From an uncultured Gemmatimonadales bacterium (GTDB lineage: Bacteria; Gemmatimonadota; Gemmatimonadetes; Longimicrobiales; RSA9), in contig OY970192.1 of assembly GCA_963708135.1 (NCBI GenBank), positions 2,656,001-2,720,000 on the forward strand: a stretch of DNA of 64,000 bases, written 5' to 3'. Positions 1 to 64,000 of the stretch are shown in pieces. Numbering within the stretch: the first letter of the stretch is position 1; the number at the start of each line of letters is the position of its first letter. The translations under genes were made by a program, and so were the position numbers. Below the pieces are notes generated by a model, which had not been told where the DNA came from, ran no database searches, and was given only the letters and a program-made list of their open reading frames with translations.

Positions 1-1712
1 ATATGCCCGTTCACCGTGAAGCCGTCATCCGTGAAGGGCGTGGCGGCCGGCACGACGGAGACCGTGTAGGCCGAGGTGCCATCGTCGCCGTTGAACAGCG
101 CCCACGACGAGGGCGTCACGGTCTTGGTGAGGTCCCAGTGATAGGTGCGCTGCAGCGACGTGTTCGCCGTCTTGGTGACGACCACGTCGAGGCAGTTCAC
201 GGTCACGGTGGCGGAGTCGGAGTCGAGGACCGTGCTGTTGTCGCCGATGACCCTGGCGATGTTCTTGTGCTGGCCCTGGTCCGCGTTGCAGGTGAACACC
301 AAGTTGTAGTGGTACGTCTGGTTGCCGGTCAAGCCGCTGTGGTTCTGACTGGGGTTCGTATCCGTGACGTTCACCGTGGCGTTCTTCAGCGTGTCCGGGG
401 TCACGAAGGTGAAGGTGTCGGACTTGGCGGAAGTCACCGCCGCGGCCTGCTCGACGTTCACGGTGTTGACGTACTTGGTCGTGCCCGGGTTGCTCGCGAA
501 CGTGTGCGAGTAGTCGCAGAGGAGCGAGTTGCCCGTGGCGAGCGCGTACGGGAACGACACGTGGCAGTCCAGGGTGATCGGGATGTCACCCGGCTCGAGC
601 AGATCCGTCACCGCCGTGATGGTATCGGTCGCGCCGGAGGTGTTGTTGATGCTCACCTGGCCGGTCACGTTCCAGTTGCCGTCGGTGCTGTCCTTGGTGA
701 CGACGACCGTGTACGCCGCGGTGTCGGCCTGGCCGCCGAAGAGCGTGATGGTCGTGGGCGTCACCGACTTGGCGATGTCCCAGGTGTACGTGCGCGTGAA
801 GTGCGGGAGGGCCGTCTTGGTGACGGCGACGAAGGGCTGTTTGATGGTCGAGAACTCCTCGAACGTGGCGTCCGACGCCCAGGAGTGGCCGTTCGAGTCG
901 GTGCCGAAGCCGCCCAGGTGCGTATCCACGATGATCCAGAGCCCGCAGGGCGCGGAGGTGACGCCGTTGTAGGGGCACTGGGTCTGCTCGAAGCTGAGCG
1001 CGCTGAAGGCATCCAGGAACGCCTGCTCCGGGATCAGGATGTTGTAGTCGAGCGTCTTGCCGCTGCCGCTGGTCAGGGCGTCCGTGGCGAAGCCGGTCTT
1101 GTTGTTCAGGTCGTAGACCTTGACGCAGTCGGTGTTCGACCGGAACTGGGACCGCAGCGTGTACTGGTCGGGGTGGTCGGTCGCCGTCTGTTTGCAGACG
1201 TAGACGTCGAAGGTGTTGACCGAGATGCGCCAGTCCCCCGCGGCGTTGTTGTTTTCGTTCGCGTCCAGGATGAATTGCCGGTAGAAGTTGGCGCCGACCT
1301 TGATGGTCGGCACGTGGTTCAGCGGCAGCGCCTGAGTCCCGGACTTGTCATCGAGCGGGGAGCCGTTGTCGGTGTTGAAGCCGGTCTCCGTCGGGCTGGC
1401 CTGGACGCGCAGGAACGGGTTCAGGAGGCCGGTCCCGACCTTGAAGGGGCTCGGGAACGTCCACAGGCCGGCGTAGCCGCCGCTGCTCGTGATCGTCAGC
1501 GTGAAGGGCGTGGTCGTCGTCGGCGTGTTGTCCTGGTTCAGGTCCCAGCCGCTGTTGAAGGCCTCGAACTGGGGCGGCGCCGCCCGCGGGTTCGGGGCGG
1601 TCGGGCGGTCCGAGCAGGCGAACGCCGCTGCCGCGGCGGCCGCGACGACGGCCAGCGTCGCGGAACGCCAGAGCCAGCGCGTTCGCTTGGTGATTCCTGA
1701 AGGATTCGACAT
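1..1712 (-). CDS. Large secreted lipoprotein with repeated Thr-rich beta-sandwich-like modules (putative adhesin); runs off the window start, so it is absent from the ORF track
   Basis: Manual translation from ATG at 1712 (AGGAGA RBS): MSNPSGITKRTRWLWRSATLAVVAAAAAAAFAC-SDRP (lipobox). Frame is open to position 1. Module VTKTA..RTY.WD..K.VTP....LF.G....AYTV occurs twice, 215 aa apart. Confidence 0.85.
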   Translation of the reverse strand, partial: MSNPSGITKRTRWLWRSATLAVVAAAAAAAFACSDRPTAPNPRAAPPQFEAFNSGWDLNQDNTPTTTTPFTLTITSSGGYAGLWTFPSPFKVGTGLLNPFLRVQASPTETGFNTDNGSPLDDKSGTQALPLNHVPTIKVGANFYRQFILDANENNNAAGDWRISVNTFDVYVCKQTATDHPDQYTLRSQFRSNTDCVKVYDLNNKTGFATDALTSGSGKTLDYNILIPEQAFLDAFSALSFEQTQCPYNGVTSAPCGLWIIVDTHLGGFGTDSNGHSWASDATFEEFSTIKQPFVAVTKTALPHFTRTYTWDIAKSVTPTTITLFGGQADTAAYTVVVTKDSTDGNWNVTGQVSINNTSGATDTITAVTDLLEPGDIPITLDCHVSFPYALATGNSLLCDYSHTFASNPGTTKYVNTVNVEQAAAVTSAKSDTFTFVTPDTLKNATVNVTDTNPSQNHSGLTGNQTYHYNLVFTCNADQGQHKNIARVIGDNSTVLDSDSATVTVNCLDVVVTKTANTSLQRTYHWDLTKTVTPSSWALFNGDDGTSAYTVSVVPAATPFTDDGFTVNGH

Positions 1713-1769
1713 CGGATCTCTCCTGGCTGCCAAGGGTTTCCGTGGAGGCGGGGACAGCCTCCGCGGGCT

Positions 1770-1849
1770 CTCCCACGGCAGCCGGGCGATCTCGGAGAGA
1801 TCCTGGCTTTGCGGACCGGCCTCGCGGCCGGGGTGCCTTTGTCGGGGAG
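1770..1849 (-). ncRNA. c-di-GMP-I (GEMM-I)-like riboswitch in the leader of the lipoprotein gene
   Basis: Minus strand reads CUCCCCGACAAAGGCACC-CCGGCC-GCGA-GGCCGG-UCCGCAAAGCC-AGGAUCUCUCCGAGAUCGCCC-GGCUGCCGUGGGAG: P1 CUCCC/GGGAG, P2 with GNRA loop, conserved CGCAAAGCC junction, P3 stem, GGCUGCCG 3' motif. Confidence 0.75.
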
Positions 1850-2358
1850 CTGGGGAACGCCTTGCTGCGGCCGGGTTCCGCCGCGGCCGCTGGTCATGGG
1901 TCTACTTCAGACGGGTGGAGGCATGCGCTTACTCCCGTGGAAGGGCCGAGAAAACGCCCGCTCGAAGGCGCCGGTCGGATCTCCGACCGGCATTCGAAGC
2001 GGGCGCTCCATGCACCGGACTGCGGGCCCGTCGCGGCCTCGGCCGAGGCGCCGGACGGACATGTTCACGGCGCGAGTCTAAGGCGGCCTCGTCACGCTGC
2101 CGTCCCGTGGCCGTCACGCGGCCGTAATGTCAAGAAGAATCCCGGCGCGACATGGTGCTGCGACAGATCCGTGACACGAGTGTGGCGGGTGTCACGATAG
2201 TTCGTGGCGCCTGCTGCGAGCGGGGGATCAGTGGCAGAAAAGAGATGGGCGAGGGATGATTTCACCGTGGCTGCGGCGGCGGAGACGCGCGGTTCTGTCC
2301 GCGCGCACGGGATTCGGGCACGGGAGGCACACACGCAGGAGCACCCGCACACGGGGGA

Positions 2359-3288
2359 TCAGGCGCGCGGATGCGCCTTGTCGTAGACCTTCCTGAGGTG
2401 TTCCCGGGACGTATGCGTGTAGATCCGCGTCGTGGAGAGCGACGCGTGGCCGAGGAGCTCCTTGACGGCGAGGAGGTCGGCGCCGGCGTCGAGGAGGTGG
2501 GTGGCGAAGGAGTGGCGGAGCGAGTGGGTGGAGACGTCGGCGTCCTCGGCGACACTGTCGAGGAATCCGCCCACGATGGACTGGAGCCGGCGGGCGGTGA
2601 GGCGGCGGCGGCGCTCGGAGATGAAGACGGCGTCGCGGTCGGCGGCGGGGGCGTCGCCTCGGGCGACCTCGGCGCGGCGGAGCTCGTAGCGCCGAAGGGC
2701 GCGGACGGCGGCGGAGCCGAGGGGGACGATACGCTCCTTCCGGCCCTTGCCGCGGACCTTGACCTGGTCGCCGAGGAGGTCGAGGTCCTTCCAGTCGAGG
2801 CCGCGCAGCTCGGAGAGGCGCATGCCGGTGGAATAGAAGGTCTCGAGGATGGCGAGGTCGCGGAGCGCGCGGAAGTTGCCCTCGGCGGCGCGGGTCTCGG
2901 CAAGCGCGAAGACGGCCTCGATCTGCGGCCGCGTGAGCCAGCCGGGGAGGGTGCGCTGGAGCTTGGGGGAGCGGACGGCGCGGCCGGGGTTGCCCGTGAT
3001 ACGCTCCTCGCGGTGCAGGAACCGGAAGAAGGAGCGGGCGGCGGAAAGCTTGCGCGCAATGCTCCTGCGGGCGAGCCCGCGCCGGGTCAGGTGGCCGAGG
3101 AAGGCGCGGAGCACGAGGCGGTCCACGTCGCCCCAGCCCCACTTCCCCGCCCCGTCGCGCTGATCGAGGAACGCGGCGAGCTCGGCCAGGTCGCGGCGGT
3201 AGGCGGCGACGGTGTGGGGGCTGAGCTGGCGGCCATCCTCCAGGTGGCGGAGGAAGTCGGCGATGTCCTGGTGCGGGCTGTTGGTCAC
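2359..3288 (-). CDS. xerC: Tyrosine recombinase XerC
   Basis: LSPHTVAAYRRDL N-domain; TGMRLSEL, KGRKERIVP, HSLRHSFATHLL, LLGHASLSTTRIY catalytic motifs; topA-trmFO-xerC order. Confidence 0.9.
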   Translation of the reverse strand: MTNSPHQDIADFLRHLEDGRQLSPHTVAAYRRDLAELAAFLDQRDGAGKWGWGDVDRLVLRAFLGHLTRRGLARRSIARKLSAARSFFRFLHREERITGNPGRAVRSPKLQRTLPGWLTRPQIEAVFALAETRAAEGNFRALRDLAILETFYSTGMRLSELRGLDWKDLDLLGDQVKVRGKGRKERIVPLGSAAVRALRRYELRRAEVARGDAPAADRDAVFISERRRRLTARRLQSIVGGFLDSVAEDADVSTHSLRHSFATHLLDAGADLLAVKELLGHASLSTTRIYTHTSREHLRKVYDKAHPRA

Positions 3289-3294
3289 GGGTCT

Positions 3295-4647
3295 TCAATC
3301 TAACGGGCTTTGAACGGACGGGCACGGGGCGGGGGCAGGGATTCCGGTCTCCTCCATCCACGCGGCGAAATCACTTCTCGCGCGCTCGACCAGCGCCTCG
3401 CGGCGCATACGCTTGTCGCGGACGTGCTCGGCGAGGGGGTCGAGGAGGCCGAAGTTGGAGTTCATGGGCGAGAAGCGGGCGGGCGGGGTCGTCGCCAGGT
3501 AGCGCATCAGGGCGCCGAGCATGGTGGTGGGCGGCGGAACGACGGGGTCGAGGCCGCGCACGAGGCGGTCGAGGTTCACGCCCGCCAGGATTCCGGAGGC
3601 GGCGGACTCGGTGTATCCCTCGACGCCGGTGAGCTGGCCGGCGAAGATCAGGTCGGGGCGGGCGGCCGGTGCGCCGGCGGGCGCGAGGCTGGCGGGGAAG
3701 CTCAGGTAGGTGTTGCGGTGGATGGAGCCGTAGCGGAGGAACTCGGCGTTCTCGAGGCCGGGGATCATGCGGAAGACGCGGCGCTGCTCGCCGGTGCGGA
3801 GGCGGGTCTGGAATCCGACGAGGTTCCACATCTGGCCGGTGCGGTCCTCGCGGCGGAGCTGGAGCACGGCCCAGGGACGTCGGCCGGTACGGGGGTCGCG
3901 CAGGCCGACGGGCTTCATGGGGCCGAATCGCAGGGTGTCGTCGCCGCGCTCGGCGAGGACCTCGACGGGGAGGCAGCCCTCGAAGAAGGGGATGTCCTCC
4001 CAGTCGTGGCCCGGGTAGACGTCGGCGGCGCGGATGGCGGCGAGGAAGGCCTCGTAGCGGTCGCGGTCGAGCGGGCAGTTCAGGTAGTCGTCGCCATCCC
4101 CCTTGCCGTAGCGGGAGCCGAAGTACGCGATGTCCAGGTCGAGGCCGTCGCGGGCGACGATCGGGGCGATCGAATCGTAGAAGGCGAGGCCGTCGTCTCC
4201 GAGCAGCCGGGCGATTGCCGCGGTGAGCGCGTCGGAGGTGAGCGGGCCGGTGGCGACGACCGCCGGCCCCTCGGGCAGCGCGTGGACCTCGCGGCGCTCG
4301 ATGGCGATGCGGGGGTGGCCCTCCACGAGCTCGGTCATCCGGCCGGCGAAGCGCTCGCGGTCGACGACCAGCGCCGTGCCGCCGGGGACGCGGCACTCGT
4401 CGGCCGCGGCGAGGAGGATGGAGCCGAGCGAGCGCATCTCGGACTTGAGGAGCCCGTGCGCGTTGGTCAGGTCCTCGCTCTTGAAGGAGTTGGTGCAGAC
4501 GAGCTCCGCCAGCCGGTCGGTCCGATGGGCGGGCGTGGCGCGGACGGGGCGCATCTCGACGAGGGTGACGTCGTGGCCGCGGGCGGCGAGCTGCCAGGCC
4601 GCCTCGCAGCCGGCCAGCCCGCCGCCGACGACGCTCAGCGCCGCCAC
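3295..4647 (-). CDS. trmFO: Folate/FAD-dependent tRNA m5U54 methyltransferase TrmFO
   Basis: VVGGGLAGCEAAWQLA, ELVCTNS, GPMKPVGL, VGFQTRL, FAGQLTGVEGYTESAASG; likely GTG start at 4647. Confidence 0.93.
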   Translation of the reverse strand: MAALSVVGGGLAGCEAAWQLAARGHDVTLVEMRPVRATPAHRTDRLAELVCTNSFKSEDLTNAHGLLKSEMRSLGSILLAAADECRVPGGTALVVDRERFAGRMTELVEGHPRIAIERREVHALPEGPAVVATGPLTSDALTAAIARLLGDDGLAFYDSIAPIVARDGLDLDIAYFGSRYGKGDGDDYLNCPLDRDRYEAFLAAIRAADVYPGHDWEDIPFFEGCLPVEVLAERGDDTLRFGPMKPVGLRDPRTGRRPWAVLQLRREDRTGQMWNLVGFQTRLRTGEQRRVFRMIPGLENAEFLRYGSIHRNTYLSFPASLAPAGAPAARPDLIFAGQLTGVEGYTESAASGILAGVNLDRLVRGLDPVVPPPTTMLGALMRYLATTPPARFSPMNSNFGLLDPLAEHVRDKRMRREALVERARSDFAAWMEETGIPAPAPCPSVQSPLD

Positions 4648-4651
4648 GGCG

Positions 4652-6946
4652 CTACCCCTTCTCCGCGGCGAAGCTCTCGGGCGCGAACTCGCCCTTGCAG
4701 GACGGGCACTTGAGGAATTCGCCGCGCGCCTTGGTGCTCTTCTCGACGAGGAAGGGCCCGCCACAGTCCGGGCAGGGGCCGGGCACGGGGCGGTCCCAGC
4801 TCGACCACTTGCAGTCGGGGTAGCGGGTGCAGCCCCAGAAGGCCTTGCCGCGGCGGGTCCTCTTCTCGCCGATCTCGCCCTGGCCACACTCGGGGCAGAC
4901 GAGGCCGGGGATGGTGACCGGCTGCGTGTGCTTGCACTCCGGGTAGTTGCTGCAGGCAATGAAGGGGCCGTAGCGGCCCTGGCGCTCCACGAGCTCCGCG
5001 CCGCACTTCGGGCAGGTGAGGCCGGTGGGCTTCGGCTCCGCCCGCTCCTTCTCGTCGAGCGACTTCGTGTAGCGGCACTCCGGGTAGCCGGAGCAGGCCA
5101 GGAAGCGGCCGAAGCGATTCCAGCGGACGACGAGCGCCTCGCCGCACTCGGGGCATTCCCCCGCGTCGCCGGCGACGACCTCCTTCACGATGGCGTCGCT
5201 CGTCCTCTCGCCGTCGGCCAGCTGGCGCTGGAAGGGGACGTAGAAGGCCTCGAGCACCTGGCGCCAATCGAGCTCGCCCTCCTCGATACGGTCGAGCTCG
5301 GACTCCATCTCGCTGGTGAAGCCGACGTTGAAGAGGTCGGGGAAGACGCGCACGAGCACCTGCGCCACGGTCTCGCCGAGGGGGGTGGGGAAGAAGCGCT
5401 TCTGCTTCACCTCGACGTACTCACGGTCCGTGATGGTGGCGATGATCTGCGCGTAAGTCGAGGGGCGGCCGATGCCGAGGCGCTCGAGCTCCTTCACGAG
5501 GCTCGCCTCGGTGAAGCGGGGCGGCGGCTGGGTGAAGTGCTGGGCCGGCAGAATGCGGAGGAGGCGGCAGGGGTCGCGCTCCTCGAGGGGCGGCAGCGGC
5601 GCGAGGTCGTCCAGGGTGCGGTGGTCGCCGTCCTCGCGGGCCTCCTGGTAGAGGCGGGTGAAGCCGTCGAAGCGCATGACGGAGCCGGTGGCGCGGAAGA
5701 GATAGCGGCGGCCGCTCGAGCCGGCGAGGTCGAAGTCCGCCGTCGTCGTGTCGTAGATGGCGGGAGCCATCTGCGCGGCGACGAAGCGCAGCCAGACGAG
5801 CTCGTAGAGCCGCTGCTGGTCACGGTCGAGGAAGCGGCGCATGGCGTCGGGGCGGCGCGAGGCTTCGGTGGGACGGATGGCCTCGTGGGCCTCCTGCGCG
5901 CCCTTCTGCTGCTTCCCCTGCCAGAGGCGGGGAGAGGCGGGCAGGTAGGCGTCACCGAAGTCGCCGCGGATCAGGTCGCGGGCGGCGCCGGCGGCGCTGG
6001 CCGCGACGCGGGTCGAGTCGGTACGCATGTAGGTGATGAGGCCGACGGAGCCCTCGCCGCCGATCTCGACGCCCTCGTAGAGCTGCTGGGCCACGCGCAT
6101 GGTCTTCTGCGGGGAGAAGCCGAGGCGCTTGGCGGCCTCCTGCTGGAGCGTCGAGGTGGTGAAGGGGGCGGGCGCGTTCTTGGTGCGCTCGCGCCGCTTG
6201 ACCTCGGTGACGACGAAGGGCACGCCGTCGATGTCGTGGAGCACGCCGGTGGCCTGGCCCTCGTTCTCGAGGGTAAAGGCCTTGCCGTCGATGTGGTGGA
6301 GCCTGGCCTCGAAGCCCTGCTCGTCCTTCTCGAGCTCGGCGGTGATGGACCAGTACTCCTGCGCGACGAAGGCGCGGATCTCGGCCTCGCGCTCGGCGAT
6401 GAGGCGGAGCGCGACGGTCTGCACGCGGCCGGCGGAGAGGCCGGGGCGGATCGGCTTCCAGAGGAGCGGGCTGACCTGATAGCCGACGAGGCGGTCGAGG
6501 ATACGGCGGGCCTGCTGCGCCTCGACCTTCTTCATGTCGAGCTCGGCGGGATGGTCGAGCGCGCGCCGGACGGCGTCGCGCGTGATCTCGTGGAAGAGCA
6601 CGCGGCGGAAGCGGCCCTGGCCGTTGCCGTCGTAGCCGAGCTGCTCGGCCACGTGGTAGGCGATGGCCTCGCCCTCGCGGTCGGGGTCGGTGGCCAGGAT
6701 GACCTGGTCGGAGGTGTTGGCCTCACGGCGCAGCTCCTGGATGATCTTGCCCTTGCCGCGGATGGTGACGTAGCGCGGCTCGAAGCCGGCCTCCACGTCT
6801 ACGCCGAGCTCGCGCTCGGGCAGGTCGCGGATGTGGCCCACCGAGGCACGGACCCGGTAGCCGGGCCCGAGATATTTTCCAATCGTGCGCGCCTTGGCCG
6901 GCGACTCCACGATCACGAGGTGCGTCTTTTCAGCCGTCTTGCTCAT
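4652..6946 (-). CDS. topA: DNA topoisomerase I
   Basis: LVIVESPAKA, ATDPDREGEAI, SAGRVQT, ITYMRTDS, GIGRPSTYA, C-terminal C4 zinc ribbons; ATG at 6946. Confidence 0.96.
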   Translation of the reverse strand: MSKTAEKTHLVIVESPAKARTIGKYLGPGYRVRASVGHIRDLPERELGVDVEAGFEPRYVTIRGKGKIIQELRREANTSDQVILATDPDREGEAIAYHVAEQLGYDGNGQGRFRRVLFHEITRDAVRRALDHPAELDMKKVEAQQARRILDRLVGYQVSPLLWKPIRPGLSAGRVQTVALRLIAEREAEIRAFVAQEYWSITAELEKDEQGFEARLHHIDGKAFTLENEGQATGVLHDIDGVPFVVTEVKRRERTKNAPAPFTTSTLQQEAAKRLGFSPQKTMRVAQQLYEGVEIGGEGSVGLITYMRTDSTRVAASAAGAARDLIRGDFGDAYLPASPRLWQGKQQKGAQEAHEAIRPTEASRRPDAMRRFLDRDQQRLYELVWLRFVAAQMAPAIYDTTTADFDLAGSSGRRYLFRATGSVMRFDGFTRLYQEAREDGDHRTLDDLAPLPPLEERDPCRLLRILPAQHFTQPPPRFTEASLVKELERLGIGRPSTYAQIIATITDREYVEVKQKRFFPTPLGETVAQVLVRVFPDLFNVGFTSEMESELDRIEEGELDWRQVLEAFYVPFQRQLADGERTSDAIVKEVVAGDAGECPECGEALVVRWNRFGRFLACSGYPECRYTKSLDEKERAEPKPTGLTCPKCGAELVERQGRYGPFIACSNYPECKHTQPVTIPGLVCPECGQGEIGEKRTRRGKAFWGCTRYPDCKWSSWDRPVPGPCPDCGGPFLVEKSTKARGEFLKCPSCKGEFAPESFAAEKG

Positions 6947-6966
6947 TCGACTCCTGCTCTGGGTCC

Positions 6967-7503
6967 TCACCCGTCGTCCACCGCCACCAGCTCCGCGATC
7001 CTGCGCGCCACCTGCTCCGGGTCCGCGCCGGCCGCGTCGACCACGGCGTCGGCGCGGCTGTAGTACGGTTCGCGCTCCTCGATCAGCATCCGGGCGCGTG
7101 CCAGTGGATCCGGACCGGCCAGGAGCGGCCGGCGCACGGGATCCGCCGAGGCACGGCGGACGGCCTCCTCCGGCGTGACGCGCAGCCAGACCAGCAAGCT
7201 GCCGGGGCACAGCCGCTCCAGCAGCCCGGCCTGCGTGATCCAGCCACCGCCGGGCGCGAGCACGATGGCGGTCCGACAGCCGAGCTCGGCCGTCAGCTCC
7301 GCCTCGAGCGAGCGGAACGCGGCCTCGCCGGGGCCGGCGAAGATCTCGGCCACGGAGAGCCCGGTCCGGGCGGAGATCACCTCGTCGAAGTCGGCGAAGT
7401 CCCAACCCAGGCGGGCGGCCAGCCGGCGGCCGACCGTGCTCTTTCCCGAAGCCATAAAGCCAACGAGGACGATGCGCTGGACGCGCGGGTCAACCGCCTG
7501 CAC
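6967..7503 (-). CDS. aroK: Shikimate kinase
   Basis: [16 protein letters not shown]-loop, [16 protein letters not shown]; follows aroC; GTG start inferred. Confidence 0.9.
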
Positions 7504-8736
7504 CGCCGGGCCCCGCGAGCTCCGGCCGTCTTGCCGCGAGTCCCTCCATGTACCCGCGGTGGTTCCGCAGCAGCTCGGCCATCGAGTCGCCGCCGAACTT
7601 TTCGAGGACGGCATCGGCGAGCACGATCGCGACCATGGCCTCGCCGACGACGCCGGCGGCGGCCAGCGCCACGACATCGCTGCGCTCGCGGATGGCGTCG
7701 GCACGGCTCCCGGTGCGCAGGTCCACGCTGCGCAGCGGCCGCATGAGCGTGGAGAGCGGCTTCATGGCCACGCGCGCCACGAGGGGCTCGCCGGTAGTCA
7801 TTCCGCCCTCGAGTCCCCCGCGTTGTTCGACAGGCGCTTGTACCCACCGGTCCCCGGGAGGTTGCCTCGCTCGAAGGCGGCGGCATCCCGCTCGATCTCG
7901 TCGTGGACCTCGGAGCCGTGGCGGCGCGCGGCCTCGAAGCCGAGTCCGATCTCGACGCCCTTCATGGCCTGGATGGACATGAGCGCACCGGCGAGGCGGC
8001 CATCCAGCTTGCGATCCCAGGCGACGTGGCTGCCGAGCCCGGCCGGCAGCCCGCGGGCGACGACCTCGAAGACACCGCCGAGGGTGTCGCCGGCCTCCTT
8101 TGCGGCGTCGATCGCATCGATGATGCGTGCTTCGGCGGAGCGATCCAATACGCGGATGGGACTTTCGTCGGCGACGGCGTCGATGTCGTCGGGGTAGCCG
8201 CCCTCGGGCAGAGGCGCGTCGATGCCGCCGAGCGAGACGATGTGGCTGCCGACGCTGATCCCGAGCTCGGCGAGCAGCCGCTTCGCGACCGCGCCGGCGG
8301 CGACGCGGGCGGTGGTCTCACGGGCGGAGGCGCGCTCGAGGACGTCGCGGGCGTCATCGCGGGCGTACTTGAGGACGCCGACGAGGTCCGCGTGGCCCGG
8401 GCGTGGCAGGTGGACGCGCCTGAGCAGGTCCGGATCGACATCGGCGGGCGGCGGCTCGTGGCTCATGGCGACGCGCCAGTTCTCCCAGTCGCGGTTCCAG
8501 ATCACGAGGGAGAGGGGCGAGCCGAGGGTCTCGCCGAAGCGGACGCCGGAGATGAGCTCGGCACGGTCGCGCTCGATCTTCATGCGGCCGCCGCGGCCGT
8601 AGCCGCCCTGGCGGCGGCGGAGCTCGGGGTCGATGTCGCGCTCGGCGAGGAGCGAGAGCCCGGCGGGGACGCCCTCGACGAGGGCAATGAGACCGCGCCC
8701 GTGGGACTCGCCGGCAGTGTGGAAGCGGAAGTGCAT
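7490..8736 (-). CDS. aroC: Chorismate synthase, split by a 1-nt frameshift at ~7815-7819 (probably a sequencing error)
   Basis: [13 protein letters not shown] start, [26 protein letters not shown]. Reads NNAGDSRAE* where [15 protein letters not shown] is expected; the C-terminal part (MKPLSTL..ERSD) is ORF 7490..7801. Adding one G to a 5-G run restores the frame. Confidence 0.9.
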
Positions 8737-8770
8737 GGACGCAGGATTCGGGGTTCGGGGCTCGCGTGGC

Positions 8771-8797
8771 AAAAAGAGCCCGGCCGAAACCGGGCTC
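8771..8797 (-). terminator. Intrinsic terminator ending the pilMNOPQ transcript
   Basis: Minus strand GAGCCCGG-TTTCGG-CCGGGCTC-TTTTT immediately after the stop at 8806. Confidence 0.75.
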
Positions 8798-8805
8798 CTC
8801 GCCTG

Positions 8806-9396
8806 TCAACCACGCCTATATAACGCTCCCGCGCCGGGGCGCGCCACCCCGGGTGGTCGCGCCGGCGGCGGCGGTACGGAGGCGAGCGCCGCCGGCGGCC
8901 CGAGGACGAGCGCCGGCGCGAATGGGCGAGGGGATGCTCCCGGCCGGCGCGCGGCGGCAGCGGAGGCGGCGGCCACCGCGGCCGTGATCCGGACCTGCCG
9001 GGTTACGGCTTCGCTCACGGCGCCCGTCGTGTCGGTGACGGTGGCGGTCACCACGAGGATGCTGTCGGCCACGGCGCCGGGGAGCCCGACCAACACGTCC
9101 TGGGTGAGGCCAGTGGCGGCCGGGTCGATGGCGACCGGGATGTTCTTCTGGACGGCCGAGCTGAGCACGATGTTGAGTGCGACGATCGGGCGGCTCCCCG
9201 TCGCCTCGACGTGGACGGTAAAGGTAGCGCCGGCGGCGGCGGATTCAGGGACGGTCATGGCCGTGATCTCGGGTGCGCTGGCCGAGACCGCCAGACGGAA
9301 CAGATTGTCTCCGTTGCAGGCGCCGAGGAGTACGGCGCCGGCTGCTACGGCGGCGGGAGCAAGACGGCGGCGGCGGCGCGATTGGGCGGGCATCAT
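8806..9396 (-). CDS. Hypothetical lipoprotein, translationally coupled to pilQ
   Basis: Basic N-terminus, hydrophobic stretch, LLGAC lipobox, beta-rich body; ATGA overlap with the pilQ stop. Confidence 0.6.
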   Translation of the reverse strand: MMPAQSRRRRRLAPAAVAAGAVLLGACNGDNLFRLAVSASAPEITAMTVPESAAAGATFTVHVEATGSRPIVALNIVLSSAVQKNIPVAIDPAATGLTQDVLVGLPGAVADSILVVTATVTDTTGAVSEAVTRQVRITAAVAAASAAAARRPGASPRPFAPALVLGPPAALASVPPPPARPPGVARPGAGALYRRG

Positions 9397-11165
9397 GACT
9401 CACCCTGCCTGAGGATGTGAGGCGTGACCATGATGAGGAGGTCGCGCTTGGTCTCACTGTTCGTGGTGTTGCGGAAGAGGCCGCCGATCACGGGCAGGTC
9501 CATGAGCAGCGGGATCCCCGCGTGGACCTTGCTCTTCTCGATGATGGTGAGGCCGCCGACGACGGCGGTCTCGCCATCGTTGACGAGCACCTGGGTCTCC
9601 GCCTGCTGCGTCTGGAAGGTGACGCCGAGGTCGGAGGGAGCCAGGGCGATGTTGGATCGCTCCGCGTGCAGCTCGAGGAGGATCTGATCGCCGGTGACGT
9701 GGGGCGTGACCTTGAGGATCACGCCGGTGTTCTTCATCTGCACGTTGGCGCGCGGGACGTTGGCGCCGCCGGCCGCGCCGGTGGCGGCGCCCGCGTCGAT
9801 GACGCGGATCGGCGTCTGCTCACCGACCTGGATGTTGGCCTCGCGGTTGTCCATGACGGTGAGGACGGGCGTGGCCTGGATGTCGCTCAGGCTGAGGGTC
9901 TGCAGCGCCTCGACGAAGGCGACGAGAGAGTGGCGCCCGAGCACGAGTGAAGTAAGCAGCTGGAGCGTGGGCGAGGCGACGCGGGACGCCGCGTTGCCGA
10001 GCGCGGCGACCGAGTTGCCGCCGAGCAGGACCACGTTCTGGTTCGTCTGCTCCTCGGGCTCGAGGACGCCGTTGCCGTTCTTGTCGGCGAAGCCGGGGTT
10101 GACGCTGTTGAGCTGGTTGCCGCGCGAATCCTTCAGGTCGTAAACGATGCCGAGCCCCTCGAGCGCCGTGCGGTCGATGAAGAGCAGCTTGGCCGAGATG
10201 GTGACCTGTGGCGTGCGCACGTCGAGCTGCTGGATCATGGGCCCGAGGCGCTCGATGACCGAGCGGCCGTCGGAGACGACGATCGTGTTGGTGTTGCGGC
10301 TCGTGGTGACCTTGCCCCGGTCGGAGAGCAGGCCCTTGATGGCAGTGACGATGGAGTCGACGGGGATGTAGCTGATGCGGAACTGCCGCGTGACGAGCTC
10401 CTCGTTCTTCTCGTTCTCGCGCAGCTTCTCCATCTTCTCGACCTGGATGATCCCGCTCTCCATCTCCTGGGCGGCGAGGCCGTGGGCCTGGAGGATCGCG
10501 TTGAGCGCGGTGTCCCACGGCTTGTTCTTGATCTCCGCGGTCACCGTGCCGGTCACCCCCTCGCCCGCCACGATGCTCTTGCCGGAGAACTCGGCGAAGG
10601 TCGTGAGGACGTCGAGGATGGGCGTGGCGTCAAAGGAAACCGTGATGAGCGGCTTGTCCTGCGCAGGGTTGCGGACCGGCGCACGGGCGGGCGGCGCGGC
10701 GGGACGGGCCGCGGCCGGAGCCGGAGCGAGATCGGAGGCGTCGGGGGCGGCCGAGCGGTTGGCCGCCTGGATGACGGCGGGGCCGGTGGACCACGGCTGG
10801 AAGGCGCCCGCGGGGTTCGGGAAGCGAACCACGATCCTGTCGCTCTGCCGCTCGAGCGTGTAGCTGACCTTCTGGTCGAGGTCGAAGACGATGCGCACGA
10901 CGCCAGCGCGGAACTGGCTGGCCCGGACGGCGCTGATGCCGCCGCGGCCGACCTCGGCGTAGCGGGTCTCCGGCAGGCCCTGGCGGGCGCCGGTGATGTC
11001 GACCACGAGGCGGTCGGGCGCGTCGAAGAGCTGGTCCTCGACGCTGACGGGTCCGCTGACGCGGATCTCGACCTGCGTCTGCCCGTCGGCGGGCGTGATG
11101 CTGACCCCCGTGACCGTGGTCAGGGCGGTGAGCGCGGCCATCATGACCGCGAGCAGGAGACTCAT
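9393..11165 (-). CDS. pilQ: Type IV pilus secretin PilQ (AMIN + N domains + secretin)
   Basis: AMIN-like PDRLVVDI/VVRIVFDL, PWDTALNAIL, QLDVRTPQVTISA, DNREANIQVGE, ETAVVGGL, GIPLLMDLPVIGGLFR, LLIMVTPHI. Confidence 0.93.
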   Translation of the reverse strand: MSLLLAVMMAALTALTTVTGVSITPADGQTQVEIRVSGPVSVEDQLFDAPDRLVVDITGARQGLPETRYAEVGRGGISAVRASQFRAGVVRIVFDLDQKVSYTLERQSDRIVVRFPNPAGAFQPWSTGPAVIQAANRSAAPDASDLAPAPAAARPAAPPARAPVRNPAQDKPLITVSFDATPILDVLTTFAEFSGKSIVAGEGVTGTVTAEIKNKPWDTALNAILQAHGLAAQEMESGIIQVEKMEKLRENEKNEELVTRQFRISYIPVDSIVTAIKGLLSDRGKVTTSRNTNTIVVSDGRSVIERLGPMIQQLDVRTPQVTISAKLLFIDRTALEGLGIVYDLKDSRGNQLNSVNPGFADKNGNGVLEPEEQTNQNVVLLGGNSVAALGNAASRVASPTLQLLTSLVLGRHSLVAFVEALQTLSLSDIQATPVLTVMDNREANIQVGEQTPIRVIDAGAATGAAGGANVPRANVQMKNTGVILKVTPHVTGDQILLELHAERSNIALAPSDLGVTFQTQQAETQVLVNDGETAVVGGLTIIEKSKVHAGIPLLMDLPVIGGLFRNTTNSETKRDLLIMVTPHILRQGES

Positions 11166-11623
11166 TCCTTCTCTCCTTCCGCGTTATTGGGCTTCAGGTC
11201 GAGCGTTTCCCGTCGCACGACGCCGAAGTTGTTGACCGCGAAGATGACGCGGTCCTGGTCGATCTCGATGACGCGGGCGTTGCCCAGGAGATCACCCTTG
11301 CGGACCTTGTAGACCTTCTTCGAGCCGGCATCGGCGAGGAGCACGACGCTGCGCCCGGGCGCGTCCGAGTAGATGATCCCTCGCAGCGAGAGGTCCTCGA
11401 AGCGGGGCCCGATATCGAACCGTCCGACGAGCGGCGTGAATGGGTCGCGGCCGGGCGCGGGGTAGCTGAACACCTCGCGGTCGAAGGCGAGCTCCGGCCC
11501 CGGCTCCTTGCCGGCCATCACGGCAACGCGTCTGGGGGCGGGCCCCGGCGGGCTCTGGGCGGCGAGCGGCGCGGCGGCCGCGAGCGCGAGCGTGGCCAGG
11601 ACAGCAATGCTAGGTCTGGGCAT
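11162..11623 (-). CDS. pilP: PilP-like pilus assembly protein
   Basis: Signal peptide, GRDPF motif, LSLRGII, VYKVRKGDLLG; lies between pilO and pilQ. Confidence 0.7.
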   Translation of the reverse strand: MPRPSIAVLATLALAAAAPLAAQSPPGPAPRRVAVMAGKEPGPELAFDREVFSYPAPGRDPFTPLVGRFDIGPRFEDLSLRGIIYSDAPGRSVVLLADAGSKKVYKVRKGDLLGNARVIEIDQDRVIFAVNNFGVVRRETLDLKPNNAEGEKE

Positions 11624-12218
11624 TCGGCTTCTCGACGGTCGGGGGCGCATCCTTGGGCGCCGGGATCACGTAGGTCTCGATCTTGAACTTGGCCTCGAGG
11701 CGCTGGAGCCCGTTCTTCTCCCTCTCCGGGCGGGGTTGCAGGTTGACCTCGAGCGGCGTGACGATGCGGGGGAGCGAGCCGACGGCGGTCAGGAACCGGC
11801 CGACGTTGGCGTACGGGCCGTAGACGCTCATGTCGTAGGTCTGTTTGTCGTAGTAGGCGCCGGGCACCTCGGCCTCGGGTCGGACGAGGGAGAGCTCGAC
11901 GCCGGCCTCGTCGGCGCGCTCGGTCATGACGTGGAGCAGCTCGGGAACTTCCTCGCTGGTGGGGATGAGCTGCTCGAGCCGGCGCATGTGCTCCTGATAG
12001 AGGGCGAGCTTCTGCTTGAGGTCGTTGCCGCCCTGGGCGAGGACGGCCTTGGCCTGGGCGTTCTTGGCAGCCAGGCCCTCGACGTGCTCGCGCAGCGTCT
12101 GCACCTCCTGCGTGCTCTTGCCGTACAGGAAGTACCAGTAGGCGAAGAGTCCGATGATGGGCAGCGCACCGATGAGGATGAGGCGCTGCTTCTTCGGGTC
12201 CTGCGGCAGGAACGCCAT
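11610..12218 (-). CDS. pilO: Type IV pilus assembly protein PilO
   Basis: N-terminal TM, coiled coil, LIPTSEEVPELL, YGPYANVGRFL..VGSLPRIV. Confidence 0.88.
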   Translation of the reverse strand: MAFLPQDPKKQRLILIGALPIIGLFAYWYFLYGKSTQEVQTLREHVEGLAAKNAQAKAVLAQGGNDLKQKLALYQEHMRRLEQLIPTSEEVPELLHVMTERADEAGVELSLVRPEAEVPGAYYDKQTYDMSVYGPYANVGRFLTAVGSLPRIVTPLEVNLQPRPEREKNGLQRLEAKFKIETYVIPAPKDAPPTVEKPNAQT

Positions 12219-12875
12219 CTACTGCTCCTGTGTGAAGAGGGGCACCGTCTGGATCGCGTCCGGCGGCGGCGCCTCGTACCGGGCGTTGAGAGCGAAAGCG
12301 TGCAACAGCTTGCCGCCCTCCTTGACGAGCTCGGTCGAGGTGAGGGTGACGCCGTGGATGAACGGCGAAGCCTCGAGATCCTTCATGAACTCGGTAAGGG
12401 CAAACGTGTTTCCGGTGCGGCCCTCGATGCGGAATGTCGGGCGCCGGCTGGTGGAGTCGCCCTCCGTCGCGTAGAGGGCGGTCAGCCACGTGTAGGCCGG
12501 CAAGGCGCGGTTGACCTCGCTCAGGATGTGGCTCCAGACATAGCGATCGGCGTCGATCTGCTGGATGATCTGGAGCTTCTGGGCGATGGTGTCGCGCCGG
12601 GCCTGGAGGCGTCGGTTGGCGAGGATCATGGTGGCGTAATGGGCGGAGTCCTGGCGCGCCTGGTCGAGCGTGAGCTCGAGGGCGGCCTTCTCCGAGCGCG
12701 GGCCGAAGAACATCCAGCCCACGACGGCGGGTCCGATGATCCAGGCCGCGATGACGAAGGCAAGCACGCGATCGAACTGCGGCAGCCTGCCGAGCTTCGG
12801 CAGGGAACGGCCTGCGCGTGCGCCGCGTCGGACGGGGCGCTTCGTCGCACCGGGAACCAGATTGACTTCGATCAA
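12219..12875 (-). CDS. pilN: Type IV pilus assembly protein PilN
   Basis: MIEVNLVP PilM-binding motif, TM, coiled coil, FMKDLEASPF. Confidence 0.88.
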   Translation of the reverse strand: MIEVNLVPGATKRPVRRGARAGRSLPKLGRLPQFDRVLAFVIAAWIIGPAVVGWMFFGPRSEKAALELTLDQARQDSAHYATMILANRRLQARRDTIAQKLQIIQQIDADRYVWSHILSEVNRALPAYTWLTALYATEGDSTSRRPTFRIEGRTGNTFALTEFMKDLEASPFIHGVTLTSTELVKEGGKLLHAFALNARYEAPPPDAIQTVPLFTQEQ

Positions 12876-12896
12876 AGCGGTCGCCTCGCGTTCGTG

Positions 12897-13949
12897 CTAC
12901 CGGGCATTACGGAGGGCCAGGCCGATCGGCAGCATCAGCATGGGCGCGAATTCGTCCAGGGAGATGGACTGCGCGACCTCGGGCCGCACGGCCACGCGCT
13001 GGACGGGGCTCGCGGACTCGGCGGGGACGCCGAGTCGCGTCCCCAGGGCCGCCACCATCCCCGGGACGCGAGCGCCGCCGCCGGAGACGTAAACCTTCAC
13101 GAGACCGCGGGCGCCGGCGCCGTTGCCGGCCTGCTGGAGGACGAAGGCGACGGCGCGCTCGATGCCGACGGCGAGCTCGTCCACCCGCTCGCGGAGGAAG
13201 CCGGCGAGGTCGACCGCCTCGCCCTTGCCCTGGATGGCGGCCTCGGCCTGGTCGGCGGCGAGGCCGCGCTCGCGCTGGAGCGCCTCGCGCAGCCGGCGCG
13301 AGCCGAAGGGGACGTCGCGCACGAGCACGGGGACGCCGTCGGAGAGCAGGTCGATGTTGGTGGTCTCGTGGCCCACGTTGACGAGGGCGGCGAGGCCGCG
13401 GGTCGGCTCGGGGTAGTTGCGCTCGAAGGCGTTGTGGAGGGCGAAGGCCTCGACATCGATGACCGTGGGCCGCAGGCCGGCGTCGGCGAGCAGGCTCAGG
13501 CGGTTCTCGATGAGCTCACGCTTGGCCGCGACGAGCAGGACCTGCATCTGGGGTCCCTCGCCGTCGGGATCGAGGATCTGGTAGTCGAGCTGCACGCTCT
13601 CCATGTCGAAGGGCACGTGCTGCTCGGCCTCCCAGCGGATGACCTCCTTGGCGTCCGAGTCGCTCATCCGATCCATCTGGATCTTCTTGATGATCACATC
13701 GTGGCCGCCGACGGCCGCAACGACCTCCTTCTTCTTCAGGCCGGCGCTCTCGATGACGGAGCGCACGGTCTCGGCGACGAGGACCGGATCCATGATCTCG
13801 CCCTCGACAATGGCGTCGGGCACGAGCGGACTGGTCACGATCTGCGTGATCTCGGGCTCGGGCTTGGAGTGGTCGATGACGACCAGCTTGACGAAGCCAC
13901 TCCCAATGTCCAGCCCCGCGGACACCTTGCTGCGGCCGAATCGTCCCAT
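12897..13949 (-). CDS. pilM: Type IV pilus assembly protein PilM
   Basis: GLDIGSGFVKLV actin-like motif, WEAEQHVPF, VLLVAAK, LVNVGHETT, VSGGGA. Confidence 0.93.
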   Translation of the reverse strand: MGRFGRSKVSAGLDIGSGFVKLVVIDHSKPEPEITQIVTSPLVPDAIVEGEIMDPVLVAETVRSVIESAGLKKKEVVAAVGGHDVIIKKIQMDRMSDSDAKEVIRWEAEQHVPFDMESVQLDYQILDPDGEGPQMQVLLVAAKRELIENRLSLLADAGLRPTVIDVEAFALHNAFERNYPEPTRGLAALVNVGHETTNIDLLSDGVPVLVRDVPFGSRRLREALQRERGLAADQAEAAIQGKGEAVDLAGFLRERVDELAVGIERAVAFVLQQAGNGAGARGLVKVYVSGGGARVPGMVAALGTRLGVPAESASPVQRVAVRPEVAQSISLDEFAPMLMLPIGLALRNAR

Positions 13950-14012
13950 CAGCGGACCAGTCCTGTTCCCGGACTTGAAGAATGTCGGGGGAGACCAACG
14001 TGTGGAGATTCC

Positions 14013-14041
14013 ACCTTAGCTACCCCCATCGAGGGTGTCAA
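14013..14041 (-). promoter_or_regulatory. Sigma70-type promoter for pilMNOPQ
   Basis: Minus strand TTGACA (14041-14036), 17-nt spacer, TAAGGT (14018-14013), 64 nt upstream of the pilM ATG. Confidence 0.7.
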
Positions 14042-14055
14042 GAGCGAACTCATGA

Positions 14056-15246
14056 TCAGCTGGCGCCCACGGCGGAAAGGTCGAACCAGGACCGGGTCGC
14101 GAGCGGCACGGGACGCACCACGCCGGTGAGGTTCTCCTGCGCGCGCTTGATGGCGCAGCTCGAGAAATTCACGACGGAATTGCCGAGCGCAGTGCTCGTC
14201 TCCGAGAGCACGCCGCCGTCGTAGAGCAGTGCGCTGCCGTAGAGATGCGCACCGGTCCCACTGGTGGTCATGCTCCCCTTGACGATCACGACGCCGTAGA
14301 AGTTGAAGCCGCCGGTCATATCGAGGTTGCCGTCGACCAGGAGGACGCCCTGTCCGGTGGTACTGGACGAGATGTGGAGATCGCCCTGGGCGTGGATGAT
14401 CGGCCAGTACATGTAGCAGGCGTTCGTGCTATCGGTGGGTGCGCCCCAGTTGGTCTTGACGCTGTGGTCGCACGCGCCGCTGGCGGTGAGGAGGGGACCC
14501 GTGCTTGTGATGGTGATACCGGCCGGCAAGCTGATGGTGGCCATGGCGGCGAGGTCGTCATAGCTGAGGTCGCCGTAGGAGAAGAAGCTCGAGTTGTCGA
14601 GGGCGGTGTCCTGCTGGATGGGCCCCACGATCACCGAGCTGCCCTTGTCGGTGATGAGCGTCGTGTCCTTGGCGACGATCGAGGCCTTGGTGCCGCTGCT
14701 GGTGCAGTCGTTCCAGTTCGTGGGGATGGTGTCGGCGCCGGAGATGGTCGCGTTGCCGCCGAGGTCGAGGGAGCCGTAGGTCTGGACGGCACGGTCGGCG
14801 GGGAAGCTGACGTTGATGGTGCGGAGCACCGTCGCGAGCGAGTGGGCGGCGCTCATCGGCTGGCCGTGGCGCATGAGGACGCCTCTCGAGCCGACGTAGG
14901 CGAGGCGATTGGCGAACTTCCGGATCGTGTACACGTACAGGCCGAGCGTGTCCGCGCCGGTCGTGACGTAGCCGGTGTCGGGCCCAACGGTGGTGTAGGG
15001 GGCGAGGGAGTTGAAGTCGTTGGCGCTCATGGTCCCGAGCACCCTATTCAGGCCCTGCTCGGCGATGTAGCCGGCCTCGTCGGCATTGCGCGAGCTGCTG
15101 GCGGTGGTGCTCTCCTGGTTGACGGCGTAGAAGCCGCCCGTGACGAGAGCGCCGACGACGACCAGGGCAAGCAGCGCGCCGACAAGGGCGAAGCCGTCGC
15201 GGGCGGAGCGCGGGGGAACGGGGCGGAGGTTGGTGTCCATGGCCAT
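14056..15246 (-). CDS. PilX-like minor pilin with large Thr/Ser/Gly-rich C-terminal domain (cassette 1)
   Basis: DG|FALVGALL prepilin site without E5, AEQGL PilX-N motif, C-terminal GVLLVDGNL..FYGVVIVKG beta-rich motifs. Confidence 0.75.
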   Translation of the reverse strand: MAMDTNLRPVPPRSARDGFALVGALLALVVVGALVTGGFYAVNQESTTASSSRNADEAGYIAEQGLNRVLGTMSANDFNSLAPYTTVGPDTGYVTTGADTLGLYVYTIRKFANRLAYVGSRGVLMRHGQPMSAAHSLATVLRTINVSFPADRAVQTYGSLDLGGNATISGADTIPTNWNDCTSSGTKASIVAKDTTLITDKGSSVIVGPIQQDTALDNSSFFSYGDLSYDDLAAMATISLPAGITITSTGPLLTASGACDHSVKTNWGAPTDSTNACYMYWPIIHAQGDLHISSSTTGQGVLLVDGNLDMTGGFNFYGVVIVKGSMTTSGTGAHLYGSALLYDGGVLSETSTALGNSVVNFSSCAIKRAQENLTGVVRPVPLATRSWFDLSAVGAS

Positions 15247-15250
15247 GCTC

Positions 15251-16069
15251 TCAGTTCCCGCGGAGGTAGACCTGCGTGGTCAGCGAGTCGGCGTAGACGC
15301 GTGCGCTGGACGACCCGGTTCCGGGGGTCAGGCCCTTGGCGGTGATAGTGACGAGGGCGATGTTGGCCGGGTTGATCGTGGCCGCGCCGCTAGCGTCGAG
15401 GTAGCCGAGCACCAGGCCGTTCTGGGCCGGGGGCGCCAGCGGACCGATCAGCGCGACGGCGGTATCGCCGGCGATGCGCCGGCCGAGCGACCACTGGCCG
15501 GCGATCTGGTAGAGGCCGTAGGTGACCCAGCGGAAGGAGCGGACGGGCGCATCCTCGAGCACGCCCGAGAGCGCGCTGCCGGAGATGCCGCCGATGCGAT
15601 CATCCGTGGTCCCGGGCCAGCTCGTCGAGCAGGTCGTGTGTGAGGGCGTGTTCGCCACGCCGGTCACGTTCCAGGCGTCATCGCCACCGGTGTCGGGCGC
15701 ATGGTCGGCGAAGATGAGGATGCTGTCGTCCTTCGCGAAGTCGAGGGTGCCCATGCGGTGCACGTCGATGGAAGGGCCGGTCGCGTCGGTGGTGCAGACG
15801 AAGCCGACCTTCTCGAGGACGCGAAACCGGATGGAGTCGGTGGAGGCCATGGCGATGTCGCCGCCATTGGCGCTCGACTGGCGGAGCTCGGCGGCAAGGA
15901 CCTGGACGGCGGTGCGCATGGTCTGCTGCGTCGTGATGACGGCATTGAGCTGACGGCTGGTCCGCTCCTGGACGGCGAGGGTCTGGTAGACCGCGCTCAT
16001 GACCACGGCGCCGAGCACGACGACGATCAGGAGCTCCACGAGCGAGAAGCCGGCGCGGCGGGCGGTCAT
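15251..16069 (-). CDS. PilW-like minor pilin (cassette 1)
   Basis: MTARRAG|FSLVELLIVVVLG; ends in TQVYLRGN; ATGA overlap with upstream gene. Confidence 0.8.
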   Translation of the reverse strand: MTARRAGFSLVELLIVVVLGAVVMSAVYQTLAVQERTSRQLNAVITTQQTMRTAVQVLAAELRQSSANGGDIAMASTDSIRFRVLEKVGFVCTTDATGPSIDVHRMGTLDFAKDDSILIFADHAPDTGGDDAWNVTGVANTPSHTTCSTSWPGTTDDRIGGISGSALSGVLEDAPVRSFRWVTYGLYQIAGQWSLGRRIAGDTAVALIGPLAPPAQNGLVLGYLDASGAATINPANIALVTITAKGLTPGTGSSSARVYADSLTTQVYLRGN

Positions 16070-16482
16070 GATCCGAACGGGCGGAAGAAGCTGACGACAA
16101 AGGTGTCGGCCGCGGTCGTGCTCCAGCCGTGGCCGAGGACGTAGCCGGGTCCGCGCGTAATGAAGGCGACGCTCTTGAAGTTGACCTGCCCGTTCACGCT
16201 CGCCCCATTGGTCACGTTCCACCAGACATTGTAGCCGTCGTAGGCGACGGCGCTGCCGGCGGCGCGGTTCACGATGCCGTCGAAGTTGGTGAGGCGCATG
16301 CTCTCGGCGGCCTCGGCGACGGCCGCCATCCGATGCGACCGCAGTCCGGCGACGCGGACCTGGACGCTCATGAAGGTCGAGGATGCGGCGAGGCCGAGAA
16401 GCCCGACGGTCAGGATGACCATCGCGGCCATGACCTCGATGAGGGTGAACCCCTGGCGCCCGTCGTGCGAGGCCGGACTCAT
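16066..16482 (-). CDS. PilV-like minor pilin (cassette 1)
   Basis: MSPASHDGRQG|FTLIEVMAAMVILTVGLLGLA. Confidence 0.8.
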   Translation of the reverse strand: MSPASHDGRQGFTLIEVMAAMVILTVGLLGLAASSTFMSVQVRVAGLRSHRMAAVAEAAESMRLTNFDGIVNRAAGSAVAYDGYNVWWNVTNGASVNGQVNFKSVAFITRGPGYVLGHGWSTTAADTFVVSFFRPFGS

Positions 16483-17006
16483 AGGCGATCGACCTGCCCG
16501 AGAACCTGGACACGGGCGCTGTAGGCCTGATCCGCGCGCGTGAAGGTCACGGTCTGGGGAAGGTCTCCGTTGGAGCAGGAGGAGAGGGCGAACCCGCGCG
16601 GACCGTAGCAGACCACGACAGTGGCATTGTCCGACGTCGAGACGGCGGTACCGTACTGGGTGCGGAAGTAGATGACGTCGATGGTTCCGGACGTATCCGT
16701 GATCCGTGCGAGGGCGCTGTCCGGCTTCAGCGTCATGGTTACGGTCTCGCCGCGCTCGAGCGCGTTGCTGCGGGCCCTGTTGGCGAGCCATGTGTAGGAG
16801 TCGCGGGCGGCGTGCGCGGCGGTGGAGCGCTGCGCAGACTCGAAGCCGGAGGTGGCCATCCCCAGGAGCACCGTGGAGATGAGGAGGACGAAGAGGAGCT
16901 CGATCATGGTGAAGCCCGCGCGCACGCCACGCGGCCGCCGGCGCGTCGCGCCGGGTGCCGTCGGGCGCAGACTCCACGCGCGTCGGGCTGATCGGATCAT
17001 CTTCAC
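16479..17006 (-). CDS. FimT/GspH-like minor pilin (cassette 1)
   Basis: RAG|FTMIELLFVLLI, ARSNAL, CYGPRGFA. Confidence 0.8.
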   Translation of the reverse strand: MKMIRSARRAWSLRPTAPGATRRRPRGVRAGFTMIELLFVLLISTVLLGMATSGFESAQRSTAAHAARDSYTWLANRARSNALERGETVTMTLKPDSALARITDTSGTIDVIYFRTQYGTAVSTSDNATVVVCYGPRGFALSSCSNGDLPQTVTFTRADQAYSARVQVLGQVDRL

Positions 17007-17193
17007 CTCCGGAAATCGGCGCGCCCGGCGCGGATGGATACCGGCCGGGGGCTTGCCGGGCCGGGCATACGAGTTCCGTGCCCGGGGCCAAGGCGCACCG
17101 CGACAACGATTTGCGGTACGAGTCCGGCTTGCCCGCCGGAAAAATTGTATCGGCTCCCGGTACTCTTTTCGACGTCATTCGAGCGCCATGCCG

Positions 17194-18429
17194 TCAGAAG
17201 AGCGGGATCCACCAGCGGCCCGAGGGCCGGAGCGGGCGGTCGAAAGCGGAGCGCAGCAGCGCCTCGATAAGCGGGCAGGCGCGGTAGGCGATCGCTCCCG
17301 CGATGCTGGACGGCGAGACGGAATCCGATGCCGCCCCCGCGGCGGGGGAGGCGGGCACGCCGGCGATGCGGACGGCTCCCTCGATGCTCGCGCCCGCGTC
17401 GATCTCGAGGCTCGCCCCGACGAGCACGGCGCCGAAGAACCGCGCCCGCCCGCGGACTACGAGCCTGCCACCGACCGCGAGCACGCCCTGCCCGACCCCG
17501 CCGTCGATGACCAGGTCCCCCGGGGCGAAGATGAGCGGGAAGTAGGCGCCGCAGGGCGCGGTCGGGTCGAGCGGCGCTCCCCAGTTGGCGGGCGCGGTGG
17601 CGAGGCAGGTGGCGCCGTCGTCGACCGGCGCGGGCCGCAGTGTGCCGCTCTCGGTACGATCGGCCAGTCGGCCGATGTCGTTCCAGGTGAGCGGCCCGAG
17701 GCCGCCGCCGCCCGGCGCATCCGCCGGGGCGGCGGCGGTCGGAGCGAGCGCGGGGTCGACGAGCAGCAGCGGTTCGCCCAGCAGCGTGCCGGGCGCCGCA
17801 TCGACGAGCGCGGCGTCCGGCGCCGCGAGCGCGGGATGCAGGGGCCCGCCGAAGACGGCGGCGAGCGTATCGGCGGCGCTGGCAGGGTCGCACGTGGCCG
17901 TCGCCATACCGGCCGCCGGCGCGGTGGCATCGACGCGGGCGCCGGCCGCGGTCGCGATGGGCGCGCCGGTGGTGAGGGCCGCGGGGAAGGGGGCGAGGAG
18001 CTCGCGCAGCTCGAGTGCTCGGACCCGCACGCCCGCCAGCGCGCGCGCCCGTCCGCTCTCGCCGCTCTCGCCGCTCTCGCCTCGGGCGCGGAGAAGGAAG
18101 GCGCCGGGCCCGAGACGCTCGACGGAAACGGCTGCCTGGTCGGGAGGCGCCGCCGCGATCCCGGGCGCCGGCATCTGCTGCCCGGGCGCGAGCGTGCGGT
18201 AGCGGCTGGTGCTCCAGCCGGCGAGCGCGGCGCGAGCGGCGGAGCCCGCGGCGGCGCGCGCACGGAGTGTGGCTGTCCGGGCGTGCGCCACCAGCACCTC
18301 TTCGGCGGCGACGAAGACGAAGGCGCCGATCAGCAGGGCCAGCGCGGTGAGCGCCAGCACGGTGATGACGAGGACGATGCCGGGCCTGCCGGCGGGCTTT
18401 CCGAGCTGCCTGCTCACGGCCTTGCTCAC
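17194..18429 (-). CDS. PilX-like protein (cassette 2), Ala-rich paralog of 14056..15246
   Basis: PG|IVLVITVLAL; shares NWGAP..P...C..Y.P.I.A.GDL...G.GQGVL.V.G.L with cassette-1 PilX. Confidence 0.7.
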   Translation of the reverse strand: MSKAVSRQLGKPAGRPGIVLVITVLALTALALLIGAFVFVAAEEVLVAHARTATLRARAAAGSAARAALAGWSTSRYRTLAPGQQMPAPGIAAAPPDQAAVSVERLGPGAFLLRARGESGESGESGRARALAGVRVRALELRELLAPFPAALTTGAPIATAAGARVDATAPAAGMATATCDPASAADTLAAVFGGPLHPALAAPDAALVDAAPGTLLGEPLLLVDPALAPTAAAPADAPGGGGLGPLTWNDIGRLADRTESGTLRPAPVDDGATCLATAPANWGAPLDPTAPCGAYFPLIFAPGDLVIDGGVGQGVLAVGGRLVVRGRARFFGAVLVGASLEIDAGASIEGAVRIAGVPASPAAGAASDSVSPSSIAGAIAYRACPLIEALLRSAFDRPLRPSGRWWIPLF

Positions 18430-19199
18430 CGGCCGCCTCCACCTGCGGGAATGCCCGGCGCCGCGGGCGTGTCCGGCGGCGGCGCGTTCAGGAACGGGAT
18501 GTAGAGGTCGGGCGGGGGCATCCGGGGTACGCCGCCGGCCGCCGGCAGCCGCAGCCGGACCCGGACGCCACCCGGGACGGAGTCGAAGCCGGCGTCACGC
18601 GTGTCGAGCCGCTCGGCGGTGAGCGGCTGCCGGCCTCCCAGCGCGCGACGGTAGCGGAGCGCCCCCGACGCGAGCAGGTAGGTGCCGCTCTCGAACACGA
18701 GCACGACGGTGCCGGGGGGCGGCGGCGCCGCCAAGCTCCAGCGCTGGGCGACCGCCGAGTCCGTCGGGTGCGTCGGGTCCGCCAGGCTCACCGGGCACGC
18801 GCCGGGCGCGGGAGCGGCCCCGGCGAGCGCCTGCGCGCTTTCCCCGGCCGCCGCCTCGGCGAGCACCGAGTCCTTCGCGGGGTCGGGTTCGCGCATGCCG
18901 TGATAGGCGACGACGGCGGCTCCCGCCTCCGCGGCGCACACGATCCCGCCGCCGCGGAACCAGCGGCCGGCGAGCGAGTCGGCGCCCAGGGCGCGGATGT
19001 CGGTGGCGGGATCGAGCCAGGGCAGCTCACCGCCGAGCACGTGCCCGACGGTGCGGACCGCCTCGGCATCCTGGACACTCTCGGCGGTGGCGCGCGAGAA
19101 CCGGAGCTGCACCTGCAGGATTCCCGCGACGGCGGCACAGACGAAGGTGCCGAGCGCCAGCGCGACGACCAGCTCGAGCAGCGAGGTGCCCCGCCTCAT
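18426..19199 (-). CDS. PilW-like minor pilin (cassette 2)
   Basis: MRRG|TSLLELVVALALG; DS...R....G.VC and KDS motifs shared with cassette-1 PilW. Confidence 0.72.
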   Translation of the reverse strand: MRRGTSLLELVVALALGTFVCAAVAGILQVQLRFSRATAESVQDAEAVRTVGHVLGGELPWLDPATDIRALGADSLAGRWFRGGGIVCAAEAGAAVVAYHGMREPDPAKDSVLAEAAAGESAQALAGAAPAPGACPVSLADPTHPTDSAVAQRWSLAAPPPPGTVVLVFESGTYLLASGALRYRRALGGRQPLTAERLDTRDAGFDSVPGGVRVRLRLPAAGGVPRMPPPDLYIPFLNAPPPDTPAAPGIPAGGGGR

Positions 19200-19573
19200 C
19201 GCGCGCCGTCCAGCCGGGGCGCCGAGACGGCGCCGATCACGTCGAAGCTCAGGGAGCGCCGCTCCGCGCCCACGCCATAGCTGGCGTCCAGCCGCACCCG
19301 CAGGACGCCATTCTCGCCGCGGGCGACGGACCAGCGGACCGCGATGCCGCCGGCGCTTCGCTCGCCGGGGGCCGGATCCCGCTCGGCCACCAGCGAATCG
19401 AGCAGCGCGGCCGCGAACGTGGCCGCGCGCGTCTCCGTCTCGGCCGCGCGCAGGTGCCTCGCCCCCCAGCCGCCGGCCGCCGCCGCTGCGAGCGCGCCCA
19501 TGCCGAGGAGCACCAGGGCGAAGACCACCTCGACCAGCGTGAAGCCGCCGCGACCCCGCGCGCGCGTCACCAC
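19196..19573 (-). CDS. PilV-like minor pilin (cassette 2)
   Basis: RGG|FTLVEVVFALVLLGMGALA. Confidence 0.75.
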   Translation of the reverse strand: MVTRARGRGGFTLVEVVFALVLLGMGALAAAAAGGWGARHLRAAETETRAATFAAALLDSLVAERDPAPGERSAGGIAVRWSVARGENGVLRVRLDASYGVGAERRSLSFDVIGAVSAPRLDGAR

Positions 19574-20013
19574 CGGCGTGCCCGCCCGTAGGAGGAGATG
19601 GTCAGGCCGGCTTCCGCGGCGCCCCGGCGGAGCCGGATCGTGCGGCTCGCGATCTGCCCGAGGCCCAGTCCGTCGAAGCGGAGGACGACGGGACGGCCGG
19701 CCGAGCCATCCATGCTCATGCGCACGCCGTAGTCCCCGGCGAGGCGCAGCGGCGGCGGCGAAGCGCCGCGGACAACCTCGATGCGGGCCGTCCCCGTGGC
19801 GGGATTGAGGACGAGCAATGCGCCGCCCGCCGCCACGGCCGCGAGCCGGGTGCGGCCGAGATACGCGGCGAGCGCGTCACGGGCCGTCTCCGAGGCCACC
19901 ACGTCAACGGCGCGATGCAGGGGCGGCATGGCCAGCCCGAGCAGGACGGCCATGACGATGAGCGCGAAGATCAGCTCGACGAGCGAGACTCCGGGACGGT
20001 CGGGTGCGCGCAT
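19567..20013 (-). CDS. FimT/GspH-like minor pilin (cassette 2)
   Basis: MRAPDRPG|VSLVELIFALIVMAVLLGLAMP, LRFDGLG, LTISSYGR; ATG at 20013. Confidence 0.78.
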   Translation of the reverse strand: MRAPDRPGVSLVELIFALIVMAVLLGLAMPPLHRAVDVVASETARDALAAYLGRTRLAAVAAGGALLVLNPATGTARIEVVRGASPPPLRLAGDYGVRMSMDGSAGRPVVLRFDGLGLGQIASRTIRLRRGAAEAGLTISSYGRARRW

Positions 20014-20066
20014 GGGCCCAATGGTGCAATGCCGGATGGGGCGGAGCCATGGCTGGACGAGACGAT

Positions 20067-20566
20067 GGGGTGCGGAGGGGGCCGGGGGCGGGGGGCGGGG
20101 GGCGGGGGGGGCGGCCGGGGCGGGTGGCCTGGGTGGGATGCGCGGGCGGAAGGGGGGGCCGGGGCGGGGGGCGGGGGCGGGCTGCGCGGGCGGGCAGGGG
20201 TCGCAAGGGGCGGGCGGGGGGCCGGGGCGGGTGGCCGGGGTGGATGCGCGGGCGGGCGGAAGGGAGGGCGGACGGGCGGCCGGGGCGGGTGGGCTGCGCG
20301 GGCGGAAGGGGGGGCGGACGGGCGGCCGGGGCGGGTGGCTTGGGTGGGCTGCGCGGGCGGAAGCGGGGGCGGACGGGCGGCCGGGGCGGGTGGCTTGGGT
20401 GGGCTGCGCGGGCGGAAGGGGGGGCCGGGGCGGGGGGCGGGATGCGCGGGCGGGCAGGGGTCGCAAGGGGCGGGCGGGTGGCCTGTGTGTGGGATGCGCG
20501 GGCGGAAGGCGGCCGGAGCGGGTGGCCGGGGCGGCACGCGCGGGCGGGCGGCGGCAGGGCGGGCGC
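20067..20566 (+). repeat. ~500-bp extremely G-rich imperfect tandem repeat tract with G-quadruplex potential
   Basis: About eight copies of G(A/C)TGCGCGGGCGG plus recurring GGCCGGGGCGGGTGG; dozens of G3-G7 runs on the + strand; non-coding. Confidence 0.85.
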
Positions 20567-20570
20567 CGTG

Positions 20571-20728
20571 AACTCCCCACGCGCCCCGGGGCGCGTGGGG
20601 AGTTGACCGCGCTATTCGTTGGCAACTCCCCAAGGACCGGAGGCCCACGGGCACGATTGGGGACTTTACCGCGCTATTCGCAGGCAAGTCCCCAAGCGTC
20701 GATTCCAGGGCGGACGCGTGGGGACTTT
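20571..20728. repeat. Mini-array of 37-bp palindromic repeats with ~61-62 bp period (REP/CRISPR-like)
   Basis: TGGGGAGTTGACCGCGCTATTCGTTGGCAACTCCCCA (20596-20632) and TGGGGACTTTACCGCGCTATTCGCAGGCAAGTCCCCA (20658-20694), with half copies at 20571 and 20719. Confidence 0.7.
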
Positions 20729-21036
20729 CCTACTTTCGCGGGCCCGCTACTTCCGGGCGTTGCACGGGCGCTGGGCCAGTGCGGGCAGCGCCCGGGACCA
20801 GCCGGCCCTCGTTCGAGCGAATCCGCCCGCGTAGCGCCGACAGGCAACTCCATTCGAGCGCACGGCATCGGCCGGGAAGAGCCGGCTTCGGACTCGGATT
20901 CCGCTGCGCTGGATTTGGATTCGTTGAGCGGCGGGCGGGACGGGACGGAGTCCAGGGGCCGGCGAGCAGGTCCGCCGTGGTTCCGCCACCCCCATGCTCA
21001 GGCCCACTCCCACCGGCGGCCGGTGGTTCGGATCGG

Positions 21037-22392
<1,356 letters not shown>

Positions 22393-22412
22393 GGGGAGAG
22401 ATCCGAGCCCGG

Positions 22413-22580
22413 TTAGAAGAGCTGTCTGGCGATTCTGCCGCCGAGATAGATGCCGTAGCCGCCGGCGATGGTGGCCAGCACGTAGGCGGTGAAGGTGCCG
22501 ACCATCGCGCCGACCCACCAGCCGAGCGTCGACAGGACGGTGCTGGCGGCGGCGCGGATCATCCAGCTGCCGGTTCTCAT
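22413..22580 (-). CDS. Small 55-aa membrane protein between kinase and regulator
   Basis: [65 protein letters not shown]; hydrophobic and Gly-rich. Confidence 0.6.
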
Positions 22581-22650
22581 GTGTCCACTCCCTTCGTCAG
22601 GAGGTCGCCGGGCCGTCGGCCGCTCCGTGCGGCGGGCCCGGACCCAGCGT

Positions 22651-23949
22651 TCAGCCCCGTGCTCCCGCAGGCGACGTCTCCGCCAGCGGGGCACCGGTCG
22701 TTTCCCGGTCCGCGAGCTGCTCGAGCGCCGGGATCCCGATGGTGAAGCGGGCACCCCCGCTCTCAGGGGACTCGGCGCGGATGGTGCCGCCCATGTTGTC
22801 CACGAGGCGGGCGGAGACGGCCAGGCCGAGGCCGGTGCCCTTGCCGGGCTCCTTCGTGGTGACGAACGGCTCGAAGATCTGGTCGAGCAGCTCCGGGGGA
22901 ATACCGGGGCCGTTGTCGGCCACCGTGATCTCGACCACCGTGCCACCCGGCGTGAAGGGATCCTCCTGCGGCAGCCGGCCGGAGGCGAAGAGGCGGCGGC
23001 GGTGCGAGTAGTCGATGCCGGGCGGATCGTCCTTCCGGCGCGCGGGCCTGTACGGCAGCGGGTAATGGACCCGGGTGGCGGAGCGGATCTCGATGCTGCG
23101 CTCCCGGCGGCCGGCGAGGGCGTCGCCGGCGTTGACGAGCAGATTGACGAGCACCTGCTGGAGCTGGTAGGGGTCGGCCTCGACGGCAGGGAGGTCCGCG
23201 CCGAGCTGTGTGCTGACCTGGATGCCGGTGAAGCGCCCCTGGGTCTCGATGAGCTCGAGGGTCTGCCCGATGACGCCGTTCACATCGATCGAGCGGGTCT
23301 TCACATCGCGGGTGCGGGCGTAGTCGAGCAGGCCCCGCACGATGCGATCGATGCGCCGGGCCTCCTGCTCGGCGGCGACAATGAGCTCCTTCTTCTTGCT
23401 GTCCAGCCCCCTGCCGACGAGCCCGAGATAGCCGAGGATGGCGCCCAGCGGATTCCCGACCTCGTGCGCGATGCCGGAAGCGAGGCGGCCGACGGACGCC
23501 ATCTTCTCCGCGCGCACCATGGCGTTCCTGGCATCGGTCAGCTGCCGGTTGGTCTCCTCCAGCGAGCGGATGTTGGCCGAGAGCGCGTCCTGGTGGTTGA
23601 TCAGGCGCTCGGCCATGCCGTTCACCGCGTCGGCCAGGCGCGCCATCTCGGCGGTCTCCGGCTGGGGCAGCCTGGTCGTGTACTCCCCCTGCGCGATGTT
23701 CTCGACCGCGGCCAGCATACGCTGGATCGGCGTGAGCACACGGCGCTGAACGAGGTAGCGGCCGAAATAGAGGAAGACGGCGAGGTCGGCCGCCATCAGC
23801 GTACCGACGTACAACACCCGCTCCCCGGCGCTCTCGAGGCGGGGGACGAGGAACAGCAGCGCCGTCGCGGCGACCAGCAGCGCGCCTACGAACACCAGCG
23901 CGAGCGCGGCGACGAGCTCCCGGCGAAGGGTCGGCAGTGGTGGTTTCAT
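22651..23949 (-). CDS. HAMP-domain sensor histidine kinase (PilS2-like by position)
   Basis: Two TM helices, [26 protein letters not shown]-box, [32 protein letters not shown] at 23949. Confidence 0.9.
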
Positions 23950-24475
23950 GCCATCCGGAGAAGGTTGCCCCAACGCGAAGATGGGGCCGAGGCAAGGGGT
24001 CTGGCAAGGATTGCCGGTTTGCGGGACGTGGGACGCGGGATCGTGTCCGGCGCCCGAGCGGCTATTCGTCGCGATCCATGGATCTCGAGCTCGACACTTG
24101 CCGGCGAGCGCGAGATCGCGGAGCCGGCGCGGGCGATCCGCCGGCGAGGCTCTCTCTCGCAGAGCTCGCAGCCGGATCACGAACAGCCATGAGGCGCAAT
24201 GGGCGCCGGCGAAGCGGCGAGCGAAATCGCGCAATGGGCGCCGGCGCGCTGCTCGCGATCGAGATTTCGCTCGCCTGGCGGGAGGAATCTCGTACGCATG
24301 GTGCGGGGGCCGGGTCGCATACGATATCCATCTCGCTCAGCGAGACGAAGCTGGATGGCGCGCATCGAAAGCGCGGACAGGGCGAGAAATCGCTCGCTCC
24401 ACAGGAGTGCGGACGGGCACGCGGGGCGAGGAAGCGCGCATCCTTGAGTCCCTGGCCATCGGGGCCGGCAGCGAA

Positions 24476-24964
24476 TCAGTTGCAGGCGATGATGTCGTCC
24501 GTGGTGGCGGGGGCCGCCACGCCCGAGGGGGCGTTGCCGATGAAGATGCCGCACTGATGGCCGGGATAGCCCGCGTGGTCCGCCGTCGCGGCCCAGCCAC
24601 CATGAGCGGAGTAGGTGATGCTGAGCGTGACGCTCGGGCTCGGCTGGAAGTTGGCGACCGCCGGATCGGAGGCGTAGATGCCGTTGGAGGCGTAGTAGAT
24701 CTCCTGCTGGATGGAGAGCACGCGCAGGTCGTTCTGGAGCGTGGCCAGCATGGCGCGCTCGCGGACCTTCGTGAAGCTGCCGGCGACGATGGAGGCGAGG
24801 ATACCGATGATGACGACGACGAGAAGCAGCTCGATGAGCGTGAACCCGGCGCGGCACGGCGGCTCGTGATCGCGCGCGGCGGCGGGATGGCGGGCCGCCC
24901 CCGCCCGGGGGTGAGCGAAGGAGGCGGAGCGGCGGGCAGCCAGCTCAAAGGGGCGCGGGATCAT
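24476..24964 (-). CDS. Second major-pilin-like protein (PilA paralog)
   Basis: RAG|FTLIELLLVVVIIGILASI; QEIYY, F.PS..VT and CG.F.G....AAPAT.....C shared with PilA; ATGA overlap with upstream gene. Confidence 0.82.
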   Translation of the reverse strand: MIPRPFELAARRSASFAHPRAGAARHPAAARDHEPPCRAGFTLIELLLVVVIIGILASIVAGSFTKVRERAMLATLQNDLRVLSIQQEIYYASNGIYASDPAVANFQPSPSVTLSITYSAHGGWAATADHAGYPGHQCGIFIGNAPSGVAAPATTDDIIACN

Positions 24965-26703
24965 GAAGCGCTCCTGGCCGTGGCCGCGGCGGTCGGCACA
25001 CGCTGGAAGATGACGTACATGCGGAAGAGGGCGATGAGGTGGTAGTGCGCGCTGAACTCCGCGGCGAAGCGCGGGTCGCGGAGGAAGTACTGGAGGTAGT
25101 CGAAGTGGGCCATCGCCCGCGATGGGCCGACCCGGTCGACGATGAGGAGCGTCGGGCGGGCGCGCAGGAAATCCTCGACGTAGGCGTCCGCGAGCCAGTG
25201 CTCCGCGGGGCTCGTGTGCGCCGGGTCATGATAGGGGAAAGGGTCCGGCTGCCCGGTGACCTCGGGATACAAGCCCGCCAGGGGCCAGAGGGAGTTGAAG
25301 CGGGTGGCCCAGCCGATGCCGGTCAGGTTCACGAGCGGGAACCCGGCCTGGAGCTGCGTCGAGAGGACCATGATCGGCCCCTTCCCGGCATCGCGCTCGA
25401 CGAGTTCGAGCATGGCGGGGAGGTAGTAGGGGTAGCCGGCGTAGTAGCCGACCGGAGCCGGGTGACGGGCGCGCTGCCCGGCCGAGCCGAGCATGACGGC
25501 GGCAATGCCGAGGAACGCGAGCGAGCGCGCGGCAGCGACGTGCGTGGCGATCCGGGGCCGCTCGCCCAGACGGCGCAGGGCGTTGACGAGCACCACGACG
25601 AGGAGCAGCAGCGCGGCGGAGAGCACGGGCAGCCAGTGGTAGTCCCAACCCTTGCGCTCCCAGAGCAGCGCGGCCAGGAACCCGAGCATGACGAGCAGGA
25701 GCAGACGCCGCAGGTGGCGCAGCTCGGGCCGGCCCGGCACGAGGACGGCGGCCAGGGCCGCGGCGAGAACGAGGGCGCCCTTTGAATTCAGCAGCAGCCA
25801 ACTGTAAGGCTCGGGAACGAACCCGGCGTACGTGGCCCAGGCGAACTTCGCGATGCCCAGGTAGGCGGGCGTGAGGACGAGCACGCCGACGAGGTAGAGT
25901 CCGATCGCGGCCGCTGCCGCGAGGCACTCGGGGCGGCGTACGGCGCGCCGCCAGCCGCTCGTCGCGAGCAGATACAGCTCCACGGGCAGCAGGACCAGCA
26001 GGAAATACGGCTTGAGGGCCACCGCGAGGCCGGCAGCGATGCCGATGCCGACGGCCGCGCGCGGGGAGATGTCGCGCCGCTCGGCGCGCAGGGCGGCGAG
26101 AACCAGGTAAGGCAGGAAGAGGGCGAACATCAGGTGCTCGCGCTGCCCGAACTCGCGCCCGGCGAAGGGGAAGAGCAGAAAGGCCGCGAATGCGACGAGG
26201 AGGCGGCGGCCGGCGTCGCCGAGGGAGAGGCGGCGCAGCAGCAGTGCTGTGGCCAGCAACGCGCTGGCCGCGACAAGTCCCACGAAGACGGGAAACAGGA
26301 CCATGTCCGAGAGGCCGAGCGCGCGGGCGGCCCCCTCCACGGCGAGCGCGAAGCCGACGATCAACGGGGGGTTGACCTCGATGACGTCGCGGTACAGCAC
26401 GGCGCCGCCGAGGACCCGGTGGGCGACGTAGAGCAGCCAGGCATGGTCGTGGTTGATCGGGACCGCGAAGAGGGCGACGTAGGCGAACAGGCAGACGGCG
26501 GCGGTAACGACCAGCCAGAAGGCGCGGGCCGCGCTCAGCCGGCGGGCGAGCTCGAGCGGCCCGGCGGCCGACGCGGAATCCCGGTGGCCCGCCCGGGGAG
26601 CTCCCGGGACCGGCCGGATCGACCGCAACGGGCGTTCGACGGCAGCGCGGGGGGCGGGCGGGGCCACACGGCCCCGCAGCACCTGAGAGACTGGCTCCGT
26701 CAC
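24961..26703 (-). CDS. Polytopic membrane protein, GT-C-like putative glycosyltransferase, immediately downstream of pilA
   Basis: About 11-12 hydrophobic segments; first loop INHD...LYRDVIEVNPP; FGQREH, ALKPY; periplasmic C-terminal domain. Confidence 0.62.
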   Translation of the reverse strand: MTEPVSQVLRGRVAPPAPRAAVERPLRSIRPVPGAPRAGHRDSASAAGPLELARRLSAARAFWLVVTAAVCLFAYVALFAVPINHDHAWLLYVAHRVLGGAVLYRDVIEVNPPLIVGFALAVEGAARALGLSDMVLFPVFVGLVAASALLATALLLRRLSLGDAGRRLLVAFAAFLLFPFAGREFGQREHLMFALFLPYLVLAALRAERRDISPRAAVGIGIAAGLAVALKPYFLLVLLPVELYLLATSGWRRAVRRPECLAAAAAIGLYLVGVLVLTPAYLGIAKFAWATYAGFVPEPYSWLLLNSKGALVLAAALAAVLVPGRPELRHLRRLLLLVMLGFLAALLWERKGWDYHWLPVLSAALLLLVVVLVNALRRLGERPRIATHVAAARSLAFLGIAAVMLGSAGQRARHPAPVGYYAGYPYYLPAMLELVERDAGKGPIMVLSTQLQAGFPLVNLTGIGWATRFNSLWPLAGLYPEVTGQPDPFPYHDPAHTSPAEHWLADAYVEDFLRARPTLLIVDRVGPSRAMAHFDYLQYFLRDPRFAAEFSAHYHLIALFRMYVIFQRVPTAAATARSAS

Positions 26704-26770
26704 GCAGCGCCTCCGTCGGCAGTTCGGATCGAGACCGGTGGCTTCAGGGCGAGATGAGACCGGTCGGACG

Positions 26771-26804
26771 AAAAGCGGGGCGGCGGCACCATGCCGCCGC
26801 CCCG
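26771..26804 (-). terminator. Intrinsic terminator after pilA
   Basis: Minus strand CGGGGCGGCGGCA-TGG-TGCCGCCGCCCCG-CTTTT. Confidence 0.8.
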
Positions 26805-26833
26805 ATCACGCGAGAACCAGCAGGTGTGCCCGG

Positions 26834-27238
26834 TTACTCGCCCTTGCAGGTGACGACACCGGCGATCGTGGCCGGAGCAGCGTCTCCGGAGACCTCGCCG
26901 CCGTAGAACACGCCGCAGCTCTGCGTGCTCGCATCCAGCGCCGCGTGCACGGCCGTGAAGGCGTACCCGGTGGCGTCGGCCTTGCCCGCGACGGTCACGC
27001 CCGAGGAGGGCGAGAAGTCGAGGCTGGCCTGGCTGGTCGTGTAGGAGTAGGCGTTGTTCGAGTTGTAGTAGATCTCCTCCTCGGACATGAGGTTCTTCAG
27101 GTCCGACTTCATGGCCGAGAAGTACGCCTTCTCGCGCGTCTTGCTGAACTTGGGGATCGCGATCGCGGCCAGGATGCCGATGATCACGACCACGATCAGC
27201 AGCTCGATGAGCGTGAAGCCCTGCCGTACCTTGAGCAT
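26834..27238 (-). CDS. pilA: Major type IVa pilin
   Basis: MLKVRQG|FTLIELLIVVVIIGILAAIAIPKF; strong RBS AAGGAG; own terminator; C-terminal Cys pair. Confidence 0.9.
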   Translation of the reverse strand: MLKVRQGFTLIELLIVVVIIGILAAIAIPKFSKTREKAYFSAMKSDLKNLMSEEEIYYNSNNAYSYTTSQASLDFSPSSGVTVAGKADATGYAFTAVHAALDASTQSCGVFYGGEVSGDAAPATIAGVVTCKGE

Positions 27239-27312
27239 CGTTGCTCCTTGAATGAGTGTCGGGGCGTGGACGACTCTTGCCCGGATAGGGCTGGCGACCA
27301 CGGCTTCCAGTG

Positions 27313-27327
27313 GCAAGAGGCGAACCG
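27313..27327 (-). promoter_or_regulatory. Putative sigma54 (-24/-12) promoter of pilA
   Basis: Minus strand CGGTTCGCCTCTTGC (GG-N10-GC with TTGC), 75 nt upstream of the ATG; PilR-type activators are in the locus. Confidence 0.6.
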
Positions 27328-27428
27328 CTTCCGCGCGTGGCCGTCTCGATCCACAGAAGTCATTGGAACGTAATGGTTTCTGTTGGCACGGCCGATTGAC
27401 TGCGCTCGCCACTCCGGGCGCGCTCCCC

Positions 27429-27459
27429 TTGCATTCTGCAATACCGGCGCAGTTTGCAA
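27429..27459. promoter_or_regulatory. Pair of TTGCA-N3-TGCAA-like palindromes (candidate enhancer sites)
   Basis: TTGCATTCTGCAA (27429-27441) and GCGCAGTTTGCAA (27447-27459), ~100-130 bp upstream of the sigma54 motif; the motif recurs at 52777-52811. Confidence 0.55.
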
Positions 27460-27465
27460 CGGCGC

Positions 27466-29328
27466 TCACGGCCACCGGATCTCCGCCTCCGCCCGGCGGA
27501 TGCGGTCGGCGCTGGCGGAGTCCCGGGGTGAGCGGGCGCGGGCGCTGTCGAGGGCGGCGCGGGCGGCGGCGCCGTCGCGGAGCGAGGTGTAGGCGCGGCC
27601 GAGCATGAACCAGCGCTTCCAGCCATCGCCATCGGGGAGTGCGAGGGCGCGCCCGAGCGTGGCGGCCTCCTCGGCGTGGCGGCCCAGATCGCGCAGCGCT
27701 TCCGCGCGCAGGTCGAGGAGGCCGGGCGTGGGGCCGCCCAAACGCTCAGACTGATCGAACCGGGCCAGCGCCTGCTCGAATCTGCCCGTCTTCAGCAAGG
27801 CCAGGCCGCGGACGAGGGCGGTGCCCGGGTTGCCCGGCTGGACGGAGTCGGCGCGCTGAAGGAGCGCCATGGCCCGCCCGTACCGCGCCCTCCCGACCTC
27901 GAACATGCCGAACTCGGTCAGGAACTCGCCGTCGTCGGGATAGAGCATGAAGGCGAGATCCCAGTGCCGCGTGGCGGCGACGCTGTCGCCGGCCGCGGCG
28001 GCCCGCGAGGCGGCCGACCACTGGGCGCGGTAGGACTCGGGGTGATCGCGGAGCAGGCCGGCGAAGAGCGCCTTCGTGCTGGCCCAGTCGGGGTTTCGCA
28101 CGATGCTCCTCGCCGCGCAGAGGGTCAGGACGAGGAGGAGGAGGGCCCGGAGCGGTCGTGTCCGGGGGGCGGGGGCGGCGGCGAGTGCCTCCCAGGCGAA
28201 CGCCGCCACGGCGGCAACAGCCACGGAAGGGAGGAAGAGCGTCCGCTCGGCGAGGATGACGCCGATGGGGAAGAACAGGTTCGAGACGGGGAGCACGGCG
28301 ACGAGGAACCATGCGGCCGGCAGGCCGAGCCGGGGCTGACGCGGCGTGAGCGCGGCGAGCGCAACCGTCGCGATCAACAGGAATCCACCCAGGAGCACCA
28401 TGGGCGAGAGGGCGGTCACGGGCAGGATCACGGCGGGGGAGTAGTCGGCCGAGAGGTCGAGCGGGAAGAAGAGGAGCCGCGCGTACTCGGGCCAGGCCCG
28501 CAGCGCCGTCAGCACGCGGTGCGGTCCGCGCAGGAACGGGAACCACGGGCCGGCATCGGCGCCGGCGACGGCGCCGAGGACGTGGACGCGCAGGAGCAGG
28601 TACGCCGCGGCGACGGCGCCGAGCGCGACGAAAGCCGGGGCGAGCCGGCGGGCGGCGTGTTCCAGCTCCCTGCGGGTGAAGGTGATCCGGCCCTGCGCGA
28701 GGTCGAGTACGAGGAGGAGGGCCGGCAACACGATGGCGCCCTCCTTGGCCAGGAGTGCGAGCGCGTAGAGGGCGGCGACGGCCGCGAGCCGGCCGGGCGG
28801 GACGCGCAGGCCGGCGGGCCGGCCGAGCCAGAGGACGCAGGCCCCGAGCACGCCGGCGGCAGCGATGAGCTCGGCCTGGCCCACGACGTTCGCGACGACC
28901 TCGGTGTGGAGCGGGTGGACGGCGAACAGGACGGCGCCGAAGAGCGCGGCGTCCGGGCCGGCCAGGCGGCGGAGGAGTAGCAGGACCAGCACGGCGACGG
29001 CGGCGGCGAGCAGCACGCTAACGAGATGGAACACCCACGGCGCCCCGCCGCCGAGCACCCACTGGAGCGCGAAGCCGAAGATGGTCAGGGGGCGGTAGAG
29101 GCCGAGCTGCCCGCCGCCCTTCATGAACCAGTACGGCGTGAGCCAGAGGGTGGCCTGGTGGTGCAGGGTATGGACGCGGGGGTCGCCGGCGATGATGTAG
29201 ACATCGTCGTACGCGAAACCGTTGGCGAGGGAGTTGGCGTAGGTCGCCAGGGTCGCGGCGAGGACGGCCACCAGCGACACAGCGAGGCGCGATGGCCACG
29301 TACGGAAGTCAGCGCGCAAGCTTCGCAT
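27466..29328 (-). CDS. TMTC/DUF1736-like GT-C membrane protein with C-terminal TPR-like repeats (paralog 1)
   Basis: NGFAYDD, YRPLT, FAVHPLHTEVVANVVGQAEL, LLAKE, LSADYS, PVSNL..ILAERTLFLPS, RNPDW, then helical repeats. Confidence 0.82.
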   Translation of the reverse strand: MRSLRADFRTWPSRLAVSLVAVLAATLATYANSLANGFAYDDVYIIAGDPRVHTLHHQATLWLTPYWFMKGGGQLGLYRPLTIFGFALQWVLGGGAPWVFHLVSVLLAAAVAVLVLLLLRRLAGPDAALFGAVLFAVHPLHTEVVANVVGQAELIAAAGVLGACVLWLGRPAGLRVPPGRLAAVAALYALALLAKEGAIVLPALLLVLDLAQGRITFTRRELEHAARRLAPAFVALGAVAAAYLLLRVHVLGAVAGADAGPWFPFLRGPHRVLTALRAWPEYARLLFFPLDLSADYSPAVILPVTALSPMVLLGGFLLIATVALAALTPRQPRLGLPAAWFLVAVLPVSNLFFPIGVILAERTLFLPSVAVAAVAAFAWEALAAAPAPRTRPLRALLLLVLTLCAARSIVRNPDWASTKALFAGLLRDHPESYRAQWSAASRAAAAGDSVAATRHWDLAFMLYPDDGEFLTEFGMFEVGRARYGRAMALLQRADSVQPGNPGTALVRGLALLKTGRFEQALARFDQSERLGGPTPGLLDLRAEALRDLGRHAEEAATLGRALALPDGDGWKRWFMLGRAYTSLRDGAAARAALDSARARSPRDSASADRIRRAEAEIRWP

Positions 29329-30964
29329 CGATGGCGCGGGCCATCTTCGTCATGAGGTCGTCGCCGGGGGCGAGACGCAGCCCGGCCCGGAGCGCCGCGC
29401 GCGCGGTCGTGGTATCGCCGCGGTCGAGGGCGGTGGCGGCGAGGACGCGCTGGATCTCGGGATGGTCGGGCCAGCGCCGGGCCGCGCGGCCCGCGAGCGC
29501 CTGGGCACGATCCAGATGGCCGGCCGCGATGGAGGTTTCGGCGGCCTCGATCGGCGCCCAGGGGAGGTAAGGCCAGAGCGGCAGTGCCCGGGCGTACTCG
29601 CGCTCGGCCAGGCCCAGATCGCCGTCGTTGCGTGCGAAGCGGGCGAGGAAGAGGTGCGCGCGAAAGTCGTCGGGCCGGTCCCGCAGCTCGGCGATGAAGA
29701 TGCTCTCGGTGGAGTGCCAGTCGCGAATGCGCAGCTCGGTCCTCGCCACGAGCAGGAGGGCGACGACGGCAAAGGCGAATCGCGGGACCGCGCGCGAGAC
29801 CTGGCTGCGCCGGAGCACGCGGTCGAGGCCGGCGGCGGCCACCGCCAGCGCGAACAGCGGCAGATACAGCGTCCGCTCCGCGAGCACGATGCCCGTGGGG
29901 AACAGGAGATTGGAGACGGGCAGCATCAGGAGCGGCACCCAGAGGAGTGCGAGCGCGGTGCGCCCCCGGCCTCGGACGAGCGCGTAGATGCCGCCGGCGA
30001 GAACGGCCGCGAGCAGCAGCAGGCCCAGCACGGCGCTCGCGCTCCATCCGTGGGGCGGCATGAAGATGCGGGGACCGTAGTCGGCGAGCAGCGTGCGCGG
30101 GAAGAAGAAGAGGCGCAGCACGCTCGGCCAGACGCCGAGCGCGACGAGCAGGCGGGGTCCGGTCGCGGTCACGACATCGAAGAGCGGGTTCACCTGCCTG
30201 GCGGTGAGGTGCCCGAGCACGGCGAGGCGCAGGGCAAGGAAGGCGATCACCGCGGCGCCCAGGGCGGCATACGCGCCAGCGCGCGCCTTCAGGTAAGCCC
30301 CCAGACTCGCACGGCCCGGGCGCCAGCGTCCGAGCGCGCCGTCGAGAAGCAGCAGCGCCGCGGGCAGCATGACGGCGCTTTCCTTCGAGAGTAGCGCGAG
30401 CGCGAAGAGGAGCGTCACGGCGGCCGTGCGCCGGACGGACGGGCCCGACCCCGGCGCCGCGGTCCAGGCCAGGCAGGCCGCCAGGAAGAAGACCGAAGCC
30501 ATGATCTCGGCCCTGCCCACGACGTTCGCCACGGCCTCGACATGGACCGGATGGACGGCGAAGAGGATCGCGCCGACCAGCGCGGGGCGGGTGGAGAAGA
30601 AACGTCGCAGGAGCAGGAAGACGAGCACGGATGCCGCCACATGCCATAGCAGGCTCGTGAAGTGGAACCAAGCCGGCGAGCCACCGGACAGCGCCCAGTC
30701 CACGGCGAAGCCGAGCGTCGTGAGCGGGCGGTAGAGCGCCATGTCGGCCCCGTTCGCGCCCCAGTAGGGTAGCGTCCAGATCCGCGGGAACGACGCGAGG
30801 GCGTGAACGCGCGGGTCGTTCACGATCACCGCCACGTCGTCGTAGGCGAAAGCGTTACGAAGCGAGAGCGCGTAGGCGGCTCCCGCCACGAGCGCCACGA
30901 GCGCGGCGGCGGCGGTGGGGCGCGACGTGGAACCGACGCCCGTGTCGGGCCCGTCAGGAGTCAT
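29309..30964 (-). CDS. TMTC/DUF1736-like GT-C membrane protein with TPR-like tail (paralog 2)
   Basis: NAFAYDD, YRPLT, FAVHPVHVEAVANVVGRAEI, LLSKES, LLADY, PVSNL..VLAERTLYLP, RIRDW. Confidence 0.82.
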   Translation of the reverse strand: MTPDGPDTGVGSTSRPTAAAALVALVAGAAYALSLRNAFAYDDVAVIVNDPRVHALASFPRIWTLPYWGANGADMALYRPLTTLGFAVDWALSGGSPAWFHFTSLLWHVAASVLVFLLLRRFFSTRPALVGAILFAVHPVHVEAVANVVGRAEIMASVFFLAACLAWTAAPGSGPSVRRTAAVTLLFALALLSKESAVMLPAALLLLDGALGRWRPGRASLGAYLKARAGAYAALGAAVIAFLALRLAVLGHLTARQVNPLFDVVTATGPRLLVALGVWPSVLRLFFFPRTLLADYGPRIFMPPHGWSASAVLGLLLLAAVLAGGIYALVRGRGRTALALLWVPLLMLPVSNLLFPTGIVLAERTLYLPLFALAVAAAGLDRVLRRSQVSRAVPRFAFAVVALLLVARTELRIRDWHSTESIFIAELRDRPDDFRAHLFLARFARNDGDLGLAEREYARALPLWPYLPWAPIEAAETSIAAGHLDRAQALAGRAARRWPDHPEIQRVLAATALDRGDTTTARAALRAGLRLAPGDDLMTKMARAIDAKLAR

Positions 30965-32654
30965 GGGACCTCCCGGGCGGCGGAGCGCCGACGGAGCGGC
31001 CGATGCGGGCGAGCACCGTGTCCGCGGGGCTCACGCGCAGCCCGGCGAGCACGGCGCCGCGCGCGAGCGCGGGGCGTCCGAGGTCGAGCGCGCTGCCGGC
31101 GAGGACCCGATAAAGGGAGATGCTGCGCGGCCAGTGCTCCGTGCCCCAGCGGGCGAGCGCCAGGGCGTAGGTGTCGTGCCGGCGCTTGTGGCTCAGGTCC
31201 GCGGCCTCCCAGATGAGGTGCTCGCGGTACGGCCAGAGCGCGATGGCGCGGGCGTATTCGGCGGCCGAGCGGGCATCGGCATGGTCGACGCGGGCCATGC
31301 GGGCGAGGTGCCAGTGGCCGCGGAAGGCGTCGGGACGGTCGCGGACGAGGGCCTCGAAGATCCGGTTTGTGCCCTCCCACTCCGGGACCCGCAGGGCGGA
31401 GCGGACGCCGAGCGCGAGCAGCACGAGGATGCCGGCGGCGAGCGCGGGGCGGCGCAGGCGCAGTGGCGCGCGGACGGCGGCCTCCGCCAGCGCGGCGGCG
31501 CCGAGGGAGAGCGCGAAGAAGGGCAGATAGAGCGTGCGCTCGGCCACGAGGACGCCCACGGGGATGATGAGGTTCGAGACCGGCAGGATGGCGGTCGGGA
31601 ACCAGAGGAGCGCGAGGACCGCGCGGCGGCGGCGGGCGACGAGCGCGGCGGCGCCGATTCCCAGCAGGGCGGTGAGGAGGACGAGTCCGAGCAGCGCGGC
31701 GGGCGTCCAACCGTGGAGCGGCATGGTGATGCGCGGCGCGTAGTCGACGAGCAGCGTGCGCGGGAAGAGGGCGAGCCGGAGCCAGATCGGCCAGGCCTGG
31801 AGCGCGGTGATCATGCGGAGCCCGCGGCCGTGCAGCACCTCGAGCGTGGGATCCAGGATGCCGGGCCCGACGCGGCCGAGCACGGCGAGGCGCGCGGCGA
31901 GATAGAGGCCGAAGGTCGCCGCGAGCGCGGCCAACGCCCGGCCGCGTACGCGCAGGTAGGCGCGGAGCCGGGCGGGGCGCAGGTCCCAGCGGCCGATAGC
32001 GAAATCGAGGAGCAAGAGGAGCGCCGGCAGCACGGCGGCGCTCTCCTTGGAGAGGAGCCCGAGGAGGTAGAGGGAGGCGGCGGCGGCCACGTCGCCTGGC
32101 GTGGCGTGGGCGTCGGGGAGGCGCGTCCAGACGAGGCAGGCGCCCAGGACGGCGGCAGCGGCCATGAGCTCGGCGCGGCCGACGACGTTGGCCACGGCCT
32201 CGACGTGGACGGGGTGCACGGCGAAGACGAGCGCGCCGAAGAGCGCGGGGCCGGCGGCGAAGAGGCGGAGGAGCAACCGGTAGGCGAGCCAGCAGACGGC
32301 GAGGTGCCAGACCAGGTTCAGGAAGTGGAACCAGGGCGGACTGCCGCCGGAGACGGCCCAGTCGAGGGCGAAGGAGACGTTGGTCAGCGGGCGCCAGATT
32401 CCGAGCCCGGTGGCGTGGGGCCCCCAGTACGGCTGGGTGAGCAGCTCGGGGATGCGGCCCAGGGAGTGGACGCGCGGGTCCCTCTCGATGATCGGCACGT
32501 CGTCGTAGGCGAAGACGTTCCGGAGCGCGAGGGCGTACTGCGCGACGACCGCGAGCGCGAGCAGGAGCGCGGCGCGCGCGTCCGGGCCGAGCGCGCGGAG
32601 CCGCGGCCGTGCGGGCGGCAGGTGCTTCGGCGCGGGGAGCGGGGCCTCAGTCAC
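30954..32654 (-). CDS. TMTC/DUF1736-like GT-C membrane protein with TPR-like tail (paralog 3)
   Basis: NVFAYDD, WRPLT, FAVHPVHVEAVANVVGRAEL, LLSKES, LLVDY, PVSNL..VAERTLYLP, RVPEW; GTG start 32654 inferred. Confidence 0.82.
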   Translation of the reverse strand: MTEAPLPAPKHLPPARPRLRALGPDARAALLLALAVVAQYALALRNVFAYDDVPIIERDPRVHSLGRIPELLTQPYWGPHATGLGIWRPLTNVSFALDWAVSGGSPPWFHFLNLVWHLAVCWLAYRLLLRLFAAGPALFGALVFAVHPVHVEAVANVVGRAELMAAAAVLGACLVWTRLPDAHATPGDVAAAASLYLLGLLSKESAAVLPALLLLLDFAIGRWDLRPARLRAYLRVRGRALAALAATFGLYLAARLAVLGRVGPGILDPTLEVLHGRGLRMITALQAWPIWLRLALFPRTLLVDYAPRITMPLHGWTPAALLGLVLLTALLGIGAAALVARRRRAVLALLWFPTAILPVSNLIIPVGVLVAERTLYLPFFALSLGAAALAEAAVRAPLRLRRPALAAGILVLLALGVRSALRVPEWEGTNRIFEALVRDRPDAFRGHWHLARMARVDHADARSAAEYARAIALWPYREHLIWEAADLSHKRRHDTYALALARWGTEHWPRSISLYRVLAGSALDLGRPALARGAVLAGLRVSPADTVLARIGRSVGAPPPGRSHDS

Positions 32655-34326
32655 GGATGTGGTAGAGGAACATGGTGTGGCCGAGCACGGTGTCCGGCTG
32701 GACCCGGCGGAAGCGGGCGAACGGATCACCGGGCAGATAGACGCCCTGGAGATTGGTGGCGGAGATGGCCACCCAGCGCGGGTCGGGGCCGTGGCCCGGG
32801 AGGGGCAGCAGGCGGAAAAAGCTCGGCAGGGGCAGGTAGTCGATGCCGTAGCCGGCGGGCTGCGCCGAGCCGAAATAGCTCAGGTACACGCGCGGGATCT
32901 GGTGGGCGCGCATGAAGTCGCGGAGCTCGAGCAGGCCCTGCCCCCAGTCGAGGCTGGAGTCGATGAGCACCTCATCGCCACGGTCGCGGGAGGGCGCGTA
33001 GGCGCTGGTGAAGGCGATGTAGTCCGGGTAGAAGGACAGCGAGGAGGCGGCGTACCAGAGAGACACGAGGACGATTCCCGCCCTCAGCTCCCGCCCCGCG
33101 GAGCGCCAGAGGCGGAGCACGCCGGCGGCGATGACGATGCACGCGAGCGGCAGGAGCGGCAGCCCGTGCCGGAACCCGATCTCGAGGTGCGCGCGCAGCA
33201 GGAAGAAGAGGTAGACGGCGGCGCCGATGAGTGGTGCGCGGAGCGGCGAGGCGAGCGCCTTCCTCACGGCGACGCGGCCGGCCGCGCGCGCGGCGCCGAG
33301 GCGGCGGGCGAAGCCGAGCAGCGCGAGGGCGAGGAGCACGTGCAGCGCCACGGGCGTCTTCAACAGGAAGGCCACGGGGAAGAAGTACCAGAACCCGCCC
33401 ACGTGGCGGTGCCCGAGGAGGAAGGCCGGGATGCGCCCGTGGCCGAGGCGGGCGTGCCGGATGTTGAAGTTGAGCCCCCAGCGGAACTGCGCGAGGTGGA
33501 CGTCGCCGCGGAAGACGAGGACCAGGACCAGGTAGCTCGTGGCGAGCGCGACCGGCACGCCGACGGCGACGCGAAGCAGCCAGCGGCGGTCGAGCCCGCG
33601 CGAGAAGCCCTCGGCCAGGATGAGCAGGAGCGCGACGGGCGCGAGCGCGATGGCGCTGTACTTGACCCCCACGGCCAGGGTGACGGCGATGGCGGCCGCG
33701 ACGACGCGGCCGAGCGTGGGGCGGCGGGCGGCGCCGTCCAGCGCCCAGACGCCGAGCAGGAACGCGAGGGCGACGGGCACGTCGTTGTAGGAGATGCCGC
33801 CGTGGGCCAGCACATCCGGGAGGAAGGCGACGAGGCCGGCGGCGAGCAGCCCCTCCGCGGGGCCGAAGCGGCGGCGGGTGAAGGCGTAGGCGGCCACAAC
33901 GAGCAGGAGCGCGATGGCCGCGGCCACGAGGCGCGCCACGAAGGCGAGGCGCTCGGGGTCGTTGCCGACGCCCCAGTAGAACTGCTGGGCGTAGATGTAG
34001 CGGAAGTCGTAGCGCCAGCCGCCCGCCGGCTCCGCCGGGATGCGTGGATGGGTGAGGTAGACCGGCAGGCCATAGACGTACTGCATGAGCGGCGGATGGT
34101 CGAGCACCAGGTCGAACCGGCCGGTGGCGTAGCCGCGCGCGCCGGCGGAGGGGAGCAGGATCTCGTCGAAGGTGGTGGAGGTGTGCCGCATCGCGCCCAC
34201 GATGGCGACGCCGCACACGACGAGGATCAGCGCCAGCGCGGCCGCGTGGAGGCGCGGGCCGAGGCGAGCGGGAAGCCGCGGCCCGGCGGCGGCCGGGGCG
34301 TCGAGGACGACCCGCTCCTCCGTCAC
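32647..34326 (-). CDS. ArnT/PMT_2-like GT-C glycosyltransferase
   Basis: TSTTFDE acidic loop, DHPPL, PDVLAHGG..ND, VKYSA, WYFFPVAFLLKTP, DSSLDWGQ; GTG start 34326. Confidence 0.78.
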   Translation of the reverse strand: MTEERVVLDAPAAAGPRLPARLGPRLHAAALALILVVCGVAIVGAMRHTSTTFDEILLPSAGARGYATGRFDLVLDHPPLMQYVYGLPVYLTHPRIPAEPAGGWRYDFRYIYAQQFYWGVGNDPERLAFVARLVAAAIALLLVVAAYAFTRRRFGPAEGLLAAGLVAFLPDVLAHGGISYNDVPVALAFLLGVWALDGAARRPTLGRVVAAAIAVTLAVGVKYSAIALAPVALLLILAEGFSRGLDRRWLLRVAVGVPVALATSYLVLVLVFRGDVHLAQFRWGLNFNIRHARLGHGRIPAFLLGHRHVGGFWYFFPVAFLLKTPVALHVLLALALLGFARRLGAARAAGRVAVRKALASPLRAPLIGAAVYLFFLLRAHLEIGFRHGLPLLPLACIVIAAGVLRLWRSAGRELRAGIVLVSLWYAASSLSFYPDYIAFTSAYAPSRDRGDEVLIDSSLDWGQGLLELRDFMRAHQIPRVYLSYFGSAQPAGYGIDYLPLPSFFRLLPLPGHGPDPRWVAISATNLQGVYLPGDPFARFRRVQPDTVLGHTMFLYHIRD

Positions 34327-35147
34327 CGGCGCTCCGCCTCCCTTCCCGGCCGCGGCGCGGCGGTCTCCCGCGCGCCCGCGGGGGCCGGGGAGCGGGCGCC
34401 GGGCCGGAGCGTCGTCCAGTAGATGGTGGCCACGCCGAGGAGGGCGCGCGCGTAGTCGCGGGAGCGGAGCTTGGAGCCGGCCACGTCGCGCCAGCGGACG
34501 AGCGGCATCTCGTAGACGACGCCCTCCGCGGGAGGCGCTCCGGCCGCGCGGCGCGCCACGATCATGCGCGCGAGGATCTCGACATCGAAGAGCCAGCGGG
34601 TGCGGAACGGCGCGGAAAAGACGTCGAGCATGGCCGGTGTGGCGCGGAACAGCTTGGCGCCGCACTGGGTGTCGTAGACGCGCATGCCGAGGATGAGGGA
34701 AATGGCGGTGGCGGAGAGGCGGCCCAGGTAGTGGCGCATGCGGCTTCGCTCGATCTGGCGGCCGAGCAGCTGGACGCGCGAGCCCATGGCCAGCTCGATG
34801 TGCGGGTGCAGGTCGAGCACGCGGCGGAAGTCCGCGAGCGCGTCGAGCGGGGTGGCGAGGTCCGCGTCCCAGAAGCCGACGTACCGGGGAAGCGCGCCCG
34901 CGGCGGTCAGGACGCCCTGCCGGACCGCCTCGGCCTTGCCGACGTTCTCGCGCAGCGCGAGCACGCTGAACCGGTCGGGCAGGCGCGCGGCGATCTCGCG
35001 CAGCAGGGTAAGCGTGGCGTCCCGGCTGCCATCGTCCACGAGCAGGAACGAGACGTCCGGCTGCGCGCGGGCGAACGCCTCGAGGGTGGACGCATCCAGG
35101 CGCTCGGCCTCGTTGTAGCACGGGACGACGATGGTGACCTCAGGCAT
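34323..35147 (-). CDS. GT2, polyprenyl/dolichyl-phosphate glycosyltransferase-like
   Basis: IVVPCYNE, VDDGSRD, NVGKAEAVRQG, WDADLATP, DTQCGAKLF, WLFDVEIL. Confidence 0.85.
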   Translation of the reverse strand: MPEVTIVVPCYNEAERLDASTLEAFARAQPDVSFLLVDDGSRDATLTLLREIAARLPDRFSVLALRENVGKAEAVRQGVLTAAGALPRYVGFWDADLATPLDALADFRRVLDLHPHIELAMGSRVQLLGRQIERSRMRHYLGRLSATAISLILGMRVYDTQCGAKLFRATPAMLDVFSAPFRTRWLFDVEILARMIVARRAAGAPPAEGVVYEMPLVRWRDVAGSKLRSRDYARALLGVATIYWTTLRPGARSPAPAGARETAAPRPGREAERR

Positions 35148-35997
35148 GCTCCGCTCCGGGCCCGCCGACGGCGGCGGGGTCGTGGAGGTCGGGCGCGATG
35201 GTGGAGGGCCGCTCGCGCGGGCGAATCTCCCCGGCCTCGCGGCGCAGCAGCGCGACGAGGCTGACGCCCGCACGATACCCGCAGACGCGGTGTCCGTTCA
35301 GGGTGTCGAGCAGCACGCCGGCCTCGGCGCCGAATACGCGCTCCAGCGCGGCGTTGAGCGGCGCGGGCGGCAGCGAGAGGTCGGTCCCGGCGCGGCCGCT
35401 GGCGTGGCCGCGCAGCCGGCCGAGGGCGCGCACCGTCCGCACGACGGGGTACAGGCGGGTGTTGAAGTAGGAGAGGAGCAGCGGCCGTACGGGCAGCCCG
35501 TCCCAGACGGCGGCCAGACGCGCGGCATCGTAGCGGCGGTAGTGGCCGAAGCTCACGTCGTGCTGGCTCCACAGCCGCTCATCCGCGGGAACGGTGATGA
35601 GCACGTGCGCGCCCGGGCGCGTGCGCGAGAGCACGTCGGAGACGAGCGCGAAATCGTCGGGGACGTGCTCGATCACGTCCATGAAGAGGAGCATCGAGGC
35701 CTCCTCGACGTCCTCCTCGATGTCGGCGGGGGCGAAGCCGTGGACGAAGCGGACGCCGGGAAAGCGCTCGCGGGCGAAGGCGATGGCGTCGTCCGAGGTG
35801 TCGATCCCCACGCAGCGATAGCCGTCCGCGAGGGCGGCGATGTTGGCGCCCGTTCCGCAGCCGACATCCACGACGAGGGCCCCCTCATCCGGCGGCACGG
35901 CGGCACGGACGAGGCGCGCCATGATGCGGCGGCGGCCGGCGAACCACCAGTGGCGCGCCTCCAGCTCGGCGTGCAGGCGGAACAGGTCGGGCCTCAT
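35140..35997 (-). CDS. Class I SAM-dependent methyltransferase
   Basis: HWWFAGRR, VDVGCGTG, DVIEHVPDD, TVPA..LWSQHD...GHYRRY. Confidence 0.85.
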   Translation of the reverse strand: MRPDLFRLHAELEARHWWFAGRRRIMARLVRAAVPPDEGALVVDVGCGTGANIAALADGYRCVGIDTSDDAIAFARERFPGVRFVHGFAPADIEEDVEEASMLLFMDVIEHVPDDFALVSDVLSRTRPGAHVLITVPADERLWSQHDVSFGHYRRYDAARLAAVWDGLPVRPLLLSYFNTRLYPVVRTVRALGRLRGHASGRAGTDLSLPPAPLNAALERVFGAEAGVLLDTLNGHRVCGYRAGVSLVALLRREAGEIRPRERPSTIAPDLHDPAAVGGPGAEHA

Positions 35998-37829
35998 GGG
36001 CCTGCTTCCGGGCCGAACGTGCCCACGGCATACTGGTCGTGGATGGCGGTGACCTCGAGCTTCCACGCATGCGCCGCCGCCGTTCCCGCGCCCAGGTGCA
36101 GCAGCAGGAAGGCGCGCGGCATCCGCGCGCGCGGCAGCGGCGCGGGGTTCACCGTAGAGAACACGAGCCAGCGGGTGTCCACCGCTCCCGCGTAGCGCAT
36201 GACGCGCTCGAGCGACGCGGTGGGCAGCACGCGCCAGTCGCGGTCGGCCCAGACGGCCACGGCCGGGCTCCAGCTCATGACCGGCTCGTCTGGCGGCACC
36301 ATGCCGCGCAGCGCGACACCCACCTCGTGGTTGACCTTCGCCACGACCTGCCCCACCGACCCGACGGTGAGCGAGAGATAGAGCCGGCGCGCGTCCGTGC
36401 CGAGGAGGATGAGGAGCGTCACGGCGACGACGAGCCGCCGCTGGAAGCCGCGCTCGACCTCGAGCCCGCGCGAGCGCCGCCGGAGCTCCACGGCGCCGAG
36501 CCGGAGCCCGCGCGCCGCGTACCAGGCGAGGGCCGGCGCGAGGATGATCTGGGTGCGCGGATCGATGGCCACGAGCAAGCCGATGGCCACGGCCGTCACG
36601 GCGAGCGGGGCGAAGGCGACGAGCTCGCGGCGCCGGCCGTGTCCGGGCGCGAGCACGCCGGCCAGGATGAAGGGCCAGAGGAACCACGGCGCGACGACGC
36701 CCATGGCGCGGATGAAGTAGAGCGCGCGCTGGAGGAGGACGGGCGTGCTGGACGCGGCGGCGCGTGGCGCGGCGGACGCCAGGACCCCGGGCGCGGCGGG
36801 CAGGGGTCTGTCGGCGCGGACAACCGCGCCGGCGCTTCGCTCGCCCGACGAACGAGACGCCTCCCTCGGCGGCACGCCCCAGTAGGCGTTGGCCATGCGC
36901 GTGTCGGAGGGGTCGAGCCGGTACAGCTGCCGTGCGTAGGGGTGGTCCTCGCCCTCCCAGAGCATCTGCTCGATCGTCCGCTCGCCGGTGGTGGCGCCCT
37001 CCGTGGCGGTGCGGGCCACGGCGTGGATGCCCACCGCCACGCCGCGCCCGGTGAGGGCCCAGCGGCCGAGCGCGTCGTGAAGGTAGAGGAAGTAGGGCGC
37101 CGTGACGAGGCCGAAGACCGCGCCCAGGAGCACGAGCCGGGCGGCGCGGCCGAGCACGGCGCGGCGGCGGCGCGCCGCGAGGCCGAGGCTCGCCGCGGCC
37201 ACGAGGGCGGCGGCGAGGATCGCCTCCGGCCGGTCGAGGAAGGCGAGCCCGAAGGCGCCGCCCGCCAGCGCCCACCGTCCCCAGCCGTCGCCCGCGGCGA
37301 GGACGAGCGCGATCCCGGTGAGAAGGAACAGGTAGCCGAGCGGCCCGGCGCCGACCCAGAGGTCCCAGCCGATCCAGTACGGGGCGACGAAGGGCGCGAG
37401 CGAGGGGAGCACGGCCACCATGCCGCAGGAGATGAGCGCCGTGCGGCGGCCGGCCAGGCGGCGGAAGATGCTCCAGCAGGGGAGCACCAGCAGCCCCGAG
37501 GCGACGGCGGCGACGATCCGGCCGCCCCACACCAGGCTGCCGACCAGGCGGGCGACCCCGCCGGCGGCGATCGGGAACAGCGGGGAGAGCGCCGTGTGGC
37601 GCAGCCCCGAGAGCGTGTAGCCGTGCCCGGCCCAGAGGCTGCGCGCCAGCAGCAGGTACCACCCCTCGTCGAAGGCGATGTAGTCCCCGCGCCCGAGGAA
37701 GAGGAGCAGGCGGAGCAGGATGGCGAGCGCGGCGATGGCGAGCGCCGGATGGCGGGCCAGAGCGCGCCTCCACCCGGGAGGCGTAGCGGCGGCGCTCCCG
37801 TGCGGCAGGGTCACGGGATGCCCGATCAC
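35994..37829 (-). CDS. GT-C-like (PMT_2/ArnT-type) membrane glycosyltransferase
   Basis: YIAFDEGWYLLLARSL first loop, PLFP, LDRPE, many TM segments; GTG start inferred. Confidence 0.68.
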   Translation of the reverse strand: MIGHPVTLPHGSAAATPPGWRRALARHPALAIAALAILLRLLLFLGRGDYIAFDEGWYLLLARSLWAGHGYTLSGLRHTALSPLFPIAAGGVARLVGSLVWGGRIVAAVASGLLVLPCWSIFRRLAGRRTALISCGMVAVLPSLAPFVAPYWIGWDLWVGAGPLGYLFLLTGIALVLAAGDGWGRWALAGGAFGLAFLDRPEAILAAALVAAASLGLAARRRRAVLGRAARLVLLGAVFGLVTAPYFLYLHDALGRWALTGRGVAVGIHAVARTATEGATTGERTIEQMLWEGEDHPYARQLYRLDPSDTRMANAYWGVPPREASRSSGERSAGAVVRADRPLPAAPGVLASAAPRAAASSTPVLLQRALYFIRAMGVVAPWFLWPFILAGVLAPGHGRRRELVAFAPLAVTAVAIGLLVAIDPRTQIILAPALAWYAARGLRLGAVELRRRSRGLEVERGFQRRLVVAVTLLILLGTDARRLYLSLTVGSVGQVVAKVNHEVGVALRGMVPPDEPVMSWSPAVAVWADRDWRVLPTASLERVMRYAGAVDTRWLVFSTVNPAPLPRARMPRAFLLLHLGAGTAAAHAWKLEVTAIHDQYAVGTFGPEAGP

Positions 37830-39058
37830 GAGGCCCTCCCGACGCTCGGGACCGCGGCGGCCGGAGGGGCTTCGGCCCTGCCGCCGAGGGCTTCCGCGAG
37901 CACGCCCTCGAGCACGCGGATCGAGTGGGGCCAGTCCCATTCGGCGCGCACGGCCCCGGCGGCCGCGCGGCCGACCGCGTCGGCCCCGGCGGGGGCGGCG
38001 AGGAGCGCGCGCAGGCGGGCGGCGAAGCGCGCCTCGTCGCGCGGCTCGAGGAACCCGGTCCGGCCATCCACCACGGTCTCGGGGATGCCGCCCTCCCGGA
38101 CGGCGAGGACGGGACGGCCGCAGGCCATGGCCTCGAGCGGGACGAGCCCGAGCGGCTCGCGGTGGGGCGCGTAGAGCACCACGCGCGCGCCGCGGTAGTG
38201 GGAGACCAGGTCGTCCTCGCTGGCGCCCAAAATCAACTGGAGGGCCACCCCGGCCCGCCCGGCGAGCCGCTCGATCCGGAGCCGCTCGGCCGCGCGGGCG
38301 CGGTCGCTCACGACCCGCAGCGGCGGCCGATCCGCCGGCGCCAGGCGGCCGAGGGCGCCGATCAGGAAGTCGATCCCCTTGAGCGGGTGCAGCGCGCCCA
38401 CGGTGAGGACGTAGTCCCCCGCGGGCCCGGCGCCGGGGGTGAAGCGGGCCGCGTCCACGCCGGGATAGGCCACGCGCGCCGTGCGTCCGTAGACGGCGCG
38501 GACGGCGCCGGCCGTGAAGCGCGAGTTCGAGGCGATGACGGCGGCGGCACGCGCCTGCGCCCGGTCCGTCCGGGCGAGGGTCAGGCGGAGCGCGAGCCGC
38601 ACGGGCAGGCGGGCGATCCGCGGCTCCCGGGCGGCGCGGAGCGGCTCGTGGCAGTAGTAGACGGCCGGCGTGGCCAGCGCGCCGAGGACCCACGGGGCCT
38701 GGGTGAAGCGGCTCGGGTGGACGAGCACGACGTCGTACCCCCCGCAGTCGATCGCGCCGGCGATCCGGCGCTCGAGACGTCGCATGGAGGCGAGGAAGGC
38801 GAGCCAGCGCGGCGCGTCGAGGGGCGCCGGCAGACCGGCGAGCATCCGCTCGCGGTCCGGCGGCTCGGGGTGCGGGAAGACGTGGACGCCACGTGCCACC
38901 TCCCTGAGCGGCCGGAAGCGCTCCTCGGCCGTGCCGGGGACGAAGACATCGACCGTGTGGCCGCGCGCGGCGAGCCCGGCGACCTGCTCGTAGACGACGC
39001 GCTTGGCGCCGCCGGAGGGCAGGTTGTGGTAGACGGCGATGCGGAGGGGATCACTCAT
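37826..39058 (-). CDS. GT4 glycosyltransferase
   Basis: SGGAKR, NSRFTA, YPGVD, KGIDFL, EPLGLVPLEAMACGRPV. Confidence 0.88.
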   Translation of the reverse strand: MSDPLRIAVYHNLPSGGAKRVVYEQVAGLAARGHTVDVFVPGTAEERFRPLREVARGVHVFPHPEPPDRERMLAGLPAPLDAPRWLAFLASMRRLERRIAGAIDCGGYDVVLVHPSRFTQAPWVLGALATPAVYYCHEPLRAAREPRIARLPVRLALRLTLARTDRAQARAAAVIASNSRFTAGAVRAVYGRTARVAYPGVDAARFTPGAGPAGDYVLTVGALHPLKGIDFLIGALGRLAPADRPPLRVVSDRARAAERLRIERLAGRAGVALQLILGASEDDLVSHYRGARVVLYAPHREPLGLVPLEAMACGRPVLAVREGGIPETVVDGRTGFLEPRDEARFAARLRALLAAPAGADAVGRAAAGAVRAEWDWPHSIRVLEGVLAEALGGRAEAPPAAAVPSVGRAS

Positions 39059-39138
39059 GGGCCCGGCTCCGGATAGGGGCGGGCCAGGGGCGCGTGCGAC
39101 CTTGCACGCGTCGCTTTCGGCCGGGTAGCTTTGGCCGG

Positions 39139-40380
39139 ATGAACCTCCCGGACAGCGCTTCCCCACGTCCTCTGCGCATCGCACAGGTCAGCTCCTTCTA
39201 CGCTCCTGCGAGGATCGGCGGCGCGGAGGTCTTCATCGAGGCGCTCGCGCAAGAGCTCGCCGCCCGCGGGCACAGCCTGGAGGTGTTCTGCACGGGCGAG
39301 CGCGAAGTGGACGAGGAAATGGACGGCATCGGGGTGCACCGGCGCCGCAACCGCAACCTGTACTGGCCGCCTACGGCCGGGGCTCCCTCCGCCGTGCGCC
39401 GGACGGCGTGGCAGCTGCGCGACCTGCACAACCCGGCCGCGGCCGCCGCGGCCGTGCGCGCTCTCGTGCGCTTCGAGCCGGACCTCGTGCACCTGCACCA
39501 GGTGGGCGGGCTGTCCTCGGCGCTCTACGGCGCGCTGCGGCGCGAGCTGCCGGGCGTCCCCGTCGTGCAGACGCTGCACGACTTCTGGCACGCTTGCGTG
39601 CGGCAGACGCTGCTCCACGACGGCCGCATCTGCACGCGACGCTGCGCGCCTTGCGTCGCCCGCGGGATGGTCACGCTGCGGGCGGCGCGGAGCGTCGATC
39701 GCTTCGTCTCGCCCTCGCATTTCCTCGCCGAGTGGTACGGCACGCGCGGGCTGCTTGCGGCGCACCGGTTCGAGGTGATCCCGTGCGGGATCCGCGTGCC
39801 CGTCGCGCCGGCCGAGGTTCGGGCGCACCGCGCGGCGCGGCGGCCGGGTCGCGTCCGGGCGCTCTTCCTGGGACAGCTGGTGCCGCACAAGGGGATCCGG
39901 ACGCTGCTGGAGGCGGCCCGCCGGGCTGGTGCCGCGTCCGTCGAGATCACGATCGCGGGCGCGGGTCCGCTCGAGGCGGAGGTGCGGGCCGCGCCGGACG
40001 TCCGGTTCGTGGGCCGCCTCGCCGGCGAGGAGAAGCGGCGCGCGCTGCTCGAGGCGGACGTGCTCGTCGTGCCGTCGGAATGGTACGAGAACCTCCCGAT
40101 CTCGGTGCTGGAAGGGCTTCATCACGGCCTCGCCATCGTGGCCAGCGGGATGGGCGGCCTGCCGGAGCTCGTCGCGCCGGGCGAGAACGGGTTGCTCGTG
40201 CCTCCGGCCGATCCCGACGCCCTGGCGGACGCCCTCGCGCGGGTGTCCTCGGGCGAGGAGGCGCTTCTCGGGTGGCAGCGCGCATCCCTGGAACGGGCGT
40301 CCGGCTTCACGATCGAGCACTCCGCGGAGCGATACCTCTCACTGTACCGCGCGCTGGGCGCGGGGCGGAGCCGGGGCTGA
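39139..40380 (+). CDS. GT4 glycosyltransferase, opposite orientation to the rest of the island
   Basis: GGAEVF, TLHDFW..C, SPSHFL, KGIRTL, PSEWYENLPISVLE, GGLPELV. Confidence 0.88.
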   Translation: MNLPDSASPRPLRIAQVSSFYAPARIGGAEVFIEALAQELAARGHSLEVFCTGEREVDEEMDGIGVHRRRNRNLYWPPTAGAPSAVRRTAWQLRDLHNPAAAAAAVRALVRFEPDLVHLHQVGGLSSALYGALRRELPGVPVVQTLHDFWHACVRQTLLHDGRICTRRCAPCVARGMVTLRAARSVDRFVSPSHFLAEWYGTRGLLAAHRFEVIPCGIRVPVAPAEVRAHRAARRPGRVRALFLGQLVPHKGIRTLLEAARRAGAASVEITIAGAGPLEAEVRAAPDVRFVGRLAGEEKRRALLEADVLVVPSEWYENLPISVLEGLHHGLAIVASGMGGLPELVAPGENGLLVPPADPDALADALARVSSGEEALLGWQRASLERASGFTIEHSAERYLSLYRALGAGRSRG

Positions 40381-41290
40381 CGCTCGCCTCCCACAGGCGG
40401 ATCCCGAGGAGGTAGGCGCCGCGGCCGAGGTGCGCGGCCGCCGCCTTGAGCAGGCGCCGCGGCGCCGGATCGAGGCGCAGGGCAAGGCGCAGGGCGGCGC
40501 GGCCGCGGCGGGCAGAGCCGCGCAGGATCTGCTCGTGGGCGACCGCCTCGTGCAGGTCCGCCCGCGCCACGCGCCCGGGGGTCGGCAGGGCGGCCGCGGC
40601 GCGCTCCAGCAGGCGTTCGCACGCACTCGCCATCGCGGGGCGGCGCGAAAGCAGGCTGCCGGGCGTGCGGAAGACGCGCGCCACCGGCCCCGGCACGTGG
40701 TGGAGACCGCCGGCCGCAGCGAGGCGGATCCAGAGGTCCCAGTCCTCGAGGGCGGGGAGCTCCTCGTCGAAGCAGCCCGCGCAGACGAGCGCCTCGCGCC
40801 GGACCAGCACGCACGGGACGCCGATGAAGTTGCCGCGCAGGAGCCGCCGGAGGGCGGCGTGCCCGTCGCGCGCATTCGCCCCGACGCGGCGCTCGCGGCC
40901 GTCGGTGCCGACCACGATCATCGGGCTGTACACGAGCGCCGCCTCCGGGCAGACACGGAAGCCGGCGAGCTGCCGCTCCAGCTTGTCCGGCAGCCACAGG
41001 TCATCGTCATCGTTGAAGGCGACGTACTCGCCGCGCGCGCCCTCGATCCCCCGGTTCCTCGCCCCCGCGAGCCCGGCGCGGCGGGGCAGGCGCAGGATGC
41101 GCACGCGGGGGTCCGCCGCCGCGAGCGCGGCCATCGCCTCCGGCGTGGCGTCGTCGGACGCATCGTCGACGAGGATCAGCTCCAGGTCGGCGGCGCTCTG
41201 GGCGAGCACGCTGCGGGCGGAGGCCGGCAGGAGCGCGGCGCGGTTGCGGGTCGCGATCACGACGGAGACGAGCGGTCCCGGAGCGGGCAC
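40307..41290 (-). CDS. GT2 glycosyltransferase
   Basis: VSVVIATRNR, VDDASDD, ARNRGI, FNDDDD, LEDWDLWIRL; GTG start inferred. Confidence 0.85.
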   Translation of the reverse strand: MPAPGPLVSVVIATRNRAALLPASARSVLAQSAADLELILVDDASDDATPEAMAALAAADPRVRILRLPRRAGLAGARNRGIEGARGEYVAFNDDDDLWLPDKLERQLAGFRVCPEAALVYSPMIVVGTDGRERRVGANARDGHAALRRLLRGNFIGVPCVLVRREALVCAGCFDEELPALEDWDLWIRLAAAGGLHHVPGPVARVFRTPGSLLSRRPAMASACERLLERAAAALPTPGRVARADLHEAVAHEQILRGSARRGRAALRLALRLDPAPRRLLKAAAAHLGRGAYLLGIRLWEASVSPGSAPRPARGTVRGIAPRSARS

Positions 41291-41292
41291 GG

Positions 41293-42244
41293 CTACGCCT
41301 CCGCTCGGCGGGGCGCCGCGTGGGCGGCGGCAGCCAGGTAGACGCGTGGACCGGCGAGGCCGCAGACCAGCGAGGCGAGCCCGCGCCAGGACGGCTCCAG
41401 CCCGAGCGAGCGCGCGAGCGAGGCGACGGCCGGCGCGTAGGCGCCCTCGCACATGAGCGTGTGCGCCACGCCGCGCAACACGAGCGAGCGCCGGTGCCGG
41501 TTCATCCCCGGCTCTCGGGCGTACTTGCCGCGCAGGATCTCGCCGGCGCGCACGAGCGCGTCCGTGCGGGTGGAGATGCCGCCGGCCAGCCAGCGGGTCG
41601 TGACCAGCGGCTCCGGCACGTACGCGAAGCCGCCGAGGCCCCAGAGGCGCAGCCAGAGGTCGAAGTCCTGGAGCCGCGGCAGCGCCTCGTCGAAGCCGCC
41701 CGCGCGCAGCAGCGCGTCGCGCCGGATGAGGAACGCGAACGGCCCGGGCAGGCCGTGCTTAAACAGGGCATCCTCGAAGCCGTCCGCGCCGGGTGGCAGG
41801 GTGCCGATCGTGCTCTCGCCACCGTCGCGCCCGACGACGAGGACGGGCGAGAAGCCGGCCACGTCGGTGGGGCCGACGCTGGCGAGCTGCCGCTCCAGCT
41901 TCTCCGGCACCCAGATGCAGTCGTCATCGCTGAACGCCACCCACACGCCGCTGCTCGCCGCGATGCCGCGGTTGCGAGCCGCCGCGGCACCGACACCGCG
42001 GTCGAGCCGCTCGAGGCGGACGCGCGCGTCGTCGCGGGCCAGCCGCGCCAGCCGGTCCGGCGTGTCGTCCGAGGAATGCATCGTCGACCACCACGACCTC
42101 CAGCCGCTCGTGCGTCTGGCCCAGCACGGACCGGAGCGTGCGCTCAAGCAGCGCCGCCCGGTCGCGCGTGGGGATCACGACCGAGACGAGCGGCACGACC
42201 GCCACGGGGCCGGCCCCCGCGGAGCGCGTGAACGCCGCCGTCAT
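41293..42244 (-). pseudogene. GT2 glycosyltransferase with a +1 frameshift at ~42076 (pseudogene or sequencing error)
   Basis: N-terminal MTAAF..VSVVIPTRDR..VVVVDDA is in one frame; SSDDTP..ARNRGI..FSDDDC..QDFDLWLRL is in another. GAT GCA T TCC TCG GAC carries one extra T. Confidence 0.75.
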
Positions 42245-43500
42245 CACGATCCCGCCTCCGCCGGCGCGAGGCCGGCCGCCACCCCTCGGTACAGCTCCGC
42301 GAGCCGGAGGTTCAGCGCGGCGACGTCGAACTCCGCCTCGATCCTCGCCCGCGCGGCGCGGCCCAGCACCGGCCAGCGCTCGGCGTGCGTGATCAGGGCG
42401 GTGAGCGCGGCGGAGAGCGCGCCTTCGTCGCCCTCCGGGACGAGCACGCCGGTCTCGCCGTCGCGCACGAGCTCGGGGATGCCGGCGTGCGCCGTGGAGA
42501 GCACCGGCGTGCCGCTCGCCATCGCCTCCATCAGAGCGACGGGGATCCCCTCTTCGTCGCCGTCGGACGCGGTGCGGCTGGGCAGGACGAAGAGGTGCGC
42601 CCGGCGGATCGCCTCCGCCACCTCGGGGTGCGGCAGCGCACCACGGAACTCGACGACGCCGTCGAGCCCGAGACGGCGGCTCTCGGCCTCGAGCGACTCC
42701 CGCAGTGGACCGGCGCCGACGACCTCGTAGCGGACCGGCGGCGCGGCGGCGCCGAGCACGGCGAGGGCGCGCAGCACGAGGTCGATTCCCTTCTTCTCGA
42801 CGAGGCGCGCGACGCTGAGCAGGCGCACGACGCCGTCCGCCGTGGGCTCGCGCGGCGAGAAGCGGAAGCGGGCCAGGTCGATGCCCATGCGGTGCACCAC
42901 GATGCGGGAGGGTGGGCAGCCCAGCGCGACCAGCCGTTCGCGACCGTGCTCGCCGACGGGCAGGAAGAGATCGCCGTCGCGGAAGAGGCCACGGTAGACG
43001 TCCGGGCCGTGCTCGCGGACGAACCGGCCCATGTCGTAGCCCTGCATCGTCGTGACGAGGGCGCCACGGAGCAGCCCGGCCCGGCGTAGCATCAGGGCCC
43101 GAAGCCCGCTCGGCCCGAAGTGGGCGTGTACGACGTCGAAGCGGCGCAGGCGGAACCCCAGGGCGCGGGCGTAACGGGGGATCGAGAGCGCGGCCGGCAG
43201 CCGGGGCGCGAGACTCCGCCACGCACGGGCGGCCGGAGCGGCGTCCTCCGCCGACAGCTCGCCGGCCGGATCGGAGCTCGCCGAAGCAGGTGCGGCCCCG
43301 TGGTGGACGAAGGTCACGCGGCGCTCGAGGCCGAGCCCGGCGAGCGCGGGGTCGCACGTCCAGTCTCCGGGCCGGTCCGACAGGACGCTCACGTCGTGGC
43401 CAAGCGAGAGCAGCCCCGCGACCTGGTTCGAGACGAAGGTCTCCGACACCGTCGGGAAACGCGAGACGACGAAGCAGATACGCAAGGGCGGGCCGCGCAT
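42244..43500 (-). CDS. GT4 glycosyltransferase (WcaL-like)
   Basis: FPTVSETFV, HAHFG, VARLVEKKG, PSRTASDGDEEGIPVALMEAMA. Confidence 0.88.
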   Translation of the reverse strand: MRGPPLRICFVVSRFPTVSETFVSNQVAGLLSLGHDVSVLSDRPGDWTCDPALAGLGLERRVTFVHHGAAPASASSDPAGELSAEDAAPAARAWRSLAPRLPAALSIPRYARALGFRLRRFDVVHAHFGPSGLRALMLRRAGLLRGALVTTMQGYDMGRFVREHGPDVYRGLFRDGDLFLPVGEHGRERLVALGCPPSRIVVHRMGIDLARFRFSPREPTADGVVRLLSVARLVEKKGIDLVLRALAVLGAAAPPVRYEVVGAGPLRESLEAESRRLGLDGVVEFRGALPHPEVAEAIRRAHLFVLPSRTASDGDEEGIPVALMEAMASGTPVLSTAHAGIPELVRDGETGVLVPEGDEGALSAALTALITHAERWPVLGRAARARIEAEFDVAALNLRLAELYRGVAAGLAPAEAGS

Positions 43501-43501
43501 C

Positions 43502-44221
43502 TCAGCGCGCCTCGCGGAGGAGTGTGGCCACGAAGATCCCCTGGCCGCAGACGGCTGGATCGACCCGCCGGGCAGCCCGCACGCTCCCCAGCATTCCCGC
43601 CTCGCCGTGCGCGAGATGGCGTACGCGCAACGGACGAAATCCGCGCGAAAACAGACGCGCAACGCTCTCCCAGGACAGCCGCACGGGCTCCAGCAGCGTG
43701 GGCGGACGCCCGATGTCCACCATTAGGAGGAAATGCCCGCCCGGGCGGAGCACGCGGCGGATCTCACTGACCGTGGGCTCGAGAGCGTCCACATGGTCCA
43801 GGGCATTGCATGAGACGACAATGTCGAAGGCGGCATCGCAAAACGGTATCGCGCTCGCGGACGCGGCGGCATAATCCATTGCATGCTCGGTGCTGCCGAG
43901 CCGCCGATACTCCCACGCCAGCGGATCGAGGCCCACGCGCACCGCTGCGCCGGTGGCCCACTCGAGGCTACCCCGGGGTCCGCAACCGAGGTCGAGCACT
44001 CGTGCGCCGTCATACAGGTCGCGCTCGATGCCGAAGGGGCGCGTCATGAGGAAGGCATAGTGGCCGTTCGCGAGCACACCTTCGCGTTCCCTCCGCGCCT
44101 GCCAATACCTGAGCTCGCCGAGCCGCTTCGTGCGGAGTGGATCGAGGCGCAGCAGCCGCCGAATCGGGACCCGATCGCCGACCCACGAGAGGAGGCGCCG
44201 GACGGAGCTCACGGGCGTCAT
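43502..44221 (-). CDS. Class I SAM-dependent methyltransferase
   Basis: VLDLGCGPRG, FDIV..NALDHV, RVLRPGG. Confidence 0.8.
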   Translation of the reverse strand: MTPVSSVRRLLSWVGDRVPIRRLLRLDPLRTKRLGELRYWQARREREGVLANGHYAFLMTRPFGIERDLYDGARVLDLGCGPRGSLEWATGAAVRVGLDPLAWEYRRLGSTEHAMDYAAASASAIPFCDAAFDIVVSCNALDHVDALEPTVSEIRRVLRPGGHFLLMVDIGRPPTLLEPVRLSWESVARLFSRGFRPLRVRHLAHGEAGMLGSVRAARRVDPAVCGQGIFVATLLREAR

Positions 44222-44322
44222 TGGGTAGCTCCCCGCAGCAGAACGGGTCCAGGGGCCGTGCGCACGCCGCAGGCGCCTTCGAGCCCGGATACGGAGTTTC
44301 CCACCGGCATCAGGGCGTCATC

Positions 44323-45876
44323 TTAACGGAGATCCCAGTCCAGGGGGAGGCGTGCTCGCGCCAGCCACCATTTCGCAAGCGGCCGCGCCCAGCGCACCGG
44401 CACCGAGTCGCCGGGCGCGGCGGCGAGGGCGCGTAGGCCGTCCGCGCCGAGCGAGCCCGTGGCCAGGAGCAGCAGCGGCAGGGCGGCGGCGAGGAGCCAG
44501 CGCCAGAGCCGCGCGTCCGGGGCAAGCGCGAGGAGCGCAACCGTCAGCACGGCGGGCAGCGCCAGGCGCACGGGCGGCGCGGCCAGCGCGCGGCGCGGGA
44601 TCGTCGAGATGCGCGGCAGGTGGACCCAGAAGAGGAGCAGCCCGCCCGCGAAGTAGGCGACCTCGACGGCCGCCGCGCCGGCGGCGCCCGCCGCCACCAC
44701 CGCCACCGGCATCAGCAGGAGCATCGGCACGAGCCGGAGCACCATCAGGCGGAGCAGCACCGGCGTGCGCTCGCGGACGTAGTAGAACGTCCCCCAGACG
44801 TTCGTCATGAGTCGGAACGGCAGCTGGAAGGCGTAGATCTGGAGCACGGGCACCGCGGGCGCGAAGCCGGCCCCGCCGACGATCTGGATGACATCGGGCG
44901 CGAGGACGAACAGGCCGAGGCCGGCGAGGAGCCCGAGCGGCCCCACCCACGCGGCCACCGCGGCGAGCGCGGCCCCGAGGCGCGGCTCGGCCTCGGCCTC
45001 GCTCCACTCGGAGAGGGTCGGCACGAGCACCACGCGGAACTGGCCGAGCACCCCCGAGACCTGCTCGATCAGGTTCTTGGCGAGCGAGAAGTAGCCGACC
45101 ACGGCCACCGGCGCGAGCGCGCCGAGGATCACCCGGGCGGCATGACGGTAGGCCAGCTCTGCGGCCGAGTTGCCCCACAGTGGCCAGGTATAGCGCCAGA
45201 GCCGGCCGAGGTCCTCGCGGGGCGCAGGGGCAGCTGCGGCAGGTCCCGATGTGGCCGCCGCGAGTGCGCGGGCGGCCGCACCCAGAAAGGCGCCGGCCGC
45301 GGCGAGGTGCAGCCCCATGCTGAGCGCGAAGAAGGTCGGCAGGTCCAGGTCGAGGACGACGGTGAGCACGGCCAGCAGCAGGGCCACCGCGCTGGAGAGC
45401 AGACCAAAGAGAGCCGGCATGCCGAAGCGGCCGAGCCCGAGGAAGGTGCCGGCCGCGACGGCCTCGGCGGCGAGCGCGAACAGCAGCAGCGCGCCGACGC
45501 GGAGCAGGAACGCCGGCAGCACGCCGCCGGCGTAGTCACGCGTCAACACGGGCGCCACGAAGAAGAGGGCGCCGGCCACCAGCAGGGCGAGCGTGAGTCG
45601 TGCCGAAAGCACCAAAGCGAACAGGTGGCGCGCGGAGCGGTGCTCGCCCCGCGCGACGCGCTCGGGGAGGAACCGGCGGAGCGCCTCCTCGGAGCTGCCC
45701 GTGGCGATGGCGCAGAGCCCGACCACCCCGAGCGCCAGCATGTAGACGCCGAACCCCGCCGGCCCGAAGTGACGCACGAGCAGCACGGCAGAAAGCAGTG
45801 CGGCCAGGCCGCTCGCGACCTGCCGCAGCGCCAGGTACGAGACGCCGGCGAACACCTTCTCAGCCGCGGAAGCCAT
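44323..45876 (-). CDS. Wzx-like (MOP superfamily) oligosaccharide flippase
   Basis: About 13 TM segments; LVRHFGPAGFGVY, VGYFSLA, AVPVLQIY; ATG at 45876. Confidence 0.78.
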   Translation of the reverse strand: MASAAEKVFAGVSYLALRQVASGLAALLSAVLLVRHFGPAGFGVYMLALGVVGLCAIATGSSEEALRRFLPERVARGEHRSARHLFALVLSARLTLALLVAGALFFVAPVLTRDYAGGVLPAFLLRVGALLLFALAAEAVAAGTFLGLGRFGMPALFGLLSSAVALLLAVLTVVLDLDLPTFFALSMGLHLAAAGAFLGAAARALAAATSGPAAAAPAPREDLGRLWRYTWPLWGNSAAELAYRHAARVILGALAPVAVVGYFSLAKNLIEQVSGVLGQFRVVLVPTLSEWSEAEAEPRLGAALAAVAAWVGPLGLLAGLGLFVLAPDVIQIVGGAGFAPAVPVLQIYAFQLPFRLMTNVWGTFYYVRERTPVLLRLMVLRLVPMLLLMPVAVVAAGAAGAAAVEVAYFAGGLLLFWVHLPRISTIPRRALAAPPVRLALPAVLTVALLALAPDARLWRWLLAAALPLLLLATGSLGADGLRALAAAPGDSVPVRWARPLAKWWLARARLPLDWDLR

Positions 45877-46678
45877 TGCCGTCACCGAACAGAAGTGCGC
45901 CGATCCAGCGGCGCGACGCGGCCGCCTGCGCGGCCGATCGGACGAGCGCCGCGCGCGTCCCGCGCACCGCGAGGTCGTGCCACGCCGCGAGGAGGTAGCG
46001 CGTCCCGGCCGGGATGCGGTCGGCGTAGTAGGCGTCGAAGGACGCGGACAGCTCCGGGCACAGATCCCGCACGCGCCGTCGCACGCGCCGGGTCGTGTAC
46101 TTGAAGAGCGGCGCGCTCCGGACGTCGCGGCCCTGGACGTTGCCGAAGCCCCAGCCACGCCGGTAGTGGTCGGCGCACCAGGGGCTCAGGCGGCTGTTTA
46201 AGGCGAGGATCTCCTCCTGGCCGCGCGGGAAGCCGTAGTACGCCTCGTCGGCGCTCACGCCAATGCCGCGCAGCGCCGCCACCGTCTCGTCGGTCTCCCG
46301 CACGAAGTCCTCGTAGCGCAGCACGAGGTCGAAGCGGGCGCGCTCATGGTAGCACGCCTCCAGCCGGGCGAACTTCTCGTCCACCGGTCCGCCCTGCTCC
46401 GCGTACTCCTTGCGGGCGAGCGCCATGTAATTCTGCGCCGGATCGCGCAGGACCAGAATCGTCCGGTCCGGATGGAAGCTGCGCGCGTGGTCGTCGAAGG
46501 CGTAGCGCGTGGTCACCACGCACTTGGCCACGACGTGCGCCGCGCCGGGGGCGTCGAGAGGCGGCACGAGCTCGCCGTTGTGCACATCGACCACGCCCAC
46601 GGTGTCGGCCGCCTGGGCCAGCCAGAACGCCACCAGCGACGCGCCGCTGGACTGCATGCCGTAGAGGAGGACGCGCAT
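45860..46678 (-). CDS. Sulfotransferase-like P-loop protein
   Basis: LLYGMQSSGASLV (5'-PSB-like), ILVLRDP (3'-PB-like), VLRYEDF. Confidence 0.65.
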   Translation of the reverse strand: MRVLLYGMQSSGASLVAFWLAQAADTVGVVDVHNGELVPPLDAPGAAHVVAKCVVTTRYAFDDHARSFHPDRTILVLRDPAQNYMALARKEYAEQGGPVDEKFARLEACYHERARFDLVLRYEDFVRETDETVAALRGIGVSADEAYYGFPRGQEEILALNSRLSPWCADHYRRGWGFGNVQGRDVRSAPLFKYTTRRVRRRVRDLCPELSASFDAYYADRIPAGTRYLLAAWHDLAVRGTRAALVRSAAQAAASRRWIGALLFGDGNGFRG

Positions 46679-46680
46679 GC

Positions 46681-47580
46681 TCAGGCGCTCCGCTTCTCCG
46701 GCTCCTTCACCCGCCCGCGCTCCACCGTGCGCGTCCGCCGCCCCGCCTGGAACCCCGCCCACCGCACGAACTCGTACGCCAGCAGCTGCGGCAGCCGGTG
46801 CACGTGGCCCTGCCTCACGAAGTAGACGATCTCGCCGGAGAGGAAGCGCGCGGACTCGCGCAGCGTCGCGCCGCCGTCGATGCCGTAGCTCTCTAGGGCG
46901 TGGCCGATCAGGTAGGTGCGCCGGAACAGCCCGCGCATGGTGTAGCTGTGGGCGTGGAGCGCCTCGGCGGCGGGCTCGTAGCGCAGCGAGTAGCCGGCGC
47001 GGAGCACCTGGTGCGCCCAGATCACGTCCTCGGTGTAGGGCGCCTCCTCGGGGAACGGCACGGCGAGGGCGACGTCGCGGCGGAGCGCGCTGAAGGCGTT
47101 GGAGAAGAGCACGCGCCCCGGCCGCGGGTGATGCCCGCCGGGCCGCGGGTCGAAGCGCAGCGGCGTCTCCGGGTAGTTCAGGGCGACGAAGAACATCTCC
47201 ATGGTGTTCGCGTCGCGGGGGACCTGTCGGCCGTAGACGCCGGCGACGGCCGGATCCTCGAGCGCGGCGGCGAAGCGCAGCGGCCAGTCGGGCGTGCACG
47301 GGAGCACGTCGTGGGTGATGAAGCAGACGATGTCGCCGGAGGCGAGACGGACGCCGAGGTTGCGCGTGCGGCCGTGGCCGAACTCGGAGGGCGGGATCCG
47401 GTGCACCCGGAAGCCGGCGCGCTCGGAGTCCTCGGCCGTGGCATCGCTCGAGCCGGAATCGATGACGAGCACCTCGAGGTCGTAGCGGTCGCGCACGTGC
47501 TCGAGGTGGCGGCGCAGATGGGCGTACACCGGGCCTCCGTCCTTCACCGGCAGCACCACCGAGATCGAGGGCCGGGGCAT
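46681..47580 (-). CDS. GT2 glycosyltransferase (rhamnosyltransferase-like)
   Basis: SVVLPVKDG, IDSGSSD, EFGHGRTRNLG, GVYGRQVP, FSNAFS, EDVIWA, HAHSY. Confidence 0.85.
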   Translation of the reverse strand: MPRPSISVVLPVKDGGPVYAHLRRHLEHVRDRYDLEVLVIDSGSSDATAEDSERAGFRVHRIPPSEFGHGRTRNLGVRLASGDIVCFITHDVLPCTPDWPLRFAAALEDPAVAGVYGRQVPRDANTMEMFFVALNYPETPLRFDPRPGGHHPRPGRVLFSNAFSALRRDVALAVPFPEEAPYTEDVIWAHQVLRAGYSLRYEPAAEALHAHSYTMRGLFRRTYLIGHALESYGIDGGATLRESARFLSGEIVYFVRQGHVHRLPQLLAYEFVRWAGFQAGRRTRTVERGRVKEPEKRSA

Positions 47581-48761
47581 CAGATCCTGCCGAAGCCCGC
47601 AGAGCGCAGCACGCTCAGGAAGAAGGAGGCGAAGACGACGTCGGCGCCGAGGACCATGAGGGTGAGCGCCAGGAGGGCGGGCCGGACGGCGAAGATGTAG
47701 CCGGCACCCGAAGTCACCCAGCTCGAGAGGATGTAGATGTTGATGGCGAGCCCGGCGCCGAAGAGGAGGCCACCGAGCGTGACGCCGCGCTCGAGCGTGT
47801 AGTGCAGGTGGAAGCGGTGGATCCACAGGTCGTCCACGCCGGGCCCGTGCACGAGCGCGTAGGTCTTCGCGTAGAGCCCGAGCAGGATGAGCTGGAAGCC
47901 GAACATCGCCAGCGCGCCGCCCACGAACATGAAGTGGTAGTCGAAGCGCAGCGGGCCCAGGCGTAGCGGCCCAGGCAGCAGCGCCAGCTCGGCGAGCATC
48001 CCGATGCCGAGGAGCAGCATGCCGGGGATCAGGAAGAGGCGAGTCGGGCTGAGCAGCAGGAGCTGCCGCGCCACGCGCCAGCCATCGCCCATGGCGCGGC
48101 GGGGGGTCCCCGCCGGCCGCGGGCCGAAGCGGACCGGCACCTCGACCACCTCGAGGCGCGCGCGCGCCGCCTCGAGCAGCATCTCGCTGGCGAACTCCAT
48201 GCCCGTGGCACCCAGGTCGAGGCGGGGGAGCACGTCGCGGCGCACGGCGCGCATGCCGCAGCGGACATCGGAGACCTTGAAGCGGAGGAATCGGCGCGAG
48301 AGCCAGTTCTGCACCGGCTCCAGCAGGTGCCGGTGGTGGGCGCCCATCGCGCGCGGCAGCATGAGCCCGTCGCGGCGGGTGCCGAGCACCAGCTCGTAGC
48401 CGGCGCGCAGCGGCTCGATGAAGCGAGGAAGCGCGGAGAGGTCGTAGGTGCCATCGCCATCGGCCAGCACGAGGTACTGCCCGCCCGCGGCCTCGAGCCC
48501 GCGCAGGCAGGCGGCGCCGTAGCCGCGGATCGGCTGCCGGACGACCATGGCGCCCGCGGCGGCCGCCGCCTCGGCGGAGCCGTCCGTCGAGCCGTTGTCG
48601 CAGACGACGACCTCGCCCGCGTAACCCGCGTCGGCCATGACCGTCACCGCGTCGCGAACGCACCCGGCGATCGTCGCCGCCTCGTTGCGGCACGGGATGA
48701 CGACGGAGACCTCGACGGCTCCCGTGGGGACGGGAGGCGTGATGCGCGCGTCCTGGCTCAC
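47580..48761 (-). CDS. GT2 DPM1/Ppm1-like synthase with C-terminal TM helices
   Basis: VIPCRNEA, DNGSTDGS, RGYGAA, DGDGTYD, GMEFASEM, DGWR, four C-terminal TMs. Confidence 0.85.
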   Translation of the reverse strand: MSQDARITPPVPTGAVEVSVVIPCRNEAATIAGCVRDAVTVMADAGYAGEVVVCDNGSTDGSAEAAAAAGAMVVRQPIRGYGAACLRGLEAAGGQYLVLADGDGTYDLSALPRFIEPLRAGYELVLGTRRDGLMLPRAMGAHHRHLLEPVQNWLSRRFLRFKVSDVRCGMRAVRRDVLPRLDLGATGMEFASEMLLEAARARLEVVEVPVRFGPRPAGTPRRAMGDGWRVARQLLLLSPTRLFLIPGMLLLGIGMLAELALLPGPLRLGPLRFDYHFMFVGGALAMFGFQLILLGLYAKTYALVHGPGVDDLWIHRFHLHYTLERGVTLGGLLFGAGLAINIYILSSWVTSGAGYIFAVRPALLALTLMVLGADVVFASFFLSVLRSAGFGRI

Positions 48762-49647
48762 GGGTGGAAGCCGGGCGGGGCGGGTGCCGGGCGGGCGCGC
48801 CGATCGCGGGCGTCGGCGGCGGGACCATCGCCATCATTGAGCTCGACCGAACGCGACGCGGAGCGAGCCTCGAGGGTCGTGCGCGGTGCCTTCGGTCGGG
48901 TCTCGAGCGCGCGCTCCTCGCCCGCGGCGCGGAACGGCCGTGCGCGCGGGGCGAGCAGATTGTGCCGCAGGATGTGCCAGAAGGCGGCCACGCCATCCTT
49001 CCAGCTGATCTTCTTGCCCTCCGCGTAGGTGCGGCCGCTGTAGCTGATGGGCAACTCGAAGATGCGGGCGCGCGCCTGGGCGAGGCGGGCGGTCAGCTCA
49101 GGCTCGATGCCGAACCGATTCGAGACCAGCGGGAGCGAGGCGAGCAGATCGGCGCGCACCATCTTGTAGCACGTCTCCATGTCCGTCAGGTTCAGGTCCG
49201 TGAGCATGTTGGAGACGAGCGTGAGGAGGCCGTTGCCCACGCTGTGCCAGAAGTAGAGCACGCGGTGCGGTCCACCCAGGAAGCGGCTGCCGAAGACGGC
49301 GTCGGCGCGCCCGTCCAGGATGGGCTCCATCAGGCGGGGCAGGTCGTCCGGGTCATACTCGAGGTCAGCATCCTGGATAACGATGATGTCCCCCGTGGCG
49401 CGCGCGATCCCGGTGCGCACGGCGGCGCCCTTGCCGCGGTTCTCCGGGTGCACCTCGAGTACGTCGATGACGTCGCGGTCGAGCAGCGACTGGAGCACCT
49501 GGCGGGTGCCATCGCGGGAGGCATCATCGACGCAAACGATCTCGATATCGAGCGGGACGGCACGAACGCGTCCCACCGCGCGCGCCACCGTCTGCTCCTC
49601 GTTGTAGACCGGCATGATGACGCTCAGCCGGACATCGTTCCAACGGA

Positions 49648-49651
<4 letters not shown>
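48758..49651 (-). CDS. GT2 DPM1-like polyprenyl-phosphate glycosyltransferase
   Basis: MPVYNE, NRGKGAA, QDADLEYDP, TDMETCYK, FGIEPELT, GRTYAEGKKISWKDG; ATGA overlap with the pilR stop. Confidence 0.88.
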
Positions 49652-51023
<1,372 letters not shown>

Positions 51024-51024
<1 letters not shown>

Positions 51025-52691
51025 CAGCGCGGCACCCCCGCCGCCGCCGGCACGCCGGCCGGCTCCTCTCGCACTCCCGCCCTTCCCTGCCCCGGGAGGT
51101 AGACCGTGAACTGCGCTCCGCGCTCGCGCCCCGACTCGACGAAGATCGCGCCGCCGTGCGCGACCACGGCCCGGTGCACCAGCGCGAGACCCAGCCCGGT
51201 GCCACCCTTCCGCGTGGTGAAGAAGGGGTCGAAGATGCGCGTCGAATCCTCGATGGCCACGCCCGGTCCCGAGTCGGAGACCACCACCCGCACGGGCTCG
51301 GCGAGCACGACGCCGGCGGGAAGCTCCGACGGCGCCGGCGCGTCGAGCTCGACCCGCACCACCCCACCCTGCCCCGCCTGCTGGGCGCCGTTCAGTACGA
51401 GGTTGAAGATCGCCCGGTGCAGCAGGTCCTCGTCCCCCTCCACCCGCAGCGCGCCCGCGCCCGCCGCGTACTCGAGGCGCACCGAGTCCGAGTCCGGGTG
51501 CCGCTCCACCAGCTCGATCGCCTGCCGCGCCAGCGCCGCCAGGTCCACCCCGCCGCGGCGGCGCAGCTCCAGCCGGCTGAAATCCATGAACTCGGTCAGC
51601 AGCCGCGACAGCCGGTCCGACTCCGTCAGCACCAGCCCGCGCAGCGTGCCCCTGTCGCGCTCCTGCAGCCGGTTGCCGCCAAGCTGCTCGACGGCGCTCC
51701 GGATCGAGGCCAGCGGGTTCCTGATCTCGTGGGCCAGCGACGCGCCCAGCTCCGCCACCGCCTGCAGCCGCTCCGCGCGCCGCGCCAGCTCCTCCAGCCG
51801 CTTGTCCTCCGTGATGTCCTGGAACACCGCGGTCACCCACGGCACCCCCTCCCGCTCCAGGATCGTCGTGCGCGCCCCCACCACCCGCGGCCCCGCCTCC
51901 GCCGTCACCGGCATCCGGATCTCGTACTGGTGGATCGGCGTGCGCCGCGTCGCCGTGTAGGACACGGCCCCACCCAGCCCCGGCGCGGCACGGTCCAGCT
52001 CGTCCACCACCCGCACCCCGCGCCACGTCCGCTCCCGGATGCCCAGCAGCCGCTCCCCCGCCTCGTTCAGGTACACCAGCCGCCCATCCGCGTCCACCGT
52101 GACCAGCCCCGTGTCGATCGCCTGCAGGATGTCCGACGTGTCCAGCCGCAGCTGCTCCAGCTCCGACTCCACCGCCCCCAGCGCCGTGCCCGTCCGCCGC
52201 AGCCGGTCCCCGAGCGCCGCCGTCACCAGCGCCATCGCAGCGAACAGCGCCAGCTGGAGCAGCACGCTCCCCGTCGCCGGGTCCGGCTGCAGCCACGCGA
52301 TGTCCGCCACGTACAGGATCCCCGCCAGCCCGCCGATCAGCATCCCGCCCGGCAGCGGCAGCAGCAGCGCACCCGCCGCGATCACGAGGATGTAGAGCGG
52401 TGGAAACTCGCTCCGCGCCCCGCCCGTGATGTGCACCACGGCCGTGACCACGAGCGTGTCGAAGATCACCTGGAGGTAGAGGAAGTTCCGGCCCGGAAGG
52501 CGGCCCCGCAGCTGCGTGTGCCACAGACTGCCCAGCGTCACCACGATCGACAGCAGCAGCACCAGCGTGGCCACCAGCGTCGTCAGCGGCGTCGTACGCG
52601 GCCACACCAGCAGCGCACCACCGAAGATCCCGGCGGCGAGCGTGAGGCGGCCGAGATACAGCCACCTGAGCGTTCGCAGCGAATGCATCAT
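51024..52691 (-). CDS. pilS: Sensor histidine kinase PilS-like (six TM + PAS + HisKA + HATPase)
   Basis: N-terminal TMs with YLQVIFD..TGG..S.F..LY PilS signature, PAS, AHEIRNPLASI, DSGPG, FDPFFTT, GTGLGL. Confidence 0.82.
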
Positions 52692-52776
52692 CGCCTCTCG
52701 CTTGCGACAATCACTTGGGGAGCATGCCCGGGGAAGGCCGCCGTCCGGCTGGGAACCAAAAACGTAGCACCCGCTT

Positions 52777-52811
52777 TTGCAAACTGCAAGACTCGCGATT
52801 GCAAGTTCCAA
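52777..52811. promoter_or_regulatory. Pair of TTGCA-N3-TGCAA palindromes 22 bp apart
   Basis: TTGCAAACTGCAA (52777-52789) and TTGCAAGTTCCAA (52799-52811); same motif as upstream of pilA. Confidence 0.55.
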
Positions 52812-52815
52812 CAGG

Positions 52816-53116
52816 GAGTGGGGGAGTGGGGGAGTGGGAGACGGGCTGGCGGCGATGCGCGCCGCGAGAGGCCGGGCCGGGAGCGCTCACCGGCGTGCGC
52901 GGTTCCACGGCCGCGCCGCGACGGCGCGCTGCGCGACGGTGGCGCGACGCGGCGGCCCGCGGTGCGCGCCGGGAATCGTCGCCCGCGCGCGCCGGGATCG
53001 GCGCCGCGCACGGTGGCCAGAGGGACGCGGCGTGCGCCGGTATCGTCGCCGCGCACGGTGGCCGGAGGGACGCAGCGCGGGTAGCCGCGGTCCCCCACTC
53101 CCCCACTCCCCCACTC
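52816..53116. repeat. ~300-bp element bounded by inverted (GAGTGGGG)n tracts, with an internal ~45-bp tandem duplication
   Basis: Left GAGTGGGGGAGTGGGGGAGTGGG; right CCCACTCCCCCACTCCCCCACTC; internal CGCCGCGCACGGTGGCC(A/G)GAGGGACGC twice. Confidence 0.65.
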
Positions 53117-53205
53117 TCGGGGAGGGGCGCGGCCGGGAAGCCAGCCGCCCGGAACACCGCGTTCTTCCGCGGTGTTCCACGCTCATACGCGTCCGATCAG
53201 GGGGG

Positions 53206-53220
53206 TGGTACACGCCTTGC
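53206..53220 (+). promoter_or_regulatory. Sigma54 (-24/-12) promoter
   Basis: TGGTACACGCCTTGC, near consensus, 125 nt upstream of ATG 53345. Confidence 0.7.
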
Positions 53221-53344
53221 GCGCTCGGCCCATTCGCCACGGGGCCGGCGGCCCGGGACGGGGCGGAGGGCTCGGGGAACGGGGTGGGGCGGGGCGGATC
53301 CGGGTGTGGTGGTGGTGGGCAAACTTACACATGAGGGGGTCGGG

Positions 53345-56300
53345 ATGTCGCTCCGGACGAGACTGCTCTCCAGGGGGCTGCGCGAGGCGGGGCTCGCGCT
53401 GGCGGCGCTGCTGTGCCTGACGGTTTCGGCGGGTGCGCAGCAGTTCGGGCGCAACAAGGTCCAGTACGACGACTTCGACTGGCTGGTCCTGCACACCACC
53501 CATTACAAGATCCACTTCTATCCCGAGGAACGGGAGCTGGTGCAGGATGCGGCGCGGATGGCGGAGCGCTGGAATGCGCGGCTCTCGAGGGAGTTCCAGC
53601 ACAACCTGAGCGAGGTCAAGCCGATCATCTTCTACGCCGACCACCCGGACTTCGAGCAGACGAACGCGGTGGGCGGGCTGATCGACGTGGGCACCGGGGG
53701 CGTGACGGAGCCGCTCATGACGCGGCTGATCATGCCGTTCTCGGGGATCTACAAGGAAGACGACCACGTGCTGGGGCACGAGATGGCGCACGTGTTCCAG
53801 TTCGACGTGGCGAGCGCGCGGGGCGGCGGCGGGCTGGCGGCGATGGAGCGGCTGCCGTTGTGGATGATCGAGGGGATGGCGGAGTACCTCTCGAAGGGGC
53901 GGGACGACCCGCTCACGGCGCTGTGGATGCGGGATGCGGCGCTGCGGGGGGATCTGCCGAGCCTGAAGGAGCTGAGCTCGCCGACGTACTCGGGGTACCT
54001 GGCGTACCGCTACGGCGAGGCGCTGTGGGCGTTCATCGGCGGGAAGTGGGGCGACCGTGCGGTGACGGACGTGTACCGCTTCGCGCTGCGGGAGGGCCCG
54101 GAGGGCGCGATCCGGCGGGTGCTCGGGGTAACGAGCGCGCAGCTCGGGCAGCAGTGGATCACGGCGGTGCGCGAGGAGTACCTGCCGCTGATCCAGGGGC
54201 GGACCCGCCCGGACGACGCGGGCAAGCGCGTGCTCGGAGAGGGCAAGGTGGGTGACAACAACCTGGGGCCGGTGCTCTCGCCCGACGGGCGCTACGTGGC
54301 GTTCTTCGGCGTGCGCAGCCTGTTCTCGATCGACCTGCTGCTCGCGGACGCGCACACGGGGAAGATCATCCGGCACCTGACCAGCCCGCTGAACGACCCT
54401 CACTTCGACGCCATCAGCTTCATCAACTCGGCCGGCTCGTGGTCGCCGGACGGGAAGCGGTTCGCGTTCATCGTGGATGCGGAGGGGAACGACCAGATCG
54501 CGATCGTGGACGTCGCCTCGGGCAACATCGAGCGCAACTACGAGATCAAGGGCGTGGGCGAGGTGAACAGCCCGGCGTGGTCGCCGGACGGCACGCGCAT
54601 CGCCTTCTCGGGCTCCGCGGGCGGGATCAGCGACCTGTACATGCTGGACATGGGCTCGGGGCAGGTCACGCAGCTGACGAACGACAAGTATGGCGACCTG
54701 GATCCCGACTGGTCGCCGGACGGCCGCACCCTCGCCTTCGCGACGGACCGCTCCGAGGGCACCGATTTCCGCACGCTGAAATACGAGCCGCTGCACATCG
54801 CGCTCTTCGACGTCTCGACGCACCAGGTCCGGCTCGTGCCGGGGTTCGCCGGCGCCACGCACATCAACCCGCAGTTCTCGCCGGATGGCAAGAGCATCTA
54901 CTACGTGGCCAATCCGGACGGTTTCCAGGACGTGTACCGCACGGACCTGGGCACGGGGCAGATCTACCAGGTGACGCGCCTGGCCACGGGGGTGAGCGGG
55001 AACACCGACCTCTCGCCGGCCATCACGGTGGCCAGCCAGAGCGGCGACCTGATGTTCACCGCGTTCCAGAACTCCGGCTTCGACGTGTACTCCCGGGCCG
55101 CCGCGGACGCGCAGGGGACGCCGGTGACGACGACCGGGCCGCAGGTGGCGGCCGGGGTGCTGCCGCCGGTGCAGGCGATGTCGACGAGCCTGGTCATGCA
55201 ATACCTTCGCGACGCCGAGACCGGGCTGCCGCCGGCGGACACCACGTTCGCGGTGAACACGTACCATCCCGGGCTCGCGCTCGAGTACATCGGGCAGCCG
55301 ACCCTCGGCGTCGGCACCAGCTCGTTCGGCACCATGATCGGCGGCGGCGCGTCGGCCTACTTCGGCGATCTGCTGGGCAACCGCACGCTGGGCGTCGCCG
55401 TGCAGGCGAACGGCCAGGTGCAGGACATCGGCGGACAGTTCTTCTACGAGAACTCGGCCAAGCGCTGGAACTGGGCGGGAGTGGCGGGCCATATTCCGTA
55501 CCTGACCGGCTACACGGACATCGTCCCGACAACGGGCAGCGTGAACGGCATCCCGGCGGACGGAATCATCCGGCAGCACCTGCTGCGGGTGTACGTGGAC
55601 CAGGCCGGGCTGCTCACGCAGTACCCGATCTCGCAGACCCGCCGCTGGGAGTTCTCCGGCCAGTTCACGCGTTACAGCTATGGGACGGAGCTGCGCCAGT
55701 TCTTCCTGCAGGGGAACTCGATCATCGGGGAGCAGCAGCTCAAGAACGACACCACCGCGTTCTGGGGCAACCTGCAGGGGCTCAGCCTGGTCCAGGCGTC
55801 GGCCGCGTTCGTGGGCGACTACTCCTACTTCGGCTTCACGTCCCCCGTGGCCGGCGGCCGCTACCGCTTCGAGGCCACGCCCACGACCGGCACCTACACC
55901 TTCACCACGCTCTACGGCGACTACCGCCACTACTTCTTCTTCCAGCCCTTCACCTTCGCGATCCGCGGCCTCGAGTTCGGCCGCTACTTCGAGAACACGA
56001 AGACCAAGCTGGCGGAGGAGAGCAACGGCGCGCTCCAGCCCCTGTTCCTCGGATATCCCACGCTCGTCCGCGGCTACGAGTACAGCAACTTCAGCGGCGC
56101 GGAGTGCACCGGCAGCTCGAGCAGCAGCAACTCCTGCCCGCAGTTCAACCGGCTGTTCGGCTCCAGGATCGCCGTGGCCAACCTCGAGCTGCGCGTGCCC
56201 CTCTTCGGCGTTCAGCAGTACGGGCTCATCAAGTTCCCGTTCCTGCCCACCGACCTCTCCGCCTTCGTCAACGGCGGCGTGGCATGGGGCCTCGACAACA

Positions 56301-56482
56301 CGGGTCCGGTCAAGTTCGAGTTCGCGCGCAACACCGAGGACCACGTGCCCGTGTTCAGCACCGGCGTGAGCGCCCGCTTCAACATTCTCGGCTACCTGAT
56401 CGGCGAGGTCTACTGGGCCTACCCGTTCCAGCGGCCGGTGAAGGGCGGGCACTTCGGGTTCCAGATCGCGCCCGGGTGGTAA
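53345..56482 (+). CDS. Outer-membrane Omp85-family protein with N-terminal zinc-peptidase-like domain and TolB-like (PD40) beta-propeller
   Basis: Signal peptide, FGRNKVQY, HEMAH..WMIEGMAEYLS, several WSPDG repeats, beta-barrel with VRGY motif, C-terminal Trp. Confidence 0.8.
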   Translation: MSLRTRLLSRGLREAGLALAALLCLTVSAGAQQFGRNKVQYDDFDWLVLHTTHYKIHFYPEERELVQDAARMAERWNARLSREFQHNLSEVKPIIFYADHPDFEQTNAVGGLIDVGTGGVTEPLMTRLIMPFSGIYKEDDHVLGHEMAHVFQFDVASARGGGGLAAMERLPLWMIEGMAEYLSKGRDDPLTALWMRDAALRGDLPSLKELSSPTYSGYLAYRYGEALWAFIGGKWGDRAVTDVYRFALREGPEGAIRRVLGVTSAQLGQQWITAVREEYLPLIQGRTRPDDAGKRVLGEGKVGDNNLGPVLSPDGRYVAFFGVRSLFSIDLLLADAHTGKIIRHLTSPLNDPHFDAISFINSAGSWSPDGKRFAFIVDAEGNDQIAIVDVASGNIERNYEIKGVGEVNSPAWSPDGTRIAFSGSAGGISDLYMLDMGSGQVTQLTNDKYGDLDPDWSPDGRTLAFATDRSEGTDFRTLKYEPLHIALFDVSTHQVRLVPGFAGATHINPQFSPDGKSIYYVANPDGFQDVYRTDLGTGQIYQVTRLATGVSGNTDLSPAITVASQSGDLMFTAFQNSGFDVYSRAAADAQGTPVTTTGPQVAAGVLPPVQAMSTSLVMQYLRDAETGLPPADTTFAVNTYHPGLALEYIGQPTLGVGTSSFGTMIGGGASAYFGDLLGNRTLGVAVQANGQVQDIGGQFFYENSAKRWNWAGVAGHIPYLTGYTDIVPTTGSVNGIPADGIIRQHLLRVYVDQAGLLTQYPISQTRRWEFSGQFTRYSYGTELRQFFLQGNSIIGEQQLKNDTTAFWGNLQGLSLVQASAAFVGDYSYFGFTSPVAGGRYRFEATPTTGTYTFTTLYGDYRHYFFFQPFTFAIRGLEFGRYFENTKTKLAEESNGALQPLFLGYPTLVRGYEYSNFSGAECTGSSSSSNSCPQFNRLFGSRIAVANLELRVPLFGVQQYGLIKFPFLPTDLSAFVNGGVAWGLDNTGPVKFEFARNTEDHVPVFSTGVSARFNILGYLIGEVYWAYPFQRPVKGGHFGFQIAPGW

Positions 56483-56537
56483 CTGCAACTGCCGGTGGGG
56501 ATGGGGGTGACGGGTGGGGGTGAGGCACTACGGGAGC

Positions 56538-56583
56538 ACGACGGGTGGGCGAGCGCGGATTCCGGCGCTCCCCCACCCGTCGT
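56538..56583. terminator. Strong hairpin between convergent genes (possible bidirectional terminator)
   Basis: ACGACGGGTGGG..GAGCGC/GCGCTC..CCCACCCGTCGT; no clear U-tract. Confidence 0.45.
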
Positions 56584-56592
56584 CTTACCCGA

Positions 56593-57009
56593 TCACCACA
56601 CGTGAATGCCGGCGATTGCCGCGACGATTTCGGGATCCCGCGTGACCAAAGGGTATTCCAGGGCCACCGCCGTCGCCGCAATCAAGCGATCACACCGCTC
56701 AGATATCGCGAACAGCTCGTGGGAGCGAAGTACGATCTCGGTGGTCAGTGGCACGACTCTGTATCGAGACGGGGTTGTCTCGAGCCGCTCGACGAAGGCG
56801 CTGAAGGACTCGCCGAGGTCGACCTCGCCGCCCTGCACCGCCTCATCCAACTCCACAAGGCAGACGGTAGGGATGCAGACGACCGCCGCGCCGCGGTCAA
56901 CCCGGTCGAAGAACGCGTTCGCGTTCCGACCTAGTCGCTTGCTCGCGTTCGTGACCCACCAGATGAGCGCGTGCGTGTCGGTGCCTGCGGTCGCCGGAGA
57001 GCGACTCAC
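56593..57009 (-). CDS. PIN-domain (VapC-like) toxin
   Basis: DTHALIWW, CLVEL, DRLIAATA..YPLVTRD; GTGA overlap with the antitoxin stop. Confidence 0.85.
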   Translation of the reverse strand: MSRSPATAGTDTHALIWWVTNASKRLGRNANAFFDRVDRGAAVVCIPTVCLVELDEAVQGGEVDLGESFSAFVERLETTPSRYRVVPLTTEIVLRSHELFAISERCDRLIAATAVALEYPLVTRDPEIVAAIAGIHVW

Positions 57010-57335
57010 TTGATCGAGGCGCGCTTTTCGGCAGCCAAGGAGGCCTGCTTCCGACGAACGTCGACGAGCACATCGTCGGGTGCCACACGCAAACTGCCGA
57101 GGCCACGGAGTGGACGGGGGTGAGGGCCAACTCGGGCGCGCAACGCCGCCAGGTCGGCCTCGAGGCCCGCGATCTCGCTCTTGCGAAGCAGAACAACGTG
57201 CTCCTCGTGCTCTCGGTGGGACAGCTCGATCCGCGCGGAGCGCCCCTCGAGGACATCGTCCACGAGATCGTAGAGGTGCGCGCGAGCCGTGGTCACTGGG
57301 AGGACCGCTGCGCGTTCTTGGTGCTTCCGCCTCAT
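57006..57335 (-). CDS. Phd/YefM-like antitoxin
   Basis: VLPVTTARAHLYDLVDDV Phd-like N-terminus; directly upstream of the PIN gene; GGAGG RBS. Confidence 0.7.
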   Translation of the reverse strand: MRRKHQERAAVLPVTTARAHLYDLVDDVLEGRSARIELSHREHEEHVVLLRKSEIAGLEADLAALRARVGPHPRPLRGLGSLRVAPDDVLVDVRRKQASLAAEKRASIK

Positions 57336-57352
57336 GGCTTCCTCCGTGAACC

Positions 57353-57370
57353 CGTACGCTCATGCGTACG
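57353..57370. promoter_or_regulatory. Palindromic operator of the TA operon
   Basis: CGTACGC-TCAT-GCGTACG, 18 nt upstream of the antitoxin ATG. Confidence 0.55.
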
Positions 57371-57434
57371 TCCACCATAACCTGCCGTCGCGCGAGCATC
57401 AACTGCCCAACAGGCACATTGGCGCTATTGCCGA

Positions 57435-58061
57435 TCAGCGGGCGCGGCGATATGCCATGGTGTACTGGATTGGCCCGGGCAGGCGGGGGCTCGTGATGGT
57501 GACGTGCAGGTGCATGGTGGTGCCGTCGGGGTCGAGCGAGTAGCGGTTCACGCGTGTGCCGTCGCCGGCCTTGAAGCTCTCCCGCAGCGCGCCGTCCTCC
57601 CACTCCGACCGTACCTCCAGCACCTCGCCATCCTCGGGGCGCGTCCACTGGATCGGGGTGCCATCGGCCGGGGTCACAAGCGGCGCTCGCTGGTCGGTCT
57701 GCACGCTGACCGCCGTCGAGTCGGTGCGGATCACCACCCGCCGGTAGGGCACGTTGGTGGCGCGCAGCCGCTTGCGCGCGAACGGCTTGGTGATGAAGCT
57801 CATGTGATGCGTGCCGTCGTTGATGGCCTTCTCGACATCGTCGCTGGCGGCAGAGTCCCAGACGAAGGTGCCGGCGAGCGCGGGCGCCTGCGGCGAAGGC
57901 GCCCGCGCGTGGGTGGTATGGGGGGCGCCCCCATGCGGAGGCGATCCCGCCGCCGCTTCGGCCGGCCGCACCGCGGCAGCGGCCGCGCGGCCAACGGGCG
58001 CGGCCGCGAGCAGGGGCAGAGCGGCCAGGCCGAGCAGCGGCAGCCAGCGGGAGCGACTCAT
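57435..58061 (-). CDS. Secreted hypothetical protein (lipocalin-like beta-barrel suspected)
   Basis: Signal peptide, LAGTFVWD, RYSLDPDGTTMHLHVT; GAGG RBS. Confidence 0.65.
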   Translation of the reverse strand: MSRSRWLPLLGLAALPLLAAAPVGRAAAAAVRPAEAAAGSPPHGGAPHTTHARAPSPQAPALAGTFVWDSAASDDVEKAINDGTHHMSFITKPFARKRLRATNVPYRRVVIRTDSTAVSVQTDQRAPLVTPADGTPIQWTRPEDGEVLEVRSEWEDGALRESFKAGDGTRVNRYSLDPDGTTMHLHVTITSPRLPGPIQYTMAYRRAR

Positions 58062-58203
58062 CGGGGTCCTCAGTGGGCGGTGTGCGGGATGGGGGACACG
58101 GGTTCTACCCCGGGCGGCGCGGCGCGGTCACGGCGAGGCACCGACCTCAGGCGGAGCGGAGCTCGGCGAAGGGGTGGACGCGCCATTGGCGGAAGGACCC
58201 GAA

Positions 58204-58473
58204 CTAGCGGCGGAACTCCCGCAGATCGGAGCGGAGCTCGCCGACCTCGCTGCCCAGCGCCTCGACCGCGGAGCGGAGCGCGCGCAGGTCGGTGCCATGC
58301 CCGTCCAGCCGTTCCGAGTTCGACTCGAGCCGTGCCGTATTCGACTCGAGCCGTGCAGCATTCGCTTCCGCCAGGGCCCGCAGCGCGCGCAGCTCGGCGC
58401 CGTGATCGTTGTAGACGGCCAGGATATAGCCCTCGAGGCGCTCGAAGGCGGCGCGGATTTCGGTGTCCTCCAT
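58204..58473 (-). CDS. Small coiled-coil protein (89 aa) with heptad repeat
   Basis: MEDTEIRAAFERLEGY..ARLESN-T-ARLESN..; 21-bp tandem repeat at ~58319-58360. Confidence 0.5.
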   Translation of the reverse strand: MEDTEIRAAFERLEGYILAVYNDHGAELRALRALAEANAARLESNTARLESNSERLDGHGTDLRALRSAVEALGSEVGELRSDLREFRR

Positions 58474-58653
58474 GGACCGAAATATACGTCCGGCGGCGCC
58501 GGTGCTCCATAGCGGAACGTGCCACCGCGCTGTCCGAACGCGCCCATCCGAAATTCCAGCCGCCGCGGGCGTGGCTCCGCCCGACACAAGATCGGCGCGT
58601 CATGCGCGCCGATCTCGAGCCGGGCCGTTCGCGAACAGAATCGGGGGCGCCGC

Positions 58654-59778
58654 TCAGCGGCTCCGGGCCTCCGGCTCCGAATGCTCCTCCAGCGTCTCCA
58701 CGGCGCGCTCCGCCGCGTGGCCGTCCCAGCCCTCGGGGGCGCGGCTGCCGGCCGGCACCCGTCCCGCGCACCGGGCCTCGCGGAAGGAGGCCAGGATGCC
58801 ATCGACGGTGAGCGGCCAGGGGGCGAGGCGGTTGGTGCCGACCTGGATCGTGACGGGGCGCTCCGTCGCCTCGCGCAACGTGACACATGGAACCCCGAGG
58901 GCCGTGGTCTCCTCCTGGATCCCACCGGAATCCGTGAGCACGACGGCCGCGCCATCCGTGAGCGAGAGCATCTCGAGGTAGCCGAGCGGCTCGGTCGCGC
59001 GGATCGGCGCCAGTGCCTGCCCCAGGCCGAACGCCTCGATCCTCCTGGCCGTGCGCGGGTGCAGCGGCAGGACCACCGGCAGCTCGGAGGCGACAGCGCC
59101 GAGACCAGCCAGCACGCGCGCGAGCGGCCCCGGCGCGTCCACGTTCGACGGGCAATGCAGCGTCACGACCACGTAACCCCCGGGATCGAGGCCCAGCGCG
59201 CCGGGCATATCGGTTCGTCGCGCCGCCTCCCGCCGCGCCAACAGCGTATCGATCATGACGTTGCCGATGAAGGCGACGCGCGCCTCCGGGATTCCCTCGC
59301 CGAGGAGATTGGGCAGCGCGTCCCGGCTAGGTGTGAGCAGCAAATCACTGAGCCGGTCCGTCAGGACCCGGTTCACCTCCTCTGGCATGCGCCAGTCCCC
59401 GCTCCTGAGCCCCGCCTCGACGTGCGCGATCCGGACGCCGATCTCCTCCCTCAGCTTCGAGGCAACCAGCGCACAGGCGAGGGTGGAGTTGACGTCGCCC
59501 ACGACGACGAGCCAGTCGGGCCGCACGTTAGTGAGGACCGGCTCGAACGCCTCCATGATGCGTGCCGTCTGAATGGCATGGGAACCGGAGCCCACGCCGA
59601 GGTGATAGTCGGGCGCGCGCAGGTCGAGGTCCCGGAAGAAGGTGTCTGACATGGTGGCGTCGTAGTGCTGCCCCGTGTGGACGAACACGCCCTCATGCCC
59701 GCGCGCGCATAACGCACGCAGCACTGGCGCGACCTTCATGAAATTGGGGCGGGCACCGGCGACGACAACTACGTGCAT
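58654..59778 (-). CDS. wecB: UDP-N-acetylglucosamine 2-epimerase (non-hydrolysing)
   Basis: GARPNFMK, HTGQHYD, GDVNST, HVEAGLRS, PEEVNR, TDSGGIQEE, TERP, WDGHAAER. Confidence 0.92.
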   Translation of the reverse strand: MHVVVVAGARPNFMKVAPVLRALCARGHEGVFVHTGQHYDATMSDTFFRDLDLRAPDYHLGVGSGSHAIQTARIMEAFEPVLTNVRPDWLVVVGDVNSTLACALVASKLREEIGVRIAHVEAGLRSGDWRMPEEVNRVLTDRLSDLLLTPSRDALPNLLGEGIPEARVAFIGNVMIDTLLARREAARRTDMPGALGLDPGGYVVVTLHCPSNVDAPGPLARVLAGLGAVASELPVVLPLHPRTARRIEAFGLGQALAPIRATEPLGYLEMLSLTDGAAVVLTDSGGIQEETTALGVPCVTLREATERPVTIQVGTNRLAPWPLTVDGILASFREARCAGRVPAGSRAPEGWDGHAAERAVETLEEHSEPEARSR

Positions 59779-59860
59779 TGGATGTCAGCCTCGATATCCT
59801 CGGGGTAGAAGCGGGCCAGTGCCTGGTGTGTCGTCGTTGAGGTCATGGGTCTGAAGTTAA

Positions 59861-60142
59861 GGCTCCTCGCTGTTCCGAGTGGGTGAGGATTAGACCCCTG
59901 TGCGGGGGCGGGTGCGGCTCCGCCCCCCTGTGCGTGTGCGGGCCACCTGGGCGCCTCCCGCGTTGCGGGCCCGTGCCCGGGGTTCACGCGGTTCCGTCTT
60001 ACGTCCCGTGCTTCCTACCACCGCCTCAGGCCGCAAGCGCAAGCGGATCCGGCAAGCGGGATGCGGGCACGAACCTTCGCACACGCACACGGGTTTCGAG
60101 CCGCCGCCGGCCGGCGGAACCCACGTGAGACAGCGAGGAGCC
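59861..60142. mobile_element. Non-autonomous MITE (282 bp) with terminal inverted repeats and 8-bp target-site duplication
   Basis: Perfect 13-bp TIR GGCTCCTCGCTGT (59861-59873 and 60130-60142), extending imperfectly to ~24 bp; direct repeat GAAGTTAA on both flanks (59853-59860, 60143-60150); no transposase. Confidence 0.82.
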
Positions 60143-60250
60143 GAAGTTAATCGATCGGGAGGGCGGGGCCAACCGGGCCTTTAGACGAGCCGCGACGGGT
60201 CAGCGAGCCGGGTTTTCGCGCCCACGCCCACCCCCACCCGCAGTCGCAGT

Positions 60251-61489
60251 TCATTGCGTGAGGGCGAGCCCGTGCTTCGCGTCGAGGGCGGCGGCGATCC
60301 GGTTGGCGATGATCTGCTGCGCGGCGCTGGACGGGTGCAGGCCGTCGTAGCTCACGAGGGAGCCGAAGAAGTTCGGCGCCGCGGGGCCGGGGCAGGTGCT
60401 CTCGACGGCGGCCTGGAACTGGTCGGGCGTGGTCGCGGCGGCGAGGCCCTGACAGTCGCGGAGCTGGGAGGGATCGGCGAGCGCCGGCTCGAGGAGCTCC
60501 GCGTTCGGATCGATGTAGATCCAGTCGTTGGCGTTGGCGGCGGACTCGATGGCGGCGTTGAAGTCCCGCACGCGCGTCTCGATCGTACCGACCTCGGCGA
60601 GCGAGAGCACGTGGGGCGCGTCGGGCGCGCAGCTGATCGCCGGGACGGATGCATCGGTCACTGCGGCGAACGACACGATGTTCTGCGCCAGCGGGTTCGG
60701 CCGGCCGAGCAGGTCGTAGGCGGAGCAGTCGAGGCTCACGGGCTTCGGCAGCAGGCCTGCCTGCAATGCGGCGAAGAAGAACGCGCCCGGCTGCAGGAAC
60801 GGGGCGAGCAGCGGGTCAATGACGCCGATCAGGACGGCATCCTGCGCGGGCGTGTTCCGGATGGCCGTCACCAGTTGGGCGAGACTCGCCTGGAAGCTGG
60901 AAAGCGACGTCGCGAGCGCGGGATCGCCGGCGTCGGCCGCGTCCAGCACGTCGTTGTTGCCGACCCAGACGGACACCAGCGTCGGCCGCGCCTCCGCCAT
61001 GGCCTCGGCCTGCGTGCGGCCGCCCAGGATCAGGGTGGTCAGCGCGTTGGCCCTGCTCTCCGGGCCTCCATTGTCCAGCAGGTCCGCGATGGCCGCGTCC
61101 GGCACGGCCAGATTCTGCACGAGGGCCGGTGGCGGCGTGGCGCGCAGCGAGCACTCGGGGGCGGACGAGCCGCCCACGCGATCAGGCCCCAGCGGCACGG
61201 CCAGCGGCGGCGGACAGCCCGGCATGGCCAGCGCCGGGACGCCGAACTGCGCGTGCGCCATGCGCGCCAGCAGCACGGGGTAGGCCCGCTCCTGCGTGCT
61301 GTCGTTGATGCCGCCGGACTGGAAGCCGGCGGTGATGGAGTTGCCGAGCGCGACATAGCGCTGGAACAGGCCGGCGGCCGCCGCCGACTGCGGCGCGATC
61401 ACGGCCTCGTCGCTGGCGCAGCCGGCCAGGAGGGTGGCCGCGAGGGCCGCCGCCACGCGCCGGAGCGCCCGGCCCGTCTGCCTGCTCAT
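60251..61489 (-). CDS. SGNH/GDSL-type hydrolase lipoprotein
   Basis: LLAGC lipobox, YVALGNSITAG, WVGNND, DGLHPS; ATG at 61489 with GGAGG RBS. Confidence 0.85.
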   Translation of the reverse strand: MSRQTGRALRRVAAALAATLLAGCASDEAVIAPQSAAAAGLFQRYVALGNSITAGFQSGGINDSTQERAYPVLLARMAHAQFGVPALAMPGCPPPLAVPLGPDRVGGSSAPECSLRATPPPALVQNLAVPDAAIADLLDNGGPESRANALTTLILGGRTQAEAMAEARPTLVSVWVGNNDVLDAADAGDPALATSLSSFQASLAQLVTAIRNTPAQDAVLIGVIDPLLAPFLQPGAFFFAALQAGLLPKPVSLDCSAYDLLGRPNPLAQNIVSFAAVTDASVPAISCAPDAPHVLSLAEVGTIETRVRDFNAAIESAANANDWIYIDPNAELLEPALADPSQLRDCQGLAAATTPDQFQAAVESTCPGPAAPNFFGSLVSYDGLHPSSAAQQIIANRIAAALDAKHGLALTQ

Positions 61490-61566
61490 CTCGTCCCTCC
61501 CGTGTTCGCGTGCCCCCGTGCGCGGGCCGCCCTGTCGTCCGCGCGCCCCCGCCCGCGCCGGCCGAC

Positions 61567-62958
61567 TCACCGGGCACCGCCCGGATGCCAGGTCAGCGAG
61601 AGGCCGAACAGGTTGCCCGTCGAGGTGAACACGCCGCGGTCGGGCGGGACCGCGTCCACCAATGTGCGCACGCGCAGCCGTCCTCGCCGGTCGGCCTGGA
61701 GGAGCAGGAGGTAATAGGCATCCACGGTGAAGCCAGGGGCGACGTCGTAGCCGAACCCGACGGTGTACTCGTTGCGCGGACCCTCGGGCAGGAGCGGCGA
61801 GACGCCGCCCGGCCCCTCGGCCGCGTCGTTGTAGGAGAAGCCGGCGCGGAGCGCGAGCGCCGCCGTGGCCGCGTAGTCGGCGCCGACGCGCCAGGTGCCG
61901 GTGTTGCGCCAGTCGAAGACCAGGTCCTCGTCGGGCGCGGTCTGGAAGTCGAGCGCGACCTTCTCGAGCCGGGACCAGCCCGTCCAGGTGTAGTCGCCGG
62001 CGAGATGGAGCCCGTTCGCGGCCTCGAAGCCGAGGCCGGCCACGAGCACGGCGGGCAGGGCGATGCTGGTGGCGAGCGCCTGGTCCGCGAGCGGCCCCTT
62101 GAACTGGGAGGCGAGCAGCTCGTCCACGGGCGTGCCGGCCGGGAGCTGGAACGGGTTGTTGGGCGGGAGCGTCAGGTTGGTGGGCACCTGGCGGAAGACG
62201 GCGGTGCCGTTCTTCACCTTCACGGTGGTCGCGGTCTCGTAGCGGAGGCCGAGCGAGATACGGTCGGTCGGTCGGGCGAGGATGCCGAAGTTGCCGGCCA
62301 GGCTGGTGGCGTGGCCGGCCAGCGTCACGTCGCCGAAATCGGTCCCGGAGGGCACGCCGAGCTGCGCGAAGGTGACGGGCGCCCCGTTGATGACGGCGGC
62401 CACCTGGTCGGCCAGGTCGAGGCGCTGCTCGATGCTGACGGAGGTGAAGATCGCGTCCAGGCCCGCGCCGACGGCGAGGCGGCCGGGCACGACCTGCCAG
62501 GCGGCCGTCGGCTGCACGAAGATCGAGTGCAGGCTGTTGTCGTACCCCGCGAAGCGGCCCTCGAAGGAAAGCGGCCAGCTGAGCGAGAGGCCGAACGGCG
62601 CGTTCACGGCGAGCCCGAAGCCGAGCCGGCCGCGGGCGAGGCGCGCCATCGCGTACGCGTTCGGCACCAGCGCGGTCTGCGTGGGCCGCCGCGCCGTGAC
62701 GCCGGTCGAGTCGTAGATGAAGTGGTTCGAGGAGAGGATGGCGCTGCCGCCGACGCTCAGGGCACCCGGCATCACCGCCGTCCCGGCGGGGTTGTAGAAC
62801 ACCGTCGAGCCGTCTCCGCAGGGCAGCGCCACGCCGGCATCGACGCGGCCGCTGAGGCAGGCGCTCTGCGGGCCGATGGCGATCCCCTGCCCCGCCACGG
62901 GAGCGGCGGCCGCGAGGGCGCCGAGCGCGAGAGCTCCGATCCGCAGCCTTGAACTCAT
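61567..62958 (-). CDS. OmpP1/FadL-family outer-membrane transporter
   Basis: Signal peptide, STVFYNPAG hatch motif, NAPFGL, YTWTGWS, LRAGFSY, C-terminal LSLTWH. Confidence 0.85.
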   Translation of the reverse strand: MSSRLRIGALALGALAAAAPVAGQGIAIGPQSACLSGRVDAGVALPCGDGSTVFYNPAGTAVMPGALSVGGSAILSSNHFIYDSTGVTARRPTQTALVPNAYAMARLARGRLGFGLAVNAPFGLSLSWPLSFEGRFAGYDNSLHSIFVQPTAAWQVVPGRLAVGAGLDAIFTSVSIEQRLDLADQVAAVINGAPVTFAQLGVPSGTDFGDVTLAGHATSLAGNFGILARPTDRISLGLRYETATTVKVKNGTAVFRQVPTNLTLPPNNPFQLPAGTPVDELLASQFKGPLADQALATSIALPAVLVAGLGFEAANGLHLAGDYTWTGWSRLEKVALDFQTAPDEDLVFDWRNTGTWRVGADYAATAALALRAGFSYNDAAEGPGGVSPLLPEGPRNEYTVGFGYDVAPGFTVDAYYLLLLQADRRGRLRVRTLVDAVPPDRGVFTSTGNLFGLSLTWHPGGAR

Positions 62959-63001
62959 CTCGAATCCACCTGTCGCATGGGTCGTCCTGGGCGTCACGAC
63001 C

Positions 63002-63016
63002 GCAAGCGGCCGGCCA
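63002..63016 (-). promoter_or_regulatory. Putative sigma54 promoter of the FadL-SGNH operon
   Basis: Minus strand TGGCCGGCCGCTTGC (TGGC-N7-TTGC), 44 nt upstream of ATG 62958. Confidence 0.55.
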
Positions 63017-63055
63017 GCAACGCTGCCAGAGTAGAGCTTCGCGCGCGCGAGCGCA

Positions 63056-63356
63056 TTGGAGGATCCCCCGACGCGGCGTAGGGGGAAAGACTGTCACGAC
63101 CCGGCGCTCCGGTCGCCTCGCAAGGGCGTTCCACGCGGAGACGGCGGGGAGCGGAGTCACGAGGACCTGCTTCCAGCGCGCCGGGGCGAGGCGGTCCCCC
63201 GACCTGATCTCGACCACGAGCGCCCCCGCCACCAGCAGGCCCAGGCGGAGGATCCGGCCGGCCGCGTGGAACGCTGCTGATCCGTGCGGGGCACAGGAAT
63301 AGGAGGATGCGCCGGAGCTCGCGGGTTGGAGGATCCCCCGACACGGCGTGGGGGGA
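63056..63356. repeat. Two 31-bp direct repeats with internal dyad symmetry, 270 bp apart
   Basis: TTGGAGGATCCCCCGACGCGGCGTAGGGGGA (63056-63086) and TTGGAGGATCCCCCGACACGGCGTGGGGGGA (63326-63356); 29 of 31 identical. Confidence 0.75.
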
Positions 63357-63434
63357 TTCCCTGGTGGCCCGGGCGCCGCGCATGGGCCACATTCCCGCGC
63401 GGAGCCGACCGTCACCCGAACCCCGCAAGGCACG

Positions 63435-64000
63435 ATGGCATCCTCGCTCGACAGCATCCTGAGACCCGCATCGGTGGCGGTGGTCGGCGCTAGCCGTACG
63501 CCGGGCACGATCGGCTGGCAGATCGTCAACAACCTGCTGCGCCACGGCTACCAGGGCGCGGTCTACCCGGTGAACCCGAAGGCGACGTCGGTGCACAGCG
63601 TCGCGGCGTTCCCAACTGTCACGGCGATCCCGGCGCGCGTGGACATGGCGGTCATCGTGGTGCCGAAGGACCTCGTGCTGGACGTCGTGGACGATTGCGG
63701 CGAGAAAGGGGTCGCCGGGCTCGTGGTCATCAGCGCCGGGTTCCGCGAGGTCGGCGGCGCGGGGGTGGAGCGCGAGCGCCAGCTGGCGGAGCGCGCGCGC
63801 CGCTACGGGATGCGGCTCGTCGGCCCCAACTGCATGGGTGTGCTGAACACCGATCCCGCGGTCTCCATGAACGCGACGTTCGCACCGACCATGCCGCCGC
63901 GCGGGTTCGTCAGCATGATGAGCCAGTCGGGCGCCATGGGCGTGACGATCCTCGACTACGCGGCGGAGTACGGCATCGGGATCCACGGCTTCGTGTCGGT
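63435..64000 (+). CDS. Acetate/acyl-CoA ligase (ADP-forming) family protein, truncated by the window end and absent from the ORF track
   Basis: Manual translation: MASSLDSILRPASVAVVGAS..VYPVNP..ISAGFRE..RLVGPNCMG..SQSGA. Confidence 0.88.
   Translation, partial: MASSLDSILRPASVAVVGASRTPGTIGWQIVNNLLRHGYQGAVYPVNPKATSVHSVAAFPTVTAIPARVDMAVIVVPKDLVLDVVDDCGEKGVAGLVVISAGFREVGGAGVERERQLAERARRYGMRLVGPNCMGVLNTDPAVSMNATFAPTMPPRGFVSMMSQSGAMGVTILDYAAEYGIGIHGFVS

Follow-up and report, generated by a model that had tools for sequence, protein, structure and literature searches.

Three tandem GT-C paralogs with TPR tails upstream of pilA in a Gemmatimonadales bacterium: probable pilin O-glycosyltransferases of TMTC/TfpW design

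The window analysed here is a stretch of 64,000 nucleotides from the genome of an uncultured Gemmatimonadales bacterium. Its interval 27466-32654 is filled by three intact ORFs, T1, T2 and T3, all on the minus strand and overlapping in tandem by 11 nt (T1/T2 junction) and 20 nt (T2/T3 junction). T1 (30954..32654, database protein P0013) begins with a GTG at 32654 and encodes 566 aa; T2 (29309..30964) encodes 551 aa, with a GT-C part and 3 TPR; T3 (27466..29328), the pilA-proximal gene, encodes 620 aa, with a GT-C part and 5 TPR, and its end is separated from the pilA ATG (27238) by a gap of 227 nt. These coordinates bear out an earlier note on this DNA, which had described three overlapping paralogs directly upstream of pilA. 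The membrane domains are 54% (T1 vs T2), 47 and 46% identical in pairwise comparisons. A search of the genome found no other TMTC-like copy, and all three adjoin pilA.

The pilA gene itself (26834..27238, minus strand) encodes the major type IV pilin, recognised by the N_methyl and PilA models, and is the proposed acceptor: mature PilA has 127 aa, with 23 Ser/Thr in residues 25-127. A terminator-like hairpin lies by the gene (26804-26776). On its other side, a sigma-54 type -24/-12 promoter box (27313..27326, minus strand) was found by a comparative motif test, GG-N8-TTGC being present in 71 of 86 pilA upstream regions (shuffle mean 9.7, maximum 18), mostly 84-115 nt ahead of the Phe1 codon. 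When the window was scanned with a strict sigma-54 consensus, this box was missed and counts were at chance level, whereas the comparative test detected it. Upstream of the promoter are candidate enhancer words, putatively bound by PilR (27431..27459, minus strand); the 8-mer TTGCAGAA is the commonest word upstream of pilA, found in 27 of 86 loci. Because pilA has its sigma-54 promoter downstream of T1-T3, these genes are probably part of the transcript of the pilSR-glycosylation block, which sets them apart from tfpW, discussed below. A second PilA-like pilin gene (24476..24880, minus strand, start approximate) may provide a further acceptor. Between the two pilin genes is the sixth GT-C-like membrane protein gene of the region (24961..26703, minus strand); its product matches PMT_2 at 24.4 bits, below the cut-off, and its Atlas neighbours bear PMT_2.

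T1-T3 occupy a gain-and-loss slot, common to many relatives, between pilR and the sigma-54 pilA promoter. Its upstream border is pilS-pilR (49648..52691, minus strand; a 6TM_PilS histidine kinase and a sigma-54 response regulator). There follows a conserved GT2 gene (48758..49651, minus strand), polyprenyl-phosphate-sugar synthase-like and the proposed donor maker. The best solved relative of this GT2 is the dolichol-phosphate mannose synthase 5mlz (E 9e-18), and its 103 orthologs have a median identity of 67.5%. The interval 32647..48761 (minus strand) holds lineage-specific glycosylation cargo: two further PMT_2 GT-C genes (32647-34326 and 35994-37829, minus strand), further GT2s, GT4s (one of them, 39139-40380, on the plus strand), two methyltransferases and a Wzx-like flippase. 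The Wzx, the GT4s and three other GT-C-like genes in the slot of the window could each modify pilin instead.

Predicted models of T2 and T3 (pLDDT 93 and 92) match STT3, AglB, Pmt4, Pmt1-2, ALG12 and ArnT with Z of 18-21 and rmsd of 4-5 A over 320-355 residues, and AftD is also among the matches. Both models have 11 membrane-type helices, whose sidedness is deduced, followed by TPR hairpins (3 for T2, 5 for T3, the range of the paralogs), and neither has beta strands; hydropathy gives 10-12 membrane segments for the paralogs. The tail beyond the membrane domain measures 136 aa in T1, 131 aa in T2 and 201 aa in T3. We conclude that T1-T3 belong to the GT-C superfamily by predicted fold, T2 and T3 from their models and T1 through its identity to T2. 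The GT-C fold implied by the earlier note and the TPR-like repeats of differing length that it described are thus both recovered. No solved TMTC or TfpW relative was found among the sequence or fold matches.

Domain libraries were less uniform. In Pfam, T2 matches PMT_2 at 33.3 bits, above cut-off, together with TPR models; T1 had no match in the scan of the whole library, and a weak PMT_2 match in a separate profile comparison. PF08409 (DUF1736) matched T3 only in this genome, at 16.7 bits vs a cut-off of 27, and 7 of 75 T3-like relatives at E<=0.01 (best 3.8e-4), the weak match falling over loop 4. DUF1736, which figured in the title of the earlier note, was therefore rejected as a formal domain call. 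Kinship with TMTCs itself is supported, as the motif register, these weak matches and an Atlas feature match of 0.93 to a eukaryotic DUF1736 cluster agree. Some homologs already carry the database label 'protein O-mannosyl-transferase'. A search of a plasmid collection gave no match.

Every motif listed in the earlier note was found in T1, T2 and T3; PVSNL and AERTL are, however, separated by 7 residues, not by 2. An acidic DD follows helix 1, in the first external loop, in each paralog (residues 51-52, 42-43 and 41-42 in T1, T2 and T3). The first D is kept in 224 of 225 related membrane domains, and RP, KE and the R of ER in all 225. The tree (41 of 238 rows) places T1 and T2 in one short-tailed, Arg-type clade, where they have no settled sister pairing, and T3 in a long-tailed, Gln-type clade. 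The Arg or Gln concerned belongs to an RxE in T1 and T2 and to a QxE in T3 (the M3 site of TMTCs), and the M7 site reads ERxxY in T1/T2 and ERxxF in T3. A role of the Arg/Gln position as a catalytic switch was rejected: it varies family-wide (R 110, Q 60, L 21 and F 9 among the 225 relatives) and is identical across copies in 20 of 55 multi-copy arrays, so that we regard it as a lineage marker only. The two subfamilies are compatible, at the level of sequence, with specialisation, or division of labour, among T1-T3, but many slots (27 of 69) hold a single copy.

Pilin linkage was then examined across genomes. Strong matches were present in 57 of 105 sampled genomes of the class Gemmatimonadetes, and 51 of these 57 have a pilin gene no more than 5 kb from a TMTC-like gene; the other 6 have no pilin linkage. 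A pilA-like gene was found less than 1.5 kb downstream in 51 of 65 evaluable loci. This synteny makes a pilin the likely acceptor, in agreement with the pilin substrate proposed earlier. Pilin distance also follows the distance of the proximal TMTC-like protein when PilR and PilS are controlled for (partial Mantel r 0.34, p 0.001, 36 loci). Adjacency explains part of this signal, because the histidine kinase, the other pilA neighbour, likewise covaries with the pilin (r 0.26, p 0.003). An apparent enrichment of Ser/Thr in the pilin alpha-beta-loop of TMTC-linked loci (2.96 of 6 residues in 69 loci vs 1.59 in the 17 other loci, p 4e-5) was rejected, as p was 0.056 with an alignment-based anchor and the anchor was inconsistent; under kin control, with 5 supported independent pairs only, the sign test was not significant.

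The GT2 accompanies the paralogs. It was found in 62 of 69 TMTC-bearing slots vs 2 of 17 without TMTC; in other words, the 86 loci comprise 62 with both, 15 with neither, 7 with TMTC only and 2 with GT2 only. Co-loss of the two was never contradicted in 5 supported independent pairs, a number too small for significance. Two loci (L066 and L120) have kept the slot, and pilA is absent after it.

Taken together, T1-T3 are in our view probably inner-membrane GT-C enzymes of TMTC/TfpW design which O-glycosylate the type IV pilin. Judging from its family and co-occurrence, the GT2 that adjoins pilR in the slot would load a monosaccharide on undecaprenyl phosphate, and the lipid-linked sugar would then reach the periplasmic face. 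The sugar itself is fixed neither by the kinship of the GT2 nor by PF01050, which is present elsewhere in the genome. A D-Araf donor pathway was rejected: in this genome, 97.65% complete, neither PF04030 (DprE1-type ALO) nor PF04138 (GtrA) had a match. This, and the linked GT2 found instead, means that the sugar is probably not D-Araf, and a hexose would be likelier than arabinofuranose. The periplasmic TPR tail would recruit membrane-anchored PilA before assembly, by analogy with TfpW and TMEM260. The loop 1 DD, together with RP, HP-x-H-x-E, KE, DY and ER, would activate a pilin Ser/Thr and transfer the sugar, catalysis being predicted from the fold and from the residue conservation observed. 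T3, with its long tail and Gln, and the short-tailed Arg-type pair T1/T2 would represent subfamilies that are old and have been maintained separately, with T1 as an additional copy inside the T2 clade; the difference between them probably lies in the acceptor site, in the choice of pilin (PilA or the second pilin), or in whether they prime or extend. By analogy with Pseudomonas, the purpose of the glycosylation is likely to mask the pilus from phages.

The enzymes might instead serve general periplasmic O-glycosylation, acting on many surface proteins rich in beta strands in the way that TMTCs act on cadherins, with pilin as one target or none. The TMTC motif register of T1-T3 points that way, as do several second copies unlinked to pilins and, in another class, TMTC-like triplets that stand ahead of a large Fn3-type protein, where no pilin motif lies close by. 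Since the present genome has no further copies, any general role would fall to T1-T3. We find this unlikely, given the tight pilin linkage (51 of 57 genomes). A housekeeping pathway is also argued against because the slot is TMTC-free (empty or filled otherwise) in 17 of 86 loci, and 48 of 105 class genomes have no match. The Thr-rich lipoprotein named earlier as another candidate substrate (1165 aa, 15.5% Thr, no Pfam family) proved a poor one: it lies 25 kb from T1-T3, and with this protein as query no counterpart was found in any of the 20 TMTC-positive genomes examined.

Decoration of a lipid or polysaccharide, with side branches added in the manner of ArnT or GtrC and the pilR-pilA interval being merely a surface-glycan hotspot, appears less probable still. 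It would account for the Wzx, GT2s, GT4s, methyltransferases and extra GT-C genes of this slot, for the other cargo that fills it in some genomes, and for fold matches to ArnT, AftD and ALG12 about equal to those of protein-modifying enzymes. It fits poorly with the minimal slot, ~3 kb long and made of just the GT2 and a single TMTC-like gene, with a Wzx-like gene that lacks close homologs in the other loci compared, and with the fact that the characterised GT-C + TPR enzymes considered, TfpW, TMTC and TMEM260, modify proteins. A variant in which the pilin is the acceptor but the donor in this genome is a larger, methylated oligosaccharide, flipped by Wzx and moved en bloc, or in which T1-T3 form one obligate hetero-oligomer with no division of sites, is very improbable: STT3 and AglB are top fold matches, the slot of the window, the largest of 86 at 22.4 kb, holds Wzx and GT4s, and TfpW interacts with itself in a two-hybrid test, but, of the window genes searched for, the GT2 is the sole one of donor type in most relatives, and slots with a single copy are frequent (27 of 69).

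If pilin O-glycosylation from a GT2-made donor is right, about half (57/105) of the sampled Gemmatimonadetes-class genomes have a cassette that glycosylates pilin in the manner of TfpW but from another donor, repeatedly gained and lost in one slot, as expected of a shield for a phage receptor. It would also connect the lone characterised TfpW with the TMTC-like proteins of bacteria, a very large family; we found no such connection in the literature searched. A bolder version, which we hold with low confidence, is that TfpW, the Gemmatimonadota enzymes and the animal TMTCs form one family, and that the slot performs bacterial TMTC-type O-mannosylation via GT2-made undecaprenyl-phosphate-mannose, the subfamilies hitting different pilin Ser/Thr sites. 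Were it true, it would provide a tractable bacterial model of site choice by TMTC paralogs and their TPR tails.

How do T1-T3 compare with known systems? Animal TMTC1-4 (CAZy GT105), which O-mannosylate cadherins, share with them an 11-helix GT-C core and luminal TPRs, with DD, YRP, FAVHP-x-H, KE and ER in register (PMC7801869). They differ in that (Y/W)RP is the sole part of motif M2 (SHKSYRP) present in T1-T3: SHKS, a part of this predicted mannose-contact motif, is absent, and the 'O-mannosyltransferase' label given earlier is not supported. Moreover, RxD is replaced by RxE or QxE, DW by DY and KE(T/Q)xxT by KE(S/G)A; of M6 PxxP, T1-T3 have the second P only or a wider spacing; DUF1736 stays below cut-off, and TPRs number only 3-5 in these paralogs. 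TMEM260 (GT117) also has an 11-helix GT-C core, and its TPR domain is sufficient for acceptor recruitment (bioRxiv 2026.03.17.711096); it has a Rossmann-like domain between the membrane part and the TPR, unlike the strand-free models of T2 and T3.

The closer precedent is TfpW (AAM52060.1), the enzyme that transfers D-arabinofuranose to pilin in Pseudomonas aeruginosa/paraeruginosa group IV strains Pa5196 and PA7 (bioRxiv 2020.04.19.049825), a likeness that rests on architecture and one motif. TfpW has 646 aa, 11 helices, a DDX in the first periplasmic loop, a periplasmic C-terminal TPR and pilin as its substrate (bioRxiv 2020.04.19.049825). A bacterial enzyme of this TPR-tailed, 11-helix design therefore already has a pilin substrate, a case overlooked in the earlier note, which knew of no established one for bacterial members. 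T1-T3 resemble it by their ~11 helices, first-loop DD, C-terminal TPR and size (551-620 vs 646 aa). The tfpW gene, like those of T1-T3, adjoins pilA and sits in a slot whose content can be swapped (bioRxiv 2020.04.19.049825; PMC12369383). The motif in question is the loop 4 proline motif YX6PFX7P of TfpW. T3 carries it with L for F (Y282-x6-P289-L-x7-P298), while T1 and T2 retain just the proline spacing. The exact motif occurs in 13 of 120 T3-like and 0 of 120 T2-like proteins, and YX6PX8P in 65 of 120 T3-like proteins (shuffle mean 2.7). The two systems differ in layout: tfpW is single, downstream of pilA and co-transcribed with it, whereas in the present slots between one and three paralogs precede pilA and its sigma-54 promoter. 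T1-T3 are thus not a new class, since the TfpW design and its pilin substrate are already published.

The interval 27466..32654, where the earlier note had placed three tandem TMTC-like genes, is filled exactly by three minus-strand ORFs, T1 (30954-32654, 566 aa), T2 (29309-30964, 551 aa) and T3 (27466-29328, 620 aa), and every motif it had named was found in all of them. The T1/T2 and T2/T3 overlaps are 11 and 20 nt, and pilA begins 227 nt past the end of T3. A search of the 5.4-Mb genome with a membrane-domain profile returned these three copies only. Named relatives are Gemmatimonadota, the closest labelled Longimicrobiales or Gemmatimonadales. The family is very large, with 29,499 representatives (50% identity) at E≤1e-30 for a profile that included the TPR tail, and 9 of the 120 listed T2 relatives already carry the JGI label 'protein O-mannosyl-transferase'. 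AlphaFold2 models of T2 and T3 were confident (pLDDT 93.2 and 92.1), each with 11 membrane-type helices and, after these, TPR hairpins (3 in T2, 5 in T3). Their membrane part matches the GT-C structures of STT3, AglB, Pmt4, Pmt1-2, ALG12 and ArnT (Z about 18-21, rmsd 4-5 Å). Absence of a GT-C fold had been set beforehand as refuting the proposal, which therefore survives this check for T2 and T3.

Seven TMTC motifs (M1-M7), including DD, SHKSYRP, RxD, KE, DW and ER, are described in PMC7801869. The register was set by the TMTC3 segment quoted there, which stops nine residues short of the arginine of RxD (M3), a spacing also found in T1-T3. In this register DD, KE and ER are retained in T1-T3, only (Y/W)RP is left of SHKSYRP, DW has become DY, and RxD reads RxE in T1 and T2 and QxE in T3. 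The Pfam DUF1736 cut-off was not reached (16.7 bits in T3 versus 27), weak matches occurring in 7 of 75 T3-like proteins, and the Atlas places a eukaryotic DUF1736 cluster at 0.93, below bacterial clusters at 0.97-0.98. T1-T3 are therefore TMTC-like, with two reservations: the formal DUF1736 part of the earlier claim fell, together with part of the modelled mannose-contact motifs.

Of 79 loci picked by similarity, 65 had enough flank, and in 51 of these a family member is followed within 1.5 kb by a pilA-like gene. In an even sample across the phylum, profile matches were found in 69/120 genomes (57/105 in the same class, only 3/14 in the window's own order), a miss not being proven absence because at most 24 candidates were scored per genome. 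Among the fetched loci of the 57 matching same-class genomes, which do not include every second copy, 51 have a pilin-motif gene within 5 kb of a family member; one of the other six stops at a contig edge. The conserved order is pilS-pilR, then a slot with a GT2, one to three TMTC-like genes (inverted in some relatives) and variable cargo, then pilA, an optional second pilin, a histidine kinase, a regulator and minor pilins. In 86 loci with both pilR and pilA, counted after removal of three duplicates and enriched by design for TMTC-positive loci, the slot holds both a TMTC-like gene and a GT2 in 62, neither in 15, TMTC only in 7 and GT2 only in 2. Twelve of the 17 TMTC-negative slots are at most 1.1 kb long; in two the GT2 is accompanied by other membrane proteins, and another two carry a spermidine-synthase-like membrane protein. 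The latter, divergent and 1000 aa long (L090:7367-10408 and L096:8922-12014, both from TMTC-negative genomes), possibly serves a different pilin modification. Slot state changed 9 times on the PilR tree, at least 5 times on supported branches, and the window's slot, 22.4 kb, is the longest of the 86. Counter-cases to pilin linkage are unlinked TMTC-like copies and the slots of L066 and L120, which have no pilA. Orphan PilA-like genes were seen right after DNA polymerase I, outside the main pilus locus, in L085 (the one checked against Pfam), L089, L091 and L094. In the window itself, a G+C-rich, low-complexity, repeat-like stretch (20000-20700) separates the regulator gene from the minor pilins, and a small ORF followed by a PIN-domain gene (56593-57335) is likely a toxin-antitoxin pair.

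In a tree of 41 of the 238 rows, T1 and T2 belong to a supported clade of 8, all short-tailed. In a second supported clade, also of 8, which includes T3, every one of the 7 complete proteins has a long tail and is pilA-proximal. One member of each clade is present in five related loci. The M3 position is Arg in 114/120 T2-like and Gln in 116/120 T3-like proteins. TMTC paralogs are credited with serving different cadherin strands. The two clades and the Arg/Gln split fit a kept specialisation. This should not be over-read, since M3 is variable family-wide and does not differ within 20 of 55 arrays, 27 of 69 slots have a single copy, and several separate duplications took place.

As to the donor, the slot GT2 (48758-49651) is closest, among solved structures, to the dolichol-phosphate mannose synthase 5mlz (E 9e-18), presumably a Pyrococcus-type enzyme, then to ArnC and GtrB; AglJ and similar NCBIfam matches are all sub-threshold. 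This kinship marks it as a putative polyprenyl-phosphate-sugar synthase and leaves the sugar unfixed. No ALO (DprE1-type) domain and no GtrA were found in the genome; PF01050 is present. In L080, L081 and L083, where no TMTC-like gene was found in the locus, a slot-type GT2 lies immediately upstream of pilA, after a DUF5715-LysM gene. A second GT2, by its motifs presumably also polyprenyl-phosphate-sugar-synthase-like, stands with a methyltransferase at 34323-35997, and is common to only 4-5 fetched loci; these genes may provide another sugar or a methylated one. A 272-aa ORF adjoining a Wzx-like gene (45860-46678) has a faint sulfotransferase match (E 0.045).

Mature PilA offers 23 Ser/Thr within residues 25-127, among them T60, T61, S62 and S65 past the long helix. 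Loop Ser/Thr enrichment in TMTC-linked pilins was suggestive and was lost under kin control. Over 36 loci, pilin distance tracked the proximal TMTC-like protein with PilR and PilS removed (r 0.34, p 0.001). It likewise tracked the histidine kinase that flanks the pilin on its opposite side (r 0.26, p 0.003) but did not track GT2; as such partial Mantel tests overstate, this co-variation is a weak signal for the acceptor. TPR-based acceptor capture is demonstrated for TMEM260 in bioRxiv 2026.03.17.711096. A non-pilin acceptor is a candidate in family f10, from another class, where triplets of long-TPR TMTC-like genes (L124:6048-18999, L126, L127) are preceded by folB-folK-panC and followed by a very large protein, with Fn3 matches in L124; no pilin motif was found in the 12-19 kb fetched, and this protein could be a beta-sandwich substrate nearer the cadherin case. 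The Thr-rich lipoprotein suggested earlier as substrate had no match in any of the 20 TMTC-positive genomes searched; it spans 1-1712 and continues past the window (L200:218-3712; 1165 aa, 15.5% Thr), and a Pfam search gave it no family.

Returning to pilin, the closest known system is TfpW, to which T1-T3 are putatively homologous. According to 10.1101/2020.04.19.049825, TfpW (646 aa) has 11 predicted helices, a periplasmic TPR domain, an essential DDX motif and, in loop 4, the motif YX6PFX7P; tfpW directly follows pilA, and the enzyme adds D-arabinofuranose to Ser/Thr, chiefly Thr64 and Thr66. The T3 counterpart, Y282-x6-P289-L-x7-P298, falls within the stretch weakly matched by DUF1736. An exact copy of the TfpW motif is present in 13/120 T3-like and 0/120 T2-like proteins, and the looser YX6PX8P in 65/120 and 49/120 (shuffle means 2.7 and 1.3). 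No paper joining TMTC to TfpW was found in searches, one of them on Gemmatimonad pilin glycosylation, that lay outside most subscription journals. We consider it fairly probable that T1-T3 and the slot work as a TfpW-type pilin O-glycosylation cassette, with mannose as its sugar possible but less likely than not. Pilin glycans protect against phage, according to 10.1101/150227 and PMC12369383. Between pilA and the second pilin, the window also encodes a 580-aa GT-C-like membrane protein (24961-26703), for which none of the other fetched loci gave a homolog scoring more than 80 bits. A GG-N8-TTGC box precedes pilA in 71 of the 86 loci (shuffle mean 9.7, maximum 18) and, by comparative upstream scan, lies at 27313-27326 in the window; pilA thus probably has its own sigma-54 promoter. 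T1-T3 close a block of consecutively overlapping genes that extends from 39058. Whereas pilA and tfpW are co-transcribed, T1-T3 lie in this block ahead of the putative pilA promoter; unlike TfpW, the system described here stands upstream of pilA, has a GT2 as putative source of the donor, and comprises between one and three paralogs, which belong to two subfamilies that have both been kept.
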